This document shows positions 1 through 64,000 of a stretch of 64,000 nt of DNA, in pieces. The stretch spans positions 1 through 64,000 of the IMG/VR virus record IMGVR_UViG_3300010354_000046, one strand, 5' to 3'. How positions within the stretch are numbered: the first letter of the stretch is position 1; every line of letters begins with the position of its first letter. Position numbers and translations under genes: made by a program. This DNA is from a virus. Under the pieces are notes generated by a model, which ran no database searches, was not told where the DNA came from, and was given only the letters and a program-made list of their open reading frames with translations.

Positions 1-1049
1 CAGAAGAAAGCGTTAAGCACAACCCCATAATCCATATGACGGACTCGGGTTTCTTCTGTTCCTTGATTGTTCTTAAGTACAATAAGGTCATCAAACTGAT
101 GATGCCAAATAGGATAAAATACAGTAGCACTTGCATTGCGGATACCTCCTTGTGAGCATGAGCGCAAATCACCAAACCATTTCTTTAGAAAAGGGATCAT
201 GCCGGTGTGCATTATCTCACCTCCCCTAATAGGGGATCCCAACGGGCGTAGGCGTCCAATTTCTAAGCCAATGCCAGCACGTTTGCTAGCATACTTGGCC
301 ATCATTTCGCCACTAGCAAAAATACTATCCAAGTCATCATCACTGCGAATGAGTACGCACGAACTGAATTGTTTAGTAGGGGTACCGAGACCAGCAAGGA
401 CAGGAGTAGCAAGAGTAAATAGACCGTCACTGGCTGCATTGTAGTATTCCTTTATGTAACGCATACGTGCGCTGTTAGGTTCTTCTTTGTGAAATACTGT
501 TGCGGCTGCAACCATGTAGCGAACCTGCGGAGTTTCATAAATTTCTTTTGTACTACGATTTTTTACTAGGTACTTTTCAATTAATTGTTCAATGGCAGCG
601 TAGCTGTACTGCTCGTCTTTTTCGTGGTCGAGCATGTCATTCATCTTATTCCAGTCGTCTTCTGTATACCAGTCAAGTAGTTCACTAGTATAAAGACCTG
701 TTGCCACATTCTTTTTAACAATGTCATATAGGTGTGGTACTTCATAATCGCCGTATACATCTTTACGCAACATGCTTACTCTTTGTTTGCCAGCAACATA
801 CTGATAGTTTGTATGACCTACATCTGGATTATTTTCTACGTCAATAAGATCAACAATTGCACGTAGAGTTATTTCATCAATTTCTTTGGTGGTGATTCCG
901 TCGTAAAAGTGTGGCTGACTTTTAATTTCGATCATGCTCTGGCTGACATCGGCAATACCCTTACAAACCTTAGCGATTTGCAATTGCCATTTTTCAATTG
1001 TCAGCGGTTCTCTGTTTCCGTTTCTTTTTATAACTGTGATTTTGCTCAT
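1..1049 (-). CDS. nrdA: Ribonucleoside-diphosphate reductase class Ia alpha subunit, N-terminal part (runs off window edge)
   Basis: Manual translation: MSKITVIKRNGNREPL (ATP cone) ... ETPQ ... ATPVLAGLGTPTKQFSSCVLI ... AGIG ... SCSQGGIRNASATVFYPIWH; absent from ORF track because it is truncated. Confidence 0.95.
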   Translation of the reverse strand, partial: MSKITVIKRNGNREPLTIEKWQLQIAKVCKGIADVSQSMIEIKSQPHFYDGITTKEIDEITLRAIVDLIDVENNPDVGHTNYQYVAGKQRVSMLRKDVYGDYEVPHLYDIVKKNVATGLYTSELLDWYTEDDWNKMNDMLDHEKDEQYSYAAIEQLIEKYLVKNRSTKEIYETPQVRYMVAAATVFHKEEPNSARMRYIKEYYNAASDGLFTLATPVLAGLGTPTKQFSSCVLIRSDDDLDSIFASGEMMAKYASKRAGIGLEIGRLRPLGSPIRGGEIMHTGMIPFLKKWFGDLRSCSQGGIRNASATVFYPIWHHQFDDLIVLKNNQGTEETRVRHMDYGVVLNAFF

Positions 1050-1209
1050 ATTTTGTTCCGCTTTTGTGATGAATATTATTATTTTATCGAAATTAGAGAG
1101 TATTTAGTGACTACTTGAAAGCCTTCAATTCCTATTGAAATTCAACAATCTAGGTAGGTTTTTAACTGATCTCACGTGTTTGATAATCTATATCACAAAA
1201 GTAAACAGA

Positions 1210-1238
1210 ATTATATACGTGTATTTTTGCAAAGTCAA
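1210..1238 (-). promoter_or_regulatory. sigma70-like promoter upstream of nrdA
   Basis: Minus strand TTGACT-17 bp-TATAAT. Confidence 0.6.
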
Positions 1239-1254
1239 TTGTCTCGGTATAAAA

Positions 1255-2940
1255 TTATATTATAATTGAATATGAGTAGCTAAGATTTCCGCTGTCGCCG
1301 GATAAAGTATTTCGATATAAAATAGCCAACGACGATGGAACTTGTCCTGGTAATGCGGTATACGCCACACCAGTTTGGTCTAATAGCTGGGCACTAAAAA
1401 CCAATTGTAAAGATTTGTCTGCCGTGTCAACTCCGGCAAAATTATATTCGTCACTTAGTTGTATATTGGTATTGTAAGAAGGACTTGAGCCTAGGTTTAA
1501 GGCAACAGAAATAACGCCTTGTCGTGTAAAATTATTGTTTGTGCTTTGATAGACGTAGTCGATCAAGTATATAGAACTTCCACCTGTTACACCGGAAGCA
1601 TCAGTATTTAAAGGTAGTCTAAAAGCTAATGTATTACTAGTCACGTTGGCCAAGCCAATTCTACGCGGTGCTGATATTTTATATTCACCTCGGCCAGCTA
1701 GCTCAGGAATATAAACAGTTGTCAGGTTTCCTGCGGCTAATGCACTAGGGCGTGATGACATTAGATTGGTTACAGTATTTCCAGTTGAACTAAAATAAAT
1801 TTGTGGGTACTGGGTGAATGTTATATTGCCACCGTTTTGTCCAGAGTCTCCAACACGAGGGTTTTCGACAAAGTTACCAGAACCTAATCCAATATAGATA
1901 GCATGCTGTCTTACATTCTCTGCTACTAAACCAACGATGGTATTATTCCTAGGGCCGTATTGCTGACCAATACTACTACCATCGGCACCAAAGCCAAAGA
2001 CAAAACCCTGTCTTAAATTATTAAACTTGCAGTTTTCAAATACATTGGCATAAATGTCATGCAACGCATATACACCAAAACTAAATCCTGAAATTGTTAC
2101 ATCGTTGAAAAAGTTTCGAACAGAGCTAACTGCTGCCGAAAATGCTGTCAACTTGATACCAATACTGTTGGCATTATATGATCCGGTAAACTGACCCGAA
2201 ATATAAACATTTTCTAATCGGCATTCAGAAGCTGAATTCATTAAGATTCCTGTCTGGTCGCTGTTTTGTACCCAGATAGAAAAATATTTGATAAAAATAC
2301 CAGTGGGCTGTGTAGAGGAACTATTATTCCATGCTGCTGGGTAGCCGTTATGAACAAATTGTATTGCTGGACCAGTAGCTGTGCATAGCAACGATGTGCC
2401 GCCTAGGCTATCACCAATGAGTCTAGCATAACTAGGAAGTGTAATAGTGTTTGTAATCTTATAACGACCGGCAGGGACTTCAAGTGTTACTCTTGATTTT
2501 TGTGAAGCAACACTGGTTCCATATGCTGGGGATGCTTGATCTAAGAATAGCTCGTTAATTGCTCTTTGAAATGCTGCCGTATCATCAGTAACGCCGTCGC
2601 CAACTGCACCAAAGTCTTTTAAATTTACACGATCATCTAAACGTTCTTGTAACGTTCTTATCACCGGGCTGTTTGCAGTAGCACCGGTTTGAACTTCGGT
2701 TGGTCGGTAGACATAGTCTAATAAATCAAGAAAATTTCCTGATCCCGAAATGTCGTTCTGGGTTAGAATCTTAGTGTTACCAACTCCCGGCGAACCTTCC
2801 GCAACACTTCCATTACCAATATATAGTTCTTGAGTATCAACTGCCCAGGCCATTTCTCCGCTGGCCAGTTGAGGAATGCCTGAGCCGCTATTGGCTTTTC
2901 CTCTACGGATTTGTATTCTTGAGATTTGAACGACAGCCAT
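1255..2940 (-). CDS. Virion tail fibre/spike-like protein with pectate-lyase-like beta-helix
   Basis: N-terminal RIQIRRG...LASGEMAWAVDTQELYIG module; VNLKDFGAVGDGVTDDTAAFQRAI motif; TAAATA late core at 2963-2968. Confidence 0.75.
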   Translation of the reverse strand: MAVVQISRIQIRRGKANSGSGIPQLASGEMAWAVDTQELYIGNGSVAEGSPGVGNTKILTQNDISGSGNFLDLLDYVYRPTEVQTGATANSPVIRTLQERLDDRVNLKDFGAVGDGVTDDTAAFQRAINELFLDQASPAYGTSVASQKSRVTLEVPAGRYKITNTITLPSYARLIGDSLGGTSLLCTATGPAIQFVHNGYPAAWNNSSSTQPTGIFIKYFSIWVQNSDQTGILMNSASECRLENVYISGQFTGSYNANSIGIKLTAFSAAVSSVRNFFNDVTISGFSFGVYALHDIYANVFENCKFNNLRQGFVFGFGADGSSIGQQYGPRNNTIVGLVAENVRQHAIYIGLGSGNFVENPRVGDSGQNGGNITFTQYPQIYFSSTGNTVTNLMSSRPSALAAGNLTTVYIPELAGRGEYKISAPRRIGLANVTSNTLAFRLPLNTDASGVTGGSSIYLIDYVYQSTNNNFTRQGVISVALNLGSSPSYNTNIQLSDEYNFAGVDTADKSLQLVFSAQLLDQTGVAYTALPGQVPSSLAILYRNTLSGDSGNLSYSYSIII

Positions 2941-2968
2941 CTAAATATCCTTGTTATATGGATATTTA

Positions 2969-3685
2969 TCAGTTCTCTCGGTAGTATTGTTCCACCCTAT
3001 TCCACCACTGGGTTTCCCAGTATCCAAAGCGATCTGGCGTAAGGATAAATTCTTGGTATTTTGGTTCTCCCCATGTTAATGGGGTTATTTCTGGGGGTTT
3101 TACACACATTAGCACCACACCTTTACGTATTTTTGTACCATGTATTTCATTGTGTGCTAACGCATAGGCTGTTAATTGTAAGTAGTAATCTTCTATATAT
3201 TCTTCTTTTTTAGGCTTGTTAGTCTGCTTGTAGTCTAGTATGCTTTCTTCATTTAAATGAAGCCCGCAGCCATCAGTAGTTCCCGCATATAATCCGGGAT
3301 AATACAACGGAACCTCTACTCCCCACACTTCATTAACATTTTTTAATCCATGTTCAATGATACATTGTGCCATTTTATGGCTCTGATGGCTGTAAGGGTT
3401 TGTTCCTGGTTGTGCAACAACACCAGTTTTAACATAGTCTTCAAGGAACTTGTGCATACGTGTTCCTCGGCCTGCTGCCTCTGTTACAATTTCTTGTGCT
3501 TTAACTTCGCCCACTCGTTTCTTCCATTCCAGTAGGGCTTTTACCTTTTCATAAGGTTTGGTTTTATCAAGGATAGTTGTAACGCTGGGAACTTTGCTGC
3601 CGTCTGGGGTAGCATATAATCTTTTGCCGTCTACGCTTTCTCGATTAATCGGTGTGTAGTCAAATTTTTCGGTTAATAAAGTCAT
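2969..3685 (-). CDS. PD-(D/E)XK exonuclease (Cas4/MGME1-like phage exonuclease)
   Basis: PSVTTIL, RGTRMH, YAGTTD, ILDYKQ, QLTAYA motifs; TTGACT-17-TACACT promoter upstream. Confidence 0.85.
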   Translation of the reverse strand: MTLLTEKFDYTPINRESVDGKRLYATPDGSKVPSVTTILDKTKPYEKVKALLEWKKRVGEVKAQEIVTEAAGRGTRMHKFLEDYVKTGVVAQPGTNPYSHQSHKMAQCIIEHGLKNVNEVWGVEVPLYYPGLYAGTTDGCGLHLNEESILDYKQTNKPKKEEYIEDYYLQLTAYALAHNEIHGTKIRKGVVLMCVKPPEITPLTWGEPKYQEFILTPDRFGYWETQWWNRVEQYYREN

Positions 3686-3723
3686 GACTTTAGTGTACTA
3701 AAAAACAATAACAAAGTCAAGGA

Positions 3724-4050
3724 TTATTTCCCTAATTTAGTAGCACGTTTAGCCATCTTACTAACTTCGCTAGGGCCTGCACTTTGACCCTGTGGAAGTT
3801 CTTGGCTGGTGGTATTCTTCATTACTATGCCGTGACCGTCAAAACGATCTACTAGATCTTTTAGGATTTGGTCACTAGGTTTTTGACTATCCCAAAGTTG
3901 CTTAAATGTTTTGTAACTGATATTTAAGCCGGACGACCTCATCTTGCGCTGAAGTTCTAACCAAGTATGTTGTCCGTTTGAGTTATGTTCTTCGTCTGAA
4001 GACTGTAGAGTCCTTAGTAGTAAAACTAAAGGCTCTACAGATTCATTTAC
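3724..4050 (-). CDS. Hypothetical protein, probably expressed as the -1 frameshift extension of 4047..5027
   Basis: Frame opens at the A9G slippery run and stays open 36 codons before the first ATG (3942). Confidence 0.6.
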   Translation of the reverse strand, partial: VNESVEPLVLLLRTLQSSDEEHNSNGQHTWLELQRKMRSSGLNISYKTFKQLWDSQKPSDQILKDLVDRFDGHGIVMKNTTSQELPQGQSAGPSEVSKMAKRATKLGK

Positions 4051-4056
4051 TTTTTT
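4003..4056 (-). other. Programmed -1 ribosomal frameshift signal (A AAA AAG plus downstream stem-loop)
   Basis: Heptamer 4056-4050 in frame just before the stop; hairpin CTGTAGAG...CTCTACAG at 4040-4003. Confidence 0.7.
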
Positions 4057-5027
4057 TTTGAATTAAGTAGCATTGAAAGTTTACGACTGTAATCGATACT
4101 CTCACGCTTTTCTCTGCCTACTTCTGCGGCTGCTGGTGGAAGTTCTCCTTCACCACCAACTGGCATTTCTGGTTCTCCTGCTGGAGCGCCCATGTCAACA
4201 CCGCCGATGCCTGCTGAAGCACCCATTGTCGGTGCTTCACCGCCTGATACAACTGATAGAGCGCCTGATAAGCCTTGGCGGCTTGATTCTAAACTTGCAT
4301 ATAATGATTCTAGTGCAGGCTTAACAGCTTCTTGATATGCTTGAGCTACGTCGCTGCCTGATGTTTCTCTTATAGAGTCTAATAATTCTAATAGCTGTTC
4401 AGCCTTCATTGCGGCTACATCTTCTAGCCAGCCTGTGACACGGTCGACCATGTCTTTAGTTGCCATGATAATCTCAGCTTTTTGTTCTTCGCCTTCTAAT
4501 AAAATCCAGCTGGCTACTGATTCATTTAAGTCGTAACGTAATTTTAATTCAGCCTTTAATTCTGCATTGTCCGACTCACCCAATTTAATACGACTAAGCG
4601 CACTTCTAATCCAAGCGTCTGGAACAGAGTGCTGTTTAGCACGAGCTACCATAAATGGTGCTGTAGGGTGGCGACTTTCTGTTTTAGATTCTTTTTTCTT
4701 CATATCTTTTTTATCTTCATGTTTTTCTTCTTCACACTCGCATGGCTTGCAGTCGCACGTTGGACACTTTCCTTCTTCGCGTTCCATAATTTCTTGATTG
4801 ATACAATCAAGGAATAAACGAGTTTTTTGGTATTCAGGGCTCTCTAGAACAGAATCAAAACTTTCTGAAAGTTCTAATTGGCTTAATTTTGTACGTAACT
4901 TGTTACGTGCATCTTCAAGCTGTACATCTGAAAACTGCTCTAAATTAATTTTATAACCAAACTTGTTTGCAAGGCTTTCGTTGAGCTGTTTGCTAGTCAC
5001 TGGTTTTGAAAATTCTCTAATTTGCAT
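4047..5027 (-). CDS. Acidic coiled-coil late protein, possible prohead core/scaffold
   Basis: 326 aa E/K-rich helical protein, MQIREF N-terminus, TAAATA at 5055-5060. Confidence 0.55.
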   Translation of the reverse strand: MQIREFSKPVTSKQLNESLANKFGYKINLEQFSDVQLEDARNKLRTKLSQLELSESFDSVLESPEYQKTRLFLDCINQEIMEREEGKCPTCDCKPCECEEEKHEDKKDMKKKESKTESRHPTAPFMVARAKQHSVPDAWIRSALSRIKLGESDNAELKAELKLRYDLNESVASWILLEGEEQKAEIIMATKDMVDRVTGWLEDVAAMKAEQLLELLDSIRETSGSDVAQAYQEAVKPALESLYASLESSRQGLSGALSVVSGGEAPTMGASAGIGGVDMGAPAGEPEMPVGGEGELPPAAAEVGREKRESIDYSRKLSMLLNSKKK

Positions 5028-5057
5028 GATTCTTTTCCTAGAAATCTTATTACGTAT

Positions 5058-5513
5058 TTATACAAATGTCCACTTAAACATTCTACTAATTTCATCCTTG
5101 TAGGCTCCAGCTCTGGCTGTGCTTTCCTCAAATTTGTTTAACAGTATCAAGTACCTTTCAAAATCCTTGGTTATTTTTAAGTTATTTTGATATATTGTAC
5201 GGTCCATATGGTTAGCCCAATATTGATTGTCTAACATTTTGATTTGATTATATTTGTTCAAGTTTATTTTATAGTAGGCCTTGGCTGCTAACAATGCACA
5301 ACTTTTTAAAAAGAACTCGCCGACGACATCCTTGTTGGATGCATTATACAATGTCCATTTTCCAGCTTTATTCTTTTTAATCAAATACCCTTTGTAATAA
5401 AGTGTATCTTTGGAAATAACACGGATTTCTAGATGTTCATCGAGTGTATGACTCAATTCTAACGCTAGATCGTCTAAGCTGGGTTTTTTAAATTTCTTGG
5501 GCTTCATTGGCAA
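5058..5513 (-). CDS. Hypothetical protein
   Basis: 151 aa ORF in a tightly packed minus-strand run. Confidence 0.7.
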   Translation of the reverse strand: MPMKPKKFKKPSLDDLALELSHTLDEHLEIRVISKDTLYYKGYLIKKNKAGKWTLYNASNKDVVGEFFLKSCALLAAKAYYKINLNKYNQIKMLDNQYWANHMDRTIYQNNLKITKDFERYLILLNKFEESTARAGAYKDEISRMFKWTFV

Positions 5514-5697
5514 CTACCTTAGGATTACTATCTCCTATCTTAGTTACCAAACTTTTACGAATGAGAGCCTGAATCCTGAACTGCTCTTGCTCGTTAAGAT
5601 TGGCTAACAGTACCGGCGTCTTAAGTTTTTCAAGAAGTGCTTTTTCCTCGTTGGTCGTCCATATTTCAAAAGCACTGATTAACTCGTTAATTTTCAT
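5488..5697 (-). CDS. Hypothetical protein (MKINEL N-terminus)
   Basis: 69 aa ORF overlapping its neighbours. Confidence 0.7.
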   Translation of the reverse strand: MKINELISAFEIWTTNEEKALLEKLKTPVLLANLNEQEQFRIQALIRKSLVTKIGDSNPKVVANEAQEI

Positions 5698-6740
5698 TTT
5701 AAACCTGCAATGCGTAGCATGTCGTTAAGTTCTGCTATCAAAGGATCTTTACGCGGTGTACGGCCTTCTGGAGTAGCTACACCTGTTTGTTGAGCAGCAT
5801 AGTTATTACCTAGCTTGTCTAACTCGGTAGCCTGACCTACTAGGTCTTTTCGTTGTTTTTGTAGTGATGGCTCGTAAGCAATGAGATCAGTTATAGCTTT
5901 TTGTTCTTCTGGAGGACGTTGCTGAAACTCTGGTTTTTGCATTTCTGCTTTGAGTTCTGTAATAAATTCTAAGAACCATTCTAGCAGTTCATCCAAACTG
6001 TAGAGCAGGCTTCCGTACATGTTACTCATTGTAGCTCTGACATCAAGAGTGCCGTCAGGTTTGGCAACTACTATTTTGTCAATTTCAGCGGCATACTTGG
6101 GATCTACTTCAGCCATCATGTCGGCTTTGAGTTTTTGAGCGTCAATAGAAACATCCTCTGCTGCGCCTTCTTCACTCATTGATCCAGATTGACTAGAAGT
6201 TACTGGAGTTCCTGGTTTAAGTGAATCGCCTGCTCCAGGAGCAAGGCTAGCTGTTTTTCCATCTGGGCCTGGCAATACTGCATCGCCTGTTGTTTTTAGT
6301 TCAGTGCCGTCAGTCTTTTTAATAGTTACTTGTTTGCCATCCGGACTAACATTACTAACTGTACCAATAGGTGTAGTTTCATCTAGTTCATCGCCTACAT
6401 TCATTGGCTCTAGGTCATCTTCTCCGTGAAAGTATGAAGTTAACGCATTTGCAAAGTTGTCAACATATTTAGGGTTAACACGGCCATCTAGAAAACTAAC
6501 AGCTTTTTTGTAAACGGAATTATAGTCGCCACTGTCGTCGTCCATAGGTGCATCTTCACTGTTCATCCAGTGGCCATATAAACGATCAATAGCACCTTCT
6601 TTAACTTGCTGTTTCTTCTGCTCGCCAGGTGCAACTGGGCCTTGTGGTTTAACAGGCTCAATATATGACTTTGGTTTTGATGCATACTTCTTTGCTCTGA
6701 AGCCTTTTTTGTGTTCGCCAACTACTTGTTTAACTTTCAT
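5694..6740 (-). CDS. Hypothetical virion/internal head protein
   Basis: 348 aa modular acidic protein ending ELNDMLRIAGLK. Confidence 0.65.
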   Translation of the reverse strand: MKVKQVVGEHKKGFRAKKYASKPKSYIEPVKPQGPVAPGEQKKQQVKEGAIDRLYGHWMNSEDAPMDDDSGDYNSVYKKAVSFLDGRVNPKYVDNFANALTSYFHGEDDLEPMNVGDELDETTPIGTVSNVSPDGKQVTIKKTDGTELKTTGDAVLPGPDGKTASLAPGAGDSLKPGTPVTSSQSGSMSEEGAAEDVSIDAQKLKADMMAEVDPKYAAEIDKIVVAKPDGTLDVRATMSNMYGSLLYSLDELLEWFLEFITELKAEMQKPEFQQRPPEEQKAITDLIAYEPSLQKQRKDLVGQATELDKLGNNYAAQQTGVATPEGRTPRKDPLIAELNDMLRIAGLK

Positions 6741-7437
6741 TTTGTTCTCCGAGGCTCAGTGCCGCACTTTGTAATCTATTAATATGACGTCTTAATCTAT
6801 CTATTTGTCCTCTAGCTCTTAGTAATTTAAATGCTAAATTTTCTACACTAGCTTCGCCACCAGCTGATAAGCCTGCTTGACGCAAACGTCTAATGTCGGA
6901 CATTGTTTCCTTAGCAGTATTTAATTGATTTGAACGCAGGGCTTGATTTATTCTACTGGCATAATTTCTAGCCTTGCGTTTAATTTCGCTGTGTGCAGGA
7001 TAACTAGTAATCTTTTTTGGTTCGCTTAACCACTGATCATTTAGTATGCTATAAATGCCCGCACTAAAATGTTTTTGTTTGCTATCTTGTACATACAACT
7101 CAACATCAATTCCGTATATCTTTATATCGTGTGTAAAGTTGTAGTGATTCTTTTTGGCGTCGTATAGTTCTGCACGCTCTAGGCTGTCAATATCTGCTAC
7201 TAGATGTAGATCTATATCACTGCTGTCGCTATAGTTATAGCCAGCGTTACTTCCGCTGATAGTGATATCTCTCAGGTTAAGTTTGTTTACATTTAGAAAG
7301 TCTGCAAAGTTTTTTGCAATAATCAGTAGTTTGGCACGTACTTCTGGTGTTAGTTTATTATTTTGCCAAAGTTTAGGATTCAGTTCATCGTTGACAGTAA
7401 TAGGCTCAGGTGCTTCTGTAAAATCTTTTATGAACAT
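6730..7437 (-). CDS. Pol-beta superfamily nucleotidyltransferase
   Basis: ISGSNAGYNYSDSSDIDLHLV (GS...DxD) plus downstream VELYVQD acidic residue. Confidence 0.75.
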   Translation of the reverse strand: MFIKDFTEAPEPITVNDELNPKLWQNNKLTPEVRAKLLIIAKNFADFLNVNKLNLRDITISGSNAGYNYSDSSDIDLHLVADIDSLERAELYDAKKNHYNFTHDIKIYGIDVELYVQDSKQKHFSAGIYSILNDQWLSEPKKITSYPAHSEIKRKARNYASRINQALRSNQLNTAKETMSDIRRLRQAGLSAGGEASVENLAFKLLRARGQIDRLRRHINRLQSAALSLGEQNES

Positions 7438-7445
7438 ACACAGCC

Positions 7446-7856
7446 TTATAGTCCTACAAATCTCAATAGTGTTTTAACATCAACATGGCCAATCCAGCCA
7501 GCGCCTGCGGCAAAAGCTAGGCCCATCATTATGTACAGAGTAAACTTGTGCTTTTGTCTTTCTAATTCATTAAGTTTACCAGCTAACTCATTATGTTGTG
7601 CAGTACCTTCGGCATGTAATTTGTTAGCATGTTCGTAAAAATTGCTTCTACTTGAACGGTATTCATCTAACATACACTCTAACTTGGCATCTAACTGATC
7701 ACGTGTACGATCTAAACAGTCGTGCATTTCTTTAACATCTACTTTAAGGTCTCCAACCTTTTCATCGATGTTATCTACTTTGGTTTCTAATACGCTTACA
7801 CGCTCAGGTAATGTTGCCAGTTGTGGCAACGCTTCTTTAGTTGCTATTCGAGCCAT
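7446..7856 (-). CDS. Coiled-coil protein with C-terminal transmembrane helix (possible lysis/membrane protein)
   Basis: Start MARIATKE with GGAG RBS; coiled coil then FTLYIMMGLAFAAGAGWI. Confidence 0.6.
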   Translation of the reverse strand: MARIATKEALPQLATLPERVSVLETKVDNIDEKVGDLKVDVKEMHDCLDRTRDQLDAKLECMLDEYRSSRSNFYEHANKLHAEGTAQHNELAGKLNELERQKHKFTLYIMMGLAFAAGAGWIGHVDVKTLLRFVGL

Positions 7857-7950
7857 AATAGGCCGTTCTCCTATGATTAAGTCAGGGTCCTTTACGGGAC
7901 ATGTGCCTAATATGAGATGCCTATCGTCTTGTGCCTTTGTTGTATATTTA

Positions 7951-8352
7951 TTACTTTTGATGAAAAACAATATTGGGCCTATCTTGCTTGGTATTGAATA
8001 CAGCAAACTTCTGCTGCATCATTTCACTTAGGTTAGCAATATAAGGAACAAGATGAAAATCATCTTTTAAACTGCCAACTGGGTCACCGTCTTTTTCATA
8101 CAAGTAATCTCGTTCTGTGCTCCAGTCAAATCTCCATACACGGATAACTTCGTCTGTATCAAATCCTATTAATCGTCCCCTAAGTTCAATCATCTCAGGC
8201 TTGTGTACAAACGAAATATTAGACCGTATGCCTAGGGTTTGCAGTACAGTTTGGAAGTTTTGTTCTCTCCATCGAGCTTCTTCCTTACCTTCTTCAAACC
8301 TGTGCTGGCCGGTGTTGGTAATGTCAACTAACGTGTATAATTTGTATTGCAT
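7951..8352 (-). CDS. Hypothetical protein
   Basis: 133 aa ORF, TAAATA at 8357-8362. Confidence 0.7.
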   Translation of the reverse strand: MQYKLYTLVDITNTGQHRFEEGKEEARWREQNFQTVLQTLGIRSNISFVHKPEMIELRGRLIGFDTDEVIRVWRFDWSTERDYLYEKDGDPVGSLKDDFHLVPYIANLSEMMQQKFAVFNTKQDRPNIVFHQK

Positions 8353-8370
8353 GACATATTTAACAGTCGT

Positions 8371-8398
8371 AAAAAAGCCTGCTGTAAAAGCAGGCTTA
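8371..8398 (-). terminator. Intrinsic terminator
   Basis: AAGCCTGC/GCAGGCTT stem with T-run on the minus strand. Confidence 0.7.
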
Positions 8399-8428
8399 GT
8401 CTTCCCATCCCGTTGAGAAGTTTAAAGA

Positions 8429-8863
8429 TTAACCGTGGAATGGAGCAACGAAACCAGTTGGAACTGTTACTGTTGCGGCAACACCACCGTTACCAGCAGC
8501 AATAGCTGTTTCAAAAATTCCATAGTTAGCAGTTGGTTGTAAACCGCCGGAAGGAATAGCTGTACGGCTTGTTTCGCTGTCACCAACGTACTGTGTATCT
8601 GTTGCAATGATTGCGTGGAAGTAATCGTCAGTGTCGTTTACTGGTGTGAATACTGCCCAAACTTCAGCTGTTTGCTGTAGAGCACGAACACTCTTGCTGA
8701 ACAAGCTGTCTGCATCTGCGTGGCTTACGAATACGTCAGCGATAGCAACTTTAATAACTGTAAGTTGACGTGTACCAAACTGTGTGCTTGGCTTTGTTTT
8801 TAGGTAGTTTGCTGCAACGTTTACTAGGTTGTTGGTCAAACTTGGATCGATTACTGATGGCAT
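8429..8863 (-). CDS. Putative abundant virion structural protein
   Basis: 144 aa A/T/V-rich, strong GAGGAG RBS, own late promoter core (8915) and terminator. Confidence 0.6.
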   Translation of the reverse strand: MPSVIDPSLTNNLVNVAANYLKTKPSTQFGTRQLTVIKVAIADVFVSHADADSLFSKSVRALQQTAEVWAVFTPVNDTDDYFHAIIATDTQYVGDSETSRTAIPSGGLQPTANYGIFETAIAAGNGGVAATVTVPTGFVAPFHG

Positions 8864-8942
8864 AATATTTTCTCCTCATATGCTTTAGCTCACACTCTGT
8901 GAGCTTTGTATATGTATTTAGTTCGGAGGAAAAAAATTGGGT

Positions 8943-9797
8943 TCAAAGGGCTATTTTTGCCCTAATAGATTTAAACCAGTCCGTAGTACCTTCTTTTAAA
9001 TGTGGGTACTTTTTAGCCATGTCTGCACGGAATTGCTCTAAACGTGGGCTATTGATGCCGCCAACTGCGGCTATGATGCTTTCTACATTACCCAAGTCAT
9101 CAGCAGTACGCCCTTTACCTAGAGCAATTTCTGCTACTTTATCTATATCGCGTGTGATAACTTCACCTGTTTCGCGCTTTTGTAGTGCGCCGCCAAAGCC
9201 GTTGTATTGGAATGTGCGTGGAGGATAACCTGGAATAGTGTTAATAATACTACTCATAGCATACTGCTGATCCTGCCCAGAATAAGGAGTACCTTTAACA
9301 CTATAGTCGTGCTCATGATGTCGTCCAATTTCGTGAGCATGTTCCATAGTCATTAAATCAATTTGAAAGTAAGCAGGCAGTGGGCCGTTGGGTGTATCTA
9401 TGTTTTCACCCATAGGAAAGCCAATGTGTACATTCTTACCTATGCTGGTTGCAGGGAAACGCTTGCCCATGACTGCTAATAACGCTTTACGCACGGCTGC
9501 ATCGTCTAGACTAGGATCTAGTTTCATACCCTTCTTTAACAACGTTGTATCCAAGAAAACATCTACATCGCCACTGTCAACTTTGGTGGTGCCTTTCTTA
9601 GCAAATCTATGCTCAGGATCAAACGACCCGGCGCCGCCTGCACGCCAAAAGCCAGCATCTCCTAGTTTAGCTAGCATGGGCTGTAGTGCTTGCTTAACCT
9701 GCAAGAACTGTTCGCGTGTAAGCCTAACTAACACACCCTCTGTAGGATTATCCTTAATACCTACAATGCCTAGCTTTTTTAGTGCATTGCCACTCAT
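8943..9797 (-). CDS. Nucleotidyltransferase-fold protein (PolX-like motifs)
   Basis: AGS...DSGDVDV and FQIDLM motifs. Confidence 0.55.
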   Translation of the reverse strand: MSGNALKKLGIVGIKDNPTEGVLVRLTREQFLQVKQALQPMLAKLGDAGFWRAGGAGSFDPEHRFAKKGTTKVDSGDVDVFLDTTLLKKGMKLDPSLDDAAVRKALLAVMGKRFPATSIGKNVHIGFPMGENIDTPNGPLPAYFQIDLMTMEHAHEIGRHHEHDYSVKGTPYSGQDQQYAMSSIINTIPGYPPRTFQYNGFGGALQKRETGEVITRDIDKVAEIALGKGRTADDLGNVESIIAAVGGINSPRLEQFRADMAKKYPHLKEGTTDWFKSIRAKIAL

Positions 9798-10045
9798 TCT
9801 CTATTTTCCTGTATTCTCTTTACACCACGTTTGAACTTGCTAGGATCATTACTTTTTATGCTGTTGATAAACCGACGCTCTAGTTCGGCAGCTGTTTCGA
9901 TATCATAGTTTTCTCTAATCAATTTAATTAGGTTAACTGCACTTTCGATAATATTGGTGCCGCGACTTTCCACTATGAGATCCGTATTGCGGCTCAAGCC
10001 AATATCGCTTAATTCTTGTAGTATTGATCTAGTACTTTTACGCAT
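9794..10045 (-). CDS. Hypothetical protein
   Basis: 83 aa ORF behind TAAATA (10064). Confidence 0.7.
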   Translation of the reverse strand: MRKSTRSILQELSDIGLSRNTDLIVESRGTNIIESAVNLIKLIRENYDIETAAELERRFINSIKSNDPSKFKRGVKRIQENRE

Positions 10046-10106
10046 ATGGTTTGCTTTATATTATATTTATGGTATATTACAGTCTTTTAAAATTTAGTCA
10101 AACACA

Positions 10107-10146
10107 TTGATTTTTTGTGCGGTCGCACAATATACTAGACTAAATA
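10107..10146 (+). promoter_or_regulatory. Promoter region containing palindrome TTGTGCG-GT-CGCACAA (PhaR-box-like)
   Basis: Perfect 7-bp inverted repeat at 10115-10130 between TTGATT and TATACT; TAAATA at 10141. Confidence 0.45.
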
Positions 10147-10194
10147 CTCAGTAGAAACCATGAGTATCTACACACATACAGAGGATATCACACA

Positions 10195-10374
10195 ATGAAA
10201 ACCATATCAAACCTGATGTTAGGTATAATGGAACGCCTAGCAGAAATGTTTCCCGATAGTTCCTATCAAAGTCGCTTAGACGCATATCTAAGCACCAAAG
10301 GCATTACCGATGCCGCACAACTCGAAAATTATATACGCGAGTACAACTATTCCCACAAGGAGTCTTATCTATGA
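10195..10374 (+). CDS. DUF3563-like small protein
   Basis: Manual translation MKTISNLMLGIMERLAEMFPDSSYQSRLDAYLSTKGITDAAQLENYIREYNYSHKESYL; GAGGA RBS. Confidence 0.55.
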   Translation: MKTISNLMLGIMERLAEMFPDSSYQSRLDAYLSTKGITDAAQLENYIREYNYSHKESYL

Positions 10375-10490
10375 AATCATTTTTAAAAACACTATTTGCC
10401 ATTTGCGAAAGTATGGGTAAGGCCCGTGCTGCCACCTACTATACTAGACAAGGTGACTATGAAGCGGCTAAAAAAGTAATGCAAGATTAA
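10371..10490 (+). CDS. Small hypothetical protein
   Basis: MKSFLKTLFAICESMGKARAATYYTRQGDYEAAKKVMQD; AAGGAG RBS, ATGA overlap. Confidence 0.6.
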   Translation: MKSFLKTLFAICESMGKARAATYYTRQGDYEAAKKVMQD

Positions 10491-10555
10491 TCATAAATTA
10501 TTGTATCTTTTTAGAAAAAGATATATAATACACATATACACACAGGAGAACTAAT

Positions 10556-10840
10556 ATGTTTTTTACACCAGACTTTTTTATTGATTCATTTCAAGACACA
10601 AAACGTGTCATTACAAATCAAGTATTCAAAGATCCTACGCTAAACAAAGCAGCCAATGACTATATCAATGCACAAACAGCATTTGCTAAAATGTTGTCGC
10701 ACAATGCTATTGATCTTACCAAATACAGCGTAGAATCTATTTCAAAGGTTTTATTTCCACAACCCGTGGAAGTAACTAAAGCAGCCAGGGCTAAGGCTGC
10801 TAAACAAGCCCAAACAGACACTGACACACAAGGAGAATAA
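10556..10840 (+). CDS. Phasin-like amphipathic helical protein
   Basis: 94 aa helical protein with A/K-rich tail; AGGAG RBS; resemblance to phasins is by eye. Confidence 0.45.
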   Translation: MFFTPDFFIDSFQDTKRVITNQVFKDPTLNKAANDYINAQTAFAKMLSHNAIDLTKYSVESISKVLFPQPVEVTKAARAKAAKQAQTDTDTQGE

Positions 10841-10841
10841 T

Positions 10842-11108
10842 ATGTCTGAATTTACACCAAAACTACCAGAAGTTAAATTTAACAAGAACGGCTACGAAAT
10901 TCGTACAGATATACTAGCTATGGCTAAGGATCTTGTTCAAAGCGAGTACAGCGTTAAGTTTCAAGGTTGGGAACTTACCGCCAAGCGTGATGAGAAGACA
11001 GGACAACTTGTTTCTACAGTTGAAATGCCACAATTCCCAGGCCTAGACAAAGTTTTAGAAACAGCTGAAAAAATGTACGCTTTTGTTAATACTGGCGCTA
11101 AGAAATAA
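10842..11108 (+). CDS. Hypothetical protein
   Basis: 88 aa, AAGGAG RBS, NGYEIRTDILAMAKD motif. Confidence 0.75.
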   Translation: MSEFTPKLPEVKFNKNGYEIRTDILAMAKDLVQSEYSVKFQGWELTAKRDEKTGQLVSTVEMPQFPGLDKVLETAEKMYAFVNTGAKK

Positions 11109-11161
11109 TAGTATTGGCTAAATGCCCTATTAATCAGTTATAAACTTTATTATATATTAGG

Positions 11162-11189
11162 ACGGGCCCTACGGGGCTCGTTCGTTTTT
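11162..11189 (+). terminator. Terminator between convergent units
   Basis: ACGGGCCC-TACG-GGGCTCGT hairpin followed by Ts. Confidence 0.55.
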
Positions 11190-11589
11190 ATGCTATTGAT
11201 TCTTTCTCGAATAGCTCAGGGTGTAGTTTACCCCATTTACGCATAATAACTGCGGCTTCTGCGTTAGCTTCGTTTTCGATAGGACTGCCGTCCTTGCCGC
11301 TGTCTGACTCAATACGTCCATCCAAGTCTTGTTTGAAATGAACTAGCTCATGTGCTAGTGTACGGCACACATCCATGATGTGGCGATTCTTTACAGTAAT
11401 ACTAATGTGTTCGCCACCGTAGCCGCCAAAGCTCTTATGCTCAACACTACGTTTAGTGTCAAACATAAAGTCAAATTTAGGAAGGCTGTTTAAATCTAAA
11501 TGCTTGGCAGCAAATTCAATAAACTCTAGCAGGATACCAAACGTATCCTTTTTGCTCATTCCTTCTAATAATATCTCAGTAATTTTCAT
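11188..11589 (-). CDS. HExxH zinc-metallopeptidase-like protein
   Basis: RTLAHELVHFKQ...IENEANA; likely start MKITEILLE. Confidence 0.7.
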   Translation of the reverse strand: MKITEILLEGMSKKDTFGILLEFIEFAAKHLDLNSLPKFDFMFDTKRSVEHKSFGGYGGEHISITVKNRHIMDVCRTLAHELVHFKQDLDGRIESDSGKDGSPIENEANAEAAVIMRKWGKLHPELFEKESIA

Positions 11590-11602
11590 AATAATACTTA
11601 TC

Positions 11603-12934
11603 TTAATATATCTCTCGCCACTGCCAACCAACTCCTACGTTGGTACTTTGTGAGCCTATGTTAGTTGCTACTACTACATAAATCTCACTATCGGTGCTAT
11701 CATAGTTCTGCACGATATAATTCTTTTTAGCTTCACTAGGCAAGTTACTTGCTGGGGCACCTCCTGCTTTTTGACTGCCCTGTGTGCTAGCACCAACAAA
11801 TCCGTTGTCCATTTCATCGCCGCCTGTGAATGCTGTGCAGGTAGCGTTATATTGTACACCACTGTCATCATCAACGTCAACCCAAGTTGATCCTGTTAGT
11901 GCGGCCTGATTGGGCAGTTTGATCAAGCGCCATTTAATACTGTCACCGTCGCTGAATACCTTTAGGTTTCCAGAACGAACTATCATACGGTTAGCATAGG
12001 TCCTAAACGCTGTCTTTAATCTTATGGCCATTATGGTCAATGTTGCACCAGAGGCTATGGTTCTTAGGCTAGGGCTGATCACTGACCAGTCTTGTCCTGC
12101 TTCTACATAACCGCCTTCTGATACTACAGTAGAGCAGATTTGATCAAAGTATGCTCCTGTGGTAGTGCCTGTGTTTACAATCTCACAGCGTACAGGCAAG
12201 TTTGGTGTGCTCATATAAACTGTGGTCAAATTGTTTGAGTGATAGAACATATGGCAGGGAATAAAAGCACCGTCGTGTACAAATCCCACTGTAACAGCAC
12301 CTACACCTAGCCATTGAAACTCTATAAAGCTCAACTGTGTTTTGGTAATGTCTAGGTTAAACAGACTACCGCCTTGTCCATTACAAGTGTCAATGTTCCA
12401 GTTGGCCTGTGTTACACGATTTTCTACAGGTGCGCCTGATGTGTATGTTCTTATGACCCAACTCAGTGTTCCGTCGCCTGCTTGTTCAAAGTAGATACCA
12501 TTGTTGTCATCAAAGTAACCTGTACGTTTAGTTACGTTAGCAGTAGCCGCATAGTAGCAGAAACTTGAAAGTATCTGCTGGCTCTTGCCTGGCATGTAGT
12601 GATGATAGAACTTAGTCTGGTGGACAACACGACTGCTAGAGTTGTTGCTAGTTGTCAGTCTAGCACAGGCTTTGTTTGCCTGAAACGCCACGGTGCCACC
12701 ATTTAATGTATAGTCGATAAAGTTAGGATCTAATCCGTATAAGTGTTTGTAGTCGCCTAGGGTAAAAGGACTGCTCATACGTATACGACCAAACGCATCC
12801 GACTGTCCTACTTTGAGTGTAGTACGAAGAACAGGTTGCCCTAGAGCATTGTACTCCATGGCATGATGTAGATCGCTTAGGTTAGGTTCCCAAGGATGTT
12901 GATAGTTAGTGCTGTTTGGTAATAGGACTGGCAT
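11603..12934 (-). CDS. Putative virion structural protein (beta-rich)
   Basis: 443 aa, DAFGRIRMS motif, T/G/N-rich beta composition. Confidence 0.55.
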   Translation of the reverse strand: MPVLLPNSTNYQHPWEPNLSDLHHAMEYNALGQPVLRTTLKVGQSDAFGRIRMSSPFTLGDYKHLYGLDPNFIDYTLNGGTVAFQANKACARLTTSNNSSSRVVHQTKFYHHYMPGKSQQILSSFCYYAATANVTKRTGYFDDNNGIYFEQAGDGTLSWVIRTYTSGAPVENRVTQANWNIDTCNGQGGSLFNLDITKTQLSFIEFQWLGVGAVTVGFVHDGAFIPCHMFYHSNNLTTVYMSTPNLPVRCEIVNTGTTTGAYFDQICSTVVSEGGYVEAGQDWSVISPSLRTIASGATLTIMAIRLKTAFRTYANRMIVRSGNLKVFSDGDSIKWRLIKLPNQAALTGSTWVDVDDDSGVQYNATCTAFTGGDEMDNGFVGASTQGSQKAGGAPASNLPSEAKKNYIVQNYDSTDSEIYVVVATNIGSQSTNVGVGWQWREIY

Positions 12935-12937
12935 ATA

Positions 12938-13174
12938 TTAGGCCCAAGGTCTTCCTATTCTGAGTCCGCCTACATTAGGATTATCTACTACATCTCTAGT
13001 GTCGTTATCTCCAACAGCATAACGTGTTGGTAGTTGTGTAGCATCTGCACTTGTATCTACATAGCGGCCTGGTTGTATGACATTTTGTGCTGCACGATCA
13101 TTGCCAGCTAATGTTAGTTTAGCATCTTGTCTAGCACGTTTAGTAGATAATGTTGAAATACCGTTAGCTGCCAT
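12938..13174 (-). CDS. Hypothetical protein
   Basis: 78 aa MAANGISTL..., GGGAG RBS. Confidence 0.7.
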   Translation of the reverse strand: MAANGISTLSTKRARQDAKLTLAGNDRAAQNVIQPGRYVDTSADATQLPTRYAVGDNDTRDVVDNPNVGGLRIGRPWA

Positions 13175-13175
13175 A

Positions 13176-13532
13176 TTATTCTCCCTTAGCTAAGAAGTTA
13201 GGGTACATGCTAATGCTGTTTGATTTAATATCTGCTGGGTGTTTGGGGTTGTTAACGCCGCCGCCGGCTGCTGTAGTAACAGCATCTATATCTGCATACT
13301 TTTCATTAGGACTATTTGAGAACGGACTTAGTTCGCCTTCGTCGCTGGCCAAGTCTACTATTTGTTTAAATCTGCGAATGTCATCTCCGGCACACCCTGG
13401 CTCGTCTGCGACTTCTGGAGTATCTGCAATAGGTGTAGATCCTATAGCGATTGATACAGTAGGAGCAGATTCTCCCCCTTCTACGGTGTCAATTAGGTCT
13501 AAAATACTCCTAATAATTTCATTAGCTCTCAT
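13176..13532 (-). CDS. Hypothetical acidic protein (MRANEII N-terminus)
   Basis: Start at 13532 with AGGA RBS and TAAATA at 13552. Confidence 0.65.
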   Translation of the reverse strand: MRANEIIRSILDLIDTVEGGESAPTVSIAIGSTPIADTPEVADEPGCAGDDIRRFKQIVDLASDEGELSPFSNSPNEKYADIDAVTTAAGGGVNNPKHPADIKSNSISMYPNFLAKGE

Positions 13533-13574
13533 AATAATTCCTGGTATGCTATATTTAGTGTTAAATAACAGACT

Positions 13575-14774
13575 ATGATTGACAAACAACCCTTCCAAGA
13601 TTTAATAAACGAACTCAAATCCAACGGAAAATATCGTGTGTTTAACGATATTGTACGCGAAAGCGGCAAATTTCCACAGGCTATATGGTATGGCCCGTAT
13701 GCAATTAAGAACATCGTTAATTGGTGCTCTAACGATTACTTAGGAATGGGTCAGCACAAAGTTGTCATAGACGCAATGCACACGGCTCTGGACCATACAG
13801 GAACAGGATCGGGTGGAACTAGAAATATCGGTGGTACGAGCCATTACCATGTAGCCTTGGAACACGAACTAGCTACACTACATAAAAAAGAAAAAGCACT
13901 ATTATTCAGTAGTGCTTATGTAGCTAATGAGTGGACACTTATTGCACTTAGCAAAATCATACCTAATATACATTTTGTAAGTGATAGCAAAAATCATAAC
14001 AGTTTGATAGTAGGTATGAATCATAGTCGTGCTCCAAAGAGTGTGTTCAAACACAACGATATGACCATGTTAGAAGAAATGTTGCAGGCAGTTAAGTCTG
14101 CTGGAGACATACCTTGTATTGTATTTGAAAGTGTTTACTCAATGGACGGAGATGTTGGGCACATTAAAGACATTTGCGACTTAGCTGACAAATATAATGC
14201 CATAACATATATTGACGAAGTACATGCTGTTGGTTTATATGGCCTCCGGGGCGGTGGCAAAGTAGAAGAACTTGGGCTAGAAAATAGAATTGATATAATC
14301 AATGGTACGCTTGGGAAAGCATACGGAACTCAGGGCGGGTATATTGCAAGCGATAGCATTGTAGTCGATGCTATTAGAAGTATTGCAGCCGGATTTATCT
14401 TTACTACCAGCATGAGTCCTGTAACTTGTGCAGGAGCAATGGCTGCTGTCAAGTATCTTAAAGAGCACAACGAACTAAGAGAGTTGCATCAAGACAGAGC
14501 TAAGAAATTAAAATCCGAACTTACCCGTGCAGGTCTACCAGTAATGGATTGCAGTACTACACACATTGTTCCTGTTCTCGTAGGGGAAGCAAAACGTTGT
14601 AAACGAATGAGTGACGAATTGCTTAATGAGTTTGGCATCTATGTGCAGCCTATTAATTATCCAACAGTTGATGTTGGTACTGAAAGATTACGCTTTGCCC
14701 CAACTCCGTTTCATGACGACGGGATGATTGAAGACTTAGTTAACGCACTAAAATTTGTTTTTAGTAAAGACTGA
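13575..14774 (+). CDS. hemA: 5-aminolevulinate synthase (PLP-dependent)
   Basis: [70 protein letters not shown]. Confidence 0.95.
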
Positions 14775-14988
14775 TTAACTGTGTTACACCAAAAACTAAT
14801 GCTGCTCGCATTTGTTGATTAGTAGCTTCGCTATCTAGTTTATCAGTAGCAATTAAGTCTGCCAAAAGTTCTTTTGCTTCGCTTGGGCTTAATTGTCCTG
14901 CTCCCACTGCTTCGTGAATTTGTAGTGCATAACGGGCACGTTCAGCTGCCCATGGTTCACCTGCATTTGTAATTTCAAATAAGTTCAT
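14761..14988 (-). CDS. Hypothetical protein
   Basis: 75 aa ORF directly after the lipoprotein gene. Confidence 0.65.
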
Positions 14989-15372
14989 TTAGAATCTCCC
15001 TTGGACAGAACCTGCTAGTATGTCAGCTTGTTGTTTGAGCAGTTTAAGTTTCAAATCACAATAAAGAGGACTAACTGGTCCTTTCTTTAGACGTTCTTGA
15101 TACTCTTGTATTGTTGAAATAATAGTTGCATTTAGTTTACTAATATCTCTTGTAGGCTTCGTCTTTGAATAGATATCAAACCATTCAATACTTTTAGCTA
15201 ATTCATTTAACTGTGCAACTTGATCAGCTTTACAATCAAAATGTCTAGTCTGCTGTTGTATATCAGTAATTACTTTGGCTTGGTTAACATCCCAACGGCT
15301 GGGCATCCATTCCATAACAGTACTGCAACCTGTTAGCATGACTAACGATAAAACTACTAGAATTTTTTTCAT
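14989..15372 (-). CDS. Lipoprotein
   Basis: MKKILVVLSLVMLTG-C lipobox. Confidence 0.75.
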   Translation of the reverse strand: MKKILVVLSLVMLTGCSTVMEWMPSRWDVNQAKVITDIQQQTRHFDCKADQVAQLNELAKSIEWFDIYSKTKPTRDISKLNATIISTIQEYQERLKKGPVSPLYCDLKLKLLKQQADILAGSVQGRF

Positions 15373-16025
15373 TTTTTCTTCCCGCTTTTCATGTTAGCCA
15401 TCCAATGTGCTAGTTGTCCTCTACGACCGCCTTGCTTGGCTATCTTACGCAGAGAACTTATGCTGCCCTTAGTTGGTACATTATATCTTTTACTGTCACC
15501 TTTGTCCTGTGGATTACGTCCATCGGCAAAGTTTTCATTTAAGAATGTGTCGGCAAATTTGCCACACATTTCTCTTATGGAACTGTTAGCAGTTTCCATA
15601 ATGTTATATTCTCTTTGTTCTTCGTGTTGTGTAGGATCCATAAAGCCTGCATAGACTTTTTTAATTCCGCATTGATTGATTAAATCTGTGCAACTTTCTC
15701 CATATCGTTCGTCCATGTGTTCACTACAAGGACTGCATGTTGTAATGCAAATACTGCCTTCTGGAATGTTTCCATACTTTTTAGTATAGTTGTCTATGGC
15801 AACACGTTCTGCATGTCTACGTGTATTGTTAGGACCTGGTAAGTTTATTCCTGGAACAAAGTTGTTGTCGGGATCTAATATACCGGCAGCTACCATACCA
15901 AATTTTTCTTTATCAGTCTTTTGTCCGTTAACTATTAAATTACACAACTTATGCAAATAAGTGTCTAACTTTTCGTAACTGTGTATTTCGTCCTCCGACG
16001 ATTCTAATAGTTCATTGACTTTCAT
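15369..16025 (-). CDS. Cytidine/dCMP/RibD-type zinc deaminase
   Basis: HAE and SPCSE...C motifs; start MKVNELLES; basic C-terminal extension. Confidence 0.75.
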   Translation of the reverse strand: MKVNELLESSEDEIHSYEKLDTYLHKLCNLIVNGQKTDKEKFGMVAAGILDPDNNFVPGINLPGPNNTRRHAERVAIDNYTKKYGNIPEGSICITTCSPCSEHMDERYGESCTDLINQCGIKKVYAGFMDPTQHEEQREYNIMETANSSIREMCGKFADTFLNENFADGRNPQDKGDSKRYNVPTKGSISSLRKIAKQGGRRGQLAHWMANMKSGKKK

Positions 16026-16090
16026 GATCTTCGTAATAAGGTAGTCCGGACACACCGCAGCCGTATCTAGCTAGCCCTTCGATAAAATCG

Positions 16091-16177
16091 TTACACAGGG
16101 CTATAAGGATTCCTAGGACGATCCCATTCTCCTTCTTGTTCTGGATAAACTGGATATTCATTATTTCTTTCGCTCAT
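16091..16177 (-). CDS. Possible 28-aa peptide
   Basis: MSERNNEYPVYPEQEGEWDRPRNPYSPV, coupled to the upstream stop (TAATG). Confidence 0.35.
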   Translation of the reverse strand: MSERNNEYPVYPEQEGEWDRPRNPYSPV

Positions 16178-16611
16178 TATTGACACCAACTTTGCTTTGC
16201 TTCGCCAAAGTACTCTCTAGCAAACCCATTGCGAATTAATTCGGCACGTAGACTAACACCATTTAAAATGATATCTCCCAATACACGACCACCGAACTTA
16301 TCCCATCCGTAGAGAATGACTTGATGTTTTTGTGTAGTTGCAACTGCATTTTTAGTGAAAGCGGTTGCGGCTTGGCCTCGCTGATCTTCGCTAGGGCACT
16401 GGGCACGGAATCCTTTTTCAGGTGTGTCAACTCCGTAAACTCGAACCGCGAGTTCGGGCTTAAGGGGTGCTGGTAGAAAGGGGGCAGCAATTACAACAGT
16501 ATCGCCGTCGTTGACACGTACGATCTTTGCATCATATGTTACCCCTTGTGGTGTTTTTTGTGCAAAAGCCAATGCTGGAAGCAAGGCCAGTAAAACTAAT
16601 AGTTTTTTCAT
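16177..16611 (-). CDS. Thermonuclease (SNase) family protein with signal peptide
   Basis: RVNDGDT, VRVYGVDTPE, DKFGGRVLG, LIRNGFAREY. Confidence 0.9.
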   Translation of the reverse strand: MKKLLVLLALLPALAFAQKTPQGVTYDAKIVRVNDGDTVVIAAPFLPAPLKPELAVRVYGVDTPEKGFRAQCPSEDQRGQAATAFTKNAVATTQKHQVILYGWDKFGGRVLGDIILNGVSLRAELIRNGFAREYFGEAKQSWCQ

Positions 16612-16640
16612 GTAACTAACTCCGTTCAGAGTATTTACCT

Positions 16641-17060
16641 TTAAAAGCTATTATTAAACCAACCTACTTTCTTACCATCAGCTATACGCTGATCGTATGC
16701 TTCTACTGAGCTTGGGAATCTCCAAGCCCAGATAGCAACCAGCGCCATAAAAATACCTGTATAGATTACACCGCGTAGAGGAACGCCTCCACCAATCATT
16801 AGCATTAAACTAACACTCATACTAGCCAGCATGAAAAATTTTAATTTTAGCGGGAACACACGTTTTTGATTCCAGTTTGTAATAAATGGTCCAAATGTTT
16901 TATGGTTCATAATCCAAGAATGCATGCGTGGACTGCTCTTTGCAAAGCAATAGGCTGCAAATACAACAAAAGGGCTATAAGGAAGCCCTGGAGTTATTAA
17001 ACCTATGTAAGCCATTCCAAGGCTGGCAAAACCTAAAATTTTCCAAAAAAAGTTTTTCAT
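16641..17060 (-). CDS. ybaN: YbaN/DUF454 inner-membrane protein
   Basis: IGLITPGLPYSPFVVFAAYCFAKSSPRMHSWI...FGPFI. Confidence 0.85.
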   Translation of the reverse strand: MKNFFWKILGFASLGMAYIGLITPGLPYSPFVVFAAYCFAKSSPRMHSWIMNHKTFGPFITNWNQKRVFPLKLKFFMLASMSVSLMLMIGGGVPLRGVIYTGIFMALVAIWAWRFPSSVEAYDQRIADGKKVGWFNNSF

Positions 17061-17941
17061 TATAATCCCCAACTATTTTCACTTTTCTTGGCTAGCAAAT
17101 CAAACCCGTTCTTACATAAAATGTAAGGACATACTTTTGGTTTAGTGTCTATCTCGATACGACTTTCAAATACGTTACCAATGCTGCCATGAGCATGGCA
17201 CCATCCTCGATAAGCATATCCAAAATAATCAATTACTATTTGGTCTATACCAGCCCAGCACAAGTGTCCTTTGTAGTTATTATATAGTCTTTTTTCTACC
17301 CATTGTATTTGGGTTTCGACAGGGTCTTCTTTTGGAGGATGTATGTTATTAACTCTTGTGTAATAATCCCACTGATCTTTGTTATAATCAAAGAATTTGT
17401 TGTTGCCCTTTTCGTGATTAGCATACAATGCTTTAAATTGTATAGGCTCGTGCTTGAATAATTCGTACATATTTACAGCATCTTGCCAACGTGATTGTTT
17501 TGGGTGTGCGTTGATTATAATAGAGTATTCAATTCCGCTATTTTTAACAATCGATACAACCTGTTTAAAATGTTCAGGACTACAATATTCTGGATGGTAA
17601 GCAATAAACACACCTACTAGGTTTTTAACAGCTTTGTTCCACCAATCTAAACTTTGACTAGCATTTGTAGTCAATACATACCTGAATCGGTTGTTTGGAT
17701 TAGCTATTGCATCGCGAACTGGGTCGCAATTTGTAGGCTCGCCGCCTTGGAATTCTATGACGATTAAGTCGTGAGATACTGATTCGGATAAATTGGTTAT
17801 CGCTGTAAGAAATTTCTCGTGAGATAAGAAAGGATTACTGCCATCGTGGTAATTATGATGGCAGTAATCGCACTTGTAATCGCATTGATTACCTATTTGC
17901 CATTGTACGGCCAGTTTAGTTAGACTAGGAACTGTAGCCAC
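17060..17941 (-). CDS. Radical SAM protein with C-terminal SPASM/twitch-like cysteines
   Basis: CDYKCDYC, FQGGEPT, LTTN, CWAG...C...C. Confidence 0.85.
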   Translation of the reverse strand: MATVPSLTKLAVQWQIGNQCDYKCDYCHHNYHDGSNPFLSHEKFLTAITNLSESVSHDLIVIEFQGGEPTNCDPVRDAIANPNNRFRYVLTTNASQSLDWWNKAVKNLVGVFIAYHPEYCSPEHFKQVVSIVKNSGIEYSIIINAHPKQSRWQDAVNMYELFKHEPIQFKALYANHEKGNNKFFDYNKDQWDYYTRVNNIHPPKEDPVETQIQWVEKRLYNNYKGHLCWAGIDQIVIDYFGYAYRGWCHAHGSIGNVFESRIEIDTKPKVCPYILCKNGFDLLAKKSENSWGL

Positions 17942-18432
17942 TCGTCATACCTGACTTGTAGGCCTTGTTGTTTGCGCTTGTTAACTAATTCAAAATAGTC
18001 TGGTTTGTAAGGCTTGAACTTAGGCCGTATTTTCTTGTTATTGCCTTTACTTGCATTGCAAGGGCCACAAGCCGTAACACAGTTTTCAAATGTAGTCTTA
18101 CCACCGTGACTGGTAGGCAGCACGTGATCGAGAGTACATTCTTTCTTTTGCAGATCTGTGTTACAATATGCACAATGGTAATTGTCTCGTAGGAATACAT
18201 TACTCTTACTAAATCTTACAGATGTTTTTGGTTTCATGTATTCACGTAGCATCATAACGCTAGGAACTTGCGTTTCCCACTTGGCTGAATGCACAACCCA
18301 ACCTTCGTGATAAAGCAGTACATCGGCTTTGTCCAAAACCATGTACTTGATGGCGTCTTCCCACGTTAATGTACTGAGTGGCATGTAACTTACAGGCATG
18401 CCGTCTGCATTGAGCAGTAGAGTAGCTGACAC
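17920..18432 (-). CDS. HNH endonuclease
   Basis: LRDNYHCAYC, TLDHVLP.S.GG...NCVTACGPCNASK. Confidence 0.92.
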   Translation of the reverse strand: MSATLLLNADGMPVSYMPLSTLTWEDAIKYMVLDKADVLLYHEGWVVHSAKWETQVPSVMMLREYMKPKTSVRFSKSNVFLRDNYHCAYCNTDLQKKECTLDHVLPTSHGGKTTFENCVTACGPCNASKGNNKKIRPKFKPYKPDYFELVNKRKQQGLQVRYDEWLQFLV

Positions 18433-18482
18433 TTCGAACCTCTTTTAGTTGTGTTTACAGACCCAACCATTGGAAAGTGTAT

Positions 18483-18511
18483 AGTATACACTCAATATAT
18501 ACTTATGTCAA
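18483..18511 (-). promoter_or_regulatory. sigma70-like promoter
   Basis: TTGACA-17-TATACT on the minus strand. Confidence 0.6.
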
Positions 18512-18514
18512 TTC

Positions 18515-19063
18515 TTATGCGAAGAAACTTTGGGCAAATTCCAAACCAGATTTGTCCAAACTGGAAGTCCACTGATCGTTGTTATCTGTCCCAAAAACTG
18601 AATCAGCATCTGCTTTGGCTAGGCACCATGCAGTTTCTTGTTTCCAAGGATGCTCACCTTTGATTTCGCCTTCTAATTGATTTTGGCCCCATCCACAAAG
18701 TCCTAACATTAGACGCCATTTTCTTGGCAAATCTCCCATAGCCATTCTTGGCAGTATTTCATCCGAACTACTTAAAGAAAGCTCGTCGTTGATCTTGATC
18801 ATATTTTTGCTAACCCAATCATTGGTGTGTATAAACGTTAAACTTTTAACATTAACTGGGCCACCAAGGTAAACAAATCCAGGTATATCTATCTTGTATC
18901 CTAGCTGTTCACCAAACTCTGTAAGAGTCATTTGACTGCGTTTGTTTAGTACAAAACCTACGCTGCCGTGGGGATAGTTCTCTGTAACTAAGATTACAGT
19001 TTTTTGCCAGAAGTTGCCTTTAACTGCTGGAGGCGCTATTAATAATTTTCCTACTAAACTCAT
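18515..19063 (-). CDS. yqgE: YqgE/AlgH family protein (DUF179)
   Basis: GKLLIAPP, GFVLNK, VYLGGPV, GLCGWGQNQLEGEI. Confidence 0.85.
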   Translation of the reverse strand: MSLVGKLLIAPPAVKGNFWQKTVILVTENYPHGSVGFVLNKRSQMTLTEFGEQLGYKIDIPGFVYLGGPVNVKSLTFIHTNDWVSKNMIKINDELSLSSSDEILPRMAMGDLPRKWRLMLGLCGWGQNQLEGEIKGEHPWKQETAWCLAKADADSVFGTDNNDQWTSSLDKSGLEFAQSFFA

Positions 19064-19077
19064 GAAGATATTTAGTG

Positions 19078-19755
19078 TTATGCTACGCTGTTGATTGTAT
19101 TTTTTACATCAGCAACTGTGAAGTATGATTTACCTTTACTCTTGCCGAATAACGGATTTTGAGCCCAGATGGCATGTTTGCTTAAACCAGTACGACCAAG
19201 TTCGCCGCCGCCTCGCTGACCTAAAATAGTTTTATCTGGAGCGTTAGCATAGGCAGGTAAGAAGGTCAGCATGTATATTTCTCCGCGCTTCATTCCTGGT
19301 TTTACTCCAGCTTTTTTATAAAATAGATGTACTAAATCTAATTGCTCTACAGCACTCATTTGCAGTATTGCAGGCAATGTTGTGCCAAGCCCACGTGCAG
19401 TTTTATCCGTAAAACCAATCAGGCCGCCAGCGATACGATTTCTCGACTTTGGATTATGATTACTTTCTGTTTTAATAATTGCACGTAGGTCATTAGGATC
19501 AATTCCCAACGAGTTTGCCACTTTAACTAACTTTTTGTTATAGTCTGTTTCACCACCAATATTTGAAACTTTGGGTTTTGTTGGCGCAGGTTTATTACTA
19601 GTAGCAGGTTTATTACTAGTAGCAGGTTTATTACTAGTAGCAGGCGGAGTAGGACTACCTTTATCCCATGTTGTGCCTTTTAGCAGCGAAGGAGGTAAGC
19701 CCTTAACAATGTCGTTTAAGGTTTTTTCAGGGTCTATAAATTCTTTTAATCTCAT
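19078..19755 (-). CDS. Lytic transglycosylase/lysozyme-like protein
   Basis: IIKTES catalytic Glu, GLIGF, MSAVEQLD. Confidence 0.75.
   Translation of the reverse strand: MRLKEFIDPEKTLNDIVKGLPPSLLKGTTWDKGSPTPPATSNKPATSNKPATSNKPAPTKPKVSNIGGETDYNKKLVKVANSLGIDPNDLRAIIKTESNHNPKSRNRIAGGLIGFTDKTARGLGTTLPAILQMSAVEQLDLVHLFYKKAGVKPGMKRGEIYMLTFLPAYANAPDKTILGQRGGGELGRTGLSKHAIWAQNPLFGKSKGKSYFTVADVKNTINSVA
19586..19644. repeat. 3x 18-bp tandem repeat (TSNKPA linker)
   Basis: GCAGGTTTATTACTAGTA x3. Confidence 0.95.
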
Positions 19756-19756
19756 A

Positions 19757-20272
19757 TTATGCTACCGGGTTAACTGGTTTACCTGCAACGTGTTTTTCCC
19801 AGTGTAGGTGCGGGCCTGTACTGTATCCTGAACTACCAGTAAATGCTATGATATCACCTTGCTTTACAGTCTGTCCCGGCTTTACATTAATCCTAGATAA
19901 ATGATAAAATTTGTGTACTACACCATTGGCATTGAGTATTACATAAACTCCTGCACTTCCTCCGTTAGGGCCTGCTGATGATACAATAGCATTCTCAGGT
20001 GCCTTAACAGGAGTGCCAACAGGGGTTGCAAAATCAACACCTAAATGATTATGTGGGCGACCTACATCAGTTCTCCATCCAAAGGGTGAACTAATGCGAG
20101 CATTAACAGGCATAATCATTTTACCAGATGGTGTAAATTTGCCTGGGCGCGACGCTGGTTTATTGTTACTGCGTGTTGGAGCATTAGGATTTTTTAAATT
20201 CTTATCCCAGGATGTGCCTTTCAGCAGTCGATCTAGCATGTCAGAACTAACAAATTCTAGTAATCTCATCAC
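19757..20272 (-). CDS. M23 family peptidase
   Basis: SSPFGWR, HLGVDF, YHL, GSSGYSTGPHLHWE. Confidence 0.92.
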   Translation of the reverse strand: MMRLLEFVSSDMLDRLLKGTSWDKNLKNPNAPTRSNNKPASRPGKFTPSGKMIMPVNARISSPFGWRTDVGRPHNHLGVDFATPVGTPVKAPENAIVSSAGPNGGSAGVYVILNANGVVHKFYHLSRINVKPGQTVKQGDIIAFTGSSGYSTGPHLHWEKHVAGKPVNPVA

Positions 20273-20526
20273 TGACCCTTGCGTGTTCCGTAATCAGGAA
20301 GTGGGCCACCGTACTTCCTACCTTTGATACGTTTGCCGCCTACTGTAACTCTTACTTTTCTGTTTCCAGAAGTAATTAGATGGCTCTTTTCGCCATCGCG
20401 GGCACGTAGCCCTTGACTCTTACAAGATGCCAGCTGACTAGCACCTAACTCTTTATCAGGTTTACTACTAGTACATAAAGCTCTGCTGGCTTTGCCTTCT
20501 TCTGATATGATTTCATGGATCTTCAT
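20269..20526 (-). CDS. Basic hypothetical protein (MKIHEII N-terminus)
   Basis: 85 aa, TAAATA at 20533. Confidence 0.7.
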   Translation of the reverse strand: MKIHEIISEEGKASRALCTSSKPDKELGASQLASCKSQGLRARDGEKSHLITSGNRKVRVTVGGKRIKGRKYGGPLPDYGTRKGQ

Positions 20527-21335
20527 AATTTATATTTATCAAGCCATTCTTCCAAACCAATCCAAGTTTGCGGACCTAGTACAGATTCTAGCTTAGAAAT
20601 GTCTGCACAGGTATATTTTTGATAGCTAGATTTGAGTATTTCGGGCATTGGAACGTATTCTATTGCAGTATTATTACGGCTGCTTATCAGTTCGGCAACT
20701 TGTTTAAAACTAGTTGTTCGACCCGTGCCAACATTATAAACACCGGACTCTTTTACTTGCTTGATAAACTCTACATGCACTCTACAAACATCTTCTACTG
20801 CAATAAAATCACGCAGATAGCTTTCGCTGTTTTCAAATAGTTTAATAGGATTCTGATTGCTAAACTGTGTAATAGGACTTGCTTGTCCTGCCTTATGATT
20901 TTCGTGATTTCCGTAGACGTTAAAATATCTGAAGCAATGTGTAGTTGCACCACCAGTATGTTCTACAATATACCTTTCAGCTAGGTACTTACTCCATGCA
21001 TACGGATTCCTTGGGTCTACCTGTGATGTTTCTGTAAACTCTGTACCTGATCCGTATAGGCTGGCAGAGCTAGCAAATTGAAAATTAACTCCAAATGTTT
21101 TGCATTCATCAAACAGTCTAACGGTAAAATCATAGTTTTGTCTTAGGATACTATCAACGTTTCTTTCAGTAGTAGAACTATTTGCTCCTAGGTGTATAAC
21201 CCAATTATAATCTATAACTCCAGGATGTTCGTCACCTGGTTCATATGTATCAACTTCCCAGTCTGTATTTTGTTTTATGTAATTAACTAGGTTCTTGCCT
21301 ATAAAGCCTTTATGGCCTGTTATCATTATTTTCAT
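20523..21335 (-). CDS. hldD: ADP-L-glycero-D-manno-heptose 6-epimerase-like
   Basis: TGHKGFIG, HLGANSSTTE, ASSAS.YG, YAWSK, FRYFNVYG..E.HK..QAS. Confidence 0.9.
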   Translation of the reverse strand: MKIMITGHKGFIGKNLVNYIKQNTDWEVDTYEPGDEHPGVIDYNWVIHLGANSSTTERNVDSILRQNYDFTVRLFDECKTFGVNFQFASSASLYGSGTEFTETSQVDPRNPYAWSKYLAERYIVEHTGGATTHCFRYFNVYGNHENHKAGQASPITQFSNQNPIKLFENSESYLRDFIAVEDVCRVHVEFIKQVKESGVYNVGTGRTTSFKQVAELISSRNNTAIEYVPMPEILKSSYQKYTCADISKLESVLGPQTWIGLEEWLDKYKL

Positions 21336-22087
21336 AGTATTTCACTCAATGTAGGTGCATAGCAGCCAAAGTGTTGTACAGTTACAGAAGATGCTTCGAT
21401 AGCAAAAAATAACGCAGCATTTATACTGCCAGTGTCTAACCATTTGTAGGCGAGTGCGGCCAAGAATGTATCCCCAGCTCCAGTAACATCTACTACTTCT
21501 ACTTTTGGTGCTGGCATGTTTACTTCGTGATGAGGAATGACTGCTCCTTTATCTCCCAAAGTTACAATTAAACCTGTACAACTTGATTTTATTTTACTAA
21601 ACTCTAATTCGTTAATCTTAACCCACGCACCTTGCATACGTGCTAAGTCTGTTTTCTTTGTATCTATAAACACAGGGAGTCTAGATTGAATTAACTTTTC
21701 AATTAGTTCGTAGCTGACAACTCCCTTGTTGTAATCGCTGATAACAATAGCATCATATCCTGTTGGGTCCACATTAACTATAGGGATAGATTTTTGATCC
21801 TGATCCATACGTAGTATTTGCTGACGACTACGGCTATCGATAAGTCTAGTTTTACGACTAACACTACCGCATACTAGGTTTACTTCGCAGCCCAAGGCTT
21901 TTAAGTTGGCATAAACATTGCCAGCCATACCTTCTCGTTCTTCCTTGTGTGTGGGAACAAATATAGGTACAGGGGCTTCAGGACTTAATCTATCAACTGT
22001 TCCGTATTGATAAATGTCAACGCAATTATCCCCTATTAATAATATCTTGAATTGTTTTTGTTGTTGAGTAGTCACCAACTCTGTCAT
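21332..22087 (-). CDS. Heptose-7-phosphate kinase (HldE/RfaE domain I, PfkB family)
   Basis: RLSPEAPVP, ISDYNKG, DVTGAGDTF. Confidence 0.9.
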   Translation of the reverse strand: MTELVTTQQQKQFKILLIGDNCVDIYQYGTVDRLSPEAPVPIFVPTHKEEREGMAGNVYANLKALGCEVNLVCGSVSRKTRLIDSRSRQQILRMDQDQKSIPIVNVDPTGYDAIVISDYNKGVVSYELIEKLIQSRLPVFIDTKKTDLARMQGAWVKINELEFSKIKSSCTGLIVTLGDKGAVIPHHEVNMPAPKVEVVDVTGAGDTFLAALAYKWLDTGSINAALFFAIEASSVTVQHFGCYAPTLSEIL

Positions 22088-22430
22088 AATAAATCACTTT
22101 CTTGCAATATTGTTCTGCCGTAGAGCCCTTGTCATGTTTCCAGTCGCTGCCTTTGACATAAACATCTGGTTTAAAATCTTCCATTATTTGGATAAGTTCT
22201 TCAGTAGTATCAAATAACATGACAATATCAACGTCTCGTAAGCTGTGTAGCATTAGCTTTCTGTCAGCTTCATTATTAATAGGACGCTGTGAGCCTTTTA
22301 GTTCTTTGACTCTGCGATCTGTGTCAATTGCAACTAATAGCTGATCCCCTTGCTGCCGAGCATAACGTAAAAGATCTAGGTGTCCTCGATGGAGTATATC
22401 AAATGTTCCGTTGACCATTACACGTTTCAT
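22026..22430 (-). CDS. Heptose-1-phosphate adenylyltransferase (HldE/RfaE domain II)
   Basis: NGTFDILHRGH, LKG..RPIN, YVKGSD, YSTT. Confidence 0.9.
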   Translation of the reverse strand: MKRVMVNGTFDILHRGHLDLLRYARQQGDQLLVAIDTDRRVKELKGSQRPINNEADRKLMLHSLRDVDIVMLFDTTEELIQIMEDFKPDVYVKGSDWKHDKGSTAEQYCKKVIYYDRVGDYSTTKTIQDIINRG

Positions 22431-22786
22431 TTTTGGCTATCTCCTGGTGCAACACGATAATTATCTTCTACACTATCTGGTGTACTAACTTCGACAATTA
22501 CTCCTTCTTCTAAACATTCTAACTGATGAGGCAGCAAAGGAGGATTATGCCAAGTATCGCCTTCGTTTAATTCTTTAGTGTGACGACTAGCATCCTTTGT
22601 ATCAATGTAATGCACGAGAAACTTCCCATGCAGTATACACCATGTTTCATCTTTTTCGCTGTGGAAGTGCATGCTAAATTTAGCATTGGACTTAAAATAC
22701 ATCATCTTGCCGCAATACTTGTCATTAGTTGCAAAGATGTATTCTCCTCCCCAACCTTTTTCGACTATACCTTCTAATCTTGTCAT
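22427..22786 (-). CDS. Cupin-fold sugar isomerase-like protein
   Basis: KGWGGE, SMHFH..KDETW, EVST. Confidence 0.8.
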   Translation of the reverse strand: MTRLEGIVEKGWGGEYIFATNDKYCGKMMYFKSNAKFSMHFHSEKDETWCILHGKFLVHYIDTKDASRHTKELNEGDTWHNPPLLPHQLECLEEGVIVEVSTPDSVEDNYRVAPGDSQK

Positions 22787-23601
22787 TGATTTAACCATTC
22801 AAATACATTTAACCATTGTCGTTTACCAATAGTTTCTTTTAGCTTAGTTAGATCGGCACAAGTACGATTACGCATACGTTCCTTTTCTTCTTCGGGAACT
22901 GGAATAGTTTCTATCTCTACTCCTTCTTGTTCAGCAATTTCTTCTGCTATATCTAAAAAACTATGTGGCAATCCAGAACCCACATTCCAAATACCACTAC
23001 CGTTTACTGTCTTGATAAAATCTATATGTAGTCTGCAAACATCTCCTACCCATGTCCAATCTCGATAAACATGGTCGGCTGTTTCCCAGACTGTTATCTT
23101 ACCTTCCTTACGAGCCTGTTGCCTCCATTTATGTATAGCATTGGCTCTATGTCCACGCAAGTGCATCCACTTACCATAAACATTAAAATATCTAAAACCT
23201 TGTACATAGATATTTAAAGGTTGATCAAAAACCCAGCGATCAAATAGATACTTACTCCAAGCGTAAGGCGTTTGAGGCTTACAAGGAGCGTACTCACTAA
23301 AATCTTTAGTATTTCCATATACACTACTGCTACTTGCATACTGCAAGTTAACACCTTCCTTATTACAAACTTCGAATAATCTTTGACTGAAATCTAAGTT
23401 TTGAGTTAAAACTTTTTCCACATCGTTATCTGTCATATCAGCAACTGCACCTAAATGAATTACCCAATCGTATCCACGCACATCGGGAAAGTCTTCTGGG
23501 TCCCATTCCCAACCGTCAACTTCCCAATTTTCTTCTTGGTGCAACCAAGTTGTCATATTTCGGCCGATAAAGCCTTCGTGTCCAGTTACTAAAATTCTCA
23601 T
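22783..23601 (-). CDS. Second HldD-like NAD-dependent epimerase
   Basis: TGHEGFIG, ASSSSVYG, YAWSK, FRYFNVYG. Confidence 0.85.
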   Translation of the reverse strand: MRILVTGHEGFIGRNMTTWLHQEENWEVDGWEWDPEDFPDVRGYDWVIHLGAVADMTDNDVEKVLTQNLDFSQRLFEVCNKEGVNLQYASSSSVYGNTKDFSEYAPCKPQTPYAWSKYLFDRWVFDQPLNIYVQGFRYFNVYGKWMHLRGHRANAIHKWRQQARKEGKITVWETADHVYRDWTWVGDVCRLHIDFIKTVNGSGIWNVGSGLPHSFLDIAEEIAEQEGVEIETIPVPEEEKERMRNRTCADLTKLKETIGKRQWLNVFEWLNQ

Positions 23602-23619
23602 GATTTTTCTCGATAGTCT

Positions 23620-23682
23620 AGTGTAACTAAATTGCCACAAATAGTCAAAAGATTTGACATCTTATCCAAAATGTAATATAAT
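23620..23682. promoter_or_regulatory. Divergent sigma70-like promoter pair
   Basis: Minus TTGACT-17-TACACT; plus TTGACA-17-TATAAT (23654-23682). Confidence 0.7.
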
Positions 23683-23714
23683 TAGGTATCGTTAACTCAC
23701 GAAGGCTTACCCAA

Positions 23715-24035
23715 ATGCAGGCTTACAAAGAAATTACAAAATGGAAAGATAATATACCTAACCATACTTATCTTCTTGATGGTAGCAAGATGGTTGCTTA
23801 TATACAAGCTGGTACCAAAACTCCGTATTACTTTAAGTCTCCAATCACAATTGATAAGCGCGGACGCAAGTTCGAAGAGTTAAAAAAGAATCCTTTTAAA
23901 TTGGAAATTAAAACAGAGCTAATTGAAGTTGCAGGCAGTAAAGGCAACAAGTATTTTGTTGACCCGGAAGCCAAAACTTGTACCTGCCCTGGATTTACTT
24001 TCCGCGGTAATTGCAAACATTTGGAGAATGTATGA
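23715..24035 (+). CDS. SWIM zinc-finger protein
   Basis: GSKGNKY...[14 protein letters not shown]. Confidence 0.8.
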
Positions 24036-24754
24036 ACAAACTAATTACAGGACTTGCCTTTGTTTTTGGAAGTTCTTTTGCTTTGGCAAACGATATTCCG
24101 GAAAATAAACTCTCTTATTCTGTTCATAAAGCCAACTGGTGGTCTGGTAAGCCGGCACCAACTGTACTCCTGGCTCATACTTGTAGCGGAATACATCAAG
24201 GCCAAACTGATAAAATGATTGGTTATCTTCGATCCATTGGTTATAACTCTGTTGTAGTTGATAGTTTTGGGCCTCGGGGATATCAATCAATTTGTCAAAA
24301 TGGAAATTTGATCAATCCTGCTCAACGAATGAAAGAAATGGTTGATATTGCAAAGATTGTTGGACAAGCATCTTGGCATAGCGGATCTATTAACTTCCTA
24401 GGATGGAGCCACGGCGGGACAACAGCAATCTATCTCGCGGCACAGGATAAACATCCGTTTGATTCCCTGATCTCAATTTATCCGTTTTGCGGACCAATGT
24501 TGTTGTCTGTCACAGAAGTTAAACATAAAGTACTTGCCATAAACAGTCAAGGTGACAATTGGTACGGTGGTGCTAAGGATTGTGAATATATCAAAGGGTT
24601 GACTAATAAATATATTTCAAAAACTGCTACCCACGCATGGGATATTCCGTTGCCTAATCGATATTTCATGGGTCATTTCTTAGCTTATGATCGAGAGGCA
24701 GATAACGCCACAATGGAAACAATCAAGCAACACCTTTTAGATAATTCAAAATAA
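24032..24754 (+). CDS. Secreted dienelactone-hydrolase-like alpha/beta hydrolase
   Basis: Signal peptide, HTCSG, DSFGPRG, GWSHGG nucleophile elbow, ATHAWD. Confidence 0.8.
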
Positions 24755-24756
24755 TT

Positions 24757-25476
24757 ATGTCCTTAGTATTTTTTAAAGCGGCAGACCCGCAGACACCGTT
24801 CGCACCAAATTTCAGCATTCCAGTTTATGTTGCTAATAATATAGACAGGCGACTAATAGGTTTTGCAATGCAGTATATTCGAGAAGTTGAGCGTGATATT
24901 ATCAAAAAAGAATCTCTTTTATCAGAAGTACCTAAAAGTTTTTTAGATCCTTTAGAATATACACAGCAATGGAAACAACATAATTTAATAGATGACACAC
25001 CACTGGCCTCTGATCCAGCTGACTTCAAACGGTTTCCAAAAAATCAAACTACCGAAAGACTATTTGAATCTATTAGACTTCATTACTTGCAATATCTAGA
25101 ATTACTAGGTTATCAGCGTAGGAAGGTTTATATTCATTCTTGGGCGAACGTTTTGCACAAAGGAGACTTTATCTCTCCGCATACACATGGACAGGATGCT
25201 CACGCCTATCTTGCCGGTACTATCTATGTAACAGATTCAAACGCAAATTTCATTTTAGAAAAAGAAAGCAATCAATTAAAAATTGAAACCAAAACAGGTA
25301 GAATTGCGTTTTGGCCAAGTTGCCTGTCTCACCACACAGAAGCACATGAAAAAGACCATGTACGGATCACTATATCGTTTGATATAGTAGTTCCAGAAAC
25401 TAAAGAATTACAACCGCATCGGCCTTATAGGCTATTAGATGACCCCGACACAATGCCAGGATTATACGACCAATGA
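24757..25476 (+). CDS. Putative 2OG-Fe(II) oxygenase
   Basis: WANV, HTH, WPSCLSH, RITISFD. Confidence 0.75.
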   Translation: MSLVFFKAADPQTPFAPNFSIPVYVANNIDRRLIGFAMQYIREVERDIIKKESLLSEVPKSFLDPLEYTQQWKQHNLIDDTPLASDPADFKRFPKNQTTERLFESIRLHYLQYLELLGYQRRKVYIHSWANVLHKGDFISPHTHGQDAHAYLAGTIYVTDSNANFILEKESNQLKIETKTGRIAFWPSCLSHHTEAHEKDHVRITISFDIVVPETKELQPHRPYRLLDDPDTMPGLYDQ

Positions 25477-25973
25477 ACATATATTTAGACATGGATGATG
25501 TAGTAGCCGACTGGATGGGCTATGCAAGAGCATATCTCAAAGAACCAACTTGGCAGGAAGGAGAGATGCTGCCTGAACATAAATGGCGCAGTCTCAAAGA
25601 CGATCAACGTATGTACAGCAAACTTTCTTTGAAAGAAGGCGCAGTAGATTTAGTCAATTGGTGTAAAGAATACGTAAAGAAAAATCCTAATGTTGGACTA
25701 TTCTTTTTAACGGCAGTTCCTCATAACAATGACATGCCATGGAGCTTTCATGATAAAGTCGAATGGGCGCAAAAACATTTTCCTGGTATTCCAGTATTCT
25801 TTGGCCCGTATAGTCACGATAAATGGGTAAGATGCGAAAGTCCAGACGACATACTCATTGATGACAGACGCAGTAATAACGACGAATGGCGAAGACAGGG
25901 TGGTCGGGCTTTCTTGTACAAGAACTGGCCAGAGTGTAAACTATGGCTGGAAGCACACCTTGGATCTCTATGA
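25473..25973 (+). CDS. HAD-family 5'(3')-deoxyribonucleotidase
   Basis: YLDMDDVVAD, ILIDDR. Confidence 0.85.
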   Translation: MNIYLDMDDVVADWMGYARAYLKEPTWQEGEMLPEHKWRSLKDDQRMYSKLSLKEGAVDLVNWCKEYVKKNPNVGLFFLTAVPHNNDMPWSFHDKVEWAQKHFPGIPVFFGPYSHDKWVRCESPDDILIDDRRSNNDEWRRQGGRAFLYKNWPECKLWLEAHLGSL

Positions 25974-26233
25974 AAATTAAAAAACTAGACAAGCGTCACA
26001 CAGGGCATGGAACATATAAGTTCCTTGTAGAGTTTAATAGTAATCAGTTTGAAAAGTTTTTTGAAGCACGTAATTGGTGTTGGGAAACTTGGGGGCCTGG
26101 ATGTGAAGTGGAACATGTACACAAGGTAAATCAAGCTATACCTTGGTCGTGGCAATATAATGAATGGAATACAAGAATCTATTTGGCTACAGATAAAGAA
26201 GCCAATTGGTGGAAACTAAGATGGGGAGTTTAA
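25970..26233 (+). CDS. Hypothetical protein, F/W-x-L-K/R-W family
   Basis: WCWETWG ... ANWWKLRWG. Confidence 0.7.
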   Translation: MKIKKLDKRHTGHGTYKFLVEFNSNQFEKFFEARNWCWETWGPGCEVEHVHKVNQAIPWSWQYNEWNTRIYLATDKEANWWKLRWGV

Positions 26234-26620
26234 ATGATTAAAGGCATTACAGGCGGAAAATACGTTATGGTGCAGGGAGGATCGTCTAGTGATCCTTATA
26301 TCTCGCCAGGCTCAGCAGGTGCAGGTATGATGCGCTGGAATCCAAATATGAACTGCATGGAAGTCAACGACGGTAATATGTGGAAACAACTGGGCATGGC
26401 TTATGCAACCGTTACTCTAGACGCAGAAGCAGAAAGCATTTTGAATTGGGCAAAACAAGAACGTGATCGACAACGCCTTAGAGAAAAACGTATTCAAGAG
26501 AATCCTGCACTAAAGAAGGCCTATGAAGCTATACTACGTGCAGAAGAAAATTATGACCTGCTGGATAAAATTATAGGCGATGATCACAATGCTGGACCGC
26601 AGGTACAATCCTCTCCATGA
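26234..26620 (+). CDS. Hypothetical protein
   Basis: 128 aa, ENPALKKAYE motif. Confidence 0.7.
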   Translation: MIKGITGGKYVMVQGGSSSDPYISPGSAGAGMMRWNPNMNCMEVNDGNMWKQLGMAYATVTLDAEAESILNWAKQERDRQRLREKRIQENPALKKAYEAILRAEENYDLLDKIIGDDHNAGPQVQSSP

Positions 26621-26888
26621 AATAGACAACTCTCCAGACATACGCGAGTACATGGAGAAGTTCTATTGCATCGCTGTATTGAAAGACAATTACAGTCAAG
26701 GACCTAAGCTCATCGATATAAACAGTTGGTGCTACAAGTATTTAGGAGCTAAATTTAAAGATTGGTTTTTAATTACTGGCGGTTCTAAAGGTGTTAAACT
26801 TTTAATTAAAAATCCCAAGCGGGCTACACTTTTCTTTTTACAATATGGAGATGCGATAGATGTTATTCATAAACTTAAAGCTGACTAA
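26580..26888 (+). CDS. Hypothetical protein, F-x-L family variant
   Basis: WCYKYLG ... ATLFFLQYG. Confidence 0.6.
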   Translation: MITMLDRRYNPLHEIDNSPDIREYMEKFYCIAVLKDNYSQGPKLIDINSWCYKYLGAKFKDWFLITGGSKGVKLLIKNPKRATLFFLQYGDAIDVIHKLKAD

Positions 26889-27153
26889 TCCATTCAGCGA
26901 TAGATTTAAAAATATAAAGTGTTGGTCGGGCGCAACACCTTTTAAAAACAAGTTTTGGGAATTCCAGATATTGGCTACCAACGACTTGATTTGTTTTGAG
27001 TTTTCGTATACAATTAGACAAGACCACGCAGGTCTCCAAATAGAGTTTGGCCTTTTAGGCTACAACATTGATTTTAACCTTTACGATAATAGACATTGGG
27101 ACTATATTGGTAAAAAGTGGGAAGTCTATCATGACGAAAAAGATTTACTATGA
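26860..27153 (+). CDS. Hypothetical protein
   Basis: 97 aa aromatic-rich ORF. Confidence 0.65.
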   Translation: MLFINLKLTNPFSDRFKNIKCWSGATPFKNKFWEFQILATNDLICFEFSYTIRQDHAGLQIEFGLLGYNIDFNLYDNRHWDYIGKKWEVYHDEKDLL

Positions 27154-27598
27154 AAAAATCGGAAGAAAGTATGTGCCCGTTTCGGAATATGACAGCGACT
27201 ATTTGGACAGCTTTCCAAAGGGTAATCATTTGGTTATGGTTTATCCCGGAGGTAGTAGTCGTAGGTTTAATATTGATCCTGCTTATGCTCCTATGATTGC
27301 CGCAGGGCGTGTAGCAGAAGACACGATTAGCCGCGCCTTGATGAAAGCCAGTGATTTGCGTCCAAAACGTGCTCCTATCACAGAAGGACAACGTAAGGCT
27401 TGGGACAATCTAGTAAAAGAAATGGGCGAGGAAGCTCGTTGCCTAGAATGGCCTAGTGCTAGAGAGGCATGCGAAGAAGCAGTTAAAGCCATGCAACTAG
27501 AAGCAGATAAACTACTAGAAAATCCTAGTGTTCGTAAAGCCTACGAACGATTCTTACTTGTAGCAGAACTCACAAAGGATCATAATGGAACACGTTAA
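27131..27598 (+). CDS. Hypothetical protein
   Basis: MTKKIYYEK..., ENPSVRKAYE motif. Confidence 0.7.
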   Translation: MTKKIYYEKIGRKYVPVSEYDSDYLDSFPKGNHLVMVYPGGSSRRFNIDPAYAPMIAAGRVAEDTISRALMKASDLRPKRAPITEGQRKAWDNLVKEMGEEARCLEWPSAREACEEAVKAMQLEADKLLENPSVRKAYERFLLVAELTKDHNGTR

Positions 27599-27812
27599 AG
27601 TTGGCATGTTCAACTTGCCTGGACTTAGATTTGAAAAAGGACAGATCCCTGCGGAACTCTACGAGGAAATGTCTGTATGGGCCAAAGAGAATCATTGCGG
27701 ATACGCAATGAATGAATGGTTGTGGAGTTTTAAAACAGAAGCACAACGAGATTGGTTCATACTTCGTTGGATGGACACTATTCCTAAGCCGGCAAAGGAC
27801 GAAGATGCATGA
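27585..27812 (+). CDS. Hypothetical protein, F-x-L-R-W family
   Basis: RDWFILRW. Confidence 0.7.
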   Translation: MEHVKVGMFNLPGLRFEKGQIPAELYEEMSVWAKENHCGYAMNEWLWSFKTEAQRDWFILRWMDTIPKPAKDEDA

Positions 27813-28197
27813 TTGGCAAAAACAATTTGTTGCTACGATAGCTGGTATGGATCCAAAAGAATTAAAGATTACTAGGTCTGGTAGAAATTTAGGCAAGAGT
27901 ATGCTCAGCCAACAGGCTATCGATCGTTTAATTAGAGATCTCAATAGACAGCCGATTGAAGACCTAGTACTAAGCGAAGGTCGAGTATATGGTGCTAGGT
28001 ACTACTGTGTCGAGCCCGTAGGAGGTAGTTGGCTGGATATAGAAACTTGGTGTGTGAATACGTTTGGTTCTTGCGGTGACAGCATGTGGGGCGACGAAAA
28101 GGCTCCTGAGCCAGCACAACGTTGGTACATGAATAATCGTAAGTTTTGGTTCCGCGATGTCAAAGATCGGGATTGGTTTATTTTAAAGTGGAGATAA
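27805..28197 (+). CDS. Hypothetical protein, F-x-L-K-W family
   Basis: WCVNTFG ... FRDVKDRDWFILKWR. Confidence 0.7.
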   Translation: MHDWQKQFVATIAGMDPKELKITRSGRNLGKSMLSQQAIDRLIRDLNRQPIEDLVLSEGRVYGARYYCVEPVGGSWLDIETWCVNTFGSCGDSMWGDEKAPEPAQRWYMNNRKFWFRDVKDRDWFILKWR

Positions 28198-28198
28198 C

Positions 28199-28423
28199 AT
28201 GATTACAGGTATGCGTTGGTTTGCCGGAAACCATTGTGTTGGCATTGTTCAAATTGTACAAGAACATCAAGTAGAAGAATATCGTCAAACTGGTATGGCG
28301 GATTTTAAGTATTACATTGGTGTTGGGCAAGGACAAAATGAAAAGGCAGATGCAGAGCACATAGCTGACTGGGGCATTCCTTTCGATGTGGCCGCTGGTA
28401 ATACATTGTTTAGAATATTGTAA
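28199..28423 (+). CDS. Hypothetical protein
   Basis: 74 aa, GGAG RBS. Confidence 0.65.
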   Translation: MITGMRWFAGNHCVGIVQIVQEHQVEEYRQTGMADFKYYIGVGQGQNEKADAEHIADWGIPFDVAAGNTLFRIL

Positions 28424-28650
28424 TGGAATACTCAATTATAACTGACGGTGCAGACTGTTATCCGTGGACAGAGTGTTATGCATGGCTACCAGTTAAAACT
28501 ATTAGCGGCAAATATGTTTGGAGGACTAAGCTGTTCAAACGTAAAGTTTGGGTAGTTTGGGGTCGGGCAAACTTTCACATGGAGCCGGAAGTGCAGTACG
28601 CTACAGCATTTGATTTAATAACATATGAAAAAGAAGCGCCTATTAACTGA
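28423..28650 (+). CDS. Hypothetical protein
   Basis: 75 aa, YAWLPVKTISGKYVW. Confidence 0.65.
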   Translation: MEYSIITDGADCYPWTECYAWLPVKTISGKYVWRTKLFKRKVWVVWGRANFHMEPEVQYATAFDLITYEKEAPIN

Positions 28651-28915
28651 TAAGTCCGGAGACTTGCAAGAACAGATACTTGCCGAGAAAGCGCAGGAAC
28701 TGGCCAGTGAAATGGACGCACAGATACTCCGAGAGATGCTGACTGATCTAGGCTGGCACGAAGTTGTACTGAATCCAATGTCTTGGGAAGAAGGATACCA
28801 TGTTGATACGTGGGCAGAGACTAACGTCAAAGGGCGCATGTGGACACACGGACTTGTATGGCTATTCGAAGAAGGTAAAGATGCTAACTGGTTTAAATTA
28901 CGATGGCTATCATAG
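28625..28915 (+). CDS. Hypothetical protein, F-x-L-R-W family
   Basis: FEEGKDANWFKLRW. Confidence 0.7.
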   Translation: MKKKRLLTDKSGDLQEQILAEKAQELASEMDAQILREMLTDLGWHEVVLNPMSWEEGYHVDTWAETNVKGRMWTHGLVWLFEEGKDANWFKLRWLS

Positions 28916-29121
28916 TTGATCTTAAACATAAAGGGCCTGTCGAAGTGATGGAAATCGTTAGGGAACTACGACAACAAGGTCTTGTTCAAGGTAAAGATTT
29001 TGATTTTGCCTACCATCCCCCTGAAGAAGATTGGATGAACGGAGTACAAACGGCACGTTATACAAAGTTTACATTTTATGAAGAAAGGTGGGGTACTTGG
29101 TTTACCCTTAAATGGTCATGA
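28903..29121 (+). CDS. Hypothetical protein, F-x-L-K-W family
   Basis: GTWFTLKWS. Confidence 0.7.
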   Translation: MAIIVDLKHKGPVEVMEIVRELRQQGLVQGKDFDFAYHPPEEDWMNGVQTARYTKFTFYEERWGTWFTLKWS

Positions 29122-29342
29122 CTATTAAGATTGTTTCTATGAACGATTGCCTAGATGAAATACAAAAGGCATCAATATATGTGCGAGATAAGTATTCTAT
29201 TCCTAATGATCAAATTATAACTCCTCATTTTGAAAAAGAGTTTGATGTAAAGATATTTTACAATCATGAATTGTTCTTGGGAGGTTGTGTTGCCTTTAAA
29301 AGTGAAGCGCACTACAACTTATTTTTATTGAAATGGTCATGA
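29118..29342 (+). CDS. Hypothetical protein, F-x-L-K-W family
   Basis: FKSEAHYNLFLLKWS. Confidence 0.7.
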   Translation: MTIKIVSMNDCLDEIQKASIYVRDKYSIPNDQIITPHFEKEFDVKIFYNHELFLGGCVAFKSEAHYNLFLLKWS

Positions 29343-30109
29343 ATAATTTTTGCGTGTTTGGAGATAGCTATGCTTATCGCAACGACGATAATCCAAACAC
29401 ATGGGTAGCCTTTACTGCCAAACAGTTTAGCCATGAGCCTAGAATAGTTGCTGTGCCCGGCTGCGGCCAAGATTGGATATTTGGACAGCTATATCATTAC
29501 AGGCACGTAATTACACCAAAAGATAAAGTTGTTGTGATTCTAACAGAGCCTGGGCGCAGATGGTTATTTAAAGACAAACCTGAACATTCAAATATCTATG
29601 TTGCTAACTACAAAGATGTTTTGACATCCGATGAAAGTCGTGTGCTAGAATCATACGTCAAATACGTACAAAATGATAATTTAGACAACCTAGCAATGAT
29701 CAATAGATTAGGCTGGTTGGATAGTTTGGCCAATAGATGTTGGTGGCACAAGCCTCTAATCATTAAAGCCTTTGACTTGGATATAAATGAAAACGAATAT
29801 CCACATTTGTGTTTTGCCCAAGGAACACTATCGTCTATTAGTAAGAACGAAGTATGCGGAGACTTTCAATCCGTTATTCAAGGCAAGGATTTTAGATATA
29901 ACCATTTGTGTCTAACCAATCACAAGGTACTGGCATCAAAATTAGTTGATTACTTTGCCACCGGTCTTGCTCCTGACTTGACTACGGAATTTAATTCTAA
30001 TATAATAACCAAAGACTTCTATAAAGATTCCAATTTTATACAAAAGGAATTACACCCAGAAGCATTTAAGAGGTGGGCCGATGCCGCGCTATTACAACTA
30101 TCAATATGA
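29339..30109 (+). CDS. SGNH/GDSL-hydrolase-like protein
   Basis: VFGDSY, G-block, NHL...NH. Confidence 0.6.
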   Translation: MNNFCVFGDSYAYRNDDNPNTWVAFTAKQFSHEPRIVAVPGCGQDWIFGQLYHYRHVITPKDKVVVILTEPGRRWLFKDKPEHSNIYVANYKDVLTSDESRVLESYVKYVQNDNLDNLAMINRLGWLDSLANRCWWHKPLIIKAFDLDINENEYPHLCFAQGTLSSISKNEVCGDFQSVIQGKDFRYNHLCLTNHKVLASKLVDYFATGLAPDLTTEFNSNIITKDFYKDSNFIQKELHPEAFKRWADAALLQLSI

Positions 30110-30482
30110 TTACAGTAAGACTGTAAGTGCTCAGGAAGAAACTGATCAGTTTCTAAAAAAGTATCAAGCCGAAGCAGGATTGAGCAAGAACAAACTTTAT
30201 GCTAGACGCAAGCCTATTCGTTATCAAGATTGGTTAATTGACGGTGGCATTCCTTTTGATCAAGAAATTGAACGAGAGCCTTTGGTAGAGATTTACATGC
30301 CACAAGATCAGTTTAGAGATCTAGTTGAACGTGATCGATGGTACGGGCAACTAGAAGGCGAAGCTAGATATTACAAGGAACGCTACATGCAGGAAGTAGA
30401 AGACGATAAGGTCAGACATCGTAATCCTGCTGTTAAAAAGGCTTGGGATCAATATAAAATGCTGTTAGAATTATCGAGATAA
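30081..30482 (+). CDS. Hypothetical protein
   Basis: 133 aa, RNPAVKKAWD motif. Confidence 0.7.
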   Translation: MPRYYNYQYDYSKTVSAQEETDQFLKKYQAEAGLSKNKLYARRKPIRYQDWLIDGGIPFDQEIEREPLVEIYMPQDQFRDLVERDRWYGQLEGEARYYKERYMQEVEDDKVRHRNPAVKKAWDQYKMLLELSR

Positions 30483-30489
30483 CTATTGT

Positions 30490-31185
30490 ATGATTACAGT
30501 ACAATGGATGCCCGTCTTTACAGAACAATTAAGTTATGATCCTAACATAACTTATTTTGAACCCGAGCCAGCTTTTCGATATCTCACTAACCAAAGAGAC
30601 AAAACAGACTTTTTGCGTTGCCCGGGACTATCAAACTATCTACGCAATACATTTGTTATTCGCAGTCCTTATGACTTGAACATTAATGTAACTAAAGAAT
30701 GGGATGTGCAAACAGATAGATTTGGGCAAGGGTTCTTTAACGAGAATATCAGTGTAAGGAATCCGCAGACACACAAGGATCCTTTAATCATACAAACATT
30801 TCCCAAATACTTGTTTATTACAGAACACAATAAACCAGTAACTGTTAGTGTCATACCTTGGATGTTCAAAGCCAATCCTTATGGCCTAGTGCCTGGCAGC
30901 TTTGATATTACACAATGGATTAGGCCTGTTAATTTAGCTATGGAAGTGTACACTCCTGGCGTAATCGAATTCAAACGCGGTGAAGTATTGTATGCTGTTC
31001 GATTTGAAACAGACGACACGATTCGGTTGGATCGCGGTGAGTTCACAGAAGATATTAAACAGACAATGGCCAGTTGTTTGAATGTACAAAACTATGCTCC
31101 TGGTATGAATTTAAAATCTTTATATTCGGCAGGACAACACTATATCAATCTAATGAAAAGGAAAATATTCCGTGTCATTAGGTAG
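30490..31185 (+). CDS. Hypothetical protein (FLRCPG family, distant paralog of 59431..60129)
   Basis: 231 aa; Cys-containing motif then beta-rich region. Confidence 0.65.
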   Translation: MITVQWMPVFTEQLSYDPNITYFEPEPAFRYLTNQRDKTDFLRCPGLSNYLRNTFVIRSPYDLNINVTKEWDVQTDRFGQGFFNENISVRNPQTHKDPLIIQTFPKYLFITEHNKPVTVSVIPWMFKANPYGLVPGSFDITQWIRPVNLAMEVYTPGVIEFKRGEVLYAVRFETDDTIRLDRGEFTEDIKQTMASCLNVQNYAPGMNLKSLYSAGQHYINLMKRKIFRVIR

Positions 31186-31522
31186 AGCCAGCACAGCTTA
31201 TATCGAACGTGCAATTATGAGTTTTGGATTAAAACCGTTTGGAGGACAAAAGGTGAAAGTCGTAAATGATTTGGCAAGAGAACGTCATTTGGTACACCAT
31301 TTACGATTGGGCGATGTAGAAGATCCTGATATCTATGCGGCTGCACCAATTTGGGATTGGCAACAATCTGCACACGGTAAATGGGTAATGGAAAATGGTT
31401 TTGATCCAACTTATTCTATAACAACAGACCATTTGACTATGGGATACATTGTTGCAATTCACGCACATTTTACACCAAAACAGTGGACTGAGTACCTATT
31501 CAGATTTGACTTACCCAAGTAA
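31172..31522 (+). CDS. Hypothetical protein
   Basis: GDVEDPDIYAA.PIWDWQQS..GKWVMEN. Confidence 0.7.
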   Translation: MSLGRASTAYIERAIMSFGLKPFGGQKVKVVNDLARERHLVHHLRLGDVEDPDIYAAAPIWDWQQSAHGKWVMENGFDPTYSITTDHLTMGYIVAIHAHFTPKQWTEYLFRFDLPK

Positions 31523-31534
31523 CTGTGTTATACT
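31505..31534 (+). promoter_or_regulatory. sigma70-like promoter
   Basis: TTGACT-17-TATACT. Confidence 0.6.
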
Positions 31535-31563
31535 AGTATACACTAATTATACTAGGAGCTGAT

Positions 31564-31980
31564 ATGGCTATTTGGAAAATTACCAATCATCACAAAAAGA
31601 ATGCTGTCGAGCGACAGTTCTGGACTAAAGACGGTAAAGTTATTATTCGCGAAGAAGGGTTCCGTTGGGGAGTTTGGAGTTGCGACAGTGAAGAACAGCC
31701 CGACATCGATTTGAACAATCCAGACGGCTACGAGTTAATGGCCACTGACTACGATTGGGAAATGGAAGAAATGATTGATGGCTGCTGGGCAGAGTCTACA
31801 GCTGGCAACGACGAAACTACCGACGAAGATCTTGAAGAATTCGAAACTGCTTGGGAAGAAGATAGTTATGCGGCAGTAGAAGAATTGGGCTGGATCAATG
31901 ACGACACAGAACATTGGATCCACGGACCGTTGCAACTGACCAACGAAGATACTGGCGAAGAATTCACAGGAGAGGATTAA
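31564..31980 (+). CDS. Acidic hypothetical protein
   Basis: 138 aa, AGGAG RBS; paralog of the next gene. Confidence 0.75.
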   Translation: MAIWKITNHHKKNAVERQFWTKDGKVIIREEGFRWGVWSCDSEEQPDIDLNNPDGYELMATDYDWEMEEMIDGCWAESTAGNDETTDEDLEEFETAWEEDSYAAVEELGWINDDTEHWIHGPLQLTNEDTGEEFTGED

Positions 31981-32480
31981 TGGAAAAGCTATACCGTATT
32001 ACTCCTCTTGAAAAGAAGTCAGTTGAATACTTTGTTGATGTATTCGAACGTTTACCAGACGGTACTATTCGAGGCTTCGATGTTACAGAAGTTTGGCGTT
32101 GGGGCTACGGCTTTAGAGAAGAAGACGATCCAGTTTGGAAGTTTGAAGCAGAAGGTAATAACGGTGTACATTGCCGACCAGAAGTAGGTTGGGGTTGTGA
32201 ACTAGACGATCTTATTGCAGTCTATGTAAATTTTAGTGATGGGTTTACTGATGAAGAACGTGCAGATATCGAAGCACTTTGCCGAGGCGAAAAAGAAGAC
32301 GAAGATGGACGTTGGGGTACTGCTTGGATCTACGACGGTGACCATAATTGGGAAATCGAGGACGACCATGTGCGTATAATCGGGCCAGTAAAAATTGATC
32401 TAGTAGACGCTAATGGTTATGGAGATACGGCTATCCTGGAAGAAAATGTAGCACCCTATGTAGATGAGGACGACAAATGA
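31980..32480 (+). CDS. Acidic hypothetical protein
   Basis: MEKLYRITPLEKKS...WRWG; paralog of the previous gene. Confidence 0.75.
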   Translation: MEKLYRITPLEKKSVEYFVDVFERLPDGTIRGFDVTEVWRWGYGFREEDDPVWKFEAEGNNGVHCRPEVGWGCELDDLIAVYVNFSDGFTDEERADIEALCRGEKEDEDGRWGTAWIYDGDHNWEIEDDHVRIIGPVKIDLVDANGYGDTAILEENVAPYVDEDDK

Positions 32481-32812
32481 AATGGTTTGACAAATGGTTT
32501 TATCGGCAGGCCAAAAAGGCTTGGGCAAACAAAGATCGATTTGATGAAGAAGAAGCAGTTCAACTGAAAGAAAGGGTAAACAGAAAAATGTCAGGATTAC
32601 AAATTGGCACCGCAATGGTAGAACGGGGCGCAGTCGAAGGGCAAGATCGCATTAGTTTTGAATTGACCAGTGCCGTAGGCGGACGTATTTTAAATGTGCG
32701 TCGTTACGATGAACGCAAGGATCAACACACCACTCAAACTTATGTTATTCCCACTGGCGAAGATGTAGGCGCTAGGGTAGCTAAGATTATCAATTTGGAA
32801 CTGATTAAATAA
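32477..32812 (+). CDS. Hypothetical protein
   Basis: 111 aa. Confidence 0.7.
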   Translation: MKWFDKWFYRQAKKAWANKDRFDEEEAVQLKERVNRKMSGLQIGTAMVERGAVEGQDRISFELTSAVGGRILNVRRYDERKDQHTTQTYVIPTGEDVGARVAKIINLELIK

Positions 32813-32831
32813 TTATTTAGGAACTAACATC

Positions 32832-33197
32832 ATGGAAGTCTTGTTTTGGGATACTCTTATTGTAGGCGCATGCATTTGGGTTGGCTGGCATCTGCGTGGT
32901 ATTGTGCTGATGAAAAACATACTGAGCGATCCAGATCGTATGATCAAATTGATTGAAGAAGTCAAGCGCATTAACAATGAAGAACCTTCCAAATCTTCTG
33001 AAGGTGCCCGGCGCATACGCATAGAAAAACACGGTGAAGAACTCTATTTGTTTGCTGAAGACAATGATGAATTCCTAGCACAGGCGCCCACTCTTCAAGA
33101 AGCACTGGATCGAATTGAAAAGCGTTTTCCTGGGGATAACTTTAAAGGCATCATTCGTAAGGAAGATGCAGAGAAATGGGGAATCTCTGTCAAATAA
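32832..33197 (+). CDS. Membrane-anchored hypothetical protein
   Basis: N-terminal hydrophobic helix. Confidence 0.7.
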   Translation: MEVLFWDTLIVGACIWVGWHLRGIVLMKNILSDPDRMIKLIEEVKRINNEEPSKSSEGARRIRIEKHGEELYLFAEDNDEFLAQAPTLQEALDRIEKRFPGDNFKGIIRKEDAEKWGISVK

Positions 33198-33211
33198 GTT
33201 TGCCAATAGTG

Positions 33212-33240
33212 TTGACCTCAGGGTCAGCGTTTGCTATACT
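33212..33240 (+). promoter_or_regulatory. sigma70-like promoter
   Basis: TTGACC-17-TATACT. Confidence 0.6.
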
Positions 33241-33288
33241 GTGAATATGTTAGCTAATCACTAACACACACTTATAAGAGGAAAAAAT

Positions 33289-33561
33289 ATGATTAAGCAA
33301 TTTAACCCAGAGACAAAGACTTTCAAGTTGTTCAACGCATTGTACAATGGCGAAGCGGTTACTCCTGCTCAGGCAGAAAAGCGTTTTGGTATCAAGAATA
33401 TCAGCGCAGAAGTTAGCCGCATCCGTCAAAACGGTTATGCAGTTTATGCCAACAACCGTAAGGCAGGTAACGGTGTACAGGTTACTGAATATGTAATTGG
33501 CAAGCCAAGCCGCAAGCTGGTTGCCGCAGGTTACAAGGCAATGTCTTTGGGTCTTGTCTAA
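33289..33561 (+). CDS. Winged helix-turn-helix DNA-binding protein
   Basis: GEAVTPAQAEKRFGIKNISAEVSRIRQNGY. Confidence 0.7.
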   Translation: MIKQFNPETKTFKLFNALYNGEAVTPAQAEKRFGIKNISAEVSRIRQNGYAVYANNRKAGNGVQVTEYVIGKPSRKLVAAGYKAMSLGLV

Positions 33562-33580
33562 TAAGACTAACACTCAACCA

Positions 33581-33609
33581 AAAAGCTCAGCTGTTGCTGG
33601 GCTTTTTTT
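33581..33609 (+). terminator. Intrinsic terminator
   Basis: AAAAGCTCAGC-TGTT-GCTGGGCTTTT followed by further Ts. Confidence 0.85.
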
Positions 33610-33620
33610 ATACATATACA

Positions 33621-33926
33621 ATGCATCAAATAACAGATACAATCGTAGACATTTATCGTTGGGCGGAAAGGGATTACCGTGAATGGCCTTTTAGGTTTGG
33701 CATTGAAGTTTTTGCTTGGGCTATCAGCATTGGCAATAGTCTTGTTATGGCTCTTACCGTACCTAATCCCCCTCTTATTGTTCTTTATCCTATTTGGATT
33801 GTTGGCTGTGCTATGTACGGCTGGGCTAGTTGGACTCGCGGTAGCTTTGGTATGTTGGCCAATTATATTCTATTGGTTACTATTGATAGTGTAGGACTGG
33901 CACGTATGATTGCTGAACGACTATGA
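33621..33926 (+). CDS. Small multi-pass membrane protein
   Basis: Three hydrophobic segments. Confidence 0.7.
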   Translation: MHQITDTIVDIYRWAERDYREWPFRFGIEVFAWAISIGNSLVMALTVPNPPLIVLYPIWIVGCAMYGWASWTRGSFGMLANYILLVTIDSVGLARMIAERL

Positions 33927-34552
33927 GCAACTGTAGACAGTTTGAACGCACGCCAGGGTATCTCATTGACAAGCTATCACCTGCACAACTGCATCCTATT
34001 TGGCGTGAAGTCCGAGACATACAGGCCAGCAATTTTTCTGCGGCCAAGAACAATGACTATCTAACTGGCAACATTCAACATCAATATCAGTTGACCTGTG
34101 GTGAATACGTGGAACATCTGCTGGCGCCCAGGGTCAATGAATATGTACAGACCTTTGGTTATCAGCACAAACTACAGCACTTGGCCGAACCCCGGCCCTT
34201 GAAGATAGCCGATAGAGATCTTTGGGTAAACTTTCAACAACGCTATGAGTTCAATCCACCGCATCACCATTCGGGTATTTTTAGCTTTGTAATTTGGCTA
34301 CAAATACCCTATACCACAGAGGCGGAATTGGCCGCAGGTCCTGGGCACGAGGGGTTTGAGCCGCAGAACGGACAGTTTGTATTTTTGTATGTGGACAGCC
34401 TAGGTCAGATACGGCCTGAACGTTTGGCCGTTGATCGCGCCTGGGAAGGATCAATCTGTGTATTTCCCGCAGAACTTACACACTATGTTAACCCATTTTA
34501 CTCCAGTGATGATTATCGCATAACTGTAGCAGGAAATTTAAAATATGTATAA
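33923..34552 (+). CDS. Putative 2OG-Fe(II) oxygenase
   Basis: WVNFQ...EFNPPHHH, FPAELTHYVNPF, RITVAGN. Confidence 0.8.
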   Translation: MSNCRQFERTPGYLIDKLSPAQLHPIWREVRDIQASNFSAAKNNDYLTGNIQHQYQLTCGEYVEHLLAPRVNEYVQTFGYQHKLQHLAEPRPLKIADRDLWVNFQQRYEFNPPHHHSGIFSFVIWLQIPYTTEAELAAGPGHEGFEPQNGQFVFLYVDSLGQIRPERLAVDRAWEGSICVFPAELTHYVNPFYSSDDYRITVAGNLKYV

Positions 34553-34718
34553 AAAACCCGAAATTTACACCGCCAGAACAGGACCTGAGTTTCTAGTTCT
34601 AGAACACTATGATCTAGAAGGAGACCCTTGGGTTCGTTACCGCAATCAACAGACCAAACAAGAGTACACATGCAGACTAGAAGCATTCTTACAGCGATTT
34701 TCGCCCTTAGCTGCCTAA
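34545..34718 (+). CDS. Small hypothetical protein
   Basis: Manual translation MYKKPEIY...EYTCRLEAFLQRFSPLAA. Confidence 0.55.
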   Translation: MYKKPEIYTARTGPEFLVLEHYDLEGDPWVRYRNQQTKQEYTCRLEAFLQRFSPLAA

Positions 34719-34894
34719 CAGGCTGCGGCACCTACTCTGTGGCCAGTGGTGCAGTTTGGCTTGCAACAGAACGCACAGCCACTGATTGGGTCATGTCGGG
34801 CTTAACTGGTGCAGACTGTCGTACACAGCACCTAGTCCAGGATAAATATGTCTGCGAACAGCCTGTGGTCTATAACCAATCAGGCATTGACTAA
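34670..34894 (+). CDS. Lipoprotein
   Basis: ALSCLTG-C lipobox. Confidence 0.6.
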   Translation: MQTRSILTAIFALSCLTGCGTYSVASGAVWLATERTATDWVMSGLTGADCRTQHLVQDKYVCEQPVVYNQSGID

Positions 34895-34916
34895 ATACAG
34901 TATAGGAGATATCAAT

Positions 34917-35252
34917 ATGACTATGACTTGGGGAATCGTTGCACGTAGTCGCAGCACTGGCATACAGATTCGTAAACCCTTGGCGGAACCCTACACTGAT
35001 CCAGGGTCTGCTCAGGCAGCTGCTGATGCTTGGACCCTAGAGCTCAACACTGAGCAGAAGTTTGGCCTGAACGATTGGCTAGCACGTTACGATGCTGCGT
35101 CAGGCGGACCCACAGAAAACAACATCAATCCCGCAATGGCCCAGCATCCTGCACATGCCCAACCTGATCAGCCTGCCCAAGTGAATCACGCGGCCTATCG
35201 CAGTGAGCAACCGGGAGCCCAGGGCTATACCGGTATGAACGGCAGACTCTAA
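34917..35252 (+). CDS. Hypothetical protein
   Basis: AGGAG RBS, TAAATA at 34892; paralog of the next gene. Confidence 0.65.
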   Translation: MTMTWGIVARSRSTGIQIRKPLAEPYTDPGSAQAAADAWTLELNTEQKFGLNDWLARYDAASGGPTENNINPAMAQHPAHAQPDQPAQVNHAAYRSEQPGAQGYTGMNGRL

Positions 35253-35465
35253 ATGGAATACATAGTTCAAGCTCGCAGTCCCAGCCTGGGCTATACCATC
35301 AGAGAACTACAGTTGGAAAGCCCAGCTATCCAACGCAGAGATTTGGCCCTACAGTTTGCTGAGAGTTTTGCTGCTAGACTGAACCAGCAGCGACACATGA
35401 ATCAATCAGACTGGATCGCTGAAATCGATCAGATAGATCCTCTTTATCACGCACGTACACTCTAA
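35253..35465 (+). CDS. Hypothetical protein
   Basis: ARS.S.G...LN......DW pattern shared with the previous gene. Confidence 0.65.
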   Translation: MEYIVQARSPSLGYTIRELQLESPAIQRRDLALQFAESFAARLNQQRHMNQSDWIAEIDQIDPLYHARTL

Positions 35466-35825
35466 ATGCAGGCGCCAGAGCAACTCCTACGCTATGGCCC
35501 TCAAGAGCCTCAGATACAGGGCACCAGACCACGTTGGCGCATCACAGCAGCACACATCCTAGTACAGGATAGGCGCATGGCCCTACAGATACTAGAGTGG
35601 TTGGCAGAAACAGTTCCCGAAAATCAACACGCCTGCTTTGAAAACCTAGCGGCCATGTACAGTGAATGTGGCAGCTGTCTCACACACGGCGTTATTGGTC
35701 TAGTAGAACCCGGGCAAACAGACCCCGAATTTGAACGAGCACTATGCAGGCTAAGACCCGGAGAATGGTCGAAAGAACCTGTTGAAACCTCCTGGGGATG
35801 GCACGTGGTAGCACGTATCGAATAA
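35466..35825 (+). CDS. ppiC: Parvulin-type peptidyl-prolyl cis-trans isomerase
   Basis: AAHILV, FENLA..YSEC.S, PEFERA, PVETSWGWHVV. Confidence 0.85.
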   Translation: MQAPEQLLRYGPQEPQIQGTRPRWRITAAHILVQDRRMALQILEWLAETVPENQHACFENLAAMYSECGSCLTHGVIGLVEPGQTDPEFERALCRLRPGEWSKEPVETSWGWHVVARIE

Positions 35826-35945
35826 GCCGCGAAGCGGTAGCGCCAGCGCAAAAATTTATAAGAGTCGATACAGCCGCTGCCACAAAGGAGCAGCAGCCGT
35901 ATCTCCAGACGTGGGATTAAATACTGTATACTAGGAGCCGCAACT

Positions 35946-36158
35946 ATGACCCACAAAGAACGTGTAGATTGGATATTGGATATCATGGGTCAAGTAAACC
36001 CCTACAAGCGTCAAGAAGCTAATCGTAAAGGTGAGTTCTACATATACAACATGGGCTATCTCGCCAGCTTTTTAGCTAGTAAAATGGAAGAAGATCCATT
36101 TATAGCACGTGAGTTCTTTCGTCATGCACAAGAGCAAACGAAAGGCAAGTTACGATAA
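35946..36158 (+). CDS. Hypothetical protein
   Basis: 70 aa, AGGAG RBS, TAAATA upstream. Confidence 0.7.
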   Translation: MTHKERVDWILDIMGQVNPYKRQEANRKGEFYIYNMGYLASFLASKMEEDPFIAREFFRHAQEQTKGKLR

Positions 36159-36165
36159 CGACACG

Positions 36166-36567
36166 GAGACCCCGCTGTGACTACTAGCACTATACACTAG
36201 TTAGATACTGATCATACTTGAGTAAAAGCCAAGTAACAGCTGAACTGGGTTCACAATCAATACGCCAAATCCAATAGTGATTGTCCACTACTATATAACG
36301 CCCACAGCTCATAGTAATTGAGTGCTGTTGACAATATAGATAGATCTCATCCATGGACGGATCATCTGATTCCAAAGTAACTACTAGTCTCATAGTATAG
36401 TTATTTACTGCCATGTGCTGCTATTGGAGCGACTAGAAACAACTACTGAGATTGCTTGCAAGCAATCAACTATATGTGTGTGACTTTTATATAGTATACA
36501 GAGACCCCGCTGTGCAGGTCTAGCAGTTTGAGCATATTAGTACGTATATAGGGGAGGCCCCGCTGTG
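36166..36567 (+). repeat. Dispersed GAG(A/G)CCCCGCTGTG repeat, 3 copies
   Basis: Copies at about 36166, 36501 and 36554. Confidence 0.85.
36190..36393 (-). CDS. Hypothetical protein (W-L-L-L-K-Y family variant)
   Basis: Start MRLVVTLES after TAAATA (36402). Confidence 0.55.
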   Translation of the reverse strand: MRLVVTLESDDPSMDEIYLYCQQHSITMSCGRYIVVDNHYWIWRIDCEPSSAVTWLLLKYDQYLTSV

Positions 36568-36615
36568 GGCAACCAGGGTTCGGGCACAATGCGTGGAGAT
36601 TGGAGTAGGATAGCG

Positions 36616-36800
36616 GAATTGTAGAGAATTGTAGAGAAATGTGGGAGAAGTGGGAGTAACCATTTTAACTATGCCCATTTTGACCTCGACTCTGCTATTC
36701 TAGGACCACCGTGCCTGGGCACCGTGCGGCCTGATTGTGGCTCACAACCTAGAAACCGTCACACAATTTCACACTTTTTCACACTTTTCAGCACTTTTGT
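36616..36800. repeat. Two inverted arrays of phased 10-bp repeats
   Basis: GAATTGTAGA-type x4 (36616-36655) facing ACAC(A/T)(A/T)TTTC-type x4 (36761-36800). Confidence 0.75.
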
Positions 36801-36952
36801 CAGATCTGGCCTTGCGTGTAGACATCACTATGCATGGTGCCATGATCTAGTTTGCACTTTTCTACACTCAATACAGTATATACTCTACTACAGTAGTCAC
36901 ACGGTATCCAACTATTCTAACCACTAGATAGGCTCGAACCGTTAAATACTAT

Positions 36953-37153
36953 ATGGACATCAGTAATAATAACATGATTACACTGGCTCACGTTCGTGTA
37001 GCCAACAGTGAAGTCAACATCTATATCAGTTATTGTGTAGCCAGTCAGAATGTTCATATATTCAAATATAATGACTGTGCCTGTGACTATGGTGTATTCG
37101 ATAATCAGGCGGATGCTTGTGAATTTATAGCAGAAAAGTTACCTAAATATTAA
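36953..37153 (+). CDS. Hypothetical protein
   Basis: 66 aa after TAAATA (36943). Confidence 0.55.
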   Translation: MDISNNNMITLAHVRVANSEVNIYISYCVASQNVHIFKYNDCACDYGVFDNQADACEFIAEKLPKY

Positions 37154-37162
37154 GAGGACCCA

Positions 37163-37237
37163 ATGGGGCGTTTAGAATCAGTTGTGGCGGTATTAATCAT
37201 CATTGTATCGGCCATAATCATTATACCATTTATATAG
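37163..37237 (+). CDS. 24-aa hydrophobic peptide
   Basis: MGRLESVVAVLIIIVSAIIIIPFI, GAGG RBS. Confidence 0.4.
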   Translation: MGRLESVVAVLIIIVSAIIIIPFI

Positions 37238-37254
37238 GCGGGGGCGGGGTATTA

Positions 37255-37385
37255 TAATAAAAATACCCAAACCAATATGATTAGTTAGTGCCCGCTAACT
37301 TAAAATAACTCGTGCAGCCTCGCCGTCCATCCCCAGAATGCCTGTTCGAACGCACGGTACCGTTTGTGGGGTATTTCTTATTATG
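37255..37385 (-). ncRNA. Candidate structured non-coding RNA
   Basis: Downstream of a perfect minus-strand promoter; long-range closing stem, internal hairpins, U-run; no convincing ORF. Confidence 0.45.
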
Positions 37386-37390
37386 TGACT

Positions 37391-37419
37391 ATTATACTGT
37401 CTTTTGGGGTCGCTGTCAA
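37391..37419 (-). promoter_or_regulatory. Perfect consensus sigma70 promoter (leftward)
   Basis: TTGACA-17-TATAAT preceded by CTTTCGG as in the island promoters. Confidence 0.85.
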
Positions 37420-37505
37420 CCGAAAGCATAAAGACCCTTCGTTGTGTCGGGGTTCTTGACATTTTGGGCCGTTTACAGTATAATAGCATTTTAAGGGAGC
37501 ACAAT

Positions 37506-37634
37506 ATGTCAGAAGCAAAAGCCGCATTGTATGCAAAGCTCGCAAGTTTGCAAGCACTAACAGACTTAGACGACGACCTCATGCAAGACGCTATTAGTGC
37601 GCTCGCACAAGCCATAGAAGACCATGTAGCGTAA
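37506..37634 (+). CDS. Small hypothetical protein
   Basis: MSEAKAALYAKL..., GGGAGC RBS. Confidence 0.65.
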   Translation: MSEAKAALYAKLASLQALTDLDDDLMQDAISALAQAIEDHVA

Positions 37635-37728
37635 ACGCAACGGTCGAGTGCGGCCAAAGACCCTTCGGTTGACTGGGTCTTTGTTTTGTGCTATAATATA
37701 TGCATAAGTTAAGGAATTGGAGCGAACA

Positions 37729-38055
37729 ATGGCCCGTAACCGCAAGATCCGTAGTGATTGCAATTATATCATCTATGAGGCAGTATCTGCTACGGGTGAA
37801 AACTACATTGGCTTGACACGTAAGTCCGAGTCCACTGTCCGCAAGTCGGTGCTAGAGCGTTGGCGTAAGCATCGGAGCCGTGCTCGTAACGAGAACCGCT
37901 TGTGGGCCCTGTATGTCTACTTGAAGACTGGCGGCTTGGACCTCGCTTGGGAACATCGCGTTCTAGAGATCGTACGTGGCCGCCGGGAAGCCTACGCCCG
38001 TGAACGTGAGATTGTCAAGGCTTTGGCACCATCGCTGAACGATCAGTACCTATAA
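37729..38055 (+). CDS. GIY-YIG-like domain protein
   Basis: YIIY...NYIGLT...RW..H...E...LN. Confidence 0.75.
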   Translation: MARNRKIRSDCNYIIYEAVSATGENYIGLTRKSESTVRKSVLERWRKHRSRARNENRLWALYVYLKTGGLDLAWEHRVLEIVRGRREAYAREREIVKALAPSLNDQYL

Positions 38056-38124
38056 CCTTTCGGTTGACATGGGTACTGATTCCTGCTATAATTAAGGCTA
38101 CAGTAAACGAACAAGGAGCGAAAC

Positions 38125-38850
38125 ATGTTCAAATTGCTTTCCACAGCTAATCCCAAAATCCAAAAGGGCACGGCTCACGGCTATCTGTCGTTCATCCTGC
38201 ATCTTGCACCTGCTGACTTGTCGGGCAAGGAAGTCTGCCCTAAGCGGACCAAGGGTTGCACGGACGCCTGCTTGAATACGGCAGGGCGTGGCGGTATGTT
38301 CAAACGTGGTGAAACTACCAACGTGATCCAAAAGGCACGTATTCGCAAGACCCGTTACTTCTTTGAGAACCGTGACGCTTTCATGGCAGATTTGGTTGAG
38401 GACATCATGCGGGCTGTGAACTTTGCACGCCGCAAGGGTTTGACGCCCGTGTTCCGCTTAAATGGTACATCGGACTTGAGCTGGGAGAAGTACCCAGTTC
38501 CCAACCATGGCAAGAACATCTTTGACGCTTTCAGTACACTACAGTTCTACGACTACACCAAGGTCCTGGGCCGTAAGACAAAGGACATCCCCAACTACCA
38601 CTTGACATTCAGTGCCGCAGAGGACAATCAAGAGGATGTGGTTAACGCTATGATCCAGGGCATGAATGTTGCAATGGTATTTGATCGGCTCCCAGAGACT
38701 TACATGGGCAAGCCCGTGTTCAATGCAGATGAAACGGATCTGCGCTTTTTGGATCCCAAAGGTGTTATACTTGGGCTCAAAGCCAAGGGTCGTGCTAAGA
38801 AGGACACTTCGGGCTTCGTGCGCCGTGTGATTGACATCAAGCCCGTTTGA
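38125..38850 (+). CDS. Gp88-like phage protein (Cys-cluster)
   Basis: VCP.RTKGC...CLNTAGRG, FRLNGTSD, FYDYTK. Confidence 0.7.
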   Translation: MFKLLSTANPKIQKGTAHGYLSFILHLAPADLSGKEVCPKRTKGCTDACLNTAGRGGMFKRGETTNVIQKARIRKTRYFFENRDAFMADLVEDIMRAVNFARRKGLTPVFRLNGTSDLSWEKYPVPNHGKNIFDAFSTLQFYDYTKVLGRKTKDIPNYHLTFSAAEDNQEDVVNAMIQGMNVAMVFDRLPETYMGKPVFNADETDLRFLDPKGVILGLKAKGRAKKDTSGFVRRVIDIKPV

Positions 38851-38883
38851 TGCTATACTATAGGCTACAGTAAAGGAGCGACA

Positions 38884-39165
38884 ATGAAACAAGACTATAC
38901 CATGTATATCTACAAGACAGATCGTCGTAAAAAGAGCGGCGAGCGTCTTGTCAGCACTACCGTTTGGCGCGATCGTGACCCGGACAGCATGCGTCGCGAG
39001 TGCAACGAACTCTATGATCTGTACCCTGCGACCAAAGGCTACCGGTTTGAGTACGTGCCTACAATGAAGACGGTCAAGAACTTGATGACAGGTCAAGACA
39101 TTCAGATCCCGCATGATACACCTAGATCGTGCGACCCTAGTTCAGAACTCTATTGGAGCATGTGA
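38884..39165 (+). CDS. Hypothetical protein
   Basis: Ends TPRSCDPSSELYWSM. Confidence 0.75.
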   Translation: MKQDYTMYIYKTDRRKKSGERLVSTTVWRDRDPDSMRRECNELYDLYPATKGYRFEYVPTMKTVKNLMTGQDIQIPHDTPRSCDPSSELYWSM

Positions 39166-39257
39166 TGTGGGAGTTTATTCGATTTTTACAGGTAACCGCC
39201 ATAGTGGCGCTGGGATGGATCATTGCTCTTGTAGCATATCTCCTTAGCCTGTTGTAA
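39165..39257 (+). CDS. Small membrane peptide
   Basis: MWEFIRFLQVTAIVALGWIIALVAYLLSLL. Confidence 0.45.
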   Translation: MWEFIRFLQVTAIVALGWIIALVAYLLSLL

Positions 39258-39303
39258 TAACCTTTCGGTTGACAGGGTTATTGAAAGATGCTATACTATA
39301 GGC

Positions 39304-39410
39304 TAAGTTAAAGAAGCAAGGCGATCCTCAAATGCAAGGACCCACGCGAAAGCAAAAAGGGTCGTAGCCAAGGGATACGAAGCGAGTTTGGAGACTCGGC
39401 CTAAGCAAAC
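39304..39410 (+). ncRNA. Candidate structured leader RNA/ncRNA
   Basis: About 120-nt leader with nested stems and a GAAA tetraloop, unlike the ~25-nt leaders of the other cassettes. Confidence 0.5.
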
Positions 39411-39426
39411 CAAACTAGGAGCAATC

Positions 39427-39702
39427 ATGGACGTCAAGCAAATCAATCAAGCCATCATGTTCGGTACTTGGACTGATGTAGAGATCTCTAGCATGATCGA
39501 CGCTATCAAGTGGGCTCGCGCCAGTATGGCCAAACGTGTCAAGGCCAGCATGGCACTGGGCGATCCTGTCAAGTTCACTAGCCAAAAGACCGGCATGACC
39601 TATGTGGGCAAGGTAGAGAAGATCGCTGTCAAATACGTGACAGTCAACACGGGTGCAGGTCGCTGGAAGGTGCCCGCTAATATGCTACAGCCTGTGGCAT
39701 AA
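39427..39702 (+). CDS. Hypothetical protein with SH3/KOW-like C-terminus
   Basis: GDPVKF...GKVEKIAVKYVTV...WKVPANML. Confidence 0.7.
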   Translation: MDVKQINQAIMFGTWTDVEISSMIDAIKWARASMAKRVKASMALGDPVKFTSQKTGMTYVGKVEKIAVKYVTVNTGAGRWKVPANMLQPVA

Positions 39703-39786
39703 ACGCAACACAACCAAAGACCCTTTGGTTGACTGGGTCTTTGGTTTGTGCTATAATACGTGTATTGTAAAACAAAGGAGCGAACT

Positions 39787-40020
39787 ATGTTACACAATAC
39801 ACTAGCAAAAGCCCGTTTACAGTTTAATAAAAAACTGGAGATGTATAAACTAATCTGTGCATTTAATGTAACAGAGACAAACAAAAAGGGTCAATTAAAA
39901 TTCCCTGTAGAGAAAAAGTGCAATTATGTCTCGGGACATATAGAACTCTCAGAGCTGCCGCGTGTGCTAGACACAGCAAAAAAGGTCTTGCGTACAAACA
40001 ACATCGTAATCGTAGAATAA
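39787..40020 (+). CDS. Hypothetical protein
   Basis: MLHNTLAKARL..., GGAGCGAA RBS. Confidence 0.7.
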   Translation: MLHNTLAKARLQFNKKLEMYKLICAFNVTETNKKGQLKFPVEKKCNYVSGHIELSELPRVLDTAKKVLRTNNIVIVE

Positions 40021-40030
40021 GGAGCAAACA

Positions 40031-40378
40031 ATGCAAACAGTAAAATTTAACGTTGGGGGCGACGGCCTGTGGTCTAAGGTAAAAGGCTCAGTAGAGATTA
40101 CGGACATGCGTCTGGGCTATGTAGACGAATATAGGGACTTTGGAGAGCTGTGCGTGTACTTTAACACCGAACATTGGGACGTTAACGTTGACGGCTTAAT
40201 TTATACAGACAAGACCTTTAGGCAAGACTTGATACAGTTTTGCAAAGAGCATGGACTTGTGGTAGACCTGTGCTACAGCGAGCAGGGTATGCAGGGAGAC
40301 GACTATGTTAGCTTTGACGTGGGTAGGGACTTTATTGCCAGCTGGGACGCTAAGTTTGGAGTCCCCATTGCTGAATAA
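40031..40378 (+). CDS. Hypothetical protein
   Basis: GLIYTD, YSEQGMQG motifs. Confidence 0.75.
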   Translation: MQTVKFNVGGDGLWSKVKGSVEITDMRLGYVDEYRDFGELCVYFNTEHWDVNVDGLIYTDKTFRQDLIQFCKEHGLVVDLCYSEQGMQGDDYVSFDVGRDFIASWDAKFGVPIAE

Positions 40379-40592
40379 TATTTTACAGTGGGCGGGCACA
40401 GCCTGCCTGCTTACCATGTACGTATTAATGTCGTTCTTCCCGAACCTACATCCTTGGAACATTGTCTGCGGAGTACTAGGCGGAGCATGCTATCTAGCAT
40501 GGACTATCCGTGTTGCAAATAAGCCACAGATGCTGGTCAATGCTGTAGCAATAACCATAGGCGCTGTAGGGTTATATCGGGCATGGGCTTGA
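40368..40592 (+). CDS. Small three-TM membrane protein
   Basis: ILQWAGTACLL...PWNIV... Confidence 0.6.
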   Translation: MLNNILQWAGTACLLTMYVLMSFFPNLHPWNIVCGVLGGACYLAWTIRVANKPQMLVNAVAITIGAVGLYRAWA

Positions 40593-40646
40593 CACAGCAG
40601 CCAAAAGGCGCTATAATTAAGGCATAGTAAACAAAAGGAGCGAGCG

Positions 40647-40997
40647 ATGAGTATTACTATTTCTGGCATTGATTTTGTCAAGCCTGGCGAACTGCTCTAC
40701 TCTAATCCCCGTGCTATTGACATTCTCGTGCGTGAGATTGTGTCTAGCATGGCTGAGAGTAGCATTGACCTGATCTGCGATGCTGGGCCCACTGAGTACC
40801 CAAACAAGGCTAGCATTGAGGACTGCCTCACTGGGTGCAGTGAAATGGGTGTGGACTTCGTTGAGGACATGATCAACGAACTGCGCGACAAATTGGTAGC
40901 ACGCCTGCAAGCCGTAAAGGTCAAGCCCGTTGTCAAGGAAATCCACTTCGATGAGAAGGGTTATTCCGATGTCGTGGTTGACATTGAGCTCGTTTGA
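40647..40997 (+). CDS. Hypothetical protein
   Basis: 116 aa cassette gene. Confidence 0.75.
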   Translation: MSITISGIDFVKPGELLYSNPRAIDILVREIVSSMAESSIDLICDAGPTEYPNKASIEDCLTGCSEMGVDFVEDMINELRDKLVARLQAVKVKPVVKEIHFDEKGYSDVVVDIELV

Positions 40998-41035
40998 GCT
41001 TATAATAGAGTTATTGTTTAACAAAGGAGCGAACT

Positions 41036-41305
41036 ATGTCAAACTACCCTAACATGTCCTACTGCATGTGCAACAACACTCTCATGGCCCTGCGCCAAGT
41101 AATGGACGCCATGCAAGAGGAAGGTCCTATGTTCTTGCGTGAAATCAGCAAGGACGAGTACCGCTCTTACCGGGCCCTGTTTGACGCCTGCGAGAGCTTC
41201 CTCACTCTCAGCGAAGAGCTGGAGACTATTGTAGAGGAAGAAGACTACCACGATGGACAGCCCGACGAAGCTCAGGAGTGGCATGACTTCGACCCCGACT
41301 GCTAA
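41036..41305 (+). CDS. Hypothetical protein
   Basis: NMSYCMC.NT; ends DGQPDEAQEWHDFDPDC. Confidence 0.75.
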   Translation: MSNYPNMSYCMCNNTLMALRQVMDAMQEEGPMFLREISKDEYRSYRALFDACESFLTLSEELETIVEEEDYHDGQPDEAQEWHDFDPDC

Positions 41306-41314
41306 GGAGTAGAC

Positions 41315-41545
41315 ATGATCACAGCAGACACACTCAAAGTCCTTACAGGGTTTGGGCCGCAAGGCCTTACTACATTGATTCGTCGTGCAGGCTACAAGGA
41401 GGACACCTTTACGGGTGCAAAGTTCCTGGGCTTGACTAACGGCGGACAGTTCTGCTACCTCTGCACCTACAAGGGCGAGTTCGAGGACACCTGTAAGGTT
41501 TTCCTTACAGTCAACAAGGACGGAACTGTAAGGGCAGAGTACTAA
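41315..41545 (+). CDS. Hypothetical protein
   Basis: FLGLTNGGQFCY motif. Confidence 0.75.
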   Translation: MITADTLKVLTGFGPQGLTTLIRRAGYKEDTFTGAKFLGLTNGGQFCYLCTYKGEFEDTCKVFLTVNKDGTVRAEY

Positions 41546-41615
41546 TACCCGTTCGGTTGACACGGGTATTGATTGATGTTATACTATAGGCACAGTAACA
41601 AAACAGGAGCGTGAA

Positions 41616-42071
41616 ATGGCAACTCGAAGCACTATTGCATTGGAATTCGCAGACGGTACTGTCCAGCAGGTCTACTGCCACTGGGACGGCTACATTGATC
41701 ACAACGGCAAAATTCTGTTTGAGAACTATTCGAATCCCTTTATCCTGCGCGACTTGATTGACATGGGCGACATTAGCTCGCTGGGTCCCAAAGTCGGCAC
41801 CAAGCATCCGTTTAGCCCGCATGGCGATGGCGACAAGGCTGCATACGATGCGGCACAAGAGGCAGGCTACACTACATTCTACGGACGCGACAGAGGCGAA
41901 GACGGAGTGAGTGCTAAGAAGTTCAAAGACTTCGAGGACTACAAAGCCAATCACCAATATGAGGAATATGAGTATATTCTGCGTACCGACGGGCTGTGGT
42001 ATGTGTCGCAATACGGACGCCCCTACGAGCTGCTGTCAGCAGCTCTGCAACGTCAACTGGAGGAAGCATGA
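41616..42071 (+). CDS. Hypothetical phage protein
   Basis: MATRSTI...YCHWDGY motif. Confidence 0.8.
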   Translation: MATRSTIALEFADGTVQQVYCHWDGYIDHNGKILFENYSNPFILRDLIDMGDISSLGPKVGTKHPFSPHGDGDKAAYDAAQEAGYTTFYGRDRGEDGVSAKKFKDFEDYKANHQYEEYEYILRTDGLWYVSQYGRPYELLSAALQRQLEEA

Positions 42072-42283
42072 AAACAGTCCGAGTAGAGACACTTCTAGTC
42101 CAGGAACTCGAAGTTCCTGATGACTGGGAACGAGAGCACGTCTACGACTTCCTTGGAGAGTATCAGAGCTTCCGTACTGCGTTCCAAGGTGTCAGCAACG
42201 AAGATCAAACAGCTAGGATCGTAGACCTTATGGTCCTAGAGGAAACGGTAACTGAACTAGGTGAGGAGGCCTACGATGAGTAA
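42068..42283 (+). CDS. Hypothetical protein
   Basis: MKTVRVETL, GGAGG RBS. Confidence 0.65.
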   Translation: MKTVRVETLLVQELEVPDDWEREHVYDFLGEYQSFRTAFQGVSNEDQTARIVDLMVLEETVTELGEEAYDE

Positions 42284-42452
42284 AATGAGTGAACTGGCAT
42301 ACGACATTGAGCAACTATACATTGAAGGACTCAATGTAGGGCAGATTGCCCGTGAGCTGAATTGTCCCAAAGAGATTGTTCAAGACTGGCTGGCAGATCA
42401 AAGCCTGCGAGAGTTCGAGGATCTCGACCCGTACAACACCGTCAACAGCTAA
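42276..42452 (+). CDS. Small HTH-like protein
   Basis: GLNVGQIARELNCPKEIVQDWL. Confidence 0.6.
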   Translation: MSKMSELAYDIEQLYIEGLNVGQIARELNCPKEIVQDWLADQSLREFEDLDPYNTVNS

Positions 42453-42614
42453 GTTTCGCGGGCCCTATCGCCTGGGTACTCTCTATAGGACCTGTACCCT
42501 GCAACCTGGGCCTGCCACCGCACTCGACCGTTGTATAGATGCAACAACCCTTCGATTGACTTGGGTATTGAAAGATGCTATACTATAGGCTAAGTTAAAC
42601 AAACAGGAGCAGAC

Positions 42615-42824
42615 ATGGAACTTCAACTTCAGAACCCAATGCAAGTTAAGATTGCAGATCTGCTGTGGGTAGCCCAAACCCAGCGCGAAGTCACAGCAAT
42701 CCTTAATACCTTTGGGCACGATGCTCGTGTAGTCTATGAGCTCATGGTTGCCGCTAGTTTTGACAACATCACTGATACCCAGGACGCTGATAGGGTTATT
42801 AAGCGTTTGGTTGACAAGCAGTGA
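42615..42824 (+). CDS. Hypothetical protein
   Basis: 69 aa cassette gene. Confidence 0.7.
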   Translation: MELQLQNPMQVKIADLLWVAQTQREVTAILNTFGHDARVVYELMVAASFDNITDTQDADRVIKRLVDKQ

Positions 42825-42870
42825 TTTTGGTGCTATACTATAGGCTAAGTTAAACAAACAAGGAGCGCAA

Positions 42871-43128
42871 ATGAAAGAGTTGAAAGAGTTCGTGGATCGC
42901 GAGAACAAGTGGAGTGCTATCTTTGGTAGCCCTGCACTGAGCCTGCAGAGTGCGGCAGATCGCAAGAAGATCGCTAACAAGATTGATTCCTGCCTGAGCC
43001 CAGAGAACTTGACCTGCGATGGAGAGATCAGCCATGCAGAAGCCAATCGCAAGTTCCGCTTCCTCACTAAGGCCGCAGAGCAATTGATGAAGTTGGATCC
43101 CTCTGTTGAAATTCACGAATACTACTAA
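42871..43128 (+). CDS. Hypothetical protein
   Basis: LSPENLTCDGE motif. Confidence 0.75.
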   Translation: MKELKEFVDRENKWSAIFGSPALSLQSAADRKKIANKIDSCLSPENLTCDGEISHAEANRKFRFLTKAAEQLMKLDPSVEIHEYY

Positions 43129-43137
43129 GGAGCGAAC

Positions 43138-43719
43138 ATGCCTAATTGGTGCAACAACACAGTCACCCTGCGTCACAAAGATTCTGCGATGGTCCAGCGA
43201 GCCCAAGAGGCACTGGCCAATGGCAGACTTCTGCAGGAGTTCATTCCTTGCCCACAGGACTTGATTGATACTGTAGCAGGCTTCATGGGAGAAGACAAGC
43301 GTGAAGCACACGAAGCACAGCAGAAGCGCAACATTGAGAATCACGGCTATGCCAATTGGTATGACTGGAATGTGGCCAACTGGGGAACCAAATGGGATGT
43401 AGGCGGCGATGACGGCTTGACACAGCGTCTGGATCCTAACACGCTAGAAGCAAGTTTTGACAGCGCATGGGCTCCTCCAGTTAATGCCTACGAGAAGCTC
43501 TGTGCCCTAGGCTTTGAGATTGAAGCATACTACAATGAGCCCGGCATGGCGTTCTGTGGTAAGTGGAGTGGCGACGAAGACGACTACTCGGATGACTATT
43601 ACGAATACGGTGGTGAAACCTCTGCCACTGTGCGAGAAGCAATCGGCGAAGAGCTAGATGACTTCTGGTGTATTTCAGAGGATATGGCCAACTGGGAAGA
43701 AGAAAATGCAGAAGAATAA
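43138..43719 (+). CDS. YubB/DUF1281-like ferredoxin-fold protein
   Basis: MPNWCNN, WYDWNVANWGTKWD, FDSAWAPP, YNEPGMAFCG. Confidence 0.8.
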   Translation: MPNWCNNTVTLRHKDSAMVQRAQEALANGRLLQEFIPCPQDLIDTVAGFMGEDKREAHEAQQKRNIENHGYANWYDWNVANWGTKWDVGGDDGLTQRLDPNTLEASFDSAWAPPVNAYEKLCALGFEIEAYYNEPGMAFCGKWSGDEDDYSDDYYEYGGETSATVREAIGEELDDFWCISEDMANWEEENAEE

Positions 43720-43852
43720 CAGGACTCTTAACCAAGAGCACGAACGCAGGCAAGAAGGGCGGGTGCGCCCCAAACAGCCGGAATACGATTTCAAACCCTT
43801 GGAAGAAGTTATAGCCATTTGGGTGCGGGAAAGGTTAAATACTCCAACATGA
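43706..43852 (+). CDS. Small hypothetical protein
   Basis: MQKNNRTL... Confidence 0.45.
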   Translation: MQKNNRTLNQEHERRQEGRVRPKQPEYDFKPLEEVIAIWVRERLNTPT

Positions 43853-44148
43853 GTAGACTTCAACTATATGGCAGACCTTGGGTTGTCTTTGACGCCCAGA
43901 ACAAGGACCATCGTCGTTGGTTTGCTGAATTCAACAAGAACCTTTCCTGGAAGAACTGCCCTGTGCGCTTCGTGGTAAACGAGGATCACGGTGACTTGAT
44001 TACACAAATTCAACGCTCTCTAATCCAATTTTATGTGGATAAAGAGTTTGGCACTGATGCAGACCCGCATACCCGTACCAAACCGGGTGTTGTAGGAAAA
44101 CAACAGAAAAAGGTTAACCAAAAGAAGCAAAAACCGGTTGACAATTAA
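43849..44148 (+). CDS. Hypothetical protein
   Basis: MSRLQLYGRPWVVFD, TAAATA at 43836. Confidence 0.7.
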   Translation: MSRLQLYGRPWVVFDAQNKDHRRWFAEFNKNLSWKNCPVRFVVNEDHGDLITQIQRSLIQFYVDKEFGTDADPHTRTKPGVVGKQQKKVNQKKQKPVDN

Positions 44149-44227
44149 CCAATTCGAACTTATAATTTAAACATGCTGAAGAATGGTTCTGAGGCATACT
44201 TTTTAAACACACAGAAAGAGGCACATT

Positions 44228-44581
44228 ATGGCTACTGATAAAACTTTTACCGTTGCAGGCGTTTCCAAGCACAAGGGCGAATACAAAGTTCGCTTCGCCA
44301 ATGATATCATGCGTATCAAGAATCTTGATAAGGCAGGTCACGAAGACATCCGTCTCTGTGAACTGGACAAGGCAATGACCAAGTTCGATGCCATCAAGGC
44401 TATTAGTACTATGGCTGAGTTCTCAGACGCGGCTGCACAGAGCTGCATCAGTGAGTATCTTGAGGACAAAGCTCCCAAAGCCAAAACAGCACCTGCGAAG
44501 GTCCCTGCGAAGGCTACACCTAAGGCCAAGGCTACTGCGCCCAAGGCCAAAGTTACCGAGGACGAAGACGCTCCTTTCTAA
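44228..44581 (+). CDS. Hypothetical protein with K/A/P-rich histone-like tail
   Basis: FTVAGVS...KVRFAND; tail KAPKAKTAPAKVPAKATPKAK. Confidence 0.75.
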   Translation: MATDKTFTVAGVSKHKGEYKVRFANDIMRIKNLDKAGHEDIRLCELDKAMTKFDAIKAISTMAEFSDAAAQSCISEYLEDKAPKAKTAPAKVPAKATPKAKATAPKAKVTEDEDAPF

Positions 44582-44585
44582 ACAC

Positions 44586-44607
44586 AGGGGGTGCAATGCC
44601 CCCTTTC
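44586..44607 (+). terminator. Hairpin terminator
   Basis: AGGGGGT-GCAAT-GCCCCT followed by a short T run. Confidence 0.5.
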
Positions 44608-44627
44608 CAATCTAACATATCTATATC

Positions 44628-44816
44628 ATGACCTGGGAACTCTACGAAGTTTGGGCTGTTGATTCTGACGGCCACGAGGATTTGATCGACACCACAAAAG
44701 ATCTTAAGGCAGCAAGGACCATGGCTAGAGCTAATCTAGACGATGATGTCGTTGAATGCATCATTTATCGTGAAAACGAAGACGGAGATTTGGAGATGGT
44801 AGAACGTGTTAGATAA
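44628..44816 (+). CDS. Small acidic hypothetical protein
   Basis: 62 aa. Confidence 0.65.
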   Translation: MTWELYEVWAVDSDGHEDLIDTTKDLKAARTMARANLDDDVVECIIYRENEDGDLEMVERVR

Positions 44817-44826
44817 GTAAAAAACC

Positions 44827-44905
44827 GGGCCGTTAGCTCATGCTTGGTTAGAGCAGTGGACTCATAATCCATTGGTGCTAGGTTCGACTCCTAGACGGCC
44901 CACCA
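44827..44905 (+). tRNA. tRNA with CAT anticodon (Ile2-type or Met)
   Basis: GGGCCGT/ACGGCCC acceptor, CT-CAT-AA loop, GGTTCGACTCC, CCA end. Confidence 0.92.
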
Positions 44906-44908
44906 AAT

Positions 44909-44985
44909 CTGACTGTAGCTCAACTGGATAGAGCAACAGCCTTCTAAGCTGTAGGTCGGGGGTTCGAGTCCCTCCAGTCAGGCCA
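44909..44985 (+). tRNA. tRNA-Arg(TCT)
   Basis: CTGACTG/CAGTCAG acceptor, CT-TCT-AA loop, GGTTCGAGTCC, CCA end. Confidence 0.93.
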
Positions 44986-45097
44986 TTCTGCCCCGCACTC
45001 GCCTGTTGTATAAACGCAACACCAATACCCATTCGGTTGACTTGGGTATTGAATTGTGCTATACTGTGTTCATAGTAAGCAATTAGGAGCGAACCAA

Positions 45098-45382
45098 ATG
45101 GCTAAACTGTTAATCCAAACCCAAGTTTATGAGAACTATGGCTACCGCTGGAAAGCCAAAGGAGGCGGCGACTATGTGGTTAAGAACTTTAAAGACTTCA
45201 ACCGTGTCACAGAGTTCGTCATGGCTCTCCGCAGCCAAGTCGAGCAGGACAACGAATTCTACCGCGAGCACATCATTGGTTGGGAAGTGGTTGCCGACGA
45301 CTACCTTACAGAGTTCGAGCGCGATCAGCTGGAGTACGAGGGCCAGATCCGCTACCCGGCCAACGAGCTGGTTGTAGAATAA
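45098..45382 (+). CDS. Hypothetical protein
   Basis: TQVYENYG..WKAKGG motif. Confidence 0.75.
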   Translation: MAKLLIQTQVYENYGYRWKAKGGGDYVVKNFKDFNRVTEFVMALRSQVEQDNEFYREHIIGWEVVADDYLTEFERDQLEYEGQIRYPANELVVE

Positions 45383-45389
45383 GGAGTAC

Positions 45390-45494
45390 ATGATGCTTGA
45401 AATTCTTATTGCTGTATTGGTTATTGTCATCATTGGCGTGAATATTGCAACGACTGTATCGACTAGGTTTCGCCGGTGGCTCTATAGCAAATAA
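45390..45494 (+). CDS. Small membrane peptide
   Basis: MMLEILIAVLVIVIIGVNIATTVSTRFRRWLYSK, AAGGAG RBS. Confidence 0.55.
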   Translation: MMLEILIAVLVIVIIGVNIATTVSTRFRRWLYSK

Positions 45495-45563
45495 CCTTTC
45501 GGTTGACAGGGTTACCAAAAGACGCTATAATTAAGGCTACAGTAAACAAACAAGGAGCGCAAA

Positions 45564-45803
45564 ATGGGTATGTGGACTACAGACAACCAAGATACAATGA
45601 GCCTGGTGCTCAAGGCATTCAGCGAAGCCGCTCGTGAAAACTATGGTGGTCATGCTTTTGAAGCAGGCTATCTACAGAGTGTGATAGTTAGCCTTGTGCC
45701 ACTCTTGCCCAAGCGGGCTCAGAAGGTCCTGATAGACGACATGGTTCGTGCCGCTAAGAAGCAAGAGCAAGAAGTCAGCAACAAGCAAAAGGAGACTGTA
45801 TGA
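45564..45803 (+). CDS. Hypothetical protein
   Basis: 79 aa cassette gene. Confidence 0.7.
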   Translation: MGMWTTDNQDTMSLVLKAFSEAARENYGGHAFEAGYLQSVIVSLVPLLPKRAQKVLIDDMVRAAKKQEQEVSNKQKETV

Positions 45804-46024
45804 TTAGAGAGCATATTCAGATTGATACCCGCCACGGTGGGCCTTACGATCGTGGATCGGCAGACAGCTACTACCGTCGTGGTCGTAACCCACACTTCTT
45901 CCGTGGTGACAGCTATCAATCCGAGCGTGTCACCTACAAGGACATGACTCCTGACGAGGTTGTGGCCTACAATGCAGGCTACGATGACAACGAAGAATTT
46001 GGTGACTACAAGGAGTGGTTGTGA
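45800..46024 (+). CDS. Hypothetical protein
   Basis: RHGGPYDRGSADSYY.R...PH motif. Confidence 0.75.
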   Translation: MIREHIQIDTRHGGPYDRGSADSYYRRGRNPHFFRGDSYQSERVTYKDMTPDEVVAYNAGYDDNEEFGDYKEWL

Positions 46025-46194
46025 TTTATCCCGAAGACATGACAGCTGAAGACATCATGGAGTTCGAGTACGAATGGGAACGCTACTGCGATTTGGCAGA
46101 TCCCTACAGCCTAGCCAGCATCAATGCTGAGCTTCAATGTGTTGCAGAAACACAACGCCAAAAGACCCTAGAGGTTGACGGGTCTTTCATTTGA
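46021..46194 (+). CDS. Small acidic hypothetical protein
   Basis: GTG start with AAGGAG RBS; MIYPEDMTAEDIMEFEYEW... Confidence 0.55.
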   Translation: MIYPEDMTAEDIMEFEYEWERYCDLADPYSLASINAELQCVAETQRQKTLEVDGSFI

Positions 46195-46236
46195 GTATAT
46201 AATACATACATATTAACACAACAGGGAGCGACCCAA

Positions 46237-46620
46237 ATGACTAAAGTAAACTATGACAAGTTCGCCAGCTTTGACCTGAACGAAGCCTGTGACCATTTTG
46301 ACAGCATGGACCAGCGGGCCTGGAAGAAGATTGGCAAGTTCATCGTTGCAGACGGTCAAGAGTACGTGGATGTCATGGAGAACCACTTTGACTTTGAAGA
46401 CACCGCAGAAGGCGAATACGCGGCCTTTGACGCAGGTGTCCGTTATGCACTAACTAAGATGAACACGGCCCTGGAAGCCGCAGGTATAGACGTACAGATC
46501 TGCGAAGTGGACCTTGTGGAGAGCATGGGCTTTATTATGGTCCGTTGCGATGATGAGCCCGAGGATTTTGTAAAACGAGCCCTAAAAAAGCCTGTCATGA
46601 TGGTTGACAGCTGGGTCTAA
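46237..46620 (+). CDS. Hypothetical protein
   Basis: 127 aa cassette gene. Confidence 0.75.
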   Translation: MTKVNYDKFASFDLNEACDHFDSMDQRAWKKIGKFIVADGQEYVDVMENHFDFEDTAEGEYAAFDAGVRYALTKMNTALEAAGIDVQICEVDLVESMGFIMVRCDDEPEDFVKRALKKPVMMVDSWV

Positions 46621-46664
46621 AGACTGTATAATAAACACTTCAACAACGCAAACAGGAGCGAAAC

Positions 46665-47012
46665 ATGTCTGCAAACTACACTCAAGAGCAGGTCAACGAA
46701 ATCGTACGTGAAGCACAAGAGGCAGCTCGTAAGGCTGCTCTGGACTTTTTCCAAACCCGTTTGGGCGGTCGTGACCAGTACGCCTGTGGCTTTGCCTGGG
46801 TCAACATCTACCGGGTCAAAGGCAACACCAAACTGGGCAAGATGCTCAAAGCCGCTGGTGTGCGTCAAGACTACACCAAAGCATTTCAAATTTGGAATCC
46901 CAGTGGCATGCCCGTGCAGAACGTAGACACTCTGGAAGCGGGTGCAGAAGCCGCCGCAAATGTCTTTCAAAAGTATGGCTTCGAAGCTTACGCAGGTAGC
47001 CGATTGGATTGA
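46665..47012 (+). CDS. Hypothetical protein
   Basis: ACGFAWV ... SRLD. Confidence 0.75.
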   Translation: MSANYTQEQVNEIVREAQEAARKAALDFFQTRLGGRDQYACGFAWVNIYRVKGNTKLGKMLKAAGVRQDYTKAFQIWNPSGMPVQNVDTLEAGAEAAANVFQKYGFEAYAGSRLD

Positions 47013-47068
47013 CAAAAGGGCCGCAAGGCCTTATAATAGATACTTCAACAAACAGTAAGGAGCGACAA

Positions 47069-47965
47069 ATGGGTAGACCCCTAGGCAGTAAGAACAAGGT
47101 TATGACACTGGCAGCACTCAAGCAGATTGAGTCCGACACCAAGAGCCTTGTACAGGATCCAGTTGAGAAAGACCTCAGCAAGGAAACAGACGAGCAGATT
47201 ATGGAGCGTCTGGGACAACGTTTTGAGATCCTGGAAGACATGACTCGTGCAGTCAAGAAGGGCGATGTACGTGCTATGATTGTATCGGGCCCTCCGGGTG
47301 TGGGCAAGAGCTTTGGCGTGGAGAAAGTACTAAGCAAGCACGATGTGTTCGCCGATGTTGCTGACGACAAGAAGCTGAAGAAGTACGAGATTGTCAAGGG
47401 CGCAATGAGTGCCATTGGCTTGTACTCAAAGCTCTATGAGTTCTCGGACAAGAAGTCAATCCTTGTGTTTGACGACTGTGACAGCGTATTGCTGGACGAC
47501 TTGAGCTTGAACATTCTCAAGGCAGCTCTGGACAGCAGTAAGAAGCGTACCATCCATTGGAACACTGACAGCAGGCTCCTGCGCTCAGAAGGTGTGCCCA
47601 ACAGCTTTGAGTTCAAGGGCGGTGCTATCTTTATTACCAATATCAAGTTCGACAACGTGCGCTCAAAGAAGCTGCGCGATCACTTGGAAGCATTGGAAAG
47701 CCGTTGCCACTACTTGGACTTGACTATTGACACAGAGCGTGAGAAGCTTCTACGCATCCGTCAGGTTGTACGTGATGCAGGCATGCTGGATGACTACGAG
47801 CTTAGTGATACAGCTAAGGCTGAAGTGGTAGACTTCATTGCAGACAATAGTAAGCGTATGCGTGAGCTGAGCTTGCGTATGGTGCTTAAGGTAGCAGACA
47901 TACGCCGTAGCATGCCCAACAACTGGCGTGCTGTAGTAGAGGTTACCTGTATGCGTAACCGTTAA
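47069..47965 (+). CDS. AAA+ ATPase
   Basis: Walker A GPPGVGKS, Walker B LVFDDCD, ITN sensor, ALESR. Confidence 0.9.
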   Translation: MGRPLGSKNKVMTLAALKQIESDTKSLVQDPVEKDLSKETDEQIMERLGQRFEILEDMTRAVKKGDVRAMIVSGPPGVGKSFGVEKVLSKHDVFADVADDKKLKKYEIVKGAMSAIGLYSKLYEFSDKKSILVFDDCDSVLLDDLSLNILKAALDSSKKRTIHWNTDSRLLRSEGVPNSFEFKGGAIFITNIKFDNVRSKKLRDHLEALESRCHYLDLTIDTEREKLLRIRQVVRDAGMLDDYELSDTAKAEVVDFIADNSKRMRELSLRMVLKVADIRRSMPNNWRAVVEVTCMRNR

Positions 47966-48101
47966 GAGTAAGCGGCCCGAGAGCCGCACTGGACCAGCCA
48001 ACGATTCGCTCCCGGTAACTGGTCCCCAAAAGGTCCCATAAGTCCGATTCGCTCCCGGCAAGACCTTTTTCAAATCCCCGACTGGTTCGGGGATTTTTTT
48101 T
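47966..48101 (+). ncRNA. Candidate 3'-UTR sRNA with two anti-RBS loops (AUUCGCUCC)
   Basis: CGATTCGCTCCCGG repeated at 48002 and 48045, each in the apex of a hairpin, followed by an intrinsic terminator. Confidence 0.7.
48072..48101 (+). terminator. Strong intrinsic terminator closing the early island
   Basis: AAATCCCCGA-CTGGT-TCGGGGATTT plus T-run. Confidence 0.9.
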
Positions 48102-48278
48102 GATTGATGTGGAGGGGGGCCGGCATGTATTTTTATAAATTGTTGTTTTTACGCAACAGCGCATGCAAAATTCACCCATAGGTGTAAAATCACCACCCCG
48201 AATCTATAAGTACTTTTATTTTAAATTTTTCGCAGCCACGTTTTTTTACCCTGTAGACCCTCGCCGCATATATACAGT

Positions 48279-48455
48279 ATGAATGAACTGTATACGCAAA
48301 CTGAACAGATCCGTGGACGCTGGTATCGCTATGATCCGGACCGTGATATATGGTATCCCATAGACAATCAGGACTCAGCCGTAAGTGCTTGGGCATGGGT
48401 CATTGTTGTGGCATTTTTAGCGGCTCTAGCTTACTATGCTGAATACTTACGCTAA
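48279..48455 (+). CDS. Small membrane protein
   Basis: Manual translation MNELYTQ...WYRYDPDRDIW...AWVIVVAFLAALAYY. Confidence 0.55.
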   Translation: MNELYTQTEQIRGRWYRYDPDRDIWYPIDNQDSAVSAWAWVIVVAFLAALAYYAEYLR

Positions 48456-48546
48456 AACTGACCCCACCAGAACTCTAAGTACTTCTCCCAAATTTTTTGC
48501 GTACAGTTTTTTTTGGTGCTAGGACCCATTTCAACACTATAAATAT

Positions 48547-48828
48547 ATGTTTACTACACTCAAAAGGAAACTTATCGCTATGGCTAAACCATTTGAAGTC
48601 CGTTTTAAGAAGTCGGAGCAAGAACCCATATACGAAGGTCCTATGGCACACGAATATACTGATCCTCGTGCTTTAAGCTATATTGAACAGCGTTATCGTG
48701 AAGTACATCCGCATCCAGAGCAAAACCCATTTACGCATCCATGGTTGTTTAATCCCATGTCACCACCACGAGGCTTTGCTTGGGATCCATACTACGAGTG
48801 TTGGATCCGTGACATCAACTCCAAGTAA
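48547..48828 (+). CDS. Hypothetical protein
   Basis: 93 aa after TAAATA (48540). Confidence 0.6.
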   Translation: MFTTLKRKLIAMAKPFEVRFKKSEQEPIYEGPMAHEYTDPRALSYIEQRYREVHPHPEQNPFTHPWLFNPMSPPRGFAWDPYYECWIRDINSK

Positions 48829-49072
48829 GCAAGAATAACATACGGTTTCGATCTCTTCGAAACGCAACACAGGCTTCCCAATAACATTGGTTCTGCTGTT
48901 GACTGTAAGCCCATTCTACCCAATGTGGGCCTGTGTACTGATTAAGCCATGATTCCAGTGTATCAATACTGTTGATCCAATCTTCCTGCCAATTGGTCAT
49001 GATCTTGGGCCAGGGCACACGAGCCACATACTCAAATTCATGATACTCAGGCAAATAGTATATGTTGGGCAT
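48815..49072 (-). CDS. Hypothetical protein, F-L-L-x-W family
   Basis: WLNQYTG...FRRDRNRMLFLLTWS. Confidence 0.7.
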   Translation of the reverse strand: MPNIYYLPEYHEFEYVARVPWPKIMTNWQEDWINSIDTLESWLNQYTGPHWVEWAYSQQQNQCYWEACVAFRRDRNRMLFLLTWS

Positions 49073-49198
49073 ACAGTATTTACTGCCTGGGAAATTTGTC
49101 ATTATACTAGCAGATAATTTGGCTAATTTTTGCTTAACCGGTTTTGCTTCGCGCTTGCGCTGTCGCGCAGCCTGGTTTCTAGCTGCGCTTCGCGATTC

Positions 49199-49807
49199 TT
49201 ATCTAAACTGTGGACCTGTACACCAACCCACTAGACTGTAGCGTTTGCCACGTGTTATGGGTGTAACCCTGTGTGTGATCACTGAAGGAAAGGCTATAAA
49301 TGTGCCCTGCTCTCTAGGCATTGGCTGTGGCTCCAAGCCCGTGAGTATTTCCAATTCGCCGCCTTCATAGGCCTGTGGCTGTGATAACTGTATGCTAAAA
49401 CTCAGTTTGCGATAGCTGTTGTCGCCCTGACTGGCATTGTCTATGTGCCAACCAAAAAAATCTCCCGTGTTATCATAGCAGGTAAACTGTAGAGGATCTA
49501 TATAGTCCAAATCAAAACGCCAGTCCACGCCATTGACCTGTTGTACTGCCGCAGTACAGCGTTCATAGATCCAGCGATAGTCCTCTACCGTGGGATCCAT
49601 CCAACAGACGTCTCCTCGGCGTACTGAATCCAAGTAGGCAACTTCCTGTTCTTGATGTACCTTGGCCGAGTGTCTCTTTTCTCGTGCCAGAACTAGGTCT
49701 ATAATTTGTCTACATTCTCTAGGCTGAAATACTCCGCCCAGTACTGCATAAATGTTAAATCTCTGTCGCAGTTGTTCTTGTGGTGTGCGTAGTGACCAAG
49801 CTAGCAT
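49199..49807 (-). CDS. 2OG-Fe(II) oxygenase (prolyl-4-hydroxylase/PKHD-like)
   Basis: WHID, RKLS, YEGGEL, FPS..THRVTPITRGKRYSLVGW. Confidence 0.9.
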   Translation of the reverse strand: MLAWSLRTPQEQLRQRFNIYAVLGGVFQPRECRQIIDLVLAREKRHSAKVHQEQEVAYLDSVRRGDVCWMDPTVEDYRWIYERCTAAVQQVNGVDWRFDLDYIDPLQFTCYDNTGDFFGWHIDNASQGDNSYRKLSFSIQLSQPQAYEGGELEILTGLEPQPMPREQGTFIAFPSVITHRVTPITRGKRYSLVGWCTGPQFR

Positions 49808-50258
49808 TTGTGTCCTTTAGATAATAACCATAATTTACTGTGGTTTCATTGCGGCGATATTCTCTAGCACCGTTTTTCAAATGAAAGCGTCGTGCCAGTT
49901 CTGTCGGTGGGCTCAGTGTGACTATGCCCCGGATTTGATCGCCCCATTCGGCCAAGAGTCGTTGGCTGGCCTGACGTAGCAGTTCAGCACCTGCACCTGG
50001 ACTGTAACTCCAAATGGTGTAGAATACTGCTATGCTACATTGTTTGGGCATGGTTTCGAGGTCTTGTTCTGTGGAAGGAATATCACCCAACCAAGCCATA
50101 CAGGTCACTGCCAGTACACGGTCGTCCGTGTCAGTTAAGGCCATTATTTCGCTAAATTCATTTATACGCTGTTCAAGAGGAATGTGCGGTCGTACTGGAT
50201 CATCTTTGATGACTCTAGTAATAGGATGATTAATATCCTTGACACGCACAAACTCCAT
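49755..50258 (-). CDS. Hypothetical protein, possible GNAT-like fold
   Basis: FYTIWSY..GAG..LL, TLSP, FHLKNGA. Confidence 0.55.
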   Translation of the reverse strand: MEFVRVKDINHPITRVIKDDPVRPHIPLEQRINEFSEIMALTDTDDRVLAVTCMAWLGDIPSTEQDLETMPKQCSIAVFYTIWSYSPGAGAELLRQASQRLLAEWGDQIRGIVTLSPPTELARRFHLKNGAREYRRNETTVNYGYYLKDTNASLVTTHTTRTTATEI

Positions 50259-50315
50259 GATTGTTCTCCAGCATTATATACGTACTTATCCGTTCCACGG
50301 AAAAAGCCCCAAGTT

Positions 50316-50888
50316 CTAGGTTCGATACTGAGTATTGAAACTCAAAGTCATTCTGCCCTGGGCTTGGTTGTCCAGACTGTCATGTGCTAGCCAGCTGGGG
50401 AAAATGATCAAACGGCCCGGCTCAGCTAGAAACTCATGGAAATTTTCATTATAGAAAGTTGTGTGTGTACTAAGCTCAAACATGCGTAACTGTTCAATAG
50501 GACTGTGAACTCTGAGACTGCATGATCCCGGTGGTGTGTGAACGAACAAGGCTGCTGAAACTATGCTGTGTTCGTGTCTGTGCCGTTCAACTCTGTCGCC
50601 CGGATCATACCGATTGAGCCAGCTGTGATTTATATACAAGGGTCTACAGCCCACAGTCTTGGCCCACACATCAACTGCCTGTTCTAAGTCTTCACGTAGA
50701 TCCCTAAGGTCTGGATGCCCCAGTATGCCTCCAGGCCAGCCCTGGCGATTTGGGTAAGTAGTGGCTGCTAACAGTCTAACCCGTTCGTATTCCATGTGCA
50801 GGGCTAGGTCGGCTAATCGTGCAAAATCTTTATGACCTTTTAGATCATGCTGATGTATCACTGTGGGAAATAGCAGTACTTCATCCAT
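50316..50888 (-). CDS. Putative 2OG-Fe(II) oxygenase (TIGR02466-like)
   Basis: LFPT, SWLN, HRH, FPSWLAH, RMTLSFN. Confidence 0.85.
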   Translation of the reverse strand: MDEVLLFPTVIHQHDLKGHKDFARLADLALHMEYERVRLLAATTYPNRQGWPGGILGHPDLRDLREDLEQAVDVWAKTVGCRPLYINHSWLNRYDPGDRVERHRHEHSIVSAALFVHTPPGSCSLRVHSPIEQLRMFELSTHTTFYNENFHEFLAEPGRLIIFPSWLAHDSLDNQAQGRMTLSFNTQYRT

Positions 50889-52336
50889 TAGACTTCGTCT
50901 TGGTCTAGATTGTTTAACAGTTGGCGCAGTCTCGAACTTTCAACCTGTGCCTGCACCTTAGGTGTTTCCAAACTCCAACCTTCTTTGGGTGTGGCTCGTT
51001 CCCAACCAGAGGCCGGTGCTTCACCCTGTGCAGTTGAACGATTTTTAATCTGTGTCAGTAGTTGACTGCCTGCGCTGGCTGCGCCGCTGCCATAGCTTTC
51101 TTCCTGCTCCATGTCAGTGATGCGTAGTGTATCAATGTTAAACTCTAGATCAATTTTCTGTCCAACACCACTACTACTACGTGTTTTCATTAGTTGGATT
51201 TGATAACGTCCGCGTTCACGCATGGCACGGCTGGTAAAGATACCAAACACGTTATCCGCTGTTTGAATCTTGGATAAGCCGCCTGAAATGTGACTGTGAT
51301 CAAACTCAACTTCTTCCACAGCACCTCGGTTCAACTGCGCCGCAGTGACAAACACACAGTTCTTTTCCATGGCCAAGTTACGCAGTTCTTCACTCACATA
51401 CTTGTCTTTAACAAAGAGGTTTTCTGCTGAAATCTTACGGCCCATGGGCATTAACAAGTCCAAATAGTCTACCAATAGAACGTCAACCTTACGTTCCATT
51501 TTGATTTCATACTCTTTCAAGTAAGCACGAATATCGTTGGCTGTTTTTCCCGAAGGCATATACTTGACTTGGAACTGCCCTGACTTCTTGCCAATCATCT
51601 TAACTTTCATTTCAACGTCATCTAAACTTTTGAAAATGTCACGAGTAGCAATGCCAGTTACCATAGCATCCATACGCATGGATACCAGTTCTTCGCTAAG
51701 TTCTAAGGTCAAGTAAACTACATTCATGCCTGTTAGAGCAAAGTTCAATCCCAAGTTAGCTAGGAATAACGATTTACCCGCACCCGATCCTCCAGCAAAG
51801 ATATTAAGTTCCCCTCGATTAAATCCGCCAAACAGTTTGTCGTCGACACTTTTCCAACCTGTGCTGACCTGTCCGTTTTTGTCTTTGATCTTCATTAGAC
51901 GTGCTCGGGGATCATTAAAGTAGTCAGTGCCCAAGTCACGCTGTAGACCAATCTGTACTGCTGCCTTGATTTTATCTTCCACTGGACCATACTCGCCCTT
52001 TTCCAACAAGTCAGCACTTTCTAAAATAGCACGTTCAAGTCCTTTGTGGCGTGTAAAAGTTTCAAAGTCATTGAGCAGCCAATCGAAGTGTTCTTCGCGC
52101 AGGTCAGGTGTAATCTTAAAGTCGCTGCCAGTGGCTGCATTGATAATATCTGGCGTGGGCAATACGCTGTTTTCCTCAACATACTTGTTCAAAAACTCAG
52201 CAGATACCTGTAGTCTGCGATCAAATAGTTTGTGATCAAAAATGCTTTGGCAACGTACAAACGTGGCAGCATCTGCCAACATCATTTCCAAATATAGTTT
52301 TTGTATATCGTATCCGTAATCTACATTCTGTTTCAT
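50888..52336 (-). CDS. Replicative DnaB-family helicase (T4 gp41-like)
   Basis: GGSGAGKS, TLELSE, VDYLDL, TAAQLNR, MKTR. Confidence 0.92.
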   Translation of the reverse strand: MKQNVDYGYDIQKLYLEMMLADAATFVRCQSIFDHKLFDRRLQVSAEFLNKYVEENSVLPTPDIINAATGSDFKITPDLREEHFDWLLNDFETFTRHKGLERAILESADLLEKGEYGPVEDKIKAAVQIGLQRDLGTDYFNDPRARLMKIKDKNGQVSTGWKSVDDKLFGGFNRGELNIFAGGSGAGKSLFLANLGLNFALTGMNVVYLTLELSEELVSMRMDAMVTGIATRDIFKSLDDVEMKVKMIGKKSGQFQVKYMPSGKTANDIRAYLKEYEIKMERKVDVLLVDYLDLLMPMGRKISAENLFVKDKYVSEELRNLAMEKNCVFVTAAQLNRGAVEEVEFDHSHISGGLSKIQTADNVFGIFTSRAMRERGRYQIQLMKTRSSSGVGQKIDLEFNIDTLRITDMEQEESYGSGAASAGSQLLTQIKNRSTAQGEAPASGWERATPKEGWSLETPKVQAQVESSRLRQLLNNLDQDEV

Positions 52337-52354
52337 TTGTCTAGTATACACTCT

Positions 52355-53308
52355 TTAAGTTTTAATTTCAATATGTTTGACAGTCTGCCATTTATAGTCC
52401 CATTCTCTATGCTTGGTGTGATACAATACTGCACCAATAGCACTACTAGGATCGCCTGGCATGGGCAAACTCCAAATGTATTTCCACATAGGTTCTACTA
52501 TGTTCCGGTTGGCCTTTGAATTCATAGCACAGCCGCCCATATAAACTAAACAATCTGCACTGGTTAGTCGCTGAGCCAAGTGCATTACATTCTCAATGTT
52601 GCGCTCGAATACTGACTGTACTGCGGCAGCTATGTCGCATTGATCTTGTAGGTTACTAATAGGATAGGGCCAATCCAACACACCTCTATGTAGATTTTTT
52701 TGTAATTTTACAGTTGGCAGTATGTAATCTAGTACATCTGTATAGTATCTATCAGGATCACCATTATCGCTCATTTTCTGGAACAAGTGTTCTTGTTTAA
52801 TTGGTTCAAGACCGACTAGTTTAGTAAATGCACTATAAAGAAGACCTAAACTATGTGGGTATCTCCTGCTCCATACTTTCTTCATTTCGCCGTGACGTCC
52901 TTCCCAGATGCTGGCACAGTCCCATTCGCCTATTGCATCTAGAACTACAATAGCACAATGATTAAATGGACTAGTATAATAACCAGCAGCGGCATGACTA
53001 CCATGATGAGGAGTATAATGTAGTTGTGCATAGTCTAGTCTTGCACGTTTGAGATAATGCTTGGGCATTACAGACATGTCAAATGCTGTTTCGTATTGTT
53101 TTGCATACAGTTGTCTAGTTTTCTTAACCCACGGATTCTCATACCAGTAGATATGATCAGGGCCGCCGCTGGTTAAAAATTGACGTATTAAATTTGAATC
53201 TAATTCATCACTAGGACAGAATTCCCAATGCTTTAGCTTTCCGCCTGGCCCGTCGAACACAGCAAGACTACTGCCGTGATTAAGAGCATTAATTCCCCAG
53301 ATATTCAT
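52355..53308 (-). CDS. Carbamoyltransferase N-terminal (Kae1-like) domain, NodU/CmcH family
   Basis: HHGSHAAAGYYTSPF, VLDAIGE, SLGLLYS, MGGCAMN, PGDPSSAIGA. Confidence 0.85.
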   Translation of the reverse strand: MNIWGINALNHGSSLAVFDGPGGKLKHWEFCPSDELDSNLIRQFLTSGGPDHIYWYENPWVKKTRQLYAKQYETAFDMSVMPKHYLKRARLDYAQLHYTPHHGSHAAAGYYTSPFNHCAIVVLDAIGEWDCASIWEGRHGEMKKVWSRRYPHSLGLLYSAFTKLVGLEPIKQEHLFQKMSDNGDPDRYYTDVLDYILPTVKLQKNLHRGVLDWPYPISNLQDQCDIAAAVQSVFERNIENVMHLAQRLTSADCLVYMGGCAMNSKANRNIVEPMWKYIWSLPMPGDPSSAIGAVLYHTKHREWDYKWQTVKHIEIKT

Positions 53309-53418
53309 TTGTAAATAAACGGGTCTCTTTTACGTAGCTCTTCTAATCTACGTTTGAACTCTTGGCGTTCTTTATACCAACGCCAAGGTTTAAGTAAAAA
53401 ATTAATAATTGTTTTCAT
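53305..53418 (-). CDS. Small basic protein
   Basis: MKTIINFLLKPWRWYKERQEFKRRLEELRKRDPFIYK. Confidence 0.6.
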   Translation of the reverse strand: MKTIINFLLKPWRWYKERQEFKRRLEELRKRDPFIYK

Positions 53419-54419
53419 GTTATATCCTTAAACCATTGTTTAGCCCTTAACTGTATTTTAAGACTGTTCGATTCTGCAGACTGTTTGATCATATAAAGTA
53501 CAGTTAATTTTCCAAGTTTTTTTACAGCATCGTTAACATCTTTAACGCCCGGAGGCCATTCGGGCATACTTACACTCCAACCAAGTTCTATTGCTTGCTC
53601 GATTGTTTTAGGACCTTCGTGATCCCTGTCGGGTACCAGAATAATCTCTCGCCCTAATTGTTTAAGCAACCAATCTTGGCTTTCTTTTATCTCTGCACCT
53701 AGCAATGCACACCCGTCAATACTTAGCGCATCAAACGGTCCTTCGCAAACAATTACGAACGCCCGCTCGTTTGTCTGTTGCCTATCTAAATTGAACACGT
53801 AACCCGGTTGTTGTTCGCTAAGATAACGAGGCGTACCACCTTCATTTGTTGCTCTAGCAGTCCAGCCTACAATCTTGTTATCTTTGAAAAAAGGAATTAT
53901 AACACGATTCTTAAATCCTACTTTGTTAGTCCAATAGTAAGGATAATCATAAGGATCTAATCCTCTGTTGTTTCTTAGATAACAAAAAACATCTATAAGA
54001 CTTTGGTCAGTGTTTTCCCAACCCTGTAGTTCAATCCAACTACTCCATTGTTCTAAACTTTTTGCGTCCATAGGCAACGCTCGTTCATCAAATGTTGGAA
54101 TAATAGATCTTAACTGGACATCTGAGTTTTCATTTAGACGTAGTGCTTCTAGCCTTAGTTGATTAATAACATCATCGGGCACGTTGAGTAACCGCATGAG
54201 CTTGTTCATCTTTTGGCTAATTTGTCTACCAGGTTGCCAACTGGCTTTGAATTGGCAATTAAAGCAGTGGTAACTTACTGCATCTCCAGCGTTCAAAATC
54301 ATGCCGCCGCGACTTCTTTTATCATCGCAACAGGGTGCGTTGAAACTAATCCATCCGCTGGGGGTTTGCTTACGTTTTCCAGGTAAGTATTGCAGTAATG
54401 TATCTGAGATAAGGCTCAT
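53415..54419 (-). CDS. DNA primase (zinc finger plus TOPRIM)
   Basis: CC...YHCFNC, VIIPF...VGWTAR, CEGPFDA, PDRD, KDVNDA. Confidence 0.9.
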   Translation of the reverse strand: MSLISDTLLQYLPGKRKQTPSGWISFNAPCCDDKRSRGGMILNAGDAVSYHCFNCQFKASWQPGRQISQKMNKLMRLLNVPDDVINQLRLEALRLNENSDVQLRSIIPTFDERALPMDAKSLEQWSSWIELQGWENTDQSLIDVFCYLRNNRGLDPYDYPYYWTNKVGFKNRVIIPFFKDNKIVGWTARATNEGGTPRYLSEQQPGYVFNLDRQQTNERAFVIVCEGPFDALSIDGCALLGAEIKESQDWLLKQLGREIILVPDRDHEGPKTIEQAIELGWSVSMPEWPPGVKDVNDAVKKLGKLTVLYMIKQSAESNSLKIQLRAKQWFKDIT

Positions 54420-54427
54420 GCCTTATT

Positions 54428-55516
54428 TTAACTGCTTACTGTTACTTTGTCAACAGACCCGGTAAGATTAGTTCCAGTAACTACATAAGTTTGGTTGCCG
54501 GCAACTGCGGTTCCAGTCCAAGTTATTTGTGTAGTCGAACTTTGGCTGTAACTGCTTGGTATAATATGACTGGAACTATCAACTTGAGCAACAGTAATAA
54601 TCAAATCATTAATTACGTCAACACCACCAAGTAAACTTCCTAGCACTTTAATTTTACTACCTACCGCATAGCCGGTGCCGCCCGATTTTATAGTTACATC
54701 ATAACTGCCATTATTTAAAGTTACCTTATAGCTAGAACCAATACCGTTTGCCAGGGGAGTCGAATAACCGACTCTAAAATATTGATATCCTTCTGTATTA
54801 ACAGTTTTATCCCAAGTACCAGTAAAGTCATCAAAAGTATAAGAATGTAAAAAATCGGCACCTTTGAATGCTTCAAGATTAATAGTGGTTTTCTTTGTTG
54901 CTTCTATCCAAACGCTGCCGGTGAATCCAGTTAGTTTAACACTAAAGCTCATAGTTTCTGTAGGTACTGCTTCATAGAACTTAGCGGGTATAGCACTACT
55001 ATGATATGTTGGGGTTCCTTTCAAATCAATTTCTGCTTGAAAGCTATCGTAGACTTTGTCGTCTCGGAATACAGGCATAGCACTACCAACTAATTCCATA
55101 GTACCTAATGCACCAAAACGACTGTCGCCATATAGTATAACATCTCTTCCATCTTTACTAGCAGTTACACTAAAAGTTAGATACTGGTCGGATAATTCTG
55201 CTAGATCTTCTTGTGGTATAGTTACACTAGCAATTCCTTTGATAGTTGGATGAGGTGTTACAGTATAAGGGCTGTTGGGCAATGCTTGCCCGCTAGCATC
55301 CATGACGTTCATTTCTATACCGGAAATAACTGGGCTAGATAACAACTCTATTCTTTTTTGGTCGGCGTTCTTAATATCAAATTCTATTGTATTGTCGACG
55401 CCATTATAGATTTTAACGATTCTTTGATACACGTTTGTATGCTCCACATTAAATCCAGCCAAATCAATTAATAGGTTAACTCTATTCGGATATAAATAAC
55501 TTGAAATTTTTTGCAT
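54428..55516 (-). CDS. Putative structural protein
   Basis: 362 aa beta-rich, GGTGY motif, TAAATA at 55537. Confidence 0.55.
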   Translation of the reverse strand: MQKISSYLYPNRVNLLIDLAGFNVEHTNVYQRIVKIYNGVDNTIEFDIKNADQKRIELLSSPVISGIEMNVMDASGQALPNSPYTVTPHPTIKGIASVTIPQEDLAELSDQYLTFSVTASKDGRDVILYGDSRFGALGTMELVGSAMPVFRDDKVYDSFQAEIDLKGTPTYHSSAIPAKFYEAVPTETMSFSVKLTGFTGSVWIEATKKTTINLEAFKGADFLHSYTFDDFTGTWDKTVNTEGYQYFRVGYSTPLANGIGSSYKVTLNNGSYDVTIKSGGTGYAVGSKIKVLGSLLGGVDVINDLIITVAQVDSSSHIIPSSYSQSSTTQITWTGTAVAGNQTYVVTGTNLTGSVDKVTVSS

Positions 55517-55541
55517 TTGGATAGACCCTCATTGTATATTT

Positions 55542-55916
55542 ATGGTTAAATTAAGAGATAACATTACACAAAATCTCCCGTTTATTTCAGTACTAAACTA
55601 CGGTGAAAATGAATACGTTGGTATTATAATCAACCAAGATCAATATGTTACCAGTTTTTACGATTTAAACGCAATCAAAACGCCCGAAGAAACTAAAATA
55701 TTTTTAGAAATAGGCGAAACCTGGTGGTGGGAAAGTAACCGACAATTTCCTATTAGTATATTTTGTAGGGACCAGATCCATCCGTTTTCCTATGCTATAA
55801 AAACATTTAATAGCAAAGATGTTAGGGTTATATTAGGACCTGTTGTTAACCTACTTAACCTTAATATAAAACGTGTAAAAAGAAAAAGTGTTCAACTAAT
55901 ACGTAGAACAAGTTAA
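55542..55916 (+). CDS. Hypothetical protein
   Basis: 124 aa, WWWESNR motif. Confidence 0.75.
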   Translation: MVKLRDNITQNLPFISVLNYGENEYVGIIINQDQYVTSFYDLNAIKTPEETKIFLEIGETWWWESNRQFPISIFCRDQIHPFSYAIKTFNSKDVRVILGPVVNLLNLNIKRVKRKSVQLIRRTS

Positions 55917-56491
55917 CTATAACCGTAACTTATCTGTTCGCAAATTAAATTCATTTGCACAATTACAACGTGTGCATAGGCAATGGCATGTGCCTTTTTA
56001 AAATGATATTCACCAGTCTCTGGTTTGGTCCAAACTTCCTTCATGATCGTCGTCCAATCCTGACCAATCAAGTGTCTCTTGGCTGGCCGGATCATAGCGA
56101 GGACCGCAGCTAATTGTTCCACGGAAGTAGGGCAGGTCTTCCTCAGTACCGTCCCATGCCCGTTTAAATGAAATAACAGATTCACGAACTCGTCTTGTAA
56201 AAGTAAATCCCATATCGGCTCCTGGTTCATTAATTCAAGAAGATGTTTTCTATTTTTAATACCTTTATACACACCTACATTTAGAAAATCTAATTTAAAG
56301 TAACCTCTATCTTCTGCTTCTTTATAATCAAGTGTACTTATTCCTGTAAACGGATTGTACGGAATAGAAGTACAATAAATGCCAGTATTGTGCTTTTTAA
56401 AAGTACTATTTTCCTTTATAGAGGCGGCAACATGTTTAAAATGTTTTAATGCTAAATCTCTATCGGCAAAATCTATATCAATATCTGGCAT
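55913..56491 (-). CDS. Miniature DNA polymerase III alpha (DnaE)-like catalytic domain
   Basis: PDIDIDF, H.TG, FKLDFL, LAMIRP, FKKAHAIAY. Confidence 0.85.
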   Translation of the reverse strand: MPDIDIDFADRDLALKHFKHVAASIKENSTFKKHNTGIYCTSIPYNPFTGISTLDYKEAEDRGYFKLDFLNVGVYKGIKNRKHLLELMNQEPIWDLLLQDEFVNLLFHLNGHGTVLRKTCPTSVEQLAAVLAMIRPAKRHLIGQDWTTIMKEVWTKPETGEYHFKKAHAIAYAHVVIVQMNLICEQISYGYS

Positions 56492-56666
56492 CTTTAGTTT
56501 CTATTCGTTTCCATTGTAACGGCCCTGGGGTTGTATGTGGAGTATACACTTCGCCAGTCTCTTTGTCAAGAAGCACCCATTTTTCTGGACATTTTGTTTT
56601 TATTGTCAAGACTACCGGTTCGGAAAGCTCAGGTACCTCGGCGCCGTCTTTTAACTTTCTAAACAT
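56478..56666 (-). CDS. Small hypothetical protein
   Basis: 62 aa. Confidence 0.65.
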   Translation of the reverse strand: MFRKLKDGAEVPELSEPVVLTIKTKCPEKWVLLDKETGEVYTPHTTPGPLQWKRIETKDARY

Positions 56667-56667
56667 A

Positions 56668-56871
56668 TTAATGCTTTATTTCGGATTCAAAAAGCATTAA
56701 CGGCAAATTTTCTTGTAGCATATTTGCATAATTATCTGCTTCTTCAATTGTTTCGAATCCTGTAAATTTTACATAAACAGAATTATCTTCTTCACTAACA
56801 AGAATTTCTAAACCTAACTGTAAAGCATCTAAATTAGGAGTAACGTGTATTGATTTTTCATCTGGTGTCAT
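56668..56871 (-). CDS. Small acidic hypothetical protein
   Basis: 67 aa. Confidence 0.65.
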   Translation of the reverse strand: MTPDEKSIHVTPNLDALQLGLEILVSEEDNSVYVKFTGFETIEEADNYANMLQENLPLMLFESEIKH

Positions 56872-57563
56872 ATTTTTGATTCCTTAACAACTTGCTTTAC
56901 TAGTTCAACATCTGCGGGCAGTTTTTTAAATTTACTAGTCCAGAAAGGAACATCTATAATATTACTTATTGCCGCAAGCTGTTCATCGCTGAGTTTCTGT
57001 AGTAAATCTCTACCACTTTTACTATTAAGTACGATCCATGGACTTATCTTTCCGTCCTTTATGTCGTATACTGCTCTGCTCAAGCTAACGTATAAGAAAT
57101 AATGATTCCATTGTGCATTATTGGCTTCAGCCCATGTTAACATGTGACTTATACTTCTCTGCAATGCAGTCTCAACATTTTCTGTCTTGATTAAATCTAA
57201 AGCATATTTTTCGTATAGTTCTTCTCTGCACCAATGGTCAAGTTTAACTCCGCTTGATACTACATAGTCAATAAATTTGTCTGGGTATAACGGATTTACA
57301 TTGCTAACAAAACTTCCAAATTTTACAAATGCGTTATAATACGGACTTTTACAAAATTCTTCGTAGCTTTTGTTTTCAGTTTTATTTTTGTTTACTAATT
57401 TAAAAAATCGATTAAAAGCATCGTAACCCACTACGACATGTTTTTCTGTTTTGGCTAATGCACGTCGTTTCTGTTCGCATACATGCACAAATAAAGTTTT
57501 TTCTTTACTAAATTTGGTGCCACAATATTCACACGAAAAAGGTTGTTCTGCTAGTGCCATCAT
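56868..57563 (-). CDS. Protein with N-terminal C2H2/C2HC zinc finger
   Basis: FSCEYCGTKF....L..H.C. Confidence 0.7.
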   Translation of the reverse strand: MMALAEQPFSCEYCGTKFSKEKTLFVHVCEQKRRALAKTEKHVVVGYDAFNRFFKLVNKNKTENKSYEEFCKSPYYNAFVKFGSFVSNVNPLYPDKFIDYVVSSGVKLDHWCREELYEKYALDLIKTENVETALQRSISHMLTWAEANNAQWNHYFLYVSLSRAVYDIKDGKISPWIVLNSKSGRDLLQKLSDEQLAAISNIIDVPFWTSKFKKLPADVELVKQVVKESKI

Positions 57564-58066
57564 TTAAGTTTCTTAGCCAGTGTTGCTTCATCTAACCCGT
57601 ATCTTCGACCTAATTCTTTTAATTCTTTATCTGTTATGAGTTCGGACAGCACTTCGATATCTTGCATCTTTCTGTTGGGATAAATTTCTGCTAAAAATTT
57701 TATTTTTTTATTTAGACTATTTTCCTTAGGTTTGAAACCAATCCATTCATGCAAGAATTGTTCTTTTTTATTGTAACTACAAGAACACAACAACATCCAT
57801 AATAGTTTAGGATGATCTTTTTGCAAAGTATTCCAGTGTTTGTTAAAACGTTCGTTGACAAACACAACAAAATGTTGTTGTTGTTCGGTAGTTGGCATAG
57901 GTTTGTTTTTTGGGCGGCCAACTACGCTAATGTATCTGTTCATTAAAAAGAGTTTACTTTTTAATTCTTTTCTCTGAGAGTCATCTAATGCATCCCATAG
58001 TTCGCTGACTCCGAGGTCAACCATGCTTATAACTTCTTTGGTAGATAGTTCAGGTGTTTTGCTCAT
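57560..58066 (-). CDS. Possible clamp-loader small subunit (T4 gp62-like)
   Basis: NRYIS...VNE.FN...HPKLLW pattern; replication context. Confidence 0.45.
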   Translation of the reverse strand: MSKTPELSTKEVISMVDLGVSELWDALDDSQRKELKSKLFLMNRYISVVGRPKNKPMPTTEQQQHFVVFVNERFNKHWNTLQKDHPKLLWMLLCSCSYNKKEQFLHEWIGFKPKENSLNKKIKFLAEIYPNRKMQDIEVLSELITDKELKELGRRYGLDEATLAKKLK

Positions 58067-58685
58067 CTTTTGGAACCAATTTGCAATCAAATGCCATAAC
58101 TGTCCTGTGACCTTCGCCCTTCCATGGATAAACAACATGGGGTAAGTAACTAGGAAATACAATAACTTTTCCGGCGGCTGGAGTAAATTTCCAGGTATCA
58201 TTCATAATAAACTTTCCAACATCTTTAACATGGGGGAGTCTAAAATTAATTTGACAGTCGCTTGGTCTGCCTGTGTTATCGAGTTCGGGCACACTTATGT
58301 AAATATTACCACTGATATTTCCCAACGGGTGGGTGTGCATTTCTTGGTAATCACCGGCGAACTGTCTAATAGTCCAGATGCTTATAATTTTAGGTTTTAC
58401 AAATTGTAATTCTTGTGCGGCACTCTGGGCAGAAACAAGATCCATGTAACCCTGGCATATTGATTCTAAGTATCTCACAAGCCAACTTGCATCGTAGTTA
58501 ATTTCATTAGGATACACTTGTATCTGTTGCCCTCCACGAATACTAATATTAGGATCACCGGAATCATTTAACTCTGGGTGCCCATGCAATTGTTCTGCCA
58601 AATTAAAAATTTTACTAAATTCTGGTGGAGCAACATCGTCCATGGCCATTATAACTGGCTGAAAATACGCAACTGCTAGTGTCAT
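58050..58685 (-). CDS. Putative 2OG-Fe(II) oxygenase
   Basis: DYQEMHTH, FPSYLPHVVYPW..EGHRT. Confidence 0.8.
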   Translation of the reverse strand: MTLAVAYFQPVIMAMDDVAPPEFSKIFNLAEQLHGHPELNDSGDPNISIRGGQQIQVYPNEINYDASWLVRYLESICQGYMDLVSAQSAAQELQFVKPKIISIWTIRQFAGDYQEMHTHPLGNISGNIYISVPELDNTGRPSDCQINFRLPHVKDVGKFIMNDTWKFTPAAGKVIVFPSYLPHVVYPWKGEGHRTVMAFDCKLVPKDEQNT

Positions 58686-58921
58686 TTTACTTTATCCTTA
58701 CTTAATTTGTATATCATTATAGCACGATCAAGTGCTTTTTGTAAAGAGGGATTGGAATGTGCTTGGAACCGAATATCCTTCCACATTTCATCCATGGCTG
58801 CTTCACCTACGCTGTAATCCCATCCAATGGCTTTGCGTTCCTTTGAACCAAATTCACGAGCGTATGTTATCCCGCCCGCTCGTTCGTAGATATAAGTAGC
58901 ACCGGGTTTGAGAGTTCCCAT
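58682..58921 (-). CDS. Hypothetical protein
   Basis: IYER..G.TYARE, NPSLQKALD motif. Confidence 0.7.
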   Translation of the reverse strand: MGTLKPGATYIYERAGGITYAREFGSKERKAIGWDYSVGEAAMDEMWKDIRFQAHSNPSLQKALDRAIMIYKLSKDKVK

Positions 58922-59427
58922 TACAGTATTTTATCTAATTGAATAATTTCGCTTTGTCTTGAAATCTCTTTGACAAAATATACACAATCCGGTTTCTCTC
59001 CAAATCTAGTAGGAGTAGCAAGAAGTTGTCCGTTTTTCATCTTAGGAAAGTACCACTTGACATCATTATAAAAATTTACAATTTCAATCTTTTTAAATTC
59101 AACTCTAAAACTACTTAACGGATTGAATACTAATGCTTCAAAACCCCGATCATTTAAACTAGTTAACGGAAGTATTTCAATATCATTGGCACTACTGCTA
59201 TCTCCGACTGCAATACACCAGTCAATAGGCATAGTAACTTCGTCTTCACCTATTCGTAAAACCATTGCAGGTGCATTAAAACTTTCTAAGAATATTAATG
59301 GCATGAAAAAGAAATCAGGTTCTTTAGGATCTGAGTTGTCTAATACTGCAAATCTTGTATTTTCATCTACTTCGTCTGGAAGATTATTTAATGAAAAAGT
59401 TTCGTTGTTTAATGTTAGTATCTGCAT
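58921..59427 (-). CDS. Hypothetical protein
   Basis: 168 aa. Confidence 0.75.
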   Translation of the reverse strand: MQILTLNNETFSLNNLPDEVDENTRFAVLDNSDPKEPDFFFMPLIFLESFNAPAMVLRIGEDEVTMPIDWCIAVGDSSSANDIEILPLTSLNDRGFEALVFNPLSSFRVEFKKIEIVNFYNDVKWYFPKMKNGQLLATPTRFGEKPDCVYFVKEISRQSEIIQLDKIL

Positions 59428-59430
59428 ACT

Positions 59431-60129
59431 TTATGTCTTCCTATTAATTATGTTTCTTATTTTTGGATAACGCAGCTTTGGATTTAAAGAAAATTCCCAG
59501 TGAGCAAATTTTTTATCAAAAATTTCTTTGGTCATAACCATAGTTTTTAATTCCCAGGGTTCTTCTGTCAATGGTATAAGCTGGGCCATTGGCAAACCGG
59601 CCTTTACCCTTAATACTTGTTTTTGTTGCGGCATCTTTACAATGGTAGCTACATTCGAATCGTGTTGTCCTCTGAACTCGGCAACACCAGTTACCAGTGT
59701 TAATTGTTGTGGATCTTCTTGCCACCACACAGGTTGTGTCCATACCCATGGTATAGGCTCGTTACACCAGAATAACCACGGGCTATTAAATTTAATATTA
59801 ATGTAACCTGGCCATGCCCCACTAGCTTGTTCTGCCAAATCATGAGATACTACTGGTTGCATAGTGGACTGCATTCCGGTAAGAACGTCAATACCTTTCA
59901 CAGGATCAATTGTAATCTCGTGATCTGCCCATAGCGGAATAATAACGCCTTTATTATACAGATCTTTTAATCCAAAGCAATTCCTAACATTAACAACATT
60001 ATTTCCTGAAGGTAAATTATGATACCATTTAGGAATACATTTTCGTGATTCGACAACTGGAAATAAATCTATTAAATCGCCTACTGGGGCGTATGCTTCT
60101 AAGATTATTTTTTTCTTTTTAAAAAACAT
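59431..60129 (-). CDS. Hypothetical protein
   Basis: 232 aa, PKWY...VRNC.G, KFNSPW. Confidence 0.7.
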   Translation of the reverse strand: MFFKKKKIILEAYAPVGDLIDLFPVVESRKCIPKWYHNLPSGNNVVNVRNCFGLKDLYNKGVIIPLWADHEITIDPVKGIDVLTGMQSTMQPVVSHDLAEQASGAWPGYINIKFNSPWLFWCNEPIPWVWTQPVWWQEDPQQLTLVTGVAEFRGQHDSNVATIVKMPQQKQVLRVKAGLPMAQLIPLTEEPWELKTMVMTKEIFDKKFAHWEFSLNPKLRYPKIRNIINRKT

Positions 60130-60135
60130 GTTTAG

Positions 60136-61602
60136 TTATTGCCAATCTGTCTTTTCAAGCGAGAACGGATATTTCGCATCCTTATAAAATTTCTTCCTCT
60201 GAGTAAGATGCCTCTTGGCATACTTACAGGTCGAAGTGATGTCCCATATCTGGACGAAGTCCTTGTCCTCTGCTTTTCTAATGCCTCGCCCAATTGATTG
60301 TATAACGCGGACAAAGCTCTTTCCGGGTTCCAAAAGGACCAGATTAAAAATCCGAGGAATGTTAATACCAACAGCGGCCACACCATAAGTCGCCACAGTA
60401 ATCTTTTCATTGCTAGTTGCATGTTCTTTATATTCTTCTTTACGTTTTGATCCTTTTACTTCGCCCGAAATAAAAGTTGTATCTTCTAACATTTCTGTTA
60501 GCATATTGCCTGTGTCAATCCTATTAACTAGAACTAACGTATTACCCGACTCTGCTACACCTTTAATTAATTTGCCTATATATTGCATTCGATCTTTATT
60601 AGTTACCAAATACTTTAACTCTTCTGCATAAGATTTAAATTCTGGTAGATCTACTAATTGTACTACATTTACGTGTAAATTGCTAAGAATTCCGAGCTCT
60701 TGTAACTCGTGTGCTTTGATGCCGCCTACCACTGGTCCAATACTGGCAAAGATTGGTTCTGCTTCAAATGCATCCTTAGGAACAGTACCAGTCAATCCCC
60801 AGCGAATAGGACTGTTAGCTAGGTTGTGTGTTAGCAAGTTTTTCAATACATCTGCTTTGGCCATATGTACTTCGTCAACAATAACTGTTTCTACCCCGTA
60901 CAAAAACTCTGCCAAACTCAATGCCTCTTCTAAGTCCCAATTTTTAGATTTTTTGTCTAGTACATTAAGACTTTGCCAAGTGCAAATAGTGTGTGTATGA
61001 CCGATCATTTTACGATCTCCAAAATACACACCAACATCTAAACCAACATTAAGGAAATCTTCTTCGGTTTGTGTAACAAGATCCTTGTTAGGAACAATGG
61101 TTACTGTACGACCATATTTTTCAGCGCAATGGGCTAGTGTTGCAGTCATGATAGTCTTACCGGCACCTGTAGCTACTTCTTGTAATGCCTGCGTATGCTC
61201 AAAGAATCTGTTAACAATCTCTACTTGGTCGTCTCTTAGTACGATAGGTTGACCTTCGAATCTATGACCTTTAGGCCAAACTTTGCCTTGGTCGGCCCAG
61301 TATGTGGTTGTAACTTTTTCAAATGAAATTTTTGAAGATTTTCGCAAATCTTCAATTTCATCAATTTCTACATTACAAGCATCTAGTATGCCTAATACTT
61401 TTTCTAGTTGATTCAAATAGCCAACACCGCCTAAACCAAACAGGCTGACCGTGCCATCCCAGCGTCCTAATTTATACGCAGGTCTGTATCTTGCAGTCGG
61501 GTCCTCGTACTTAAAATTTGCCACAAGTTTCTTACGGACATCAAGAGAAAGTCCTTCTAGTTTAATGTTAACTTCGTCTTTTATGATTAATTTTACTGTC
61601 AT
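60136..61602 (-). CDS. uvsW: UvsW-like SF2 DNA helicase
   Basis: ATGAGKT, DEVH, GLTGT, GINIPRI, QSIGRGIR. Confidence 0.9.
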   Translation of the reverse strand: MTVKLIIKDEVNIKLEGLSLDVRKKLVANFKYEDPTARYRPAYKLGRWDGTVSLFGLGGVGYLNQLEKVLGILDACNVEIDEIEDLRKSSKISFEKVTTTYWADQGKVWPKGHRFEGQPIVLRDDQVEIVNRFFEHTQALQEVATGAGKTIMTATLAHCAEKYGRTVTIVPNKDLVTQTEEDFLNVGLDVGVYFGDRKMIGHTHTICTWQSLNVLDKKSKNWDLEEALSLAEFLYGVETVIVDEVHMAKADVLKNLLTHNLANSPIRWGLTGTVPKDAFEAEPIFASIGPVVGGIKAHELQELGILSNLHVNVVQLVDLPEFKSYAEELKYLVTNKDRMQYIGKLIKGVAESGNTLVLVNRIDTGNMLTEMLEDTTFISGEVKGSKRKEEYKEHATSNEKITVATYGVAAVGINIPRIFNLVLLEPGKSFVRVIQSIGRGIRKAEDKDFVQIWDITSTCKYAKRHLTQRKKFYKDAKYPFSLEKTDWQ

Positions 61603-62768
61603 ACTAGGATTGGTTCTTTTTCTGAATAATAAATTATTAGGTCGCAAGATAAAGCATACGAACTAGTTTTGTTATTTCTTAAATTGTGGTTCAATGCAAT
61701 TATACTCATTGGTTTCCAATCAGTTTTTAGCAAAAATTTAGGAATTTTTCCATTTTGTACACCGACTATTTTTGTTTCTTTATCAACAGGGCAGTTAAAT
61801 TTCTTTTCAGAAATATGTTGATTAAATTTTCTTCCGTCTTCATTATTATCAAGTCTAAAGTATATTCCTACACCTTCAAAAATTCCGTTTTTTTCCAAAT
61901 TTTCGGTCAAATTTTGAAGGTCTTCAAAGCATTGATTTTCATTATTTCCTTCAAAAACAACTAGGCAAGGAAACCTTTTTAGCTCTACTAACGACTTGAA
62001 TATTTCTTCCAACGAATGATTATTTTTTCCTATCCAGAAAACAGATTTTTCACGCATTGCGATTTCTTCGGTTAAATTTTTAGGTGTTTCAATAGGGTCA
62101 CAAAAATATTGATAACGTATTCGCCTATCATTAATGATTGCCTGTGTTAATGGAGTTTCTAAACCTAAATCTTCTGTAATAGCATTTTGAAAATTTTTGT
62201 TGTCAATTGAGCTAATATTGTACTGACTAAAAATTTCCTCTTTTTTCCAAGATTTTATGGTATTGTAATATTCTATTAATTTTTCGTCAACTGAAAATTT
62301 ATAAGGTTTAAGAGATTCTACTAACAATACAATATTTTTTTCATCTAGGTCGGCAATGTATAATTTTCCATTAGTAACCGGTTCTAGCCCTGTAATTTTT
62401 TTCGTAATTTCTTGCATGATCTTTCGTATGCTACTGGAAAACGTAAATTCTACAATGATCTTTGCATCTTTTTCAGCATTACTAGACAAGTAAATTTTCC
62501 TGACAACTTCGATAATTCTAAAAGGCTTTGACCACAGGCCTAACTCTAAAACTTCTTCTAAATTTTTATAGTGCGTTAGAATTTTTTCCTTATTTTCTGT
62601 TAAAATTCTAACCAACAGATCTCCTTGATTAGCTGTAAGAAAATTTCCCTGCTTTAAAGAAGAATGTAGACTTGTTAAAACCTTGAAGTCGCGTGTTGTA
62701 ACTAAACTTTCCGGTGACGGCTCGCCAGAAGCTATAAAATTTGTAAAAAAATGATCGATAGTTAACAT
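61599..62768 (-). CDS. Hypothetical protein
   Basis: 389 aa ORF behind a TTGACA...TATAAT promoter (about 62775-62802). Confidence 0.75.
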   Translation of the reverse strand: MLTIDHFFTNFIASGEPSPESLVTTRDFKVLTSLHSSLKQGNFLTANQGDLLVRILTENKEKILTHYKNLEEVLELGLWSKPFRIIEVVRKIYLSSNAEKDAKIIVEFTFSSSIRKIMQEITKKITGLEPVTNGKLYIADLDEKNIVLLVESLKPYKFSVDEKLIEYYNTIKSWKKEEIFSQYNISSIDNKNFQNAITEDLGLETPLTQAIINDRRIRYQYFCDPIETPKNLTEEIAMREKSVFWIGKNNHSLEEIFKSLVELKRFPCLVVFEGNNENQCFEDLQNLTENLEKNGIFEGVGIYFRLDNNEDGRKFNQHISEKKFNCPVDKETKIVGVQNGKIPKFLLKTDWKPMSIIALNHNLRNNKTSSYALSCDLIIYYSEKEPILV

Positions 62769-62808
62769 AGCTTTATTATAAATGATTTTTTATAATTGTC
62801 AACCGGTA

Positions 62809-63762
62809 TTACTCAAGACGGTATCCGAGATCAAAATGATCAAATAAGGTACTGCCTCTTTCGTGCCGTGTATGGTGTGTCCAAAAAACAGGGTTAAAAG
62901 CAGTTTTTACTAATTCTGGATTCAAACAGATATGGTCTACTAATACCTGTTCAATTTTTTCAATTCTTTTTGCATTGTTAGCAATGTACCATCGATGAAA
63001 GGATACACTTTTATAAAAATCACTTTTAATGATTGAACAATCGATATCAATATCAGCATTGGGCCACATAAATTTAGTGTTATTGCCATTGCTCCAACAA
63101 TTTTCATTAATATTTGATAAATCTTCGGCAAAATCACTAAAGTATCGATATAAGATAAATTCGCTTACTTCTTTTATGTTTGTCACATAAGGATCAAATA
63201 CACGATTAATGTCTAATGATTGTAAAAGTTTTTTGACGTTTGAAGTTTTACAGCGAAATGGAGTTGCCGGAGCCCAAAACCAGCTAGGAGTAGTGGAACC
63301 GGTAACTTTTTGACATAAATTTGCAAAATTAAAATAAATTTGCAACTCTGGAGCCATTACGTCTTGTAATTTTACAGAGCCTTGTAACGGCTTGTAAATT
63401 AAATTATTTCCTTCAGGCGATCCCCATTCGTTAAGATTGACATTTCGTAATAGAATGTCTTTGCTGTCGAGTAAAAGGTAAGATTCTTCCGAAATTTTCT
63501 CAGAGATTACAAACTTTAATACCTGTTGCCTGATATACCCTGGAAGATGGTTAATTAAAATTAAATTTTTTGCTTCTAATAATTCTAAAGTGTGATTAGT
63601 GTATAATGGTCGGAATAGGTCCTCCCATTCTTTTATTGATTTTTTAGAATTTTCGACAATAACGTAGTGTGTGTGACGACCTTGAAGGAATTTGTTGATA
63701 CTATAGGACTGTAGTCTAGCAATTTCGATATCTCGGTCGCACGTTACTGTTACAAGAGCCAT
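62809..63762 (-). CDS. DUF6492-like / glycosyltransferase-like protein
   Basis: LVTVT..RD, GY.RQQ.LK, YLLLDSKD. Confidence 0.6.
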   Translation of the reverse strand: MALVTVTCDRDIEIARLQSYSINKFLQGRHTHYVIVENSKKSIKEWEDLFRPLYTNHTLELLEAKNLILINHLPGYIRQQVLKFVISEKISEESYLLLDSKDILLRNVNLNEWGSPEGNNLIYKPLQGSVKLQDVMAPELQIYFNFANLCQKVTGSTTPSWFWAPATPFRCKTSNVKKLLQSLDINRVFDPYVTNIKEVSEFILYRYFSDFAEDLSNINENCWSNGNNTKFMWPNADIDIDCSIIKSDFYKSVSFHRWYIANNAKRIEKIEQVLVDHICLNPELVKTAFNPVFWTHHTRHERGSTLFDHFDLGYRLE

Positions 63763-64000
63763 TATAAAGAAGCATCTTCCATTCCTGCAACACGCAACTT
63801 AACAATATTAGTAATCTGCCACTGTTTCTGGTCTAAGGCTTTAGTAATACCCAACCATTTGTTGCGTAACAGAGCAAATTCGTTAATAATCTTCTCAAAA
63901 TCTACAACGTCGGCTTCGCCCTCCACAAACTTTTCACAGTCTCTGGAGGACAAAGCTCGTTGATAGTTTTCTAAGTATTTTCTAAAGTGTTGACTCTTAA
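63762..64000 (-). CDS. uvsY: UvsY recombination mediator, C-terminal part
   Basis: ENYQRALSSRDCEKFVEGE...KQWQITNIVKLRVAGMED. Confidence 0.8.
   Translation of the reverse strand, partial: KSQHFRKYLENYQRALSSRDCEKFVEGEADVVDFEKIINEFALLRNKWLGITKALDQKQWQITNIVKLRVAGMEDASL

Follow-up and report, generated by a model that had tools for sequence, protein, structure and literature searches.

A private ribosome-binding-site extension on the early genes of an uncultured freshwater giant phage, probably read by a phage small RNA

In an uncultured giant phage from fresh water, the ribosome-binding sites of the early genes have a private extension, AGGAGCGAA, and translation of this early class is probably controlled by one phage small RNA that matches the tag. 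We find it fairly likely that the tag is a private mark, read by a phage RNA derived from the 3′ end of the early block, and that this reading represses early-protein synthesis. The production of the RNA, its pairing in vivo and the resulting repression or shut-off are what we infer from the features described below. The record available is 141.6 kb long, about 38% of the genome.

Distribution of the tag and architecture of the early cassettes

Fourteen copies of GGAGCG and four of GGAGCA are found on the + strand between positions 37496 and 47064, each 3–6 nt upstream of an ATG that opens an ORF. All are where the first-pass annotation of this DNA had placed them, and seven of the GGAGCG sites do have the form GGAGCGAA, as it had reported. 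In the window, i.e. the whole stretch of 64,000 nt that was analysed, GGAGCG occurs 22 times versus 12.5 ± 3.6 expected, and the cluster in the island constitutes the entire excess. The proposal that the motif is confined to the island holds for GGAGCG and GGAGCA: far from being equally common before non-island genes, nowhere else in the 141.6 kb of the record were they found at a plausible ribosome site. Where a non-island gene has a GGAG core, the site is GGAGAA (16 genes), GGAGAT (10) or GGAGTT (4), GGAGG being present in only 1 of 39, and the ribosome sites of the late genes of the same phage are GGAGA(A/T). The proposal needs refinement inside the island, where the tag carriers are the promoter-proximal cistrons and where operon-internal genes mostly have other sites (GGAGTA at 41315 and 45390, GGAGGA at 42068, GAGGAGG at 42276, GGAGAC at 45800 and GGAGTG at 46021). 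Two weaker sites with a C at position 5 were also noticed just beyond the limits given for the island: GGAGCT serves the ATG at 31564, downstream of the promoter at 31506, and GGAGCC that at 35946.

Sixteen of the 18 tags form the 3′ end of a repeated cassette composed of a hairpin, a consensus sigma70 promoter, an A/C-rich leader and the tag itself. The + strand promoters, 17 in number, match the consensus at 10–12 of 12 positions and have 17-nt spacers; the arms of the hairpin lie on both sides of the -35 box. The form GGAGCGAA terminates cassettes 2 (37669–37731, with the -35 box inside the hairpin, tag at 37719, ATG at 37729), 3 (38064–38127, tag 38115, ATG 38125 of a gene for a GP88-family protein), 6 (39729–39789, tag 39777, ATG 39787), 8 (40978–41038, tag 41026, ATG 41036), 12 (45037–45100, tag 45086, ATG 45098) and 15 (46604–46667, tag 46655, ATG 46665), all of them, like those that follow, on the + strand. 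The other forms of GGAGCG are GGAGCGAC in cassettes 4 (38831–38886, tag 38875, ATG 38884) and 16 (47009–47071, tag 47059, ATG 47069), GGAGCGAG in cassette 7 (40589–40649, tag 40637, ATG 40647), GGAGCGTG in cassette 9 (41557–41618, tag 41606, ATG 41616), GGAGCGCA in cassettes 11 (42811–42873, tag 42862, ATG 42871) and 13 (45503–45566, tag 45554, ATG 45564), and GGGAGCGAC in cassette 14 (46175–46239, tag 46225, ATG 46237). GGAGCA is found in cassettes 1 (37456–37508, a TTGACA-17-TATAAT promoter followed by a short leader, tag 37496–37501, ATG 37506), 5 (39269–39429, tag 39418, ATG 39427) and 10 (42556–42617, tag 42606, ATG 42615). The two remaining tags are operon-internal: GGAGCA at 40021 (40021–40033, ATG 40031), which has no promoter of its own, and GGAGCGAA at 43129 (43129–43140, ATG 43138). 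Among tagged or tag-like first cistrons, 15 of 16 stand directly 3′ of a consensus promoter; a consensus promoter precedes the tag at 39418 too, but an unusually long leader of about 130 nt lies between them. The sole untagged promoter of the island (44138–44230) serves a first gene with the site GAGGCA and an ATG at 44228. Most of the early gene products have no known function; the last early gene (47069–47965) encodes an AAA-like ATPase (phrog_1250).

Complementary hairpin loops downstream of the last early gene

Just 3′ of the ATPase gene are two hairpins with the same loop, AUUCGCUCC, which is exactly complementary to GGAGCGAA(U). The first (47991–48025, + strand) has a GGACCAG/CTGGTCC stem with inner CG/CG pairs and its loop at 48004–48012, a complement of GGAGCGAAU; the second (48028–48069, + strand) has the stem AAAAGGTC/GACCTTTT, closing CCG/CGG pairs and its loop at 48047–48055. 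They are followed by an intrinsic terminator with a 10-bp stem and a T run (48072–48101, + strand), at which the early block and, with it, the anti-tag RNA would end; the island has no other strong terminator on this strand. On the + strand of the whole record UCGCUCC occurs at three places, two of which are these loops (at 48006 and 48049), between the last early gene and the terminator. No promoter proper to the anti-tag RNA was found in this region. A scan of the hairpin element against Rfam gave no family at threshold, the best scores being weak (RF02278, 20.6 bits for a gathering score of 50; RF02837, 15.5 for 49.5).

The loops are conserved in position in related phages, and their structure appears to be maintained. 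In minimum-energy folds, at least 5 of the 7 nucleotides of UCGCUCC are left unpaired in 81/103 cases, versus 75/515 when the flanks are shuffled; the loop word of clade B is likewise unpaired (25/31 versus 38/155). The three closing pairs are retained in 85, 82 and 76 of 96 distinct units and they co-vary, CCG/CGG, GUG/CAC and UUG/CAA being among the pair types.

Pairing of AUUCGCUCC with GGAGCGAA(U) is predicted to involve 6–9 contiguous bp and to cover the Shine-Dalgarno (SD) core. For the promoter-proximal start regions of the island, the predicted loop duplex has a mean energy of -12.4 kcal/mol, as compared with -8.6 for internal genes and -6.1 for non-island genes; it is strongest at cassette 14 (-15.6 kcal/mol) and drops to only -3.1 kcal/mol at the untagged start at 44228. 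With a canonical 16S tail, the same tagged starts reach a predicted mean of -7.8 kcal/mol, no better than ordinary sites, which agrees with the earlier contention that the CG(AA) extension brings no gain in anti-SD pairing.

The tag and the loops also change together. In a sister clade both sides have switched, the tag being GAGGGCA and the loops UGCCCUC. We compared 125 distinct loci, in which the loop word was sought over the 260 nt that follow the ATPase gene. Forty-four have GGAGCG as the tag: 40 of these are associated with UCGCUCC, none with UGCCCUC and four with neither. At the loci with (G)AGGGCA, the association is 19/19 with UGCCCUC and 0/19 with UCGCUCC. In more distant relatives, tag and loops are both absent. 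In statistical terms, few independent events underlie this co-variation: in essence it amounts to a single switch at the level of clades, to which L145/L148 add a partial case (G-to-A / C-to-U).

Selection on the extension and possible readers

Study of 442 distinct promoter-linked sites from related phages revealed an A before GGAG in 94% and, after it, C in 93%, G in 78%, and A in 71% at each of the next two positions, while leader positions in the same contexts hold only 0.1–0.7 bits. Upstream of the orthologous ATPase gene, GGAGCG is kept in 46 of 49 distinct regions whose leaders and promoter spacers differ. Because C and G have been kept at these levels while the leaders diverged, the CG(AA) extension is, on this comparison of sequences, under purifying selection and not a chance inheritance. 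The first-pass annotation had suggested that another reader, RNA or protein, must account for the extension; the lack of gain with 16S rRNA, the purifying selection and the complementary loops that switched with the tag all support it.

An unlikely alternative is that the tag is a mere passenger of a mobile promoter–leader–SD cassette of the PeSL type, GGAGCG being the SD of the ancestral copy, spread by duplication and recombination and retained as any functional SD would be, and the loops being unrelated terminator or attenuator hairpins. The linkage of tag to cassette is indeed tight, C being present at position 5 in 93% of promoter-proximal versus 34% of promoter-less GGAG sites in the relatives. 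Besides, there are sub-families of cassettes with near-identical leaders (39269/42556/42811 and 38064/45503), contigs assembled from RNA libraries of relatives join different cassettes, a hint of module shuffling, and PeSL cassettes are known to terminate in an SD and to recombine (PMC2839356). But leaders and promoter spacers are near-random, yet positions 5 and 6 are kept, even though A or T would be equally good for an SD and other genes of the phage have GGAGA. The display in loops of exact complements, and the joint switch to GAGGGCA and UGCCCUC, would also be left without explanation.

We regard as quite improbable that the reader is a protein acting on the mRNA, a phage RegB-like endoribonuclease or RegA-like translational repressor as in T4, the loops having another role. 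There is a precedent in T4, where an extension of early-gene SDs is read by a phage factor together with S1 (PMC1702504), and with about 38% of the genome in the record a reader gene may sit elsewhere. In the 141.6-kb record (∼38% complete) no match to REGB_T4 (PF10715) was found at E ≤ 1; C at position 5, so frequent here, is counter-selected in RegB/S1 sites (PMC1702504), and with a protein as reader there is no reason to expect complementary loops in an RNA, co-varying with the tag.

We give a slightly poorer chance still to a double-stranded DNA site, GGAGCGAA/TTCGCTCC, bound by a phage protein (for instance a repressor of early transcription or a roadblock), lying in one orientation before the genes and in the other where the block ends, co-evolution of site and protein then mimicking co-variation. 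Tag and anti-tag are identical as DNA, and this model too would predict that all copies switch throughout a clade. However, it is the spacing from SD to ATG that is held (5–8 nt) whereas the distance to the -10 box varies (13–24 nt), the word is not palindromic, and the inverted copies lie in co-varying hairpins where it is unpaired in 79–81% of cases versus 15–25% after shuffling, which is a property of RNA from which a DNA site would gain nothing. Finally, a preference of the host ribosome (an unusual 16S 3′ tail, or a contact with S1 or bS21) that would make the tag the optimal early site is very improbable: the A/C-rich unstructured leaders do resemble translational enhancers, but non-island genes of the same phage use GGAGA(A/T), the sister clade has a different private extension on the canonical core, and the phage-encoded complements would remain unexplained. 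To our knowledge, the CCUCC anti-SD is nearly universal, the ordinary 16S 3′ end being of the ...CACCUCCUU type.

Under our preferred reading, that of a phage RNA, the tag keeps the canonical SD core, (A)GGAG, and adds CGAA, with which 16S rRNA cannot pair; nearly all early transcription units have it on their first cistron. The cognate reader would come from the 3′ UTR of the last early gene (47966–48101). Pairing of loop and tag would most likely occlude the ribosome site, possibly with decay of the mRNA, and as the stable hairpin RNA builds up, early-protein synthesis would be repressed in a graded manner and as a class; less probably, the effect may be protection of the mRNAs or that of a sponge. 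Since the anti-tag RNA would be co-transcribed with its targets, but from a single promoter versus 16 of theirs, shut-off requires that it be far more stable than the mRNAs or that it act catalytically through decay. The earlier idea that the length of the match tunes the strength of shut-off is plausible in view of the predicted duplexes, which range from -9.6 to -15.6 kcal/mol.

Comparison with known systems

The nearest cultured relatives, judged by the helicase, are jumbo phages of the PA5oct and Atu_ph07 types, at about 50% identity. By analogy, the closest published counterparts of the tag system appear to be the SAS of cluster K mycobacteriophages, the cuckoo/CcsR RNAs, c4 of P1 and RegB/S1 of T4. 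The SAS, GGGATAGGAGCCC, is a 13-bp word located 3–7 bp before starts, for which an RNA or a protein reader was left open; Anaya, Adephagia, Angelica and CrimD each have one inverted copy without a gene start (PMC3203893). Like the tag, it has an AGGAG core with flanks that do not pair with 16S rRNA, and it precedes unrelated genes, always in one orientation and exclusively in the genome half that is non-structural. The word itself is not the SAS word but AGGAGCGAA, with the same position and logic. The two differ further in phage lineage and host phylum, and while SAS has no identified reader, the tag has a complementary hairpin RNA that co-varies with it and is coupled to sigma70-type promoter cassettes.

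In T4, RegB/S1 targets GGAGRAYARAA on early-gene SDs, so that early mRNAs are inactivated as a class (PMC1702504). Both systems use an early-gene extension 3′ of GGAG that 16S pairing does not explain, but the T4 reader is a protein nuclease with S1 and its consensus is A-rich, with C rare at positions 5–6, the opposite of ours at position 5. The T4 shut-off system was rejected here, given that PF10715 had no match in the 141.6 kb examined, about 38% of the genome, and that position 5 is C in 93% of the 442 sites. The cassettes resemble the PeSLs of T4-like phages in having a sigma70 promoter, a stem-loop within or overlapping it, an SD and a start codon, and in lying, within a region that is plastic, beside small genes whose function is unknown; this architecture of promoter, stem-loop, SD and ATG is indeed repeated here before small genes. 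PeSLs were described in Tevenvirinae-type phages, with neither a private SD extension nor a complementary RNA reported (PMC2839356, PMC4122927).

As for the hairpins, the Cuckoo/CcsR (RSs0680, alpha-r14) sRNAs of Alphaproteobacteria also consist of two to four adjacent hairpins with highly variable stems and one anti-SD-like loop word (PMC4615179). Their loops are CCUCCUCCC, a generic anti-SD, whereas AUUCGCUCC is a private word for the phage's own tag; the present element is phage-encoded and without sequence homology to them. Membership in this family was rejected on the loop word and on the Rfam result. According to the accounts cited, the loops of the c4 antisense RNA of phages P1 and P7 pair around a ribosome-binding site in an mRNA of the phage itself, and differences in their specificity underlie heteroimmunity, a parallel to the tag/loop switch between clades (Citron and Schuster 1990, as cited in PMC8198154; PMC12197685). 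As described there, c4 acts in a temperate phage on a single operon, icd/ant, as compared with 16–18 separate early starts that share the target word in a lytic-type giant phage here. With trans-acting small RNAs directed against ribosome-binding sites, the phage element shares loop–site complementarity, single-stranded display of the loop word and compensatory change, the latter in one clade-level switch.

Tag sites and cassette anatomy

The tag, GGAGCG(AA) or GGAGCA in front of an ATG, characterizes a plus-strand island of early genes (37496-47066). All coordinates reported for it in the first-pass annotation proved correct: there are 14 GGAGCG and four GGAGCA sites, each located 3-6 nt 5′ of an ATG that starts an ORF, and seven of them are GGAGCGAA, in agreement with the earlier count. 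The proposed restriction to the island also held when the whole 141.6-kb record was searched, GGAGC(G/A) being found as a plausible ribosome site only there; as had been noted, non-island genes with a GGAG core carry other sequences (GGAGAA, 16; GGAGAT, 10; GGAGTT, 4), and only one of their 39 GGAG-core sites is GGAGG. Two near-tags lie outside the island as first delimited, GGAGCT at 31506-31566 (consensus promoter upstream, ATG at 31564) and GGAGCC at 35925-35948 (after TATACT, ATG at 35946). Both have a C at position 5 and a predicted 5-bp pairing with the loop of the candidate RNA partner presented below.

The tag is the 3′-terminal element of a repeated cassette. Seventeen plus-strand promoters between 37456 and 47037 conform to TTGACA-17-TATAAT at 10-12 of the 12 positions, many of them carrying a TG extension, and a G+C-rich inverted repeat has its arms on either side of their -35 box. 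In most cassettes (37640-47040; e.g. 37648-37687, 39708-39747 and 45016-45055), TTGAC is in the loop or the 3′ arm of this repeat, the arms of which vary from one cassette to another (e.g. AAAGACCC...GGGTCTTT or AATACCC...GGGTATT). By analogy with the PeSL cassettes of T4-type phages, the repeat may be a terminator or attenuator fused to the promoter. The -10 box is followed by a leader of 11-22 nt, A/C-rich and G-poor, then by the tag, 3-6 nt and the ATG. A promoter directly precedes the first cistron in 15 of 16 tagged or tag-like cases; in the exception, at 39418, a long leader separates promoter and site. Behind the seventeenth promoter (44138), the first gene has GAGGCA instead of a tag. 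Operon-internal genes mostly use ordinary sites (GGAGTA, GGAGGA, GAGGAGG, GGAGAC, GGAGTG), and two of them, at 40021 and 43129, are tagged. Since spacer lengths vary, a strict whole-cassette pattern gave zero matches in the 141.6-kb record.

The island gene products are small and mostly of unassigned function; the second one (37729-38055, 108 aa) has a weak match to a GIY-YIG nuclease, below threshold (21.5 bits for a cut-off of 22.6). Back to back with the first cassette, a perfect TTGACA-17-TATAAT promoter on the minus strand (37391-37419) points leftward and may drive the minus-strand ORFs at 36190-36678. Other known signals were considered for the tag and rejected: a CsrA/RsmA site (the consensus is mismatched after GGA and the register of the upstream ACA is variable), a sigma70-dependent or elemental pause signal (no G at -10, variable promoter distance), and a Chi site or tRNA T-arm mimic (no match, ARAGORN finding two tRNAs only).

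The 141.6-kb contig, whose first 64 kb form the window, is rated by CheckV as only about 38% complete, and we therefore regard the virus as a giant phage. Virion genes occupy the minus strand at 1-23 kb, and helicase and primase genes the same strand at 49-64 kb; the replicative helicase shares about 50% identity with its counterparts in Pseudomonas phage PA5oct and Agrobacterium phage Atu_ph07, and near-identical DNA is present in freshwater and riverine metagenomes. G+C content is 0.44-0.50 in the early plus-strand block (34000-48000) versus about 0.40 in the rest of the phage, which may reflect a different origin of the block or a tuning to the composition or tRNA pool of the host, prior to the action of the phage tRNAs. 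A near-identity search against cultured phages matched nothing in the island except its two tRNA genes, tRNA-Met(CAT) and tRNA-Arg(TCT) at 44827-44985, whose identity to tRNAs from T4-like phages of Acinetobacter and Kosakonia is 82-85%. These genes also have the highest depth in RNA libraries, probably originating from related tRNAs.

Selection on the non-pairing bases of the tag

We collected 158 related loci by way of the last early gene, which encodes an AAA-like ATPase (phrog_1250). Among 442 distinct promoter-linked contexts from these relatives, GGAG is preceded by A in 94% and followed by C (93%), G (78%), A (71%) and A (71%), while the leader positions beside the tag hold 0.1-0.7 bits only. 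An (AAN)-like periodicity of the leaders at -8 to -1 is no more than a hint of a part for Hfq. Upstream of the orthologous ATPase gene (the most distant clade being left out), GGAGCG is kept in 46 of 49 distinct sequences, in a setting where leader and promoter spacer have almost completely diverged. Moreover, position 5 is a C in 93% of the promoter-proximal GGAG sites but in 34% of the promoter-less ones. Conservation in diverged contexts and the promoter-proximal bias together indicate that purifying selection maintains positions 5 and 6 (C5 and G6), neither of which can pair with CCUCC, specifically in the 5′-most ribosome site of an early transcript.

Anti-tag hairpins downstream of the ATPase gene

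The ATPase gene ends at 47965 and is followed by two hairpins (47991-48025 and 48028-48069), both of which expose AUUCGCUCC (48004-48012 and 48047-48055), the exact complement of GGAGCGAAU; a terminator with a 10-bp stem and a T run comes 3′ of them (48072-48101). Besides these two loops, UCGCUCC is found at one place only on the plus strand of the 141.6 kb. No promoter was found between the ATPase gene and the hairpins, and the RNA would thus be the 3′ end of the transcript from the promoter at 47009, possibly processed. An Rfam scan of 47800-48300 returned sub-threshold matches only. When region 37000-48400 was compared with RNA libraries (X15-X18), short island-identical contigs were found in at least three studies, although such contigs cannot show transcription, strand or ends.

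The loop context GAUUCGCUCC (48003-48012 and 48046-48055) is identical at 7 of 10 positions to the common 16S 3′ tail, GAUCACCUCC, so that the anti-tag resembles a mutated anti-SD; the resemblance is weaker for the loop of the sister clade. Elsewhere, in region 44569-44606, CGCTCCTTT, at the 3′ end of ORF 44228-44581 and just 5′ of its stop codon, is complementary to the tag form AAAGGAGCG and is followed by a G+C hairpin (CAGGGGGTGCAATGCCCCCT) and then by the tRNA genes; this complementarity may be due to chance or mark a third anti-tag, weaker than the other two.

Co-variation of tag and loop among relatives, and alternative explanations

Nearly all tag-bearing relatives have one to three anti-tag hairpins directly 3′ of the ATPase gene, and in some of them further copies are found at the 3′ ends of other early transcripts. 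Those that directly follow the stop codon of another early gene (L001:5985, L010:4329-4364, L060:5659-5694, L064:2356 and 8483; e.g. CUAG-UUCGCUCC-UAG) imply a range of one to at least four anti-tag modules per phage. Stems vary among phages. The three pairs that close the loop, retained in 85, 82 and 76 of 96 distinct units, are of several types, such as CCG/CGG, GUG/CAC and UUG/CAA. At least five of the seven positions of the word are unpaired in 81 of 103 minimum-energy folds versus 75 of 515 with shuffled flanks.

The same promoters are found in a sister clade (L065/L081-L102, L115, L119), where the private tag is a different one, (A)GAGGGCA(A), and the hairpins after the ATPase gene expose UGCCCUC. 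Counting 125 loci with distinct downstream regions, we found that the 44 loci with tag GGAGCG have a UCGCUCC loop in 40 cases, UGCCCUC in none and neither in 4; the 19 loci with AGGGCA all have UGCCCUC and never UCGCUCC. More distant relatives have neither private tag nor anti-tag hairpins, and two loci with mostly AAGGAGCAC tags (L145 and L148) carry one UUGCUCC and one UCGCUCC loop within the early block. In all, the co-variation comprises essentially one complete switch at clade level and this partial case; it is strong in kind but represents few independent events.

Such co-variation would also be expected if a DNA-binding protein recognized the tag/anti-tag word; this leaves unaccounted for both the SD-locked spacing of the tag and the display of its complement in loops with co-varying stems. 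Another possibility is that the tag merely hitch-hikes with its cassette. RNA-library contigs of related phages join different island cassettes (39712/42829, 42857/41616, 46186/42853) with other letters between them, which suggests that relatives differ in gene content between cassettes, through module shuffling at the cassettes. Hitch-hiking, however, explains neither the selection on C5/G6 nor the complementary loops. A protein reader of the RegB or RegA type is not supported: a PF10715 search for a RegB homologue gave no match in the 141.6-kb record (about 38% complete), and C is counter-selected at position 5 of RegB/S1 sites (PMC1702504). An unusual host 16S tail is unlikely in view of the sites of the phage's other genes and the different tag of the sister clade.

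Predicted pairing and a possible mode of action

Pairing energies were compared using a 16S tail of the common type, which may not be that of the host. Promoter-proximal island starts have a predicted mean of -12.4 kcal/mol with the loop (range -9.6 to -15.6) and of -7.8 kcal/mol with this canonical tail, from which the host's may differ; for the untagged start at 44228 the value with the loop is -3.1 kcal/mol. With the same reservation about the host's tail, the predictions for loop and 16S tail are -8.6 and -9.6 kcal/mol for operon-internal genes, and -6.1 and -6.9 kcal/mol for non-island genes.

The first-pass proposal that the extension has another reader is thus strengthened, since we found both a selected extension and a specific RNA candidate. 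The function of the pair is probably translational shut-off. The SD part of the tag (AGGAG) would suffice for host ribosomes to translate the early mRNAs, and the tag would also supply a private address to be recognized by the hairpin RNA of the phage itself. Pairing of loop and tag would cover the SD, so that the simplest outcome would be competition with the 30S subunit; the early class would then be repressed in a graded manner, with a strength depending on match length, as first suggested. There is one promoter for the candidate RNA versus sixteen for its targets. Other possible roles are those of a sponge, a timer, or a means to exclude related superinfecting phages.

A bolder reading, which we consider rather improbable, is that tag and loop form an orthogonal RNA-based channel for both immunity and timing. 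The anti-tag RNA accumulated by a resident phage would shut off its own early class and silence at once the early genes of a superinfecting relative with the same tag, as in the heteroimmunity of P1 and P7 mediated by c4 RNA, and escape from cross-silencing would account for the change of a whole clade from GGAGCGA to GAGGGCA.

Apart from this bolder reading, the tag gains a concrete candidate RNA partner, with co-variation spanning hundreds of environmental giant-phage contigs. If the pairing is real, it would be a simple device to address a whole temporal gene class post-transcriptionally, in a code private from host mRNAs, and would be relevant to phage developmental timing, to competition between related phages and to the design of orthogonal translation control.

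Comparison with known systems

To our knowledge, class-specific extensions of phage ribosome sites have been known since 2011 (SAS) with no identified reader, and the sole case worked out is that of T4 RegB/S1, where the reader is a protein. In the literature searched, we found no lytic giant phage described as having a private SD tag and a phage RNA cognate to it, and by its sequence the anti-tag element belongs to none of the families compared, SAS and c4 RNA included. PeSL cassettes have the same layout as those of the island, i.e. a consensus promoter, an internal stem-loop, and an SD with ATG, and in both cases small genes of unassigned function lie behind them (PMC2839356, PMC4122927). 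Cluster K mycobacteriophages provide the closest published analogue of the tag, the SAS word, in which an AGGAG core is flanked by conserved bases that do not pair; it is located 3-7 bp before starts, occurs only in the half of the genome that holds the non-structural genes, and has no known reader (PMC3203893). Also close is the c4 RNA of P1 and P7: its loops form base pairs around a ribosome site, and its specificity is not the same in the two phages (PMC12197685, PMC8198154). By analogy, the logic of an immunity channel might account for the SAS tags of mycobacteriophages as well.

Follow-up and report, generated by a model that had tools for sequence, protein, structure and literature searches.

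The ATPase gene that closes an early gene island of this phage is followed by what is, judging from its sequence, a real element of RNA control by base pairing: hairpins whose open loops are complementary to a tag, GGAGCG, built into the ribosome-binding sites (RBSs) of the island. Loop and tag change together in relatives and therefore very probably base-pair to control protein synthesis, and we hold with high confidence that this pairing is functional. The window, that is, the whole 64,000-nt stretch of DNA that was analysed, belongs to a contig rated 38% complete, a genome fragment of a large uncultured aquatic phage with relatives of up to 360 kb.

The element (47966-48101, plus strand) lies 3' of the ATPase stop codon (47963-47965) and has the anatomy given in the preliminary description: a small 5' hairpin at 47972-47987, a predicted fold whose sequence is not conserved in relatives; a first seed hairpin at 47991-48025, with a 7-bp outer stem and an open 9-nt loop AUUCGCUCC at 48004-48012; a second at 48028-48069, with an 8-bp outer stem, a CCG/CGG upper stem and the same loop AUUCGCUCC at 48047-48055; and an intrinsic terminator with its U-tract at 48072-48101. 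The identical 14-mer that had been noticed in both apices is present at 48002 and 48045, against 0.09 copies expected by chance even with 2 mismatches allowed. Folding predicts that both 9-nt loops are open, at a cost of 0.1 kcal/mol for 48004-48012 and 0.6 kcal/mol for 48047-48055 (folding z-score of the element, -2.1), and neither the window nor six homologous loci matched any Rfam family, whether by gathering threshold or by E-value. The preceding gene (47069-47965, plus) encodes a 298-aa AAA-type ATPase (phrog_1250), a homologue of T4 NrdC.10 for which no relative of solved structure was found, and its mRNA ends in the element. No promoter of the element's own was found; the nearest source of transcription is the sigma70 promoter of the ATPase gene with its tagged RBS at 47059 (47009-47071, plus), and the promoters at 46175, 46604 and 47009 should all transcribe the element.

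The window has 15 GGAGCG sites followed by an ATG where 1.5 would be expected, and 14 of these sites fall in the island, confirming that this RBS precedes 14 of its genes, the ATPase gene included. All on the plus strand, they lie at 37719, 38115, 38875, 39777, 40637, 41026, 41606, 42862, 43129, 45086, 45554, 46225, 46655 and 47059. Seventeen near-consensus sigma70 cassettes (37456-47037, plus), in many of which the -35 box is enclosed by a PeSL-like hairpin, precede small, mostly unknown genes, the NrdC.10-type ATPase being the end of the island. The tag follows these promoters: 13 of the 14 tagged island RBSs (13 of 15 across the window) belong to first cistrons, and 69% of promoter-proximal cistrons carry it versus 12% of internal ones. 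The preliminary description had proposed a phage regulon of the island read by a 3'-UTR RNA; a plus-strand RNA with loops that pair with a private tag, and covary with it, agrees with this proposal, but its scope is promoter-proximal cistrons with few internal ones, not all island genes. The complementarity also had to be shortened. The full 9-mer GGAGCGAAT occurs nowhere on the plus strand of the window, hence at no island RBS, and the 14 island RBSs match the loop over 8 nt (seven sites), 7 nt (four sites, among them that of the ATPase gene) or 6 nt (three sites), one of the 7-nt matches reaching 8 with a G-U pair. Binding of the seed at -10 kcal/mol or better is predicted at 11 of 22 called island starts versus 1 of 155 starts elsewhere on the 141.6-kb contig, on gene calls that are crude; the seed-RBS duplexes are worth -10 to -13 kcal/mol, compared with about -7 to -8 kcal/mol for the 16S tail on most tagged sites. 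A variant anti-Shine-Dalgarno (anti-SD) sequence of the host was considered as the cause of the tag and rejected, since ordinary SD sequences serve the other genes of the contig and some seeds of relatives pair with sequence upstream of the SD itself.

In close relatives we found 108 distinct elements following the ATPase gene, each presenting 1-3 copies of the loop on stems that are variable or unrelated. The loop and its G-C closing pair are conserved, the last seed is at most 30 nt from the U-tract in 98 of the 108, and in most relatives the last seed hairpin doubles as the terminator stem. Over the 108 elements the seed has an unpaired probability of 0.84 versus 0.43 overall, and upper-stem pairs swap among C-G, U-A and G-C while remaining paired. 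The lower stems cannot be aligned, so RNAalifold on a MAFFT alignment returned three invariant closing pairs only, without covariation, and support for the stems therefore comes from direct pair counts. These counts also inform on the strand: across distinct stem contexts G-U outnumbers A-C by 23:3 (p=9e-5; marine hairpins alone, 12:10), and a sigma70 promoter on the minus strand downstream of the element is present at 1 of 99 loci, so that the RNA is, by our reading, transcribed from the plus strand, on which U-tract and stem G-U pairs agree. The opposite reading, raised in the preliminary description, would make the element a minus-strand decoy that mimics the RBS and sponges a repressor protein, similar to CsrB/RsmZ, or a minus-strand mini-gene. 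Read from the minus strand, the hairpin loops do contain GGA, and an ATG at 48039 opens a 25-codon frame; yet the G-U bias, the plus-strand U-tracts and the near absence of minus-strand promoters all oppose a decoy, the marine tag lacks GGA, the ATG is found in just 23 of 164 hairpins and the mini-gene is not conserved, making this reading extremely unlikely. Unlike CsrB/RsmZ, the strand that we take to be transcribed displays the complement of GGA in its loops.

The hairpin is not tied to the ATPase gene. A motif search made independently of the ATPase recovered it between the stop codon and the terminator of several unrelated early genes, with at least 2 tagged RBSs upstream in 57 of 89 such matches versus 1 of 87 chance matches in bacteria; the matches in bacterial genomes are scattered, behave as chance and were discarded. 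Where a tagged relative has no loop after its ATPase gene, a seed is in most cases present at another terminator of the island. Among cultured phages that bear the ATPase, PA5oct (49%), DLP_6 and RcRudolph have no tagged island or seed hairpin beside it, and at locus L244, where tags are weak, no seed was found.

RBS motif and loop seed co-vary in relatives, a check that the preliminary description had suggested. Loops of a marine sister clade read UGCCCUC and its tags GAGGGCA, on up to 13 starts per genome; 52 freshwater representatives combine the window's loop with the window's tag, 13 marine representatives combine the UGCCCUC loop with the GAGGGCA tag, and mixed loci number zero. The switch between these two large clades is a single evolutionary event, on a comparison tree that is a quick version only. 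A further signal comes from ATPase genes taken one by one: the leader matches its own trailer over at least 8 bp in 17 of 54 ATPase lineages, against 4.0 expected (permutation test, p<1e-4; p about 0.001 when restricted to 11 deeper lineages), the feature not being present in every ATPase lineage. Such matches span 9 nt in L247, 10 nt in L260-L267, 10-12 nt in L352, L371, L382 and L388 and 13 nt in L128; and L277, L273 and L283 have A-U, G-U and G-C, respectively, at one position of the pairing, a series expected from RNA-RNA pairing of two sense strands. Other arrangements accompany this gene. In L128, L131, L137 and L297, the seed is located at the operon end and pairs just upstream of the SD (over up to 13 nt), changing together with the ATPase leader in L137. 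A different conserved hairpin, with loop UGUCAAUA, follows the ATPase stop in L353, L361, L375, L378 and others, and at some of these loci the loop is complementary to a UAUUGACA stretch in the ATPase leader.

Some motif matches on the opposite strand are the RBSs of genes behind a TAAATA late-type promoter. In relatives with the element, distant envelope genes of this type bear 12-17 nt complements of loop plus stem, in the leaders of csgF (Pfam), of a downstream gene of the same cluster, of a 93-aa membrane protein and of a secreted protein. Two genomes with unusual hairpin flanks, G011 and G004, have late-type leaders that match their own hairpin over 17 nt, but the elements of other genomes over at most 10 and 13 nt; a G013 leader matches its own element over 14 nt and others over at most 13, the csgF leader of G001 has 14 nt at home and 16 nt elsewhere, and one G011 leader is also slightly better elsewhere. 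The csgF leaders of genomes without the window's loop lack the tag, and the membrane-protein leader of G044 matches the pyrimidine loop of its own clade over 10 nt. TAAATA with the tag occurs in 10 of 26 genomes of clades with this loop, some of these being early cassettes, versus 0 of 16 others. Distances of tens to hundreds of kb, and often a change of strand, separate the complement-bearing late genes from the element, and pairing would therefore be in trans, to which the 17-nt genome-specific matches also point. On the window's contig, 38% complete, long complements at late genes are lacking, and so are csgF and the small membrane gene themselves; its sole start outside the island with an 8-nt loop match, which overlaps the start codon, is that of a 1348-aa baseplate-wedge-like gene behind TAAATA (G000:C1:123710; L160:1668-5711, minus), and the tag on the baseplate-like structural gene occurs sporadically (in 7 of 14 and in 2 of 5 genomes) and counts as weak. 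Separately, at L421:2528, L491:2171 and L495:5675 the RBS of endonuclease VII-like genes (a Pfam match for L421, a 29-kb phage record) is a full 15-nt complement of the hairpin top.

Could the action be mainly in cis? The 3' loops of an early mRNA would then fold onto its own 5' RBS once transcription ends, an icaR-like closed loop that would restrict translation to the co-transcriptional window. Many distant lineages have the ATPase's own leader as the sole match seen, which fits 5'-3' pairing within one mRNA too; upon gene insertion the seed moves to the operon end (for example 1.1-1.5 kb downstream in the CCACGC clade); the tag sits on promoter-proximal cistrons; and a simple scan found no clear plus-strand terminator inside the island. 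However, the long complements at late genes are out of reach of a closed loop, tagged cassettes also occur downstream of the element's terminator, and the hairpins around the -35 boxes are possibly partial terminators of upstream transcripts, which makes read-through from the far island promoters uncertain. A mainly cis mode, and with it the restriction to a co-transcriptional window, is thus unlikely, but cis action may coexist with trans action. Self-regulation of the ATPase mRNA may be the ancestral state, as the one-to-one lineages suggest, with a later spread of the tag on promoter cassettes. The -35 boxes concerned (37655-46200) sit in PeSL-like hairpin loops of -10 to -23 kcal/mol with variable arms.

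That spread raises a different objection, namely that the complementarity is a by-product of recombining promoter-RBS cassettes, the hairpin and the late leaders being DNA copies or inversions that never pair as RNA. The cassettes look PeSL-like, and PeSLs include the SD (PMC4122927); most tags belong to first cistrons, and the hairpin top recurs in some late leaders as an exact inverted copy. Cassette shuffling could account for the spread of the tag, but not for the retention of a complementary loop, which is invariant on freely varying stems that still pair; the complementarity moreover recurs with different sequences in many lineages, G-U intermediates included, and is strictly oriented, so that we give this explanation a very slim chance.

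From the pairing we infer the following course of events. Early transcripts would end in a structured 3' module that shows an open anti-RBS seed twice, and the seed would pair with the phage-private tag built into the SD region, beat the 16S tail there and lower translation initiation. The module would act in trans, whether still attached to early mRNAs as their 3' end or as a stable product of their decay about 130 nt long, with possible additional action in cis on the ATPase mRNA. Accumulating along with early transcription, the RNA would damp the first cistrons behind strong early promoters, its own gene included, a negative feedback over 6-8 bp. In relatives it would also bind a few late envelope genes (csgF, the small membrane protein, secreted proteins) over 12-17 bp, unzipping the hairpin, and keep these genes down until it is titrated by late mRNA. 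Pairing over an SD represses by default, as anti-SD pairing in icaR illustrates (PMC3868564), and repression of tagged RBSs with a component in trans is the outcome we consider probable. A strict early-to-middle timer, the function first proposed, is more doubtful, being partly supported because the tagged sites include some late envelope genes; the longest complements in relatives sit on these late-type (TAAATA) genes and not on early genes, and a repressor that binds late mRNAs most tightly needs an extra assumption, either titration or decay.

This last point invites the thought that pairing is positive, the loop serving with a phage or host protein as a trans anti-SD or guide that recruits ribosomes or protects the 5' ends of tagged mRNAs. 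The 16S 3' tail reads GAUCACCUCC, and the loop plus its closing G (GAUUCGCUCC) is in register with it; the tagged genes are those behind the strongest promoters, and the late genes whose complements are long would benefit from the pairing instead of being held back. Against this, the duplex covers the SD core, which 12-17-bp duplexes would bury, and several lineages pair upstream of the SD, out of 16S register. We know of no precedent for positive anti-SD guide pairing and consider it quite unlikely. A wider version, in which the hairpin is a re-addressable guide that sorts tagged mRNAs for translation or disposal with a protein partner, perhaps the co-transcribed NrdC.10-type ATPase or a host factor, is very unlikely in our estimate; if true, it would go beyond simple antisense blocking and constitute a natural orthogonal translation channel.

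The proposed repression by a seed held in a loop has parallels. The phage RNAs P1 C4 and P4 CI present short seeds in single-stranded regions, as immunity RNAs of temperate phages that act on one operon; the present element has no match to C4-type covariance models (Rfam). The cuckoo/CcsR RNAs of Alphaproteobacteria (RSs0680, alpha-r14) consist of 2-4 adjacent hairpins with variable stems and an invariant anti-SD-like loop, and CcsR1-4 are cut by RNase E out of the upstream gene's 3' UTR (PMC4615179, PMC8034643). Two seed hairpins here, and 1-3 in the 108 relatives, share the variable stems and the repeated loop motif, and the 3'-UTR position would fit an RNase E-type release. However, the cuckoo loop is a generic CCUCCUCCC of bacterial genomes, whereas the phage loop AUUCGCUCC, again with no Rfam match, reads a private tag that changes with it between lineages; the element thus appears to work like these RNAs, yet is not one. 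A distant homologue, L243, contains the exact cuckoo motif CCUCCUCCC. In L243 and L260-L287 the ATPase stop is followed by large pyrimidine loops built from CUC repeats, which may have converged on cuckoo RNAs. The icaR mRNA of Staphylococcus aureus has a motif in its 3' UTR that pairs with its own SD, blocks initiation at the step of 30S loading and creates a substrate for RNase III (PMC3868564); the ATPase mRNA has this 5'-3' geometry, with 7 bp at its own RBS and significance across the 54 lineages, but icaR is one mRNA while the phage seeds address 14 leaders plus distant genes in relatives. The T4 endoribonuclease RegB shuts down early mRNAs, among them its own, by way of the sequence around GGAG in their SD regions (PMC3014915). 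RegB differs in being a protein nuclease with the consensus GGAGRAYARAA, from which the phage tag departs by a C at position 5 (75% of clade leaders) and by having an RNA partner; RegA, RegB, bS21 and CsrA gave no match on the 38%-complete contig, the search control for RegB likewise giving no signal. Finally, the start-associated sequence (SAS) of Cluster K mycobacteriophages, a phage-specific repeat that is not palindromic, marks the RBSs of many non-structural genes; it has conserved bases that cannot pair with 16S, and its partner was not identified in that study (PMC3203893). The GGAGCG tag is similarly an oriented, non-palindromic repeat a few bases before the start codons of non-structural genes, but it differs from the 13-bp SAS consensus in sequence and host group, and it has a covarying RNA partner.

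To our knowledge, how lytic phages tone down the output of their very strong early promoters is known for few phages. T4 tunes its early output with the proteins RegB and RegA. Our results suggest that a large group of uncultured jumbo phages from aquatic habitats solves this with RNA, combining a private RBS address with a reader that co-evolves with it, is placed where early mRNAs end (3') and would also reach some late envelope genes. The available part of a 2025 review of phage sRNAs contains no such system (PMC12197685), and we found no description in the literature, bearing in mind that the element could be an unnamed entry among 10,000 viral candidate RNAs (PMC10690425). For the start-associated tags of phages, a puzzle since 2011, it provides a testable model, and it supplies seed/RBS pairs in natural sets that could be used in E. 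coli reporters without the host.

The island and its borders have other distinctive features. A palindrome, TGTTG-N8-CAACA, is a candidate operator, with seven copies in or just past the island (37625, 39693, 42529, 44088, 45004, 46140 and 48141) and three looser copies elsewhere. A long structured leader at 39300-39426, with no Rfam match at gathering level, precedes an untagged (GGAGCA) gene, and a related leader that contains CCACGC is present in L010 and L078. The flanks of the island are non-coding and repeat-rich (36415-36950 and 48110-48500), the right one with G-rich and A/T-tract blocks kept in relatives, making it a candidate origin or packaging site. Two tRNA genes lie within the island (44827-44982), and in the marine loci L115 and L119 the seed loops come after a tRNA of the island.
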